Source: Chrysomallon squamiferum (Eukaryota > Animalia > Mollusca). From it: 64,000 nucleotides of DNA. The position numbers and the translations under genes are program-made. Position 1 is the first letter of the stretch. Every line of letters begins with the position of its first letter. This document shows, one piece after another, positions 1-64,000 of this stretch. The DNA lies in NCBI GenBank assembly GCA_012295275.1, contig CM022679.1, positions 20,770,001 through 20,834,000 of the forward strand. Reading direction: 5' to 3'. The notes under the pieces were generated by a model, which saw only the letters and a program-made list of their open reading frames with translations, was not told the DNA's origin and searched no databases.

Positions 1-84
1 GTTTTACTCGGATACGACCCTGGCTTACGTGTAAAGAATTTCTTTATTTTCGTTTCTGTTCCCTTCTTTTGCTTTAGCGGTGTA

Positions 85-1606
<1,522 letters not shown>

Positions 1607-1984
1607 TTATTATCTGCTTTATTATCTTACTTCATACGTTTGTAAAAACACCATTTCGCCAACAGTTCTTTCTTTAGTGTTAAAGAAAAAAAAAAAAAAC
1701 CAAACAATTATTTATTATATTTTTTACTTTTTTATTTTTTTATTTATGTTTTTCATTTTGTGTATAGTTTCGTTGTTATTTGGATATATATTATATTCTC
1801 TATATTTCTATATTACTATTATCTTACCATATTTTAATTAATCTGCTTTCCTTTGTTTTTTAATTTAAAATCTTAAGCATTAAATTACTGTTGTTTTATT
1901 TTTACATTTTATTTTTAAATTATTATCACTCAAAGCATTTCGTTGTCGTCGTTGTTGTTGGTTTCTGCATGTGATTTTAAATGT

Positions 1985-9980
<7,996 letters not shown>

Positions 9981-10499
9981 AACGATTGAAAATACGCATA
10001 TAGACGTACACTTACGTTTCTCCGCACCTCATTGTGATATATAGGTCATGTCAACAGAAAGGTCGAATGTACTAAATTGCTGTTTAGGTTTTAAATAAAT
10101 TTATGTTTGTAAACAAATAAAATAATTGAAATAGCAACAACAGCAGCGGCAGCAGTATTAATACCATATTAATAGTAATAATAAAAATTATAAAATGAAA
10201 TAAGAAACAGTAAAATAAAATAATTAAAATAACTATAGCCTGACCGGTAAAATAAATTACGAAGTTCCTTTCGCTAAATGCCGCATCTAGTTAATACGCA
10301 TGCGTAACAAAAATTAGGTTGGTTATGTTTAAGAACTCGAATAAGTCGACAGTATTTTTATTAACAGGGGTGACACTGTAAACTGAGTTGTATTGTTGTC
10401 TCTATATTATTTACCACTCAGAAAATGTACTGACATATTTTACTGATCGCTCATAAACAGCACTTACGTTAACAAAAATATATAAAAAAGCTTTTTTAC

Positions 10500-10539
<40 letters not shown>

Positions 10540-10554
10540 TGTCTTGTATTACTA

Positions 10555-11340
10555 CAGTGGTACCTTGACTTACGAGCTTAATTCGTTCCGTGACCGAGCT
10601 GGTATCTCAATTTTTTCGTATATCAAATCAATTTTCACAACTGAAATTAATTGAAATACTATTAATCCATTCCAGCCCCCCAAAACCACCCGAAATATTA
10701 TTATTAATATTATTATTATCATTTTTTTTTTTTTTTTTTTTTGATGTTTGTTTTGGAAAAAGAAAAATGTATTTATAAATGACAAAATAAAAGAGAATGT
10801 AAAGAAATAAATTGGTTTTGTCAAGTCTATTTATCTTGGAGATCATTATTTTAACGCCTTTGGTTGGAGTTACAGTCTATATCGACTCCTTCAGCTTCAA
10901 GATGGTACATATCGTAGAAGTACTACGATCGTACTGCCTAGCCAAGTCGACTACATACACACCTCGCTTATGTTTTTTCTATGAATTCAAGCTTTAATTC
11001 AATGGACATCATCCGCGTCTTCTTCTCAGCACTGTCCTTCGCACTCACTTTCTTAGGATCCATTGTCAGAAAAAAGAAATTTGGCAAAGTACTGCACAAA
11101 ACTCGAGCACAACACAACAGACATGATTCTGCGGCGAGGTAACCACGTGAAGTAAACGAGTGAGACTTGGGATGCTGGCCGGATGTTATGTTGTTCGTTG
11201 CACCAACTAGCGGCGGCGTATCTGAAGATCGCACGTAACTCGGATTTTGGCTCGCTTCTCAAAGCAAAAAATCGACCGGTTGACTGCTCGTAACACGAAA
11301 AACTCGTAAGTTGGGGCACTCGTAAATCGAGGTACCACTC
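10555..11340 (-). mobile_element. Non-autonomous, internally deleted Tigger/pogo DNA transposon
   Basis: TIRs CAGTGGTACCTTGACTTACGAG ... CTCGTAAATCGAGGTACCACTC with TA on both sides (10553-54, 11341-42). A minus-strand transposase N-terminus (HTH-psq) runs from ATG 11063: MDPKKVSAKDSAEKKTRMMSIELKLEFIEK, then a frameshift to HKRGVYVVDLARQYDRSTSTICTILK. No DDE domain is present. Confidence 0.9.
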
Positions 11341-14300
11341 TAGTTTTAGACGAGCACTTGTAGATTAGAGTGATATAGATAAATTTGTAAAGCAGCTTGC
11401 ATAGTATTGATTTAGCGTACTTTAGCTGAAATATGCCTCTGTCTATTGTAAACTGGAAGCACAGCAGCTAGTATTTACACTCGTATTCTTATGATCTTCC
11501 TGAATTAGAAATTGTTACGATAAGCCTGAATTAGGGTACATTATACACAATTCAGTACTTTTTCAATTAACTGCCCCCAGTAACAAACTGTATTTTCACG
11601 GAAGAGCGTGTGTAGTCAACCTCTCTCGGCGCTTCGGACCTTAGCGTATCATTCTATGGAAAGAAACTAAACGTATTCTGTTTACCTTCAAGTTATTTTA
11701 TGTTGTTTTGTTGTTCTTCATTTGTAACTAAATATAGCAACAATCGAGTACATTTTAAAAATATCTAGTCGCCATCAATTTCCTGTATCGTGACGTCATC
11801 GCGTTCAAGGCGGACCATTTTTCTGTAAAGTGATATCGTGATGTCAGACGAAATGTGACAACCAGTCTGTCGCGTGCGCAGCTATAGTGACTCCAGATGT
11901 TAAGAGATAAAATGGTGGCGTTCAAATATTTTATTGTCACACTTTGTAATTGGCAATGATATAATTATTCAAAAAATAGTGTTGAATAAAATAACAACTT
12001 GTAGCCATAAAGAACTATATTAGACAATTTATTCATACTGCCGTATTGCCTTTTATAATTAATTTTTACTCCTCCCATAATATGTCAAACTGTTGCAGTT
12101 AATGATAAAGTATAAATCACTGACTGTGAAAAGAAAAATCTAATGTTTAATTAAGACTGGAAAACTCGTTTCGTCCATTATTCAAATACCTGGGTTTCAC
12201 GTAAATTGATAAAGGAAATCCGCTACTGAAAAAATCTAACAATTCTGAAGTAGATCGATTTTGTAATTTGTCTCTGGAATGTGAGGTCTAAGTAAATAAA
12301 TACGCAGAAAGTAATAAAAGAATGAATGAATGAATTATTTAAATAAGTAATGAATATATAAATAAATAGAAACGTACCATTTACGCACTATAATTATGTA
12401 TATATAATAAACATATATTATTCATACGTATTTAGAAACACATACACATGCGTACATTCGTACATACATATATACGAACATAGATATAATATAATTTATA
12501 AAATATTTTCTAGTAATTTAGAATTAACCAGTCAAAATGCATTTTAGAACTTGAAACTGCAGCAGAATTATTATTATTATTATTATTATTATTATTTTTA
12601 ACTTCGGCGTCTAACAAATTTAAGTTAATAGTCATAACTATAACAGCTAATCTTATGTCAATACATGTTTATTTATTTATTTGTTTATTTATTGTCATAC
12701 TTCTAAAACAACAATAAAACGAAAATTAAAAAAAATACATACAGATTGAGATTAAAGAAATTATTCATTCATTTTAAATTCAAATTAACACAACACAAAG
12801 AACAACAGAAACAATAGCAGCAGCAGCATCAGCAATAACAACAACAACAACAACAACAACACTAATAAAAATAACAACAGCAAAGATAACAACAAAAAGG
12901 ATAAAAAAAAAAAGAAATCCCGTCAAGATTTCACGATGACCTCAGTAACAGTGTGATTATTGTATGGCTATTTGAATAACTTATGATGTTTACTGTCATT
13001 AAACGTTGCCATAGCGTAAAGAGGCAATCAGTTATAAAGAAAGGCAAAGTTTCATTCAAACAGCAAGTTTATTAGTTCCACCAGATTGGTTAACCATTCA
13101 TCAATAAATCTAGTGATTTATTGTTTAACGATTTCTCCAAATGTCGTTACCGTCGTTCCAACAAACAAAAATAAAAACAGTCACCGTAGTTTATCGTTAT
13201 CATTAGCAGCAGCATAAGCAGTGACGACAACGACAACGACAACGAACTTGATAAATAAATAATGAAAAGTACTATTTAAAAATATACAATGTACACAGAT
13301 ATATACATATATACACACTTATATATACATACATATATAATGCATACACATAAATACATGATCATACCTTTGTTTTATTTTATTTATTTTCTTTCTTTAT
13401 TTGGCTATTACTTAATTTATTTATTTCCTAAATTATATTATTTTATATTATATTTTATTTATTTATTTATTTATTTAATAAAATGAGCACAATTCACTCT
13501 AAACGATTTACGCAATGTCTGTATTCACTGGACCGTTTCGTCCCAAGTGATTTTCGTTAACCGTTTTGAAATCGATAAATCTATAACGAACTTGACGTTC
13601 ACTCAAAGATTCTCACCTACGCCGTTACTTTGTGCCCTACACAAATGTGGCATCTGGAAATTAAATACTAAAAGAACAATGTCCCAGGTTTTGATGTTCC
13701 CATGGCAACAGATTAACGGATGCAGGCGAGGAGTAGTCTTTGCATCAATGGCTTAATGGCAAATGCATTTATCAAATGCAACTTTGTCGACATGTACGGA
13801 TGTTTCCATCAAAGGAGATGTTAAGTTTTATTGTGAGCATAAAGATTGAAATTTGGATGTCACTTAGCTGAAAGCTATAAAAATAAAAAAAAAAATCATA
13901 ATAATAAAAATAATAAATTAAAAAATTAAAAAATTAATGTGACTATTGTTCAAAGCAAAAAGTTTGCAAGCAGTAAAAACATAACATTTTTATTCAAATT
14001 CTGAAACACAGTTTCATGTTAGGGAAAACAAAAATTCTAAATAAATTCTTATTCTTTTAGTTATTCTTTAAATGATGCAGGTGATGCAGAAATTAAATTA
14101 TAGTAGTTTGTGAAAGAGTTTTTAAAAAGAACATTCCCACCTTTTAAACGTACATTTTTTTTAATTTTTTTTTTTTTTTTTTAAATAGTTATAAACATTT
14201 AAGATTTCAGAGACGGCAGAAACAACTTTTATGCATCTGGTTATTAAATTACTTGTCAGAATTTGTTAAAGGGTTTTCAATACTAAATTTTATTAAAAAC

Positions 14301-15564
14301 ATACATCATCCATTAATCTAGCAGAACATTCTGATATAACAAATCGATTAGCTGCGATGAATTGAAAGTTTTTTTATTATACGATATTTATTTTAAATGG
14401 AACAGTCCATTTGTTTTTGAGTGATTATATAACCTATAGAAACAATCCAAAATAATTTTACATGTTGCAGTCACGTTACGTTAACATGGTACAAAGCGCA
14501 GTCGTTTTGAAAACACAATCACAGCCTACATCATAAATATTCATCGGCTCTTTGGAATATATTTGTTTTTCTCGAATATTTCATGGGACGCTAACTGTAA
14601 TCGACAAAACCTGCTATCAGATGATTACTGTAGTCGTTCTACAAAGTGCTGCTTAGTTCTGGCCAGGTGAAGAATTTGTTTGAAACAAGCCAAGCTAAAT
14701 GTATCAGAAAATTATTCTCGAGGGTTTTTTTTCTTCTTCTAACAACTGGAAAACGAGTAGCTGAATACTGTACGGATTCCTCTGAGGATTTGTTTAAATA
14801 AACAAACATTTCAGGAAGCGAATACAAGTATATCACACAAAAGTTCTTATTTGAATGAAATGACAAATTTATTTTTAATTACGGAAACGTAATATGCTTT
14901 AGCCAGATATGTTTGAATTATTAAGATAACAGCAAAGGTAGCCTGTGTTTTGCACACTCGGAAAATAAAATTTATCCTTTATGAGTGAAAAGGAACTGAA
15001 CGGTGAAATGTCCATATAATGTCTAGGATATAATTTGATTTCTATGGTATAACTTGCTGGAAAGAACTGTATGGAGGATTTCTAGAAATTCTAGAAAGAT
15101 ATTCAGTTTCCACTGCCTAATTTGTGAATTTTGTTTTATTCCTTTGGTGTATTCTAGAAATCATTTTAATAATATTCCATTCTTTGTGTGAAATGTCCGT
15201 CGTAAAGGAATTTTAGGAAATAATAGTATTGTTATTTGTGGGAAAATATTACTTTGAAATATTCAAGGAAATTTAAAAATATACTGTTACTTTTACTTAA
15301 GTTATAGAAAATTTACTGAAAACATAATTTTTGGAACATATTACTTCATTTAGCGTATCCGAAACATCCCGAAAACAGGCCTTGTATTGTTCAACTCAAA
15401 TTTCTACTGCGTGCTTTGAAATATCAACATTCTAAAATTCTTGGAAAATATTTCGTAGTGTAAAGAAAAATGTTGTGAATGATTTTTCAATGACTCAAGC
15501 AATTTGTTCTCGTAAATTACCTAAATTACTTTACCATCTTTGTGGAACTGTTCCGTAAACGAGA

Positions 15565-15842
15565 GGATGATTTAAACTTGTTTGTCAAAGACTACATTTC
15601 ACTAAACGACTGGACTTTTTAAACTTGGTTGTCTGCTAAAGTCTACATTTCACTAAATGGCTGGATGTTTTAAACATGTTTGTCTGCTAAAGTCTACATT
15701 TCACTAAACGACTGGATGTTTTAAACGTGTTTGATTGTTATAGACAATAAGTTCACTAAAGGACTCGATGTCTTAAACTAATTTGTCTGTTGAAGACTAC
15801 AGTTCGGTAAACGTGTGGATGTTTTAAAGTAAAAGACTACAA
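15565..15842. repeat. Degenerate 51-bp tandem repeat (~5.5 copies) directly upstream of the Ly6-like ATG
   Basis: Unit ~GGATGTTTTAAACATGTTTGTCTGCTAAAGTCTACATTTCACTAAACGACT. The core unit has stops in all three + frames. Confidence 0.85.
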
Positions 15843-15853
15843 CTGATGACAAT

Positions 15854-16069
15854 ATGCACGATCTCAGATTTCAAGTGGACATAACCCTTATTATTCTTGT
15901 TGGGGTTTGTATTCCAGGTGATTATATATATTTAATTAATTATAATAAAGATTAAATGTGTGACCAAATTACATTTTAATATATTTATGGTCATGTGTAA
16001 AGGCAATGTAGGTACTATGCAGGATTGTTTTGTATTTGCTATGAAACAAGTCCGTTAACAATAATAATA

Positions 16070-16113
<44 letters not shown>

Positions 16114-17806
16114 TTATGATGATATGATATTGAAGATTATGCTGATAATAAAAATAATGATGGTAATAATAATGATGATGACGATAACCATGATTATGGT
16201 GATAATATAAACAAATTAATTTCTATATGGTACTTCACTTGTTTTTATTTTGTCTTTTTTTCTTTCTTTCTTTCTGTATGTATGTAAGAACAACTATATT
16301 TATTTTATTTTTTTTTTTTTTTTTTTTAATTATTTCCTTGTTGTTTTTTTTATTCAGTAACGACGGCGGTGATTGCGTCACATAATGCTAATAACCTGAC
16401 CTGTTACGACTGTTCTGAAAACTTCAAGGTCATCTGGATTCCAGGCACCCCCTGTGAGTCTAATCTGACCGTCGTACCTTTGGCAATATGTCATTCTATG
16501 GACAAATACTGTAAGGTATGCACTCACTGCGTTTCCTTTGTGATTTGTTATAATATCATCGAAAGCGAAATTAAAAAATAAAATAACAATAATAATAATG
16601 ATGATGATGATGATGATGATGATAACGTGTTAAATAAACTTAAATGTAATCCGATTTGTTAGTTTTCGAGGCGTTCGTAATCCGAGGTCCCACTGTATAC
16701 AGTTCCAACAACTTTCTACAAGTAAATGTATTAATAGTGTTGAAGGCTGTGTAAAATGTTAACCATTATTAGCAAGGAGTCCTGTACCTGATAAGTAAAA
16801 TCTTATTTTCTGTTTATTTGTTTTAACTATTTAACCATGTAAGTCTTTATAACTATTTTTCATTAATTTGTTATCTTGAAGTGGTCATGACTATCTAACT
16901 TTACTGTTTTTATGTGCTATGCTTTGATCTCTGATGTCACAAGGGATGGTCACGAGTATAAAGTTTTAGTCTGTTAAGAGATTATTTTGCTTCAAATATT
17001 ACGTGACTTTAGTATTTATACTGTTAATAGCATTATTTTGATTCGGGTGTTTTCGGAAAACGATGAGCACTCTCTTGGTTTTCAGTTAGCGAAACTGAAT
17101 CGTTTTCGTTTTTATTTATTTATTTATTTATTATAATATTTGTTAATAATAATCATTCTTCTGTAAATGAATTTAATTCGCCCATAGTTTGATATTGTTG
17201 ATACCTACTAACGATAATTCCTCGCATTTTAATATTAATACTGTATTGATTATCGCTGGCCTTCCGATATTTACTAACAATGATTAATCTTCTTTCGATA
17301 TTCCTACTGATAATGACGATTACTTGGCTTTTAATGTTAATGGCTTTATATGTTAATTATTTTCTGAAATTTATACAATTAGTGATAAAAGTGTTCCTTC
17401 TAACTTACCTACATTCATAGAAACATACGTGTGGACCTACATACATACATAATTTTACACATACACACATACCTTCCTTATGCTTTTTTATTAATGGGCT
17501 ATTTAGTCTTCTTGCTGTTGTTTTGTTGTTGTTCATTTTGTTTGTTTTTTTGTGTGTGTATTTTCTTGCATTATTTTTCTTCTTCCATTTGTTTTATTTC
17601 CATTGCTTCTTTGTTATATTTTTACTTACTAGATTGCTTACTTATTTACTTATTTATTTTGTTTATTTGTTTGAGCTTTCTTTTAATATCAAAATTTAGT
17701 TTTTGGTTGGGATAAATTCATCTGCGAAAAAAAAAAATAAAAAAAAAAAAATAAATAAATAAATAAAGTATTCCTAATGTTTTTGGTTGTAAATTTATCT
17801 GCGAAA

Positions 17807-17863
<57 letters not shown>

Positions 17864-18864
17864 TAGTTAGTAAATAAATAAAGTATTTCTGATATTTTAT
17901 AACAAAGTTTACATCAGGTTACCGTCATGTAAATAATCTTTATTGTTATTGATTAGGCATTATCTGTCTCATTTGTAGAGTTATCGACTGCATAGCAATT
18001 ACAGCAAAAAGCAATCGGCTCTTTAGAAAAACAAAACTAGAAGAATGGACCAGATATAAGCGCCATTAGGTTTGTGAGGAAACGTGTGCTGGAATGCTGT
18101 TACATTTTTATACATCGATATCGAACACATTTTGCTAAATCTTGCAAATAAAATGCTGTCATGGTCATGAACACCTGCTTTGATTTATTGATTTATTAAT
18201 CACACTTCGGCTTTTAACTCATATTCTCATATTGACTAAGTTCTCGTCGATATCTCGAAGATCGGTTTTGGGGAAAAATGTCGAAATAATAATGTATTGT
18301 AAAACCTTTAAAACTGAAACAACAATAATATAGTAAAATTAATGGTAGTGGTAATAGCAGTAGTAGTAGCTGATGTTGTTGTAGTAGTCGTTGTAGCCGG
18401 AGTAGTAGTCGCAGTAGTATGTTGTTGTTTTTTTTTTTTTTTTTTTTTATGTATGTATGTATTTTTTATGAATATATCTATTTATTTGTGTTTATCTGTA
18501 TATGCGTCATGTGTGTTTAATTTATATATTTGTGGATGTAGTATATGTTTCAGTGTATTAATATTTTGTTGTACGTATTGCGTGTGTTAAATTTCCTTTG
18601 ATAAATATGAGAAAAAGTAAACAAAACGTGAATATTTATATTTTATTAAACTGCATTTTCATTCAGTTATCATTAAGAGATCGATATTTATTTTTATTCT
18701 TTGTACCTAGACTGGTGATTGATATGTGCCTCATGTTGTGACAATTTAAATAATTGATTACTTTAACAGTTAACAGTAAATAAACTGAAAATTACTGATT
18801 ATAAAAAAACACACCTAACTGACAGTAATTTTTACGTTAATGATCTCGCTCATTCAAGGTATCC

Positions 18865-18924
<60 letters not shown>

Positions 18925-18932
18925 TATTTATT

Positions 18933-18966
<34 letters not shown>

Positions 18967-20187
18967 CATACATAATCCATTTCATCTCACAGTTATTTGT
19001 TGAGTTCACCGCAGTCAACAATTCAAACGTTATTTATCTTGTATTTTTAGCTGGGTTTCATGTAAATGTATTTGTCACGAATTGTTTCAATTTAAAAATA
19101 AATAATAAGTAAGTAAGCAAGTAAGTTAGTAAATACAAATTATATACTTAAAATACAGCCAGGAGAATTTAAAAAAAAAAAAAGTAAGTTTGGTTTTTGG
19201 CTTCCTTTTTTCTATCTCCTTCTACTACTACAACTACTACTACTACTACGACTACTACTACTACTACTGCTACTATTTCTCATATGACATATCAAGCAAC
19301 TGATACCGTTACTATTATTATAACAACCACTTCAGCAGCAACGGCTATTACCACTACATGCACAATAAAAACTACAATTACTACGATTACGACTACTTCG
19401 ACTGTAATTAATAATGCACGTCTTTATTTTATATAGACGGGAATGCACATTTATCATAAGACCCTATGGAGTATACACTGCAATTATCATATTCTCTTCA
19501 GCAAGTATATCCCATTTGATTGTTTTGTCAGAGGCATGTTCTGTGTTTTCTAGTCAAAGGGAAGAAGTATATTAAAGCTGTAATCGATTCAGTTCAAAAT
19601 ACAGACGTAGCAAAATTTAACGTGCTAATCAAAGCGGGCTGATGTGAAGCACTTGTTCGAAGTATGGTTTCCCCGACCATTATATATAAGACACAGCTTG
19701 GATACCGCTGTTAACATTAAAATGTGCTTAGCTGTCGAAAATGGTCACTGATTCTTGTTTCTCAAAGTTTATTTATTTGTTTGTTTGTTTGTTTGTTTGT
19801 TTATTTTTAACATGCCATTAATTCTTAATTCACACCGTTTTTTTTTTTCATTAATTTATTTAAAATGTTATTGATTGTTCATTCAGACCCTTATTTATTT
19901 ATTTATATTTTTTATTTAATTATGTATTTATTTATTTCCACCAGGTTGAAAGGACGTCGGTGAAGGGGATGACAACTAGTGTAACAAGAGGTTGTGCTGA
20001 AGAATGCAGCTACGGCTGCAGGGTGCTGGGTTTCGGGGTCACTCAGCTGAAGTGCACTTCTTGCTGCAGTAAACCCGGATGTAACAATGGCAACAAAGCC
20101 GAGAGTGCGCATGTCTGTGACGCAATACACCGTGTACTGCTGGGACTCTGTACATACTTAACATTAAATCTTTTGCGTCAGCTGTAG
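15854..20187 (+). CDS. Ly6/uPAR three-finger (quiver/sleepless-like) protein with signal peptide and probable GPI anchor, 3 exons (15854-15917, 16358-16515, 19945-20187), 154 aa
   Basis: Hydrophobic leader (ITLIILVGVCIP), then LTCYDC...C...C....YCK|VER...RGC...C...C...CTSCC....CN (10-Cys LU pattern ending CCxxxxCN) and a hydrophobic C-terminal tail. Splice phases 1 and 0 are consistent. Confidence 0.88.
16660..16697. mobile_element. Solo pogo/Tigger-like TIR fragment
   Basis: TTCGTAATCCGAGGTCCCACTG-TA resembles the right end of the element at 10555-11340. Confidence 0.5.
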
Positions 20188-20243
20188 AACCATGTTCCTC
20201 TGTCTCTATAGAAGATTATTAATTAATTAATTAACATATTAAC

Positions 20244-20292
<49 letters not shown>

Positions 20293-22392
20293 AGTGTAAA
20301 TATAAATTTTGAATGATTTCAAGTTATTGTTTTAATTGTAGCTAAACAACGAGTGTTTGTTAATAATAAAATATAATATTCACATAACAAGTCACTAAAT
20401 TTACTTTTCACGACGATATCATTTTTGCTAAGATATATTAAAAAGAGAAAGAAAGAATAAAAACGAAAAATAATACAAACCTACAGTATGAATAAACGAT
20501 TAAACTTCCTAAATCATCATTCTGGATTTTTTCATTTCAAAGTTTCAAACGACGTCAGCTAAAAGGTGAATTCCACTCATTCACGCGGTCATGTTATTAA
20601 TTTTTAATTACTGGTTATTATTATTATTATTATTATTATTATTTTTTATTATATAATTGCATATATTTTGTGTCTGCATGTGTTATTGTTTTTGTACGTA
20701 CTTTCATACATAATAATTATAAACTGATTTTTACACTCTGATACGAATCAATACCGAAGACAATTGAGGTCTTTCGAGCGTCCTATTCCGAACAATTATT
20801 GGTGTGTGTGTGTCGTTTTTTTGTTGTTGTTGGCGGGATGAAAACAGCCTCATTACGTCATAAACAAAGCAACGTTATGAATAATTTGAGGTGGATTGTT
20901 ACTTATTTCCACTCGTGAAAGCGGTAAGGACTGTTCATTTTTCATTTGATTTAGATTTCTGTAATTAAATTTGGTTATTTTGAAATTATTAAATATGAAT
21001 ATTCCAAATCCAATTAAGGGAAAATGTAATTAACTTGTCAATAATGTAAACAGAAGGCTATCCTTTTTGTTTCTATTTTACAGTAAACAAGTTATTATTA
21101 CAGTAGGAATTGCACAGTAGGAATTCTTTACACCCACCCCCACACACACACACACACCCTTATATTGGATCCTTTTGAAAAGCTTCTGAAATGGAAGGTT
21201 AATAGCAGGGGTCGGAAGCCTCTTGGATAGAGGGGGACAGACTGCTATGCAGTGTTTTGGAAATCAAATGTATTTCACACATACACACACATACACCGAT
21301 CTCTCTTTCTCTCTCTCTCTATCCATTCTTCAAAAACGAAGTTAATGTAATAATTGGTGTCCAAGTGTTCATTTAGCGGGCCGACCCGCATCAGAAACAA
21401 ATTACACTTTTCAAAACAAGGAGTTTGTTTCCGTAATGTACAAAATAAATAAACATACCGTATATCAAGAACGCTTAATGTAATTATAAATTTAAGCTAA
21501 ATATAATAATTAAACCATTTTGATAAATGAAATTATTCTAAACATAAAGACCAATAATTTCTTTAAGTGAATAAATAATTATATTCAAACATCTACTAAC
21601 TACATCTTAAATAGTATCACAAACAACACAACAGCAACCAGTTTTAAAATCCCATGTTATAAAAATACAAGTTTGAAATAATGTTACTGTTAGCAGTCCA
21701 GTTATATTTTTAACTATAAATGACAGGCAAAGACAGTTAAAATTGAAATTTTATAGTTAAATATATATATATATTTTCTTCCTATTATTATTATTATTAT
21801 TAATGACTATTATCAACGAAAAAAATGTATTTGTATATTACTTTATAACCTGTAACACTTCTTTCATGCACAGTAAATATGAAATAATTTTAATTAATTT
21901 TTATTGGTACAATTAATGTAATTTAAAAATGCTTAACCCCAATGATGAGAGAAGATTGATAACCCAGAAATAGTAATAACTTTATATTTAATTAAAAACG
22001 AAATATAGATCGAATAAATATATATATATATTTAAAAAAATATTTAACATTCTTAGGAAAAAAAACAACCTGTGTATTATAGTGGAAGAAGATTTCAAAG
22101 AGCTGTACAATCTTCTGAAACACCCATCCATCCAGAAATAATGAGCCAAAAGGTATGACATTTAATAGATATGTATGTAAACTAACATTGATCTTAAACT
22201 TCTCGTCAAATTGCTTGGAAATATATATGTACAGTGATTTCATGAATGCATATTCCATTAGCTTTGTCGATATTATTTAACATTCACTCCTAGTCAAATT
22301 TGTTTCATCTTGAGAAACAGTAACAGTAAATTAGATATCGCCATTTGGACATTTTATTTTGTAGTCATTACTATTATTATTATTATTAATTG

Positions 22393-22447
<55 letters not shown>

Positions 22448-22815
22448 TTACTATTTTTGTAAGTTTTCACAAATGTCTTAATAAAATATAATGAAAGTCA
22501 TATTAATCACACTCGACGCAGATTATAGTCGACAGTAAAGGGAGATTACAATGTTAGATTCGTTTACCTAAAACTAATCTTAGTTAGTGAGGATTGAAAA
22601 AAAACCAAAGAAGCACATGAAGAATGATAAAGAATTAGATATAAATGGACATAGAAAAAGAAATAAAATATTTCGTTAATGATGCTTGTAGCTCGTTTTG
22701 AAACGTTAGGGTGGTCATTTGACATACCCAAATTCATTTACTTTATACACTCAGTGAAATTTGGTTTCAAATTGCGAAATATTTAGAGTTCTTTGGTGCT
22801 GATATAGATAAAAAG

Positions 22816-24501
22816 ATGCCAAAGTACAAAGGTAAAGTTCACAAGAAATTCCCTCCAACATGTGATACAATACACTCCACGGAAAGACCACTGCAGAAGT
22901 TTTTCAAATTAGTCAATAAGTCGGCATCTGGCTGGGAAGATCTTTTGGCTTGTTTGGATGATGATGAATCATCAGATGTAATGTTTAGAGATCAGTTTAG
23001 ATCACACTCCAACAGTTCCTATGTTTATGCCGAAATGGAATACACATCTACACCGTACTGTGCTAATGAGGAGCTGGGTCAAAGTAGCTTTTCTGAATCA
23101 CCACGTTTTAGTGAAGAATTCGCTAAAAGACCATTACTGACATTGCCAAATCCAGACAATGGAGAACAGTCAGAACATGTAGATCTTCCAGAACAAATCA
23201 CTTTGTTCACTTCTTCTAAATCAAAGACTCAGGTCTTTGACAAATCAGAACAAGCGGAACAAACTATATTATTAACAAATTCAGAAATGAAGCTGGAGAG
23301 ATGTGCAGATTATGTAGACTTTGAGCAAACACAACAAATTTATTCGCCAGAAAAAATAAATTCAGTCCTGCGGGCAGACTACATGAAGCAGATATATCCA
23401 ATCATTAAGGATTTTAAATGGTCAGAATATTTGAATAAAAGGTGTACGGATAGACAAAGATCTGAGGAAACTACAGACACAGATTCATCGGAACAAAAAA
23501 ATTCATTAATGCAATCAAACCAACTGGATAACATAAAGTCATATTTTCTAAACATCAGTTGGTCAGAGTTCTTCATGCCAAATAATGCAGACTCTGGGCA
23601 AACACGTCATACTGAATCAACAAAACGAACAGAATTAATCACGCAGTCAAACAAAGTGAACGAGAGATATCCGTATACTCAAATATTTCACTCCTTACAA
23701 TACTCGAAGGAAAGGCATTCAGATAATACAGGCGTCGAGCAAACACAAACATTAGATTCATCTGAAGAATCTGAGGAGTCGGACTACCAGGAAGAAAACG
23801 ACCCCTGTTCTCAGTTCTTGAGCAAGAAATATGGAGTCGGCGAAACCTCTGGCAAAACACAAACACAACAAACTGATGTGTTCATACATGTAAAACACCG
23901 AGAAGGAAGAGATGAAGACACACGAGACTGCAAGGAATCGAAAAACACTGCAATAAACGATAATGTAATGGATAATGAAAAAGTTTCTCTTTCCGAATCA
24001 CTCAGTTTTGGAGAAATAATACAAAGCTGTTCAGATCTAGATGACGTTCAAGATGAACTTTCACAGATGCTCAGAGGAAAAGGATTTACTTCCAGTGGTC
24101 TTGTAAGTACACTCGTATACAGACTGTTCTAAGAAACGATATTACTGAAAAGAAAGGGAACAGACTAAAGACACTAACTGCATTCAGTTCAATATTTAAA
24201 GTGCTTTTTCTTATTATTTTTTTTTATTTTTGCATGTTTCAGATGGACTAAAAAAGGAACAATTAAAAAAAAAACTGAAGTTACTGCTGTTCGAAATAAT
24301 ATTTTCCTTTGTATATTTATAGTATTGTAAATAAATCTTAAAGAGTACAAAAGTTTTGACAAAACTAACAAAAAGCATTCATGAATCACTGTTTAGTCTG
24401 ATCTCATTAAAATAATTAATTTCGAAATAAAATAGAGCCATAGAATAGTTTTCTTCTTGTTCTGTGATGATTTATATTCAAAAGAGGTAGCACTATAACA
24501 G

Positions 24502-24600
<99 letters not shown>

Positions 24601-24952
24601 GGACAACTGAAACAGTAATTCGTCACGAGCAGAGGTGATTATTACATCAAATTGTCTAGACACCCAAATTCATATTGCTAGTTATTATTATGTAGTATTT
24701 ATATTCAATATTAATTAATGATCTACTTTTTACTTATATTTTATAAAAATATATATATATATATATACTGAATAAATAAGAAACAATTATCAACAGAAAA
24801 TCAACAACAGTTTTGAGAAATAGTTTGTAAATAACATATTTATTTACGTTTTATTTATTTTTATATTTATTTATTTATTAAAATGTATTTATTTATTCAT
24901 TTAAATATAGTTATTGTTGTTGTTGTTATATTATTGTTGTTATTATTACTAC

Positions 24953-24989
<37 letters not shown>

Positions 24990-25732
24990 GTTATTATTTC
25001 AAAACAGCAGGTGGACGTGCACGAGGCGATATGCACCATCACCCTGGCCGAGCTTCAGCAGAAGAAGAACATGATCAATTCTCAGGGCACACAGCTGCGT
25101 CTTATGAAGCACGTGCAGGAAAAGATGGAATGTGAAAACAGCGAACTGAAGGATAAAATCAAAGTGCTCAACGAAGAAATTAAATGTCTGAAAAGTTTTA
25201 CAAAACCTCAGGTAAAGCCTAAGATTCTACGTAAGATGTTGTTTTTATATATATATATATATATATACACTATGATGAGAATGGTTAGTTTCGCATCTTC
25301 TTCAATGTCATTCGGTTCTCTGAGGTATATATTATTTTTTTTTTTTTAAATATTGTATCCATTGATAAATGATTTTAAATATATAATGAAACTTTAATTC
25401 ACTGAAATTATTTGATATATTCGACATTAGTGAATTAAAACCAGTATTTTCAAGATAGTATACAAATTACTCGTTCACGACAACAATAATCTTCATAATT
25501 AATAGTAAGTAGTAGTAGCATTAGTAATATTTTTAGTAGTAAATAATAGTAGCAGGAGTAATATTAGTAAGTAGTAAATAGTGGTAGTAACAGCAATACA
25601 GTAATAATAATAAATAACACAAGCAGTTAATAAATAAATAACAAATAAATAATAACAGAATGATAAATAACAATAAACAAAATCAATAATAGTCAGTAAA
25701 TAGAGAAATGAAATAAATTTGTAAATAAGAAA

Positions 25733-25771
<39 letters not shown>

Positions 25772-27361
25772 ATACACTATATATAAATACACTGAAAAGT
25801 AAATAAGTATGTAAGTAATTAAATATATTAAAATATGTGAGGTTCACAATACTTTGCAGATTTCCGACAGGAAGGGAGATGTAAATAATGATTTAGACAG
25901 AATGCAGATGGAAAAGCGATGTCTTGAACTGCAGCTGGACCAGGCTCAGTCGGCGCTGTCTGCGGAAACTACGGCTAGGAAAACGGCTGAAGAAAAAATC
26001 AGGAATCTTTACAAAGAAGTCGATGAAATGAGGAAGGAAAAAGTATTTAGTTATTGGAGATTTTATCACCATTTTTGTTTTTGTTTTTTGAAGTTCAACA
26101 ACTTTGCAGCTTGTTGATAATCTGCATCACATAATTATGCGTTTTCCTGTCTAAAAGAGCCAGAGTTACTAATATAGTCCAGGAAAAAAGTTAAGACGTA
26201 CATAGAAAACTCCATTTTAGAAAAAGCTTGGAATGTATGCTTCCCTTGCAGTGAATTCAGTGGTTACATTATTTCTATAGAACACCATTCTGAAGATAGT
26301 CATAAATGATATAACATTGCGTTTACATGTTACCCATTATGTTGTGCTATTTTTAGAAGGTCCTTAACTGTTTTCCAGATGTATTAATTTTAAAAATATA
26401 ATCTTTGTGTTACGAATTTATTAAAATGTGTTTAGTTTTATTTGAAAATGATTTTTGTTTTAAAATATATGATTAAAATATAAAATTGTGTTCTAATCAT
26501 ATGCAAAAAACTAAAATTTGTATTGCAAGTTCGCCTTTAATTTTTTTTTCTCATACGCACACACACACACATACATACAAAACGACGCGCGCTGATATGC
26601 TTTAATAGTATTTTGAAAATGTAAACATTCTAAGTTTTTTGTTTACAGTTAAAATGTGAAGAGCGTATTCTAGAAATGGAGTCGAGGCAAAGAGACTCGT
26701 TATCTTACGTGGACAAACCGTACACCTCGGAGGTGAAAATAACATTAAACAACTTCAAATTAAAGTGTCCGAAAAATATAATCTCAAAACATTCTGCATA
26801 CTTCCAGGCTATGTTGTTTACTTACTTACTTACTTACTTCTTTAAAAGGTCATTGACTCTCGCTTCTAACCGTTTACTTACTTACATTCATATTTACTTA
26901 TTTATTTATTTTTGTCATCCAGTCGTAATTAATAATTAAATGTATAAACAAAAGTATAGAGTCAAAAATATCAGGCCATCTTAATTTGTCTGTTGTTACG
27001 ATTTTAAATCATAAAGTCAGACTAATTTTGTCTTAAATTTTGTATTTTTTTTTTTTTATTGCTATAATTTGATATTGATGATGAATGCCACGCAAAAATA
27101 TTTTAAAAATTAAAAGTTAAATATTGACTTGGTATATAAAGAATTTTATTAGACCATTTATTAATACTGCTACAAGTACAATTTAAACGTGTCCAGTCCA
27201 TCTTAAGTTAGTTAATATTTTTGTATGAACTTTATTTATTATTGAAAGTAGTCAAAAATTTAGCCTGCTGAATTTCAAATAAATTACACTTATGGAGGAA
27301 TGTTCATTCTGAAATATTAATAAACATAATACAAATGTATCTGAGCAACAGACCAATAATT

Positions 27362-27456
<95 letters not shown>

Positions 27457-29277
27457 GTTTCTCCTCAAACCCTAAATGCTATTTGTAGTTATTTACTTCC
27501 TGAACTATTTGTATTATGTTTTTAAAGCCTCTACCTATGTATGAGTATTCGCCAGAATCGAGTTTCCCTGGCCACAATGAAATGCTGCAGAATGAGAACA
27601 GGTGTTTGGAAATGTCAATTGAACAAATGAAATCTACAATAGTGGCTGAATCGCAGGCTCGCAGGATGGCGGAAGACAAAATTAAAGGTCTTTATGGAGA
27701 AATTGATGAACTCAGGAGAGAAAAGGTATTTCTAGTTTTTAGTAACTGTAAATACTTACACATAACTGATTTACTAGTTTACATTTTTAGTCAGTGCAAA
27801 TACGTTATTGATGCTACCATGGGACTGTTTATTTGTCAGTGTGCTGCCAGCTTTTGCTAATAAATAAGTGTAATAATTACAAAGAAAATATATTCCCTTT
27901 TCACAGAAAGGTAAAATACAATAAAAAATACTTTTAAAAACACTGAAAGACATCATGTTTTATTTTAACATGGTATTATCAGCGTTTTATTTATTCTTTA
28001 CATTTCTGATATATACAACCTCATGTGTTTGAAATATTTGTACAGTTAAACAAACTGATTTAAATTAAAGGTATAATGGTAAAGGCTGAATAGACTGTAA
28101 ATGTTTAAAGAAATATGTTCTTAGTTAATGGCATAGTAATAAACACTGAATATGTTATAAACATTACACTAAATCAAGTACGAAATTGTGTATGCTTTCT
28201 CATTATACTGGTCTATGTCTGCATTATCCAAAAATTGTTTTAGCTTAAGCTTGATGATCAAATCTTGGAGATGCAGACAAGACTGAGAATGGTCAGTGGA
28301 CAACTGAACATAGCTATTGACCTCATGCCATTAGATGAGATCCAGAAATTGCCATGTATGAGCATCTGCAAGAAAAGAAACAGTCTTAAATCAAATCAGG
28401 TTTGTATTAGGAGAGCATAGTTTCATACAGCAAAACCTACGTAGTTCAATCTCTTATTGTAGTCTGACAGGCAGTTACAGAATGATCCAGTTCAGTCTCC
28501 TGTTACAGTTAGACTGACATATAGAGAATGATCCAGTTTAGATTCGTGTTACAGCTAAACTGACATACAGAGAATGATCCAGTTTAGATTCTTGTTACAG
28601 CTAAACTGACATATAGAGAATGGTCCAGTTTAGATTCTTGTTACAGCTAAACTGACATATAGAGAATGTACCATTACAGACTCTAGTTACATATTGACTG
28701 ACATGTAGAGAATGATTCAGGCTTTAGACTAATGTTTTAGATTTGTGACAGCTGATGTATTTCTGTATTAAAAACGTTCTTGACCCAACTGCAGCACTAG
28801 CCTCATTTCCAATTTACAGTCTCAACATCCTTTCATCTACTTCACATAATCTGATGGATACATATTTGCTTTTGGCTTTAGCACCCTGAATAATATTTTG
28901 TATTAAAAGAACATAGATTGACTAAAAAAAAATCTTGTTTTAATGTGTGAACATTATTATTATTATTATTAATATTTTATCATACTACTGTTTAATTTTC
29001 AGGGGGATTTATTACCAAAAGCTGGAACATCAACCAAAAATGAAGTCTATTTTGAAGACACAAAAAGACACCAAGGTTATTAGCTTTTCAAATTAGTGTT
29101 CCATTGATTCTGAATAACCTTGGGTATTTCAAGTTTTTTAGGCAGAATGTGTATTGCTTGTAGATAGAAACCATATGAACTGGCTAAATTAAAAATATTA
29201 GTATTATAAAATTACCACTAGTAATTGCAGTGACTAAAAAAAAAAAAGAATGAAAAAAAAAAAAAAAGAAAAGGAAA

Positions 29278-29316
<39 letters not shown>

Positions 29317-31730
29317 AAATAGTAGTAATAATAATAAAAATATCTAAATAAGTAAATATAAAATAAATAAATAAAAAAATAAACAAAATAAGTAAATAAA
29401 TATATTAATAAATATTTCATCTATTTTCTATGCAAATCTGAGGTGTATACATTTATCATGGATATATAAATAATAATAATGAAAATGAATAATAAAGAAA
29501 TGAATAAATATATAACTACCTAACTAACTAACTAACTAACTAAATAAATAATAATAATAATAATAAAAATAATAAAATACTAATCTTTATTTAAAGATGT
29601 GTTATGTTGTTGCTGAACAATCATCCATTCTCTTTCATTCTTCCAGAAGGAAAATCAAAGTCAGCAAAAAATGGTGATGAAAAAATTGAGAAACTACAAG
29701 AGGAGAACATGCTACTTGAAAGATGTCTTCAGGAGACAAAATCAGTTCTTGCTGGGGAAACCATGGCACACAAACTAGCTGAAGAAAAAATAAAATCTCT
29801 GTCTGCTGAAATTGATGAACTGAAGAGAGAAAAAGTAAATTTAAAAACAAATTCAACGAAAATAATTAATTAGGTATACCTTTGGTGATAAAAAGAAGTA
29901 GTGTAAATATATTGGGATTTTTTAAAATTTTATTATAATTGTTTTTTTTTTTAAATTTTCAATGTAAATTAATAACAAATTTTAACATAAAAGAGTCCAG
30001 TTTTAAAAAAAAAATCTCAGCACATACATTATTTATTTTAAATTCTTTTTTTTGTACACTTTAAAATATTGCTATTTAATGGTAAAAAAAATATCTAGTG
30101 GACAAATTTTTGGTCATGGACAAATTATCTTGAGTGCATCGATAGACAAACTTCAGGTGGGCAAATCTTCTGTGGATGAATCAATATATGGAAATTTTAT
30201 TTTGTTTTATTTTATTTATTTATTTGTACTTTTCATATAATCTGGAAATGATTCATTTTGACAGCTGGTTAAGAAGGAAGGTCCTGATGATTTAGAAAAA
30301 CTACAAGAACAGAAGAGAGCTCTGGAAATTTCTCTGGAACAAACCAAGTGTCGACTGTCTGTTGAAGTTGCAGCTCGCAAGGAAGTAGAAGGAAAAATAA
30401 AATGTGTCCTGGGTGAGGTGGAGGAGCTCAGACAGAACAGGGTATTAAGTTTTGTATCTACTCCAGTGTCATCAGTTTTAGCCGTTCTCATAGTGATACT
30501 CCAGCTTGGTAATAAACCAAAGGGAATTTCCAAGGAGGCAATATAAATAATTAACTATATTTCCCTCTAATGACACTGGTAAATTAATATTCTTTATAGT
30601 TTAATGGACTGTCTGGAAATGAATAAAGGTTGCTAGTGATGATATGGAACAAAAACAATAGCAAACTGAAAAGGTTTGGAAACAAGTGATATAAATAAAG
30701 AATCGGAAATATTTTTAAACTGTTAAGGAAAATGATGAATCTTTTTACAGCTAAACGGAATGATCCAGTTTAGATTCTTGTTACAGCTAAACTGACATAT
30801 ATTTACTATTTACTATTTTCCTATTTACTATTTCAAAAAGAATACTATGTAATTTCCTGTCTTTGGTAGGTACAAATAAGAAAAAGTCTTGCAGTTAACT
30901 GGTTAAAAAAATTAAAAAAAAGGCTCAGTGTTCAGCCATTGGGTTAAGTCTGCAAAATAATCAAATAATAATAATAACACATGTACCAGTTATAAATATG
31001 CATGTTACCAATATCCACATAAGGTCGACTTGAAACCTTTTTTTGTTTTCTTTGCTTGTTGTTGTTTTTATTTGTTAAGATTTTTTTTTGTTTTTTCACC
31101 ACTTACATTTTTAAAATATTATTTGGGGTCAAGTATTTCTCAGAGGACAGAGGAAACTCACTTCATGAGCAAAGGACTTTTTCTTATATGCACCATTTCA
31201 CAGACTGGATAGTACATACCGCAGTGTTTGTTACTCCAGGTGTGGAGCACTGACTTGAACAAGAAATAGCTCAGTGGGTCCATCAACACACTACATATTA
31301 TAATAAATATACGTGTTTAAAATGAAAATCAGCACAATAAATTTAATATTCTGATAATTATTGTATTCTATTACCAGGTGAAAAGTGATGATTTGATACT
31401 GGAATTGCAGACACAGCTGAAGAGATCTGGGAATGAGTTGGTTCAGCAACCACAAACCTCTGTAGCAGAGACTGGTTTCAAGTCACAGCACCATGGTGAG
31501 GTTTCCTTGCCTCAGCGACACACAGACACGATTCTGAAATCCAAACAAGAGAGGATTAACATGCTGCAGGTATTATTTGTCAGTCTGCTCTGAAATAAGA
31601 GAGAATTTCTTAGCCGTTGTCAACATATTTAGTGTTTATTTATGGTGCTGTTTACAAACAGTTAAATACACTAGTTGTAATGTTTTCAGTTTTCTCCTTT
31701 TACATCATTGTTGGGTTTTTTTTTTAAATG

Positions 31731-31764
<34 letters not shown>

Positions 31765-33414
31765 TAATAATAATAGGATTGATATGTAATAACTTTTCAT
31801 GCAAAATATGAAAAAGCTTGTTGTTTCTTTCTTTCTTTCTTTCTTTTTTATTATTTAATTTTGTTTTACTTATTTGTTTACTTACAGTTTTATATAAATA
31901 TATATATATATATGCTTATTTATTTTATTTATTTTTATTTCAATTTATTTTTAATTAATTTCTTTATTCTTATTCTATATTTCATTTCTAATTATTTATT
32001 GTTCATTATATTTTTTTATTCTTATTCTATATTTCATTTCTAATTATTTATTGTTCATTATATTTTTTTATTTGATATTTATTTATTTATTTATTTTATT
32101 TATTTTTTTATCATTGTTAAACATTTTTAAATAATTTACTTTCAGACTGAAATATGTAAATTACAACAAGCCCTCTCCACTAGAAAGGATCTGGCTGACA
32201 TAAAGTTTGAGAAGAAAAGTTTGGAACTTGAACAAAAACTGTAATGTAGTCCCTTTCTTATAATTAATGTGTAATTTTGTTAAATTTAACAACATTTATG
32301 ATGGAAAAGACTACCAGATGAAACTGACATTTTTTGAAATTTTAATTAAACTGTATATGTTTTAGTTGGGTTTTTTTCAAATTTTCTTTATACCTTTTAC
32401 AAATTATAATACTGTTTTAAAACACATATTTGTAACAATTCACTTTGTAGCCTGAATTAAAAGAACATAAAATTACTCTTTACACAAAGAAATACTGAAA
32501 TTTTAAATTCAGCCATGTTTATTATCAGTGATAAGGATCAGCAGAAAATAGAACATATAAAGATGGAACTGGCTTTGAGGAACAAAGAAAATGCCAAGGT
32601 TTTTATTTTGTTTTTTTTGTCATTTTGTTTTTCTTCTCACATTTTGCCATTTATTTTCCTATAATTTAATTCTAGCCATAAAGCAAAGTATTTCCTGTTT
32701 TACTTTGGTTTATCAATTTAATTATTCCATCAGTGGATATTCTGTGTTAGTGTTTCTCTGTGTGTTTTGTTTCATTTTTTTTTTTTTATCAGAGGCTGGA
32801 ATTCTAAGTTAAATAGAATTATTTCAACATTAAACTGAATTTCGGGACTGGATCCAAAATTTTTAGAAAGGGAGAACTACATTGTTGTGGATATATGTTT
32901 TAAGAAGAAACACTTTTACTAAGAAAAAAAGGAAGAAAAAAACATTTCAACGATAAAATAAATGAATAAAAATAACAATAGGGGAGAATAGAGAAAACCA
33001 AGAACAACTCATGTGAACACCCCCCCCCAGCAGCACTGTTTACACATTAAAATTAATTAATTTTATCTTGGTTAATTAGATTACTTTTCACTGATATTGA
33101 ATATTGAAATTTCAGCTGAAAGAAGAATTGGATAAGCTGAAACAACTTCAAGTGCCAGGTAGATCAAAAGAGCCCCATCAAACTTCACCAAGTTCTTCTG
33201 GTGAAATCAATTGTAAACCTAACAAAAGGTACACAGCCTATTTAAATATAAAGTCTTAATACATTTTGTAGCTTTTCAAATGAGTATTTGTTTACTGTGG
33301 CCCTTTTTGACTGGTAAAAAATTACAAAAACAAAGTAACACAGTAACAAACTCCAGACACTGGTAATACTCTTTTCATTGTAATTTTCAAACCTTTGCAA
33401 TGATATATTTAAAA

Positions 33415-33465
<51 letters not shown>

Positions 33466-35432
33466 CACATCTCATCAAATAGTTCTAAAGAAGTTCATTT
33501 AACCTGTCTTGCTATTTATTTTATAGTAAAAGTTTGAATGATTTGCCTTATTCTTATTTAACAGTCTTAGTAACCATTCTGTCTCAGTCAGAGATGTGGA
33601 TAAAACAGTGACAGAAAAAATAAAAATAAACATCGTCTTCTTTTGACATCTTTACCATAGATTCTGTGTTAATTTCAGGCCGGAGACATACAAACAGATC
33701 ATTGAACTGAGGTCAGAGGTCATGACAGAAAGGGCCATGCACAATGTCACCAAAAATGCACTAAATGATGTCGAAGACGAAATGTCTAACCTTCGAGCAA
33801 AGATGAAAATTTTGCGACCACCTATCACTGGAAGCAGCAAACTGTTAACTACTACACCTTTACAGAGATCCAGGTGAGTAACCATCACCTTGGCTTTTCA
33901 TCTAAATATATTTTAACACTAATAGAAGAAGGGAAGAAGAAATACTGTTGAACAATACACATGAATGTTTTTTTTTATAAAAATATAGATAGATGGATAG
34001 ACAGACAGATAGAGAGACAGACAGATAGATAGATAGATAGATAGATAGACAGATATGCAGATATGATGTGTAGATAAATGTCTGTATCTTCAGACAAAAA
34101 AATACGACTTTAAGTATAACATATATCACCTTCGCAGGAAAAAGATGATTTCTTAAGATCGTAATCAGTATTCCCCATGTGTGTATGTGTGTGTGTGTCA
34201 GTGTATATGGGTGCGTGTGCACCTATGTGTGCATGTGTATGTGTGTGCATGTAAAATATGGTTAAGAATAACACAGATAACAAATAAGATTCTAACTGCT
34301 GTGTGCAGGGCAAATATTTTCAGTTAGAACCAAGAACTGTTTTATAAGCTTCTTCCCAGAGATGGGAAATGCATGTATTTAGCATCACTTTTGCAAAATG
34401 CTTCATATTGCACTGGATACAAAGGTCAAAAGGCTGGTTGAGGATGGCTGATCATTCAATAAATTATGTTTTATGTCATTGATGAATCTCAGTAGCCAAT
34501 TTTTAACATAATGATAATTGATTTTTTTGTTTGAAATAAAAATTGAGAGTAAATTTATGTACATACATAAATTATAAGTAAGGGGTCTTCTGAATACTCA
34601 TTCATACATATTAATGAGAAGAAACATCTTTAGGAAGACCAATACTGATTTCGAGTAAATATCGGATTACTTCAGAAAAATTATTTTACAACTATATTGA
34701 AAGAAAATGATATATTTGTCTTTTTTTCTGTTTGCAACATTATGTTACAAGTAGATATTAATACGTAGATATATACAAACATAAGTAGATCCTGCTTACA
34801 TAGATTCATTCTGTTGATGCTGTGGCATATTGTTATGTCTTTGACACATTTCTGTAAGGTAGTGCCACTTTAAACTAGTGTGAGAACCAAACATAAGTTA
34901 ACAAAGGCCTCTGAAACAGAAAATAACACCTAAATATTAAAACATAAATTATTTACTTCCATAGTAAAACATAGAGATACATTTGGTTGTTATTGTTGTT
35001 TCTGTGTGTATTTTCCAGTGTTAATGAGATATGTTGTTTGTGATGCTGTTTTTTCAGTATTGATGAATGCAGTTTTGTTGTTCTTGTTGTTCCTGTGTAT
35101 TGTTGATGCTATTATTATAATTTTTTTTTTTTTTTTCAGTTCTAATGACAAACTTGTCTTTTTTCAGTAATCCCAAATTACGAACTGAAAAGATCAATGA
35201 ACTGATTGCGATCTCACAAGCGCGAGCCAAACAATTTCTGCCTTATGATCTCACTAACAAAACGTTTAACAACAACAGTCATGTTAACCAAAAGTTCATT
35301 ACCAGCTTAAAGCTAGAAGGGTTAGCAAAAAATGACATTTCACAGATTGATGACTGCTCACTTCGTCACAGTGGCCCCATATATTTAGCCACACGGAAAA
35401 CGAGATCGGAATACTTTTGGCAATTTTCTTAG
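22816..35432 (+). CDS. Large uncharacterised coiled-coil protein with acidic low-complexity N-terminus, 15 exons, ~1158 aa
   Basis: Exons 22816-24102, 25011-25211, 25860-26042, 26649-26732, 27528-27725, 28244-28399, 29003-29075, 29647-29834, 30265-30441, 31378-31569, 32146-32240, 32529-32598, 33116-33228, 33679-33873, 35168-35432. All are GT-AG and phase-consistent (3477 nt), with heptad-rich E/K/Q/L sequence. Some acceptors are ambiguous (25008 vs 25011, 27528, 35168). Confidence 0.75.
28440..28750. repeat. 46-bp intronic minisatellite (~6 copies) with an internal hairpin
   Basis: AGAATG recurs at 28479, 28525, 28571, 28617, 28663 and 28709. The unit contains CAGTTTAG-N13-CTAAACTG. A further ~1.3 units lie at 30746-30800. 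Confidence 0.9.
31125..31290 (-). mobile_element. Nin-domain-type SINE fragment
   Basis: TTATATGCACCATTTCACAGACTGGATAGTACATACC...GTGGAGCACTG..TTGAACAAGAAATAGCTCAGTGGGTCCA resembles the reverse complement of the molluscan Nin-SINE core (recognised from memory, not searched). Confidence 0.65.
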
Positions 35433-35699
35433 TAACAACATTCCCTAAAGATTATATGAAGAAGAAGGAATATATTTAAAAGTACAAATTTAATGTTATT
35501 TTTGGTCGTAAACAATAATAATAATAATAACTATTGTTATCTAAGTTATAAAAATTACTATTGTTTTTACATTTGATTATTAAAATGAATTTTAATTGAA
35601 AATTACTTTCTTGTATTATATATGTGTTTGTGTTTGTTTTTGATGCAGTTTAGTTTACAAGTGTTTGAATGCCCAACCAACAACTAAAAGCCAAGTCAT

Positions 35700-35890
35700 G
35701 CAAGATTTAGCTCAGAGGTAAAATGTCTGCTATGGTATATCAGATCTCTAACTTTTAATGAACCCACCAAGCTTTTTCTTGTTCAAACCAATCCTGTACA
35801 ACTGGGTGTGTTATGTACTATTGGCCTGACTGTGGGTTGGTTCATACAAAATCTTTGTTAATTAGAAAGTAGATTTCTGTTCTCCTCCTC
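35700..35890 (+). mobile_element. Old degenerate SINE of the same family; paralogous copies at ~48760-48930 and ~59240-59420
   Basis: A-box-like TAGCTCAGAGGTAAA followed by TTTCTTGTTCAAACCAAT.CTGTACAACTGG...CTGTGGGTTGGTTCATA. It sits at the equivalent position in all three duplicated spacers. Confidence 0.5.
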
Positions 35891-36169
35891 CTTTGTACAT
35901 TTCGTAATGTTTGGTCAACTCCAGGTAATTACTGACTTTAGTTTACATTGGCAAAACAAATGATTTACTTTATTTATTAAGTTAATAGACATGTGAAAAG
36001 TTATGCCATAGCTCCCTAATGTACGAACACTGTAAAAACTCAAATGGCTCTAGTTAACTTGCTGTTGTGTGGAGTTTCTGGAATTATATAGCTCTGTTTT
36101 GATGGGTTTTGTACCTGTGTACAAACACATCTATACCTCAACAAAAAAACACACACACAAAGTAGAAGT

Positions 36170-36860
36170 GCTGGATATAAGTCTGCCCTTGATAAAGTGG
36201 ATCCTCTTAGATATTAGTCTGTATGTTAAAAATGTTCTTCACCTTTTAATATCATGGAAATATAATTGGCCATACTCCCCACTCCCAAAGTGGACGACTC
36301 CAGGATAGCACAGCAATGTGTAAACTTTTACAAATGGATAATTCACTGGATGATTCTTTTTATATTCTGCTTTTTAATACATAAATGCATTCAAATATTA
36401 TTACTAATTATGCAACTAAAATTTACAGTGAATTACTATTTCAATAAAACATTTATCAAAGATACTCTTTATTTAAAAATATATAAATAACTATTTATTA
36501 TTAAAATGACAAACAAAAATACAAATACCGTAATTTGCAAAAGATGCAAATACAAGAGCTAAAGAAAAAATCTTTAGTGTGGCAAAGATGTTACAGTGTG
36601 ATGGATTATTTGCATTCCTTAGTAAAACAACTGTTAACATGTTAATCCAAATTGTGAAACATATTATACATGAAAGAATTAGTCATAAAGTTTCAGATTG
36701 ATTCAACACAAGGTAATTCATCCATCGGTCACTTGAGCATTACAAAAATTGTTATCTGTGACTGACTGTATTAAGCTGTGCCAGGTAATGTTGGTAAGGA
36801 TATGGAATCTTTGATCTATTGACTGAAAAACTGAAGTATCATAAAACTGACTCACTAAAA
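36170..36860 (-). pseudogene. Possible Toll-like receptor relic (LRR-CT/TM/TIR-like); copies at ~49170-49950 and ~59570-60600
   Basis: Hand translation across stops and frameshifts, combining the three copies: DNNF.C..CSSDRWMNYL, a hydrophobic ITVFVFLFVILIINSYLY segment, FDKMFSY (TIR box1-like), IAVLSW..SSEWG/SELYFHAF. Confidence 0.3.
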
Positions 36861-36864
36861 TGTT

Positions 36865-36902
<38 letters not shown>

Positions 36903-37870
36903 TAAACTAATTAGTGTTAGCTAATGTGCTAGCAAGATAAGATCACAGTTGAACTCTGGCCAATGATAGGACAATTTCTTAGATAACTGTTATAACAGAC
37001 AAAAGTAATGTTCATAGCATGACTTTGGAATTTATAAATATATCTAAAGACTAGATTTCACCGATGAATAGGAATGAACTTAAAAATGGGAAATTAGTAT
37101 TAAGTAATATTAGATTTGTTTTTCTTTTGGTTCAAGTATTAACGCAATTGCTTACTGATAATGAGAATATGAGTTTAGCATTATAATATATTTGTGTATT
37201 TATAAAATCATTTTGTATGTGGGATATTCACAGAAATCTCTTTAATTACTATATTCATACATTTACATTACTTTGATATATGTTCTTTGACTTCTATTTG
37301 ATTCGATGTTTATTTTTATTCTCCTTCATATATAAATACATTTTAAAAATTATATATAGATATAATTTATTAATTATGATTTTAGCTACGGCTGAGTAAT
37401 TTCATACAGTTATCGTGGGTTTTTATTTTTTAAGGAAGATACAAATATCAAAGGACTTCGATCGAACTATTTCTTTTAATAAAGCCTGAAGCAATAGACT
37501 GAAATTAGAAGAATTTCCCTTACGTTTCAAATTACTAACATAAATTTTTTATTTTTATCATTTTACTGGTTTTTCCATTGACATTTTAATTTATTTATTT
37601 ATTACTATTATGATTTTATTATGTCGCTTCTAACAGGAAACGTGTTTTTGCCATCGCCGGAAGTTGAGAACGATTTGAACAGGGTTTAGGGGTAAACCAC
37701 ACATTAGATAAACCACACATTTGTAAAGGCGTATGCACAGAGATTACATTTACTAATAAAAGTTTTGTACTTTTTATTTTTTAATATTAGTAACAGTTGT
37801 TGATAACAGAAAATTACAAACTGAAGATTCCGAACATCACCTCATACGAAAACTGTGACAGATGATTTAA

Positions 37871-37899
37871 TTCTCAGAATTTGATCTACTTTCGATTTC
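37871..37899 (+). promoter_or_regulatory. GAS (TTCTCAGAA) + IRF-E/ISRE (ACTTTCGATTTC) composite upstream of PARP copy A
   Basis: Matches TTCN3GAA and TTTCN2TTTC, 76 bp before the ATG. ETS site CCGGAAGT at 37657, kB-like AGAATTTCCC at 37510 and tandem AACCACA at ~37695-37717. Confidence 0.6.
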
Positions 37900-37974
37900 A
37901 ATAAAGTGTTTCCGATATATGATTCGATATAAAATCATGGAAAACTAGAATTGGAATACTATTGAGATATCATA

Positions 37975-38449
37975 ATGTCGACGGAAAGCGAACAAATAGA
38001 AGAACCGACAATCTGTATTCCTCATCTGAGAGGCAAATGCAAATTTGGATCTTCCTGTCGTTCTGAGCACAAGGCAGGAATTTACCAGTGGCAATGGTTG
38101 GAAGATGATGATTCGGAATGGACTGATTTTAATCAAGCTGACAACATTAGAATAGAGAAAATCTTTAGTCAACCGGATAAATCTTGGTGCACTGTAAAAA
38201 TTGGGTATAATATTTAATTTAATTTTATACATATATACAGCACTTAAATGATTAACCAAAAAAGAAAAAATCCTTGTATGCATGAGGTTGTTTTTATTCA
38301 AACGTCATTAAAAATGATTTTTGGAAATTGTTCTTACAAGCTGTTAGTATTAATGAAAGCTTAGTATTTTTCATTTTTTAAAAGCAAATGAGAAACCGAA
38401 ACAATTATTATTGTTATTGTTATGTTACTTTATTTTATTTATTTATTTA

Positions 38450-38489
<40 letters not shown>

Positions 38490-38491
38490 GC

Positions 38492-38537
<46 letters not shown>

Positions 38538-41219
38538 TTTGTTCTTGTTTATTCAGGAACATTTAGCTAACAGTTTACTATGTGTGATGTAAGATTTCCT
38601 CAGTCAGTTGTTTTGTAGCTGTATTATTTTATTTCTGTACTTATTATTAGCAAAGACAGGTTTTCCATTAAAAATAAAATAATTACTTCTGACTATAAAA
38701 AACCAGCATATTCTAACCATTTATTCAGAGCAACAAAGGTACATTTAAAATAAAATATTTATTCAAATGTACTTTTTCAGTGGCATTGTAACAAAAATTT
38801 ATTTTGAATCAATGACTGCCAGTGGAGGAGATGAAATTCGTATTCGAAGATTGACAACAATTTCTTCTGCAATAGCACCTCCTTCCATTCAAAGATGGAC
38901 AACAGTCTGGCATTGGTACTGGCAGGATGAGAATGGAGAGTGGAAATATTATGGTGATCCAGTAAGTAGATTAAAAAATATTAGTTATATTAAGTCATCC
39001 TTCAGTGACATAATTAATTTAAGATAGACATTGTATGAAGGAAGTATAATTATGTTTCTACTCTTTATTTACTCACCAGTTCTCACTGAAAATATTTATC
39101 CTGTTGTTACTGAATAGTCACTAATTAAAGAAGTTAATACAAGTATTTTGTTAGCAGAATCAAATCAGAACACACATTATTATTTAATGTACATAAAGAT
39201 TTTTTTTTTTTTACTTTATACTTAAAGGATATAAAGGGTTTGAAAGCAGATCTTGATAGTGACAAGATTGAGAGAGAATATCAAAAGAATCCAGATTCTC
39301 AGTTTGATTTTAAAAAGGGACGCTTCACATATGCTCTGTCATTCACTGAAATGAAACAAATAAACTGTAAAACAAACAAAAAACGCAATATTCGGCGCAG
39401 AACAACTTACTTCCATCCACAAAATACTGAGAGAAGGTACATTTAAAATAGCAAATATAAACACTTAAGTCTAGAAATTCTTACCAAGTATTTCAATCAT
39501 TGTTACTGATAAACTCACATTTGTAAAGTGATACAAAAAATCTTAACCACTGATTATAAAATGATTATACTAATACTGTTGCAAAATTCTAAAGCTGTTT
39601 ATTTCATAAGGGTTTTCAGGTGTTATTTTCATTTCATATTTTACCAATAAACAAACTCTTTAGAAATCAAGTTATTGTAGATCTCAAGGAACTATTGTTT
39701 CTAAACATGTAACAAATTAGTCAAATCTGCTTCAATGTAAATTTAATTGTTTTGTATCTTTAATATTCTGATTGTGATTTACTTTCAGAACTGTGGATGA
39801 TGTTGATGATGGTCAGTTGAAGTGTGCTGTACCAAAAGAATGGAAAGTAAGTAAAAAAGATGTGATTGAACATTATCAAGTGAAACAGGTGTGTGAAATA
39901 GTTACTTCAGTACAGTTAATTATGGGCTTCATTTTCATTTAATATCCATCATGAAATGAATCCTTTTTAAAATAGAACCAGCCATGAGTATAAAGTTATT
40001 TTTATATTTCTATTTTAAAGGTGAATTATCCAACAGTATAAGGTTATTCTGATATCAATTTAAACCTCTGTTTTAATACTGAACCAGTCAATGGTATAAC
40101 ATTAATCTAAATTAAGATTATACTTTAGTCTTAATACTGAACTGGATAAATATATAGTTATTCTTATATTTCTGTTTTAATATAAAGTTATTCTGAACTG
40201 ATGATAGATTTCTTTTCAATAATGAACCAGCAAACAATATAACAGAAAGATAAACTTGAATAAAAATGATATATGGGTAGAAATCACAATATAACAGGTT
40301 TTTTTTTCTAGAAACCTATATGATTTCAGATTTCATGCTTTAATAATTCATCATATTATTCTTCTTTTTATCCCCTTCAGTTGAATTCTGAAACCTTTAA
40401 GCATTACACTATGGTACCTGCCTGATTCAAAAGCTCTATCATTCATGATGAAATAACACAAAATCATAATTCTTTGTAGGATCAGCCAGAACATTACAGA
40501 TCAGGTGAAAGATGTTATTCAAGATATCAGTATGCAATGAAATATCCGGATGAAAGTGAAATTGATTTTCAACCTGAAATAAGAACCACCACAACACCTA
40601 CTAAATCAGGTGCTATGAGTGAGCCTGGCAGAAAACCAAGAAAGAAAAAAACTAGTGGAAAACAGCTGTCAACAATCTGCATTAATAACCTCAGAGGCAA
40701 ATGCAAATTTGGATCTTCCTGTTATTCTGAGCACAAGTCAGGAATTTACCAGTGGCAGTGGAAGGCAGACACTGATCTGGAATGGACTGATTTTAATGAC
40801 GACAACAACATTGCAATAGAGAAAATCTTTAGTCAACCAGATAATTCTGTGTGCTCTGTAAAAATAGGGTACATTATTTGATTTACTTCTATAAATATAT
40901 ACAGCAATTAAGTGAAGAGGCTTGTAAGCCAAGGCTTCTTTTTATATTGTTTATTTATTTATTTATTTATTTATTTATTTTGTTGTTGTTGTTGTTGTTT
41001 GCTTTTTAAATACAAGATCATTAAACATGATTCATGGAAACTGTTCTTACAAGCTGTTCAACAAAATATTTATAGGTATATTTATTAATGAAAGTCTCAT
41101 ACTTGTCATTTTTTAAAAACACCCTTTTGAAATTTAAAAATATATATTTTGTTTGATTAATAAGTACACATCAGAAGCAAATAAGAAACCTAGAAAATTA
41201 TTATTATTTTCATGTATTA

Positions 41220-41268
<49 letters not shown>

Positions 41269-44200
41269 ATTTTTATTAATTTATTCTAACCATAGCAGAG
41301 GAAAATGCAGCTATCAGTTTGCTATGTATGATGTAAAAGGTTGTATTCATTTATTTTCTAGCTGTATTATTTTACTTCTGTACTTATTTTTAGCAAAGAC
41401 AGGTTTTCCATTAAAATAATTAAATAATAACTTCAAAGTATAAAAATCAGCATATTTTAACCATTTATTCTGAGCAACAAAGGTATATTTAAAATGAAGT
41501 ATTTATTCAACTGTAATTTTTCAGTGACATTGTAACAAAAATTTATTTTGAATCAATGACTGCCAGTGGGGTAGATGAAATTCTTATTCAAAGGTTGACA
41601 ACAATTTCTTCTGCAATAGCACCTCCTTCCATTCAAAAGTGGACAACAGTCTGGCATTGGTACTGGCAGGATGAGAATGGAAAGTGGAAAGAATATGGTG
41701 AACCAGTAAGTAGATAAAATAAATTAATTATTTTAAGTCATCCTTTAGTGAGATTATTAATTTTCAGATACTGATTTAATTTAAGACAGACTTTGTACAA
41801 AGGAAATATAATTATACTTCTACTATTCATTTACTCACCAATCTTCACTGAAAACATTTATCCTGTTGCTACTGAAAACTCTGTAGATTAAAGAACTTAA
41901 AACCAGTATTTTATTAGCAGAATCAATCAGAACACACTTATTATTTAATGTACTCACAAGTTGTTGTTTTAAATTATTATTCTTAAAGGATGTCAAGGGT
42001 TTGAAAACAGATCTTGATAGTGACAAGATTGAGAAAGAATATCAAAAGAACCCAGATGCTGAGTTTGATTTTAAAAAGGGACGCTTCACATATGTTATGT
42101 CATTCACTGAAATGAAACAAATAAACTATAAAACAAACTACAAACGCAAAGTTCGGCGCAGAACAGCTTATCCTGATCCAAAAAATACTGACAGAAGGTA
42201 CATTTAAAATAGCAAATATAAACACCATCAAATTCTTACCAAATATTTAAGTCATTGTTACTGATTCACTCACATTTTTTAAATGTTATCCATTGATTAT
42301 ATAGTGATTATACTAACACTGTCAGAAAATTTTAAAGTTGTTTATTTCATAAGGGTTTTCAGGTGTTATTTTCATGTCATATTTTACTAATAAAGAAACT
42401 CTTTAGAAATCAAATTATTTTAGAATCACAAGGAACTATTTTCTAAACATGTAACAAATTTAATGTGACAAATTAGTCAAAATGTTTCAGTGTTAATTTG
42501 TTTTGTATCTTTAATATTCTCATCCTGATTTACTTTCAGAACTATGGATGATGTTGCTGATGGCCAGTTGAAGTGTGCTGTGCCAAAAGAATGGAAAGTA
42601 ACATCAGAAGATGTTATTGAGCATTATCAAGTGAAACAGGTGTGTGAAATAATTACTTCAGTACAGTTAATTATGGGCTTCATTTCCATTTAATACACAT
42701 CATGAAATAAATCTTTTTAAAAATAGAACCAGCCATCAGTATAAAATTATTCTTATATTTCTGTTTTAAAACTGTATTAGTCAATAGTACAAAGTTGCTC
42801 TTATATTCCTGTTGTTGAAGGTGAATTAGTCATCAGTGTAAAGTTACTATATTTCTGTTTTAAAGCTGTATTAGTCAACAGTATAAAGTTATTTTTATAT
42901 TTCTGTTTTAAAGGTGAATTAGTTATTCTGATTTCAGTTTAAACCTCTGTTTTAATACTGAACCAGTCAACAGTTTAACTTTATTCTAAACTAAGATTAT
43001 ACTTCAGTCTTAATACTCAGCCAACCAAATATATAAAGTTATTCTTATATTTCTGTTTTATTATAAAGTTATTCTTTTTACCTCCCTCAGTTGAATTCTG
43101 AAATGTGTAAGCATCACACTATGGTACCTGCCCCATCCAAAAGCTTTATCTGTGTTATGAACATATGGTATAATACTATTTTTTACAGTTTAGAATTATT
43201 ATTGCAATTGGACTTGTGAAGTCAGAGCAAGCACTGTTTTTCTGACAACACAAAAAGAAACTATAGAGCAAATTGATCCATCATGTGTGCAGTGATGTTG
43301 TGACTGTAGGAAAATGCTATTTTCATCTGGAAACCTTCCTTTATTATACTTTATTATTAATTAAGTATGGGATTGCAAATAACAAATCAAACATAACCTG
43401 AACATATAGAGAATGAAATTTACATTATTTCTTGTTATCACTGAGGCTATACTTTATTGACATTGGTATCTCCTGTCAAATATTTAGACAAAGTCTTTAG
43501 AGTGCTGCTTTTATCTGCACTATACAGATAAGCCGGTACAAGGCATGTTTGCGATTAATTCAGTTTTGAGATCAATTTGAATTGCACAGTTTAGATGTGA
43601 AACATCAAAAACTGAATAGTTATCAAAAAAGAAAGAGAATGATGAAAAGTGGATTATTTTAAATTGCAAATTATTGAAAATGATTGTATTTAAATATTTA
43701 TGACAATTTGCATTTTGTAATCATTCATTTATAAACATCTGAGTATTTATAACGAAGCACATCATGCGAATTGTATGGATTTTTGTTATTATTTTATTTT
43801 TTAATTTTTTTTATTTATTTCTGATATTTTCAGGTTGACAAGCACAGCCAAGAGTTCAAGGAAATTAACAGTCTTTTTCGTGAGACAATGTCTCAAAACA
43901 TTAAAAAACTGCAGAGAATTGAAAATGGAGAATTGTGGAGCAACTACTGTCAGTAAGTCTACTTTCTCTATAGTGAACATTTTACTACAGATTGCTGCTT
44001 TCTTCGTACTAAGACAATATTGTATGTTTGATGTTTATGTAGTTTTTTTTTTTTTGTGTTTTGTCTACTGTGTACAACTAAGGACAGGGGATCAGTCCTT
44101 GTTAATGTACACAAATCACATAATTTCCTGTCTTATCCAGTTGTCCATGACTCATTTATACATGACTGTACTTTGTACTTTTATGCCTGGGGAAATAAGT

Positions 44201-44899
44201 ATATAAAATATTATTTCCTCCTAATGAAATAAAAAATAAATAAATGAAATAAAATAAATAATAATAATAATAATAAAAAGAATAAAAAATGTGTAATTGA
44301 CTTGACACTGTGCAACTGTAAATTAACAGAATATTGTTAAATAAAAACATTTCTTTCATTTTCAACTATTATTTTTAATTTTTTTTTTAATCTTTTCTGT
44401 ACCTTAAATTTCAATAATTTAATAAAAATGGTTAAAATGTCTCCTCATAAAATCATTAATTATTATAATAAAATTATTTTTACTCTTTAACAGTAAAAAG
44501 ACTGTTATGAAAAGGAAACTGGGTAAAGTGGAGGAAAGGCAGTTATTTCATGGTACGGCAAAGGAAAACATCGAAGCAATCTGTCATCAGGGGTTTGATT
44601 TTCGCTTTAATGGAAAAGCAGTAGGGACCCTCTATGGAAAAGGCAGCTATTTTGCAACCGAGGCTTCTTATTCTGATTCTTATACTGACTGCAAAATGAT
44701 GTTTGTGGCCAAAGTTCTGGTTGGTGAATTTGTCGAAGGTAATGGGTCATACGTGCGGCCTCCACCCAAAGATGATTCAAAACCTCATGGAGATTTGTTT
44801 GATAGCTGTGTTGACAACACAATAGACCCCAAAATCTTTGTCATATTTGATTTAATCCAAGTTTATCCACAATACCTAATTAAATATTGCAAACAATAA
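37975..44899 (+). CDS. PARP12/ZC3HAV1-like mono-ADP-ribosyltransferase, probable A+B chimera: CCCH-WWE-WWE-linker-CCCH-WWE-WWE-PARP, 10 exons, ~707 aa
   Basis: Exons 37975-38204, 38781-38961, 39228-39436, 39789-39888, 40480-40868, 41525-41705, 41989-42197, 42540-42639, 43834-43952, 44494-44899 form an open frame of 2124 nt. CCCH motif CIPHLRGKCKFGSSCRSEH; WWE motifs YQWQW...EW.DF and WHWYWQDENG.WK.YG; catalytic QLFHGT...GKGSYFA...KIFVIF...YPQYLI (H-Y-I triad). The alternative is a truncated copy A plus a promoterless copy B starting at ATG 40537. Confidence 0.78.
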
Positions 44900-46537
44900 T
44901 TTGTGGTAATCTAGCTGCAGAAGTCACCTACACATAAACAGAGTTTCTTGATCAGGAAAATATTAAACAGAAAAACATTAAATTTCAGCTTATATTATAA
45001 GAATAACTTTAAAAACTAAACATGTTTGATGTTTCATCAAATTGGATGATTGGTTTTTCGCCTGTTTTGTTTTGTTATTTTGCTAGAGATATATTATTTA
45101 GCCTGCTTTAACGTTTTCTTTTATTACTAAATACAGATTTATGCAAATGTTTCATATTGGTTTTTTAAATATGTACTGTCTGTAAATTTGAATTTAATTA
45201 TATATCTTTACCTAATGTGTGTGTATGTATTTGTGAATAACAACACATTTTAAACATTTTACTGTTGTACCTGTTCAGTGTTACTTAATAACATTTATAA
45301 TTTTAAATATGGTCAAAATATTCTTTGCTACCTTTAGGACAATTTACTGTAATCTAAATTTAGCTTTATAGAAACATGTCTTCAATGTCTGTATAATAGA
45401 AGCTTCATCAAAACATAAAATAAATATACAAATAAAATGGTATCGTAGTTCTGTGAGAAATGGTGGAAAAAATCCATCTTCTCCCATCCAACTAACTACA
45501 GACAAAGAGCTTCAATACTTTCAATACAAAATCTTTCTTTTTATCTTAACAACATATTTGATAATACATAGTATAAAAGATTCAGATAACAGTTAATTTT
45601 GTCATATAATTAGTGAAGAGTTAATAAACTTGTTTTGCTTATGTAAACATGTTTTGACATTTTGGAACACTGTTATAAACTGGGTATTTGTGAGAATAAA
45701 GTGAGACGAAATAAAATTCACAATTATTTTAAACAACCCAAATTATTCTGTAGAAGATAATATAATAAATTTAATATTGTTAATTGGCTAAATAGTGCAT
45801 ATATAAATCAAAAACAAAACACCCAAAACTACCTTTAACTAAATTCCAAATTTTCAGAACAGGTATTATTAAATAGATAAACAGAAAATTAATTTGAAGC
45901 CAAATCAAACATTTGGAAAAAACTCTAGGACTGAAATGTAAAAATATCAACCATGTTATAAAATTTACAGATAGAAATGAAGAAAATATATGTACAACTT
46001 TAAAAAACAATGAATACTATAATTTACTCATTTATGTATCTTAGAATATCGTATACTTTGTATTTATGGCTTAAATGTTTCTGACTAGGAATTACAACAT
46101 AATTAGGACTGATTTATAGATTTATACTATAGATAATCAGGAGTCCATGGATATGATCATTCACATTTTTTAGATGCACTGAACAGGTGTCTTTCCAAGA
46201 TAACTTAAATGATTGTTAACCTTTGCATTTCAACTAGGAGCAAAGTATATTAGTAAAATTAATTCCCAGCCCCCCATTCAGTGATGTTTGTGGATCAACA
46301 TTATTAGAAAAAAAAACCCAATCATTTAAGGCCAGACAATGGACAAGCATTTCTTTAAATTTCACTTATTTATTTATTAATACAGTTTGTGTGGGGAATA
46401 ATTAATGTATTTTATTAACTTTATTTTTTTAGTTTTGCAAAATTAATATCATCAAGTCCATGTCCCATAAAATTCAATGATTGTTTTAATTTTATTTTAA
46501 ATGTTGATAATTAAGAATGTAATTTAGTAATGTGATA

Positions 46538-46586
<49 letters not shown>

Positions 46587-46690
46587 GGTGGTGCAAAAAC
46601 TAAAATTATATAGTGATGTATTAAAATGATTCTTTTAATTAAAGATTTTTTTGTTCTATATATTTATTATTATATGGATATTTCTCCAAG

Positions 46691-46800
46691 ATGTATCCCA
46701 ATTCCTGTATTTCAAAAATGGAGCTGAGGTTAGAATGTCATGTTCTGCTCAAAAAGGATGCTTTTACCAAATCTGATTCCCGTGCAGTTATATTTGGGTC
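46691..46800 (+). pseudogene. Copine relic, N-terminal C2A exon
   Basis: Translates to MYPNSCISKMELRLECHVLLKKDAFTKSDSRAVIF, resembling the copine start CVSKVEL.ISC..LL.KD..SKSDP..V. Confidence 0.7.
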
Positions 46801-47458
46801 TCGAAGATTATTATTTTAAATATTATGAAATGTTTTTATTTAAGAAATTTGTATTGTTTTTATTACTATTTTTTTCCCTTAATATGCTTTCTGAAAATAA
46901 TGTATATATTCAATATATATTATTTAAACATGTTTTTTATATATATTCTCATTTTATTATTATTAGATAAACTTGTTAATAAATCTGTAGCAGGTTCACT
47001 ACAATTCAGAGGGAAATAATGTAGAAATGATATAGAATAACATAATATTATTTTTTTTTTTTTTTTTGAAAGGGGTTGATTATATCTTAAGCAGTCATAA
47101 GGAAGCCAAAATCAAGCAATTTATTTATTTATTTAAGACACACATAATTTTATTGTCATTTTCTTTAAAATAAAAATTAATGCAATACTGTTTAAATTAA
47201 GATTTTGGTTTTAATAGTGTCAAAATTATGTTTTAACCCGATTATTTCAATTATTTTCAAATACAACTTTAATGTTAATAATAATTTTAAAACATTACAG
47301 TAATATATCAGTAAAACAAATCAGTAAAATAAACCAATTAATAATTTTGTTTATAATCTTTTTTATATTATTTCCCTTCTTTTTTTCAAATACACACCAT
47401 CTATCAACATGCTTATAACATTTATTTATTTATTATTTTATATATTTTAGTTATTTAA

Positions 47459-47611
47459 TTTTTCGGACAATTTTCTAACCATAAAACATTTTGATATATA
47501 TATACATAAGCATAATAATAATTAAAAAAATAAGAAATTTATAACTTATAAAATATTTCTTAGAGTATTTGATATCAAAATGTTTTATGATTAGAAAAAT
47601 TGTCTGAAAAA
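47459..47611. repeat. Fold-back / MITE-like inverted repeat (~40-bp arms)
   Basis: TTTTTCGGACAATTTTCTAACCATAAAACATTTTGATAT ... ATATCAAAATGTTTTATGATTAGAAAAATTGTCTGAAAAA, with a second internal palindrome TAAGAAATTTTATAACTTATAAAATATTTCTTA. Confidence 0.75.
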
Positions 47612-49977
47612 TGTATATATTTGTAAATATTCTGCAGTGGTCAGCAGGGGTAAAACCTCTTTATAATACCCCCTGGAATGCTGCCATCCCTATTTACTGT
47701 CCCAAAAATGCTTGACCATCAATTGTCTGGATATACGTAAATTTACTTTGTTCTACCACCAGACACTATATTTCTGTCAACAAATCCAGCAAAACACTCT
47801 GATCTAAATACACAGGTAATTTACCTGATAAACTGCCTTCAGTTTGCAAAGTATTTTACGAAACAAATTATATTTTGCCACTTAATTGTTGATGTTGTTG
47901 GGGGATTTTTTGGTTGATTTTTTTAATTCTTGAATTCAGGAAATCAGCTCGGCATGGCACAACCAAAAATATTTGTAGTTTGGTACCTTTGATATTATCA
48001 GGTTGTTACAGTTAGCAGACTTAATATAAATTGCCAATTCTTCATTATTGTTTTGAAACTTTGAGAACTCTCCATCATAAACTGATATTGATACATACTG
48101 GCATATGTATTTAATGAAATAATATTGTTATGTCTGACACATTTCTTTAAGACAGGGCCACATTAAACTAGTGTGATACCCAAAACATATGTTTAAAAAG
48201 GCCCCTAAATCCGAAAAGTACACCTAAATATTAAAACATAAATTATTTACTTGCATAGTAAAACATTGCATTTTTTCCACTTGCTATAGAGACAGATAAT
48301 ACGACAGTCGTGTCTGATTCTTATTTAAATGTAGATGTCGGTTGTAGATATCAAACGTAACACAACTACAAAGTAAATGACGTTTACTATTTGCAAATTA
48401 GCTGACGATGCAGGAACTGTCACTTTCACACACACGTTCATGTTCAGTACTTATTAGAGTGAGCCTCTTTAGTTTATTTTGACTCATAGTGTAGGGCTGT
48501 TGTCATGTGTTTTCTACTGATTTGATCCCAGTCAGCCTTTGACATAAATAGAGTTTTGCAGAAAACCTAAATATGCAAAGTTTGGAACTGTTTTTCTGTC
48601 TTACACGATTAGAAAAGATGTTTTATTTAAACTTTTATTTTTTTTTTTTATATGCAAAAAAAAAAAAACAAACAACAAACAACAACAACAACAACAACCC
48701 AAAAACTATTTGATTTCTCATTTTTTTTTTTATGTGTTTCTGTGCACAGCCTATGACTAAAAGCTGACAGGTTATCAGATCTCCCTTTTTTTGTTCACCC
48801 CTTGAGATTTTTCTTGTTCCAGTCAATACTGTACAAATGGTTGCTTCTTATAAAATATTAATTCTCTTCTTATTAATTAGAAAGTGTACGCAGTAAAGTG
48901 ACAGAAGCAGATTTCATCCCCCACCCTCTCCTTTGTACAGACACTACTGTTTGGTTAGCTTCGAGTAATTACCGACTTTAGTATATATTGGTGAAACATG
49001 TGATTTACTTTATTTATTAAGTTAATAGACATGAAATAGGCTCGCTAATGTATGACCACTGTAGAAACACAACAAAACTCAAATTACTCTACTTACCATG
49101 GAATACACATACAATCGATGTCCACACTGGCTGTTGTGTGGAATTTCTGGTATTATATATTTTTAGTTTATGGTGGATCCTCTTAGAGATTAGTCTGTAT
49201 GTTAAAATTGTTCTTCACCTTTTAATAGCATTAAAATTTAATTGGCCGTACTCCCGACACCCAAATTGGAGGATTCCATGATAGCACAGCAACATGTAAA
49301 CTTTTACTTAAGCTGTTTATTTATTGGATGATTCTTTTTGTATTCTGCCTTTTTTCACACAAATTCATACAAATATTATTACTGTAATTATGCAATTAGA
49401 ATTTACGTTGAATTACAGTTTCAGTAAGAATTATTTTTTCGAAGATACCTTTATTAAAAAATATACAAATAACTATTTATTATTGAAACGACAAACAAAA
49501 ATACAAATACCATAATTTAGATGTTTGCGAAAGATGCAAATACAAAAGCAAAAGAAAAATCTTTAGTCTGACAAAGATGATAAAGTGTGATGGATTATTT
49601 GCATTCCTTAGTAAAAGAACTACTAACACGTTAATCCAAATTATGAAACATATTGTACATGAAAGAATTAGTCGTAAAGTTTCAGATTGATTCAACACAA
49701 GATAATTCATCCATTGGTCACTTGAGCATTAAAGAAATTGTTATCTGTGACTGACTGTTTTAAGCTGTGCCAGGTAATGTTGGTAAGAATATAGATTCAT
49801 TGATCTATTGACTGAAATATTAAAGCGTCATAAAATTGACCCCCAAAAATGTTTATCAGATAGCACAGGTGGCGCTGTAAGTTACCGTGGAATGGTTTAC
49901 AAAATAAAATTGTTGGTATGACGTAACAATACGTTCGTATATGCTCCTTTTCGTATAAATGAGCACAAATTTAAGAA

Positions 49978-50337
49978 TTTCTTTTCTTGCTGGTGTTTAT
50001 ACACGGCAATTTGTGAATCTCATCTAATGGCATGAGATCAACAGCTATGTTCAGTTGTCCACTGACCATTCTCACTCTTGTCTGCGTCTCCAAGATTTGA
50101 TCATCAAGCTTAAGCTAAAACTATTTTTGGATAATGCAGACATAGACCAGTGTAATGAGAAAGCATACACAATTTCTTACTTGATTTAGGGTAATGTCTA
50201 TAACGTATTCAGTGTTTATTACTATGCCATTAACTAAAACATATTTCTTTAAATATTTGCAGTCTATTCAGCCTTTATAGTTAACTCTTTAATTAAAACA
50301 GTATGTTTAATTGTACAGATATGTTTTACACATGAGG
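49978..50337 (-). pseudogene. Inverted copy of exon 6 plus upstream intron of the coiled-coil gene (source ~28019-28380)
   Basis: The reverse complement matches the source along its length, e.g. TTTTAGCTTAAGCTTGATGATCAAATCTTGGAGA and ATGGTCAGTGGACAACTGAACATAGCT. Confidence 0.92.
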
Positions 50338-51449
50338 ATGCCGTTATTTGTCATCGCGTATTTTTATGCGTTGGGTTTGGTAGATTCCGTTTATAACAAA
50401 GTTGAAGGAACAGACAAGAATAACGTTCATAGCAATACTTTGGAATTTGTAAATAAATCTAAAGACTAGATTTCACAGATGAAAATAAATAAAATCAAAA
50501 ATGAGTAACTGATGCTAATGTTAAGTAATATTAGATTTTACATTTTTTTTAACTTCAAGTATTAAAGCAATTGCTTAATGATGGTGAGAATATGAGTTTC
50601 AAGTACAAAAAATGTACTATTTATAGATACAGAGATAGAATGATAATTAGATAGAGAAGCCTTGAGATGGCATTAATGTGAAATGGGATGGAACACTGAA
50701 AATATAGGGATGCAGTACTCGTTTTATATGTATTTACATAGGTAAAAGCAGCACGCGAGTTTTGTGATATGCGTCAAAGTGTATTTGTGTATTTTTAAAA
50801 TCATTTTTTGTATGTGGGATATTCACAGAAATTTCTTTCATTACTGTATTCATACGTTTACATTACTTTGATAAATGTTTTTTGACGTCTATTTGATTCG
50901 ATGTTTATTTTTATTCTCCTTCAGTATATAAATACATTTAAAAATTATATTAGATATAATTTATTAGTTTTTTTTGTTTTTTTTTGTTTTGTTTGTTTGT
51001 TTTTTAATGAATATAAAAATATTAAAAGATTGAAGCAATAGACTGAAATTACAAGAATTTCCCTTACTTTTTAAATTACTAACATAAATTTTGTATCATT
51101 TTACTGGTATTTCCATAGGCTTGTAATTTTTATTTATTTGTTTCTGTATGATGTCGCTTTTAACAGGGAACTTGTTTGGGTTTTTTCACATGGTCGGAAG
51201 TTGAGAACGATTGGACATGATTTAGGGGACTAGGCACAGTCTAATTTATAAATAACTTTTGCGTCATTAGGTAAACCACACATTAGGTAAACCACACATT
51301 GGTAGAAGCGTATGCACAGAGATTACATTTATTAATAAAAGTTTTGTCATTTTTATTTTTTAATATTAGTCACAATCGTTGATAGCACAAAATCACCCAC
51401 ATATTGAAGATTCCCAGCTTTCACACGCGAACTGTGACAGATGATTTAA

Positions 51450-51478
51450 TTCTCAGAATCAACACTGCTTTCTGTTTC
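51450..51478 (+). promoter_or_regulatory. GAS (TTCTCAGAA) + ISRE-like (GCTTTCTGTTTC) composite upstream of PARP copy C
   Basis: Same 17-bp start-to-start spacing as copies A and D, 79 bp before the ATG. CGGAAGT at 51195 and kB-like AGAATTTCCC at 51054. Confidence 0.55.
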
Positions 51479-51556
51479 GACAAAGTTTTTCCGGTATTTG
51501 TAAGAATCACTTGATTAGAAATAAATTCAGAGCAGGAATACTACTGAGATATCATA

Positions 51557-55483
<3,927 letters not shown>

Positions 55484-57137
55484 TCACACAGGTCACCTAT
55501 CCATAAATAGAGTTTCTTCATAAGGAAAACAGAAAATAAACAGAAAAGCATTAAAGTTTAGCTTTAGTCACTTGTATGCAGCAAGATTAAATTTAAAAAG
55601 TAAACTTTTTTGATGTATCATAAAACTGAATGATGGATTTTTGGCCTGTTTTGTTTTGTTATTTTGCTAGAGAAATATTATTTTGCCTGCTTTAACGTTT
55701 TCTTTTATTACTAAATACAGATTTATGCAAATGTTTCATATTGGTTTTTTAAATATGTACTGTCTGTAATTTTGAAATTTAATTATATATCTTTACCTCA
55801 TGTGTGTTTATGTATTTGTGAATAACAACACATTTATAAACATTTTACTGTTGTACCTGTTCAGTGTTACTTAATAACATTTATAATTTTAAATATGGTC
55901 AAAATATTTTTGCTACCTTTAGGAAAATTTACTGTAATCTAAATTTATCTTTATAGAAATATGTCTTCAATGTCTGTATAATAGAAGCCACACCAAAACA
56001 TAAAATAAATATACAAATAAAATGGTATCGTAGTTCTGTGAGAAATGGTGGAAAAAATCCATCTTCTCCCATCCAACTAACTACAGACAAAGAGCTTCAA
56101 TACTTTCAATACAAAATCTTTTTTTTTATCTTAACAACATATTTGATAAAATGTTGTATAAAAGATTCAGATAACAGTTAATTTTGTCATATAATTAGTG
56201 AAGGATTAATAAACTTGTTTTACATATGTTGCCATGTTTTGACATTTTGGAACACTGTTATAAACTGGGTATTTGTGAGAATAAAGTGAGACGAAATAAA
56301 TTCACAATTATTTTAGACAACCCAAATTATTCTGTAGAAGATAATATAATAAATTTAATATTTAATGGCTAAATAGTGCATATATAAATCAAAAAGAAAA
56401 CACCCAAAACTACCTTTAACTGAATTCCAAAATGTTCAGAACAGGTATTATTAAATAGATAAACAGAAAATTAATTTGAAGCCAAATCAAACATTTCGAC
56501 AAAACTCTAGGACTGAAATGTAAAAATATCAACCATGTTATAAAATTTACAGATAGGAAATGAAAAAAAAATGTATAACTTAAAAAAAAAATTAAAATTA
56601 AAACAAAATTAAAATTAATACCATTATTTACTCATTTATGTATCTTAGAATATCGTATACTTTGTATTTATGGCTTAAATGTTTCTGACTAGGAATTACA
56701 ACATAATTAGGACTGATTTATAGATAATCAGGAGACCGTGGATATGATCATTCATATTTTTGAGATGCACTGAACAGGTGTCTTTCCAAGATAACTTAAA
56801 TGATTGTTAACCTTTGCATTTCAACTAAGAGCAAAGTATATTAGTAAAATTAATTCCCAGCCCCCCATTCAGTGATGTTTGTGGATCAACAGTATTAGAA
56901 AAAAAAAATCATTTAAGGCCAGACAATGGAACAGCATTTCTTTAAATTTCACTTATTTATTTATTAATACAGTTTGTGTGGGAAATAATTAATGCATTTT
57001 ATTTTACTTTGTTTTTTAGTTTGGCAAAATTAATATCATCAGGGCCATGTCGCATAAAATTCAATGATTGTTTTAATTTTATTTTAAATATTGAAGATTA
57101 AAAATGTAATTTAGTAATTATTATTATTATGATTATG

Positions 57138-57212
<75 letters not shown>

Positions 57213-57459
57213 ACAGGTGGTGGAAAAATAAAATTATATATATTTTATTTTTAAAAGAAATTATATATTATAATTTCATTATTATTAAATAAAGTTAGTA
57301 ATAAATGTACAGCAGGCTCACTACATTTTGGAAGGAAAAAACGTAGAAATGATATAGCATAATATAATATGGTTTTTAATAGATTAGTTTATCTAGTATT
57401 AAATAAGCATGATATATATATATATATATATATTTCTATATATATATATTAATTTTCAG

Positions 57460-57620
57460 ATAGGGACGACAGAGCATATACAAAAGTTGTCTTGATTCTA
57501 GGTTTGCAATCGGTTATTACTATGAGATACAGACAAATACTGAAGTTGATGATTGGTAATATAACTACACAAGTTTCTGATGAGTATTTCTTTGGACAGG
57601 TGGAATGCACACTAGGCCAG
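57460..57620 (+). pseudogene. Copine relic, second C2A exon
   Basis: Bounded by TTTTCAG| and |GTATAT. Frameshifted translation IGTTEHIQ/SCLDSRFA/...QILKLMIGNITTQVSDEYFFGQVECTLGQ resembles copine GRTE.I.NCL.P.F...QKL....D.....L.DDDFLG..ECTLGQ. Confidence 0.75.
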
Positions 57621-60189
57621 GTATATGTCAAATGGAACAGAGATGGGTAGGATGAATGTCAACGGATTAAGGTATTGTTCTGATTAGGATACCAAAGTGA
57701 TTTAACTAAAGGAGGTTTTACCTGTGATGGATAGCATTAACAAAAAAACTTTAAACTATAAATTCTGAGCAGTTAAGATCGCTTTGCATGATATTACTAA
57801 TCAAACAGAATTGTTTTTTCAAATGGGAATTAATTACAATAGTATATTAAGACAAAATGAAAGAATCGAAACCTGATTTTTCTAATAATGTTTTCCAGTA
57901 TGACTTTATGATTTTGGATTATGTGTATCCATCTGACGTTTATTTGATGTCATAGGACTGTTATAATGAAGCCAAAATCAAGTAAATAATTAATTTTATT
58001 ATTTTTATTTTTATTTTTTTTAACGAAATGCATAATTTCATTTTCATTTTCTTTGAAAAAAAAAATGCAATACTGTTCAAAAAGTTCTGATTTTAACAGT
58101 GTTAAAATTATGTTTCAACATGATTAATTTCAATTATTTTCAAATACAACTATAATGTTAATAATAATTTTAAATCAATATAATAATATATTAATAAATC
58201 AGCAAAAATAATCCAGTTAATATTTTTTTTTTTTTTTTTTTTTAATATTATTCTCCTCTTCTTTTTTTCAAAAACAAATCAACAATCAAAATGCTTACAA
58301 TAGTTATTTATTTTATTTATTTATTTATATTTATTTTTTTAATAATAATAAGTGACTGGCAAAAATAAAAAGAGGCTGTCAAATGTCTTCCATGGATATC
58401 CGTAACGTACAATTCCTTGTCAACATAAATAAAATTCTATATTCAAGTTATAAAATACCTCTTTGTTTTGTATGTTTTTCGTGGTTTTCCAGTAAATAAT
58501 AAGTAACTTTATTACATTAAATTATGATCAAACCTCTTTATAACGTCCCTTGGTGTACTGCCATCCCTGTTTACCGTTAAGATTTTAATTCTTCATTATT
58601 ATTTTGTACCATTAAGAACTCTCCATCATAAACTTATATCGATACATACTGATTCCCTGACACGTTTTTAATGAAATAATATTGTTATGTATTTGACATA
58701 TTTCTATAAGGCAGTGCCATATTAAACTAATGTGAAACCCCTAAATCCGAAAAATATATATAAATATTAAAACATAAATTATTTATTTCCTAGTAAAATA
58801 TTGCATTTTCTTTTTTCCGCTTGCTATAGATGTGTCTAACTCTTCCATAATATTATTTAAATGTAGATATCAGTTATAGATATCAAAAGTAACACAGCTA
58901 CCAATTAGATGATGATACAGGAACTGTCACTTTCACACACACGTTCATTTTCAATACTTATTAGAATGAGCCTATTTAGTTTATTATAACTCTTAGTGTG
59001 GTAGTTCTTTTGCCATATGCAATTTGTTCTGCTCACTTGATCCTAATTAGCCTTTGACATAAATAGAGCTTTGCAGAACAATGTATATATGCAAAGTCTG
59101 GAACTGTCGGTTTTTCTGTTTTGGATGAATATGGAAACAAACAACAACACAAAAACCATTTGATTATTGAACTGAATTTTAATTGAACATTATTTTCTTG
59201 TTTTATGTATGTGTTTTTGTACACAGCCTCTGACTAAAAGCTGACAGGTTATCGGATCTCCCTCTTTTGGCTGACTCATTGAGATTTTTCTTGTTCCAAC
59301 CAATACTGTACAACTGGGTGTGTTATTTACTGCTGATCCGGGCTGTGGGTTGGTTTGTATAAAATATTAATTCCTTTGTTGTTAATTAGAAAGTTGCAGC
59401 TTTCTGCCCCTACCTCCTTCCTTGTACAGATAGTAATGTTTGGTCAGCTCTGTATTTTTAGTTCGATGACAAAATATATAGGCATATGTACATATACGTA
59501 TCCCCACATCTTAACAGACAAACAAACAAAAAAACATACACGCCCACACACAAACGCACGGTAGAGGACTGACTCAATATCAAGTGTGCCGCTGATAATG
59601 TGGATCCTGTTAGACAGTAGTCTGTCTGTTAAAAACATTCTTGATCATTTAAAAGCATGGAAATATAATTCGCTGTACTCCCCACTCCGAACTTGGAGGA
59701 CTCCAGGATAGCACAGCAATATATAAACTTTTACAAATGAAAATTTAAGCTGTTAATAAACTGAATGATTCTTTTTGTATTGTGCTGTTTATCACACATT
59801 CCATAATATTACTGTAATTATACAACAAGAATTTTCGTTGAATTACTGTTTTAATAAGAAAACATTTTATCGAAGATACTTTTTATTTAAGAATATATAA
59901 ATAACTATTTATTATTAAAATGACAAACAAAAATACAAATACCGTAATTTAGATGTTTGCGAAAGATGCAAATACAAAAGCAAAAGAAAAAATGTATTCC
60001 TACGTTTTTAGTCTGGCACAGATGTTACACTGTGGTGGGTTTTTGACATTCCTTTGTAAAACAATTATCATCACGTTAATCCAAATTATGAAACATATTG
60101 TACATGAAAGAATTAGTCATAAAGTTTCAGGTTGATTCAACACAAGGTAATTCACCCATCGGTCACTTTAGCATTACTAAAATTGTTAT

Positions 60190-60595
60190 CTGTGACTGAC
60201 TGTTTTAAGCTGTGCCAGGTAATGTTGGTAAGGATATAGATTCTTTGATCTATTAACTGAAATATTAAATTGACCCCCAAAAATGTTTATCAGATAGCAC
60301 AGGTGGCGCTGTAAGTACCATGGAATGGTTTACAAAATAAAATTGTTGGTATGACGTAACAATACGTTCGTATATGCTCCTATGCTATAAATGAGCACAA
60401 ATTTAAGAATTTTCTGTGAGCGACTGTATTCAGCTGTGCCAAGTAATGTTGGTAAGGACTTGGATTTGTTTATCTATTGACTGAAATATTGACCCTCAGA
60501 ATGTATATCAGATAGCACAGGTGGTGCTGTAAGCTAACATAGAATGGTTTACACAATAAAATTGTTGATATTGCATATCAGTACGTTCGTATAAA
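60190..60595. repeat. Diverged ~225-bp tandem duplication
   Basis: TGTGA..GACTGT.TT.AGCTGTGCCA.GTAATGTTGGTAAGGA...CAGATAGCACAGGTGG.GCTGTAAG...TACGTTCGTAT occurs at ~60190 and again at ~60415. Confidence 0.8.
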
Positions 60596-61221
60596 TAAAT
60601 TCAGATTGTGACAGTAGTTTATACCACGATGGTATAACAGCCACTAGATGAATAACACATCAGCAAGAGTACTGGACAAGATCTTAGATAATTTTTAGTG
60701 AAGGTGGCCACAGTTTAAGATTCTTTTGCTTTTTATTTACAAAATCATATTTTATAAAATAATTTTATGAACCTGCGTCAGAAAAAGAACAATAAGAGAA
60801 AAGTTCAAATTTGTTTATCATATAAAAATCGATTTAAACGTGGAAACCTGAAAATTTAAAAAATACGATTTGAATTTTCCAACGGATCTTAATTTGACAT
60901 ATAAAAATTAGTCATTAATAAAAGTATCTGGTTAGTGTACGCAAATGAAATCTATCTACTGAAAGACAGATTCGTAGATATTTGGTTTGACGTTAAAAAT
61001 AAGACAAGTATATCTGTTTTCATCACTCTGATGCAAGACTAAAACAAGTTTGGTGCGAAAACAAAAAGAGAGAAATGTTTTGCTCCGAAGTCTTTTAGAA
61101 ACCATAGAGAGAGTTTGGGAAACTGATGCTGCTATTAAGAATATTATAATTTATTTCTTGTTCTTCAAATTTTTTTTAATGAGATTGCTTAATGATGATA
61201 AGAATATGGGTTCCAACTGCA

Positions 61222-61284
<63 letters not shown>

Positions 61285-61853
61285 CCTTGGGATGTCATAA
61301 ATATGAAATGGGATGGAACACTGAAAATATAGGGATGCAGTACGTGTTTTGGATATGTTTGTATAGGAATCCGTCGCGTGCAATTTTCGAGATATGCTGT
61401 ACTGTATTTGTGTATTTATGGGATATTCATAGAAATCTCTTTTTTTATAATTCTAATTGTTTGTGTGTCATACGTTTACCTTTACTTTTCAAATTACTAA
61501 CATACATTTTGTATCATTTTACTGGTTTTTCATTTCGAGATTTTAATTTTAATTTATTTAGCTACATTTTAATTTTTTTTTTTTTTTTAAATTGTGCTTT
61601 TGCCATCGCCGGAAGTTGAGAACGATAGACCATGGTTTAGGAGACTGGGCACAGTCTAGTTTATATATAACATTTACGTCGTTAAGTAAATCACACCTTT
61701 ATAAAAGTCTATGGACATAGATTACATCTATTAGTAAAAGTTTCGTCGGTTTTACTTTTTAATATTAGTAACCGTCGTTGAAAACACAAAATTATTCACA
61801 AATTGATGATTACGAGCGTTCACGTTTCCCGCAACAACTGTGACACGATTTAT

Positions 61854-61882
61854 TTCGCAGAATTTGCACTAGTTTCGATTTC
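61854..61882 (+). promoter_or_regulatory. GAS (TTCGCAGAA) + canonical ISRE (AGTTTCGATTTC) composite upstream of PARP copy D
   Basis: Exact AGTTTCNNTTTC and TTCN3GAA, 97 bp before the ATG. ETS site CCGGAAGT at 61609. Confidence 0.65.
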
Positions 61883-61978
61883 GACATTCGACAAAGTGTT
61901 TCCTGTATTTACAGAATCACTTGAGATATGATTAGAAATAAAAATGGGATACAAGAACTGGAATACTATTGAAATATA

Positions 61979-64000
61979 ATGTCGACGGACAACGAAAAAT
62001 TAGCAATAATCGTTAATTCTATTCTACTAAGACATCAATGTTTGTTAAGCTTAGAGGCATTATCGCGGGAGCTTAAATCACAGACACAGGTGATATTTCA
62101 AGACGAGTTACTTTTAAAGTTTCTGAAAAAATTTCCACAGTCGTTTTCATTCCGAAATGTCGATCATAAAAAAATTAGATATTTAGAAGTACGCGCAATT
62201 ACAGACATTGCACTATGTCAAAAACATGCAAAGAAAAATGGAAGTTGTGATGGTAAATGCGGAAACCTTCATATATGCAAATATTTTTTCCTATCAGGTC
62301 GTTGTAGTTTTGGTGAAAAGTGCTCATTTGGTCATGATTATAGATCAAGACATAATGAGCTGGTTTTCAGGGCTCATTTGCTTGATGTCAAAAATATTGC
62401 ACTTGAACATTTAAGGTTTTTAGTCTGTCAAACAAGTTGCAGAAATGTTACCACAATGCCTCAGATTTGCACTTTTTATAATACTTCAAAAACATGTTCA
62501 AACAAAAAATGCAAAAACTTACATATGTGTAAGTATTTTTTGGAAAGTACATGCAAGTTTAACGACTGCAAACGAAACCATTCTGTTCAGGATCTAAATG
62601 TTACCGATATACTGAAAGGCTATGGTTTTAATATTAATCAGTCACCAGATGAAATTCTGCAAGAACTTAGACAATTCTTTTGTAATGAAATAACACAAAA
62701 TCCCAGCTGTTTAGGGCATCAGCCAGAACATCACAGATCAGCTGAAATAAGTTATTCAAGTGATCAGTATGCAATGAAATACCCAGATGAAAGAGAAACT
62801 GATTTTCAACCTTATATTCAAACCATCATAGCAGGTCCTAAATCAGTGGATATCAGTAAACCTGTTCCAAAAGAAATAAAAACTGGAGGAAAACAGCCAT
62901 CAGTAATTTGCATTCATAATCTCAGAGGCAAATGTGAATTTGGATCTTCCTGTCGTTGTGAGCACAAGTCAGGAATTTACCAGTGGCAGTGGAAGACAGA
63001 CACTGATTTGAAATGGACTGATTTTAATGAAGACAACAACATTGCAATAGAGAAAATCTTTAGTCAACCGGATAAATCTGAGTGCTATATAATGATGGGG
63101 TATAATATTTCAGTTTCTTTTATACATATATATGTAACAAATGTTAAACAATAAATTACACTTATGGTTGTTTTGTATGTTCTTATTCTTATTATTATTA
63201 TTTTTATTTATCTTTTTTTTTTTTAAGTTCAAGATCATTAGAAATAATTCATACAAGCTGTTCAACAAAAACTTTATAGCTATATTTATTAATAATAGTT
63301 TTGATCATTTCTTTTTTAAAAAATACCCTTTTGTAATGTAAAATATAACAATTTTGCTTCATTAGTAAGTTGTATTTCAAAAGCAAATAAAAACATCTTG
63401 ATCATTGTTACCTACGGCTAAATAAACATAAATTAATTTATTATTTATTAAGCCTTTTAAGCAAGAAACCTTTTTAAATTCAAGTAACCTGGCAGTTCGC
63501 CAGAATGAATAACTCAGAATTCAGCAAATTCTCTTTGAATAACAGCGGATTGCAAATGAACATTCAAATCGTGTATCTATTCAGAAATGAAGTTTTTCAT
63601 TTGATGTGATGTTTTTACATATGTATCATGCATTAATCTTAAAGGATTTTAAGAAATTTCCTAGGAATTTTTTTCATTGATGTAGATCACCTTTAAGTTG
63701 TAGATCACATACCAAAGTTACGCCCATTTTTCTCTCTCTTTCTTTTTTTCTCTTTATTTTTATTTTTTCTTCACCACACCAGTGAAAAATACAGGTTTGC
63801 CATGTATGGTGTAGAATGTTTTGTAGCTGTATTATTTTACTCTCTACTTACTGTTAGCAAAGACAAGTTATCATTTAAAATGAAATATTTTTTCAACTGT
63901 AATTTTTCAGTAAAATAATAAAGATTGATTTTGAATCAATGACTGCCAGCGGAGATGATGAAATTCATATTCGAAGGTTGACAACAATTTCTTCTGCAAT
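61979..64000 (+). CDS. PARP12/ZAP-like copy D with full N-terminus (helical domain + 4 CCCH + linker + 5th CCCH + WWE); runs off the window
   Basis: Exon 1 is 61979-63099 (donor GG|GTATAA) and exon 2 starts at 63911. Fingers: CQKHAKKNGSCDGKCGNLH, CKYFFLSGRCSFGEKCSFGH, CTFYNTSKTCSNKKCKNLH, CKYFLESTCKFNDCKRNH, CIHNLRGKCEFGSSCRCEH. Confidence 0.88.

Follow-up and report, generated by a model that had tools for sequence, protein, structure and literature searches.

The window analysed here, a stretch of 64,000 nucleotides of Chrysomallon squamiferum DNA, contains a PARP12-type gene that is a chimera of two paralogs, and spliced transcripts join its two parts across a breakpoint at which the fourth intron of one paralog runs into the first exon of another. 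Taken as a whole, we regard it as quite probable that the product of this spliced chimera would place a doubled, predicted ADP-ribose reader ahead of a likely mono-transferase domain and, somewhat less firmly, that the gene relied at first on an acceptor of intronic origin.

Results

Four related PARP12-type units, A, B, C and D, lie in the window from ~35 kb onward, in animal DNA with a G+C content of 29%. The paralogs of the cluster are 80-95% identical, and in this window alone the four copies make up three genes; read depth suggests more copies, and summed contig depth gives five to eight copies of the linker, a figure that is inflated by contig overlaps. Among named proteins the nearest come from the gastropod Gigantopelta aegis and are PARP12-like (71-76% identity over the catalytic exon), and in a tree of middle modules, which contained no PARP7 orthologue, those of A, B and C group together in a single well-supported clade whose sister is a set of three Gigantopelta modules, two of the three proteins concerned being named PARP12-like. 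Because of this placement, the expansion of the cluster is, as read from the tree, local to this lineage. A single ZAP/PARP12-like gene is typical of invertebrates according to the available text of one survey (PMC8102003). Signs of further paralogs beyond the window were also seen, namely a different exon 4-5 junction in three of the four transcript runs (contigs on 39818-39885) and at least two additional intron-4 types among the DNA contigs over 40150-40440.

The copies are of two types. Copy D (61979-64000, plus strand, extending past the end of the window) is a long-type paralog whose exon 1 (61979-63099) carries the N-terminal four-finger RNA-binding domain (PF25261), and its 5′ end has the full PARP12 layout. 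Copies A and C are short types, in which the beginning of a D-like exon 1 is joined straight to finger 5. As C is also without the four fingers, their loss predates the fusion and occurred via a deletion common to A and C. The deletion, visible at 37975-38010 in A and 51557-51613 in C, lies within exon 1 and leaves the start codon and frame intact, with a few more codons gone in A than in C. Copy C (51557-55483, plus strand), a short-type paralog, is unfused. As assembled it carries two frameshifts: 2 nt are missing from exon 3 (after 52876) and exon 6 has an additional A (55282-55287), which reflect either a pseudogene or an assembly error.

Copies A and B are each incomplete, A being without catalytic exons and B without a start of its own. 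Two of four tested upstream motifs occur before A, C and D and the other two before A and C only, and none of the four precedes B exon 1; the upstream blocks and 5′ region of copy A (37658-37974, plus strand), which hold these shared motifs, are the likely promoter. Copy B is itself a mosaic, its exon 1 being nearest to D (90% versus 84-86%), the start of its exon 2 nearest to A (94%), and its exons 4-6 and 3′ region 92-97% like C, a pattern over 40480-46400 that suggests gene conversion or repeated crossovers.

Alignment bears out an earlier note on this DNA, made from the sequence alone, in its account of the join: intron 4 of A tracks its counterparts in B and C as far as 40440, and from 40448 the sequence tracks the middle of D exon 1 (from 62685), with 18 of 18 letters identical at 40448-40465. 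The fusion breakpoint between short-type intron 4 and long-type exon 1 is thereby placed at 40440-40448 (no strand assigned). The 5′ part is of short type (exon A1 is 96% like C1) and the 3′ part of long type (B1 is 90% like D1), which corresponds to the definition in the available text of PMC3449122 of a chimeric gene duplicate as one with parts from different genic donors. The same two points in C and D are 8978 nt apart, which serves as an estimate of the sequence lost. A five-letter microhomology is possible at the breakpoint, but it is one base off and is indistinguishable from chance.

Eleven sequencing runs were listed, nine of them containing the stretch, from three studies and in the form of contigs, and seven of the eleven were compared. 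Genomic contigs cross the breakpoint in all three genomic runs, one run per study: 40164-40555 (392 letters, 2 differences), 40150-40535 (386 letters, 6 differences) and 40164-40530 (365 letters, 3 differences and 2 gaps). Their depth is similar to that of B- and C-type introns, and over 40410-40510 no differences are listed in the three genomic runs, so that both stop codons described below are common to all. The best-matching run may be the window's own source; the other two studies are separate. Because the crossing contigs are present in every genomic run, the chimeric gene is real in DNA and the mis-assembly that the earlier note had named as a danger at 40440 is refuted.

The fused gene comprises ten exons on the plus strand. 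Exon A1 (37975-38204), of short type, holds the start codon, CCCH finger 5 and the first half of WWE1; A2 (38781-38961) holds the end of WWE1 and the start of WWE2, with the W611-equivalent codon at 38920, and is covered by transcript contigs in four of four runs; A3 (39228-39436) holds WWE2, with the Q668-equivalent codon at 39357, and its joint to exon 4 is found in two of four runs. Exon A4 as spliced (39789-39846) ends at the donor GTAAGT (39847-39852), and joints from 39846 are seen in all four runs; the remainder of the ancestral exon 4 (39847-39888), which runs to the weaker donor GTGTGT, is spliced out in the contigs seen. After the join, B1 (40480-40868) contains a linker remnant, CCCH finger 5 and the first half of WWE1 of the second module, B2 (41525-41705) the W611-equivalent codon at 41664, and B3 (41989-42197) WWE2 with the Q668-equivalent codon at 42118. 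The catalytic region begins in B4 (42540-42639), continues in B5 (43834-43952) and ends in the coding part of B6 (44494-44899), which encodes the PARP catalytic core (PF00644, E 8e-22; PARP12 structure 2pqf, E 4e-37) with its His at 44549, Tyr at 44648, Ile at 44834 and the stop at 44897-44899. All ten exons are open, as had been claimed, giving 707 aa through 39888 and 693 aa through 39846. That GTAAGT after 39846 is found in A only holds as well, the corresponding letters being GTAACA in B and GTAACT in C. Word-based searches with B1 and D exon 1 against longer proteins returned no matches among 50 and 974 candidates, which weakly suggests that the fused product is unannotated.

Four transcript-type runs (X6-X9) were compared over 38560-40940, with exon A1 and exons B2-B6 outside that stretch. 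X6 and X9 are recorded as RNA; X7 and X8, from one study, have no library on record and were labelled "DNA?" by guess, and are read here as RNA from their exon-only cover. A joint from 39846 to 40480, spanning a GT..AG intron, is present in two of the four exon-only runs (X7 at depth 23 and X8 at 18.7, the same study), and the runs on record as RNA (X6 and X9) show only the second fused version described below. None of the four runs lists a joint that starts at 39888; the bins left uncovered by these runs are 39920-40479 together with A's own letters 39851-39854, and because contigs of this kind drop rare forms, occasional use of the 39888 donor or the 40381 acceptor may go unseen. The donor in use is the A-specific one at 39846. 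Of the two junctions that the earlier note had offered as a check, 39888 or 39846 to 40480, the latter is the one present, and its reading of an exon-4 joint to 40480 therefore stands for the acceptor and fails for the donor, which it had put at 39888. As short contigs give joints, the full-length ten-exon message across A1-A4 and B1-B6 is inferred.

The acceptor at 40480 lies in former coding sequence. The TAG at 40477-40479 is both an in-frame stop in the frame of D and the end of the GT..AG intron, with the exon starting at 40480, as had been proposed; what the note had not remarked is that the pyrimidine count of this site, 11 of 20 letters, is the lowest of ten acceptors scored. Over the new acceptor (40466-40480, plus strand), joined to 39846 in two of four runs, nine of 15 letters differ from D, compared with none in the 18 letters before and six in the 60 after, and a cluster of changes this dense arose in 1.1% of shuffles (28 differences in 150 letters). 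The search for a local template that could explain the 15 changed letters gave as its best other match 13 of 15 at 9312 (minus strand), which is unconvincing. A back-splice from B4 to B1 was also considered as the source of the observed joint. Over the 30 letters before the A donor, B and C are just a single letter away, but such a back-splice is unlikely, as a donor at that place exists in A only.

A second joint from 39846 carries 62 letters ahead of 40482, in frame, and is found in three of the four runs (X6 at depth 80.4, X7 at 32 and X9 at 14.5). The best matches to the last 30 of those 62 letters, in the whole window and on both strands, are the three intron-4 copies, at 22 of 30 each, the next match scoring 18. 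These 30 letters end on A at 40442, which is 40381 + 61, and the letters of A after the breakpoint are shared, whereas B and C differ there; judged by these letters, the second version shares its breakpoint with the window's fused gene. With 30 of the 62 letters read, its exon is most simply taken to start at an acceptor equal to 40380/40381 and to have since lost 39 nt. In the window that acceptor (40355-40380, plus strand, 18 of 20 pyrimidines) is followed by a 99-nt former exon extension (40381-40479, plus strand), in frame with B1 and closed by TGA at 40423-40425 and by the TAG at 40477-40479. Among the ten acceptors scored it is the richest in pyrimidines and the TAG acceptor, 99 nt away, the poorest; as the weaker site is the one at 40480, some transcripts may enter at 40381 and be degraded before they can be seen. 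The same acceptor also exists in intron 4 of B and of C, where one RNA run shows only an unspliced paralog contig at depth 2.7. The introns 4 of B (43091-43216) and C (53648-53782) remain open for 42 and 45 codons after this dormant acceptor, whose use there would produce a truncated form that lacks the catalytic domain; the one RNA run compared over the homologous stretch showed no such use.

A DNA form matching the second version (40328 to 40482) is present in all three genomic runs, where both forms occur, each at approximately the depth of B- and C-type introns (85.6/113.7, 13.9/17.9 and 59.4/50). Against the window, the second DNA form shows 11 changed letters and a five-letter gap over 78 intron letters, and six changed letters over 74 exon letters, close to the 13-15% by which paralogous introns differ. 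Since the second fused version has diverged as far as paralogous introns have, the fusion is, on this comparison, not recent but about as old as the cluster, and to describe the gene as new goes too far.

The earlier note had also suggested dN/dS on the exons of copy A, and this proved less than decisive: the ratio is 0.70 for A-B (Fisher p 0.18), 0.83 for A-C and 0.77 for B-C, none of them significantly below 1. Across 228 codons no frameshift separates A from B, where intron rates would predict 11.6; this comparison exaggerates the evidence for selection, in that AT-rich introns slip more and selection before the fusion is inseparable from selection after it.

The 693-aa product would contain two modules, at residues 13-196 and 292-475, followed by one PARP12-type catalytic domain; the linker between the modules is 91 aa long and rich in small and charged residues. 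The modules score 226 and 224 bits (against a profile whose seed includes both), their exons match the ZAP structure 7kzh, and the A and B modules are 80% identical. Both keep the C-C-C-H of the finger and the equivalents of ZAP W611, Y659, M666 and Q668, where the numbering of W611 and Q668 derives from the construct 498-699 and ZAP alignments, that of M666 from our own numbering, and the Y659 label from a literature listing. The catalytic domain scores 78 bits against PF00644 (cut-off 26.7), and its best solved match is human PARP12 (2pqf, E 4e-37). At the three catalytic motifs the His, Tyr and Ile are identical to PARP12, and there is no Glu; we take H-Y-I at these positions to be the catalytic triad and a mark of mono-transfer. 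The N-terminal four-finger RNA-binding domain is absent from A1. The domain plan put forward previously, a doubled reader before a catalytic domain and no RNA fingers, is thus supported by profile and structure matches, with the length corrected from ~707 to 693 aa. Such a protein would carry two ADP-ribose-binding modules before a domain that is likely to be a mono-ADP-ribosyltransferase.

Discussion

In the chimera, exons 1-4 of a finger-less copy run into the interior of a long-type copy's exon 1, and a deletion or unequal crossover of ~9 kb would have brought this about. Exon definition is such that an exon and donor placed behind a dormant acceptor can activate the latter. The join would have put a downstream exon and its donor behind the dormant intron-4 acceptor at 40380/40381 and so made it active, and the first rescue would then have been an open, in-frame exon with 20 intron-derived codons. 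The fused gene would subsequently have been duplicated, one copy keeping the old acceptor and losing 13 codons, and the window's copy gaining a new acceptor 99 nt downstream, with the skipped piece acquiring a stop. We consider it likely that the fused gene was duplicated and that the two copies then parted in their choice of acceptor, and we lean, somewhat less firmly, towards the intron-derived acceptor as the first rescue and the TAG acceptor as a later acquisition of this copy.

The earlier note had the gene rescued from the outset by the acceptor derived from coding sequence; on that order the second version would later have lost this acceptor through its 39-nt deletion and fallen back on the upstream site. 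We think this rather unlikely, and the proposal that the gene was rescued in this way probably does not describe its origin, given that the second version, as most simply read, uses the intron-derived 40380/40381. It is true that the stretch missing from the second version includes the TAG, so that the earlier state is unreadable there, and nine differences in 15 letters may represent one complex event. D is, moreover, the sole reference for the polarity of the acceptor changes, as in the nearest named relatives the linkers are too diverged. Nevertheless, were the coding-derived acceptor the first, the upstream one would have to be open and in frame by luck (99 nt, a chance of one in three), and a TAG site nine of 15 letters away from D is unlikely to have been ready at the moment of fusion. 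The second version, furthermore, reads ACA and B and C read CCA where the window reads TGA, which places the TGA stop later and in the window's copy only. With the intron-derived acceptor taken as the first, it is possible, and we offer this tentatively, that two living copies of one fused gene display successive stages in the birth of a splice site, a dormant intron acceptor having been switched on and 20 intron codons exonised, after which one copy built an acceptor from coding sequence and the first decayed, and that the resulting two-handed ADP-ribose reader-writer without RNA fingers was reached independently in this snail and in sea stars.

Other readings of the same data bear upon the reality of the gene, its mode of origin, its copy number and its worth to the organism. 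The 80-95% likeness of the paralogs, and the disagreement of the assembly with all three DNA runs at a few places (e.g. 40214 and 40361), are what one might cite in favor of an assembly artefact; with the breakpoint crossed in three of three DNA runs this is exceedingly improbable, as is the reading of A and B as separate genes, against which stand spliced joints across the breakpoint, the want of catalytic exons in A and the want of upstream blocks in B. As to how the fusion came about, the earlier claim of a deletion between paralogs is sound as regards the fusion, and the deletion is one of two routes, given that B is itself a mosaic. In the other, an unequal crossover would have brought a long-type exon 1 with exons 2-4 into a short-type gene as an internal duplication, one of its two junctions being homologous and the other not, in the manner of haptoglobin 2. 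The mosaic nature of B (D-like exon 1, A-like start of exon 2, C-like exons 4-6 and 3′ region) is consistent with that route, which we rate as a real but minority possibility: a plain deletion with later gene conversion yields the same mosaic, and C followed by D is the very arrangement from which a 9.0-kb deletion gives A-B, exons 3-6 of D lying beyond the window.

The two fused versions might, alternatively, be diverged alleles of one locus, and the transcript runs do have the look of genotypes, X8 holding just the window's form, X6 and X9 just the second, and X7 both; X6 also has a downstream B1 contig with as many differences as that of X8. We nonetheless find alleles doubtful and a second gene likely, because the divergence approximates that of paralogous introns and both forms are found in every DNA run: the three runs come from three studies and hold each form at a depth close to that of the B- and C-type introns; in the intron piece the two forms are ~15% apart, whereas variants of the window's form differ by only 2-6 letters in ~370-390. 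Last, the chimera could be a functionless by-product of gene turnover in an unstable cluster, transcribed and spliced though it is, and dN/dS values not significantly below 1 and a neighbor, C, with two frameshifts in this assembly would fit such a view. We judge it improbable, as both fused versions are in frame by way of different acceptors, and 693 codons run without a stop or frameshift with pocket and catalytic residues kept.

What the product might do can be postulated by analogy with ZAP. In the available portions of PMC8853533 and PMC9720839, the substitutions W611A, Q668A and Q668R abolish binding by ZAP, and only the second WWE binds, at the chain end (PMC9720839, PMC8853533 and, likewise in part, PMC10450202). 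By extension, each WWE2 pocket of the fused protein would bind the end of an ADP-ribose chain, and two modules on a flexible 91-aa linker might engage two ends. The catalytic domain would thereby be held tighter on ADP-ribosylated assemblies, without RNA recognition, in a setting that is probably one of innate or stress responses.

Like PARP12 (ARTD12) and PARP13/ZAP, the fused product has the CCCH-WWE-WWE middle module (termed MZAP in the available text of PMC10450202) with the WWE2 pocket residues, and its catalytic core is closest to PARP12 among solved structures; unlike them, it has two middle modules and no N-terminal four-finger domain. The gene is a descendant of PARP12-type genes that lacks the layout of PARP12. 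It also resembles PARP7/TIPARP, which, as far as the accessible text of PMC10450202 describes it, has a middle module and catalytic domain without N-terminal fingers. PARP7 has one module only, however, and the finger-less state here comes from a local exon-1 deletion and probably not from PARP7 descent: A and C keep the beginning of the D-type exon 1, in a comparison whose module tree is without a PARP7 orthologue.

A survey of 186 fetched proteins (43, plus 143 new ones among the best 150 of 212 matches) found at least one near-complete module in 52 and more than one in three, and finger-less single-module proteins are common in the fetched set. None of five Gigantopelta proteins has two modules. 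A fish protein with two modules (P0001) has its catalytic domain between them; we regard it as two genes merged in annotation and have left it uncounted. Several middle modules ahead of one catalytic domain are found in PARP12-like proteins of sea stars, with three modules in Acanthaster planci LOC110977823 (P0109) and two in Asterias amurensis XP_071798571.1 (P0016), and so the doubled reader is not the only stacked one. The sea-star proteins, which are uncharacterised gene models, differ in having an independent and much older origin, their modules being 27-36% identical within one protein versus 80% here, and in retaining the N-terminal fingers in part. In P0109, P0187 and P0016 the modules farther from the catalytic domain were observed to be the more diverged.

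The chimera likewise has counterparts among fused genes. In Drosophila Sdic, according to the available text of PMC3395120, duplicated neighbors were fused by deletion, exon and intron sequence was recast as signals, and the fused gene was subsequently tandem-duplicated. The two genes combined in Sdic are unrelated, however, and the fusion acquired a promoter as well as a new first exon, whereas here two paralogs were combined, a domain was doubled and the new signals are splice sites. The haptoglobin 2 allele, as described in the accessible part of PMC4225596, is similar in that a module was doubled by an intragenic duplication from non-homologous crossing-over. It differs in that two alleles of one gene were involved, whereas the break here is inside an exon and a new acceptor was needed. 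Haptoglobin 2 uses existing splice sites. Our literature search, from which most subscription journals were excluded, found no publication describing stacked modules or this gene cluster.

The formation of chimeras within tandem clusters is thus a known route and stacked modules are known elsewhere, and the distinctive point is the presence of two splice solutions. The gene is an example of an in-exon break that still yields a coding gene, with both solutions comparable side by side. It also indicates that the ADP-ribose-reading module of ZAP/PARP12 can be stacked, in 80% identical copies here and as far older modules in sea stars, and raises the question of whether a second module brings higher affinity for ADP-ribose chains or an altered preference for chain length or branching.

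Other Features of the Window

At 1-1606 a RING finger frame is followed by an NHL-repeat frame, in the manner of a TRIM-NHL-like gene. Two cysteine-rich frames (16330-16581 and 19864-20187) look, in our estimation, like exons of a small three-finger protein of the Ly6/quiver type, with no Pfam match at E 0.01. A long multi-exon gene occupies 22723-35432, with repeated coiled-coil exons by eye, and its first open frame (469 aa) has no Pfam match. Between C and D, an isolated exon-like piece with an acceptor and donor (57447-57621) presumably resembles a copine C2 exon; it has no match in Pfam or among solved structures. Finally, two 376-nt segments (28016-28391 and 49969-50340) form an inverted repeat pair, 90% identical, which is probably a dispersed mobile element.
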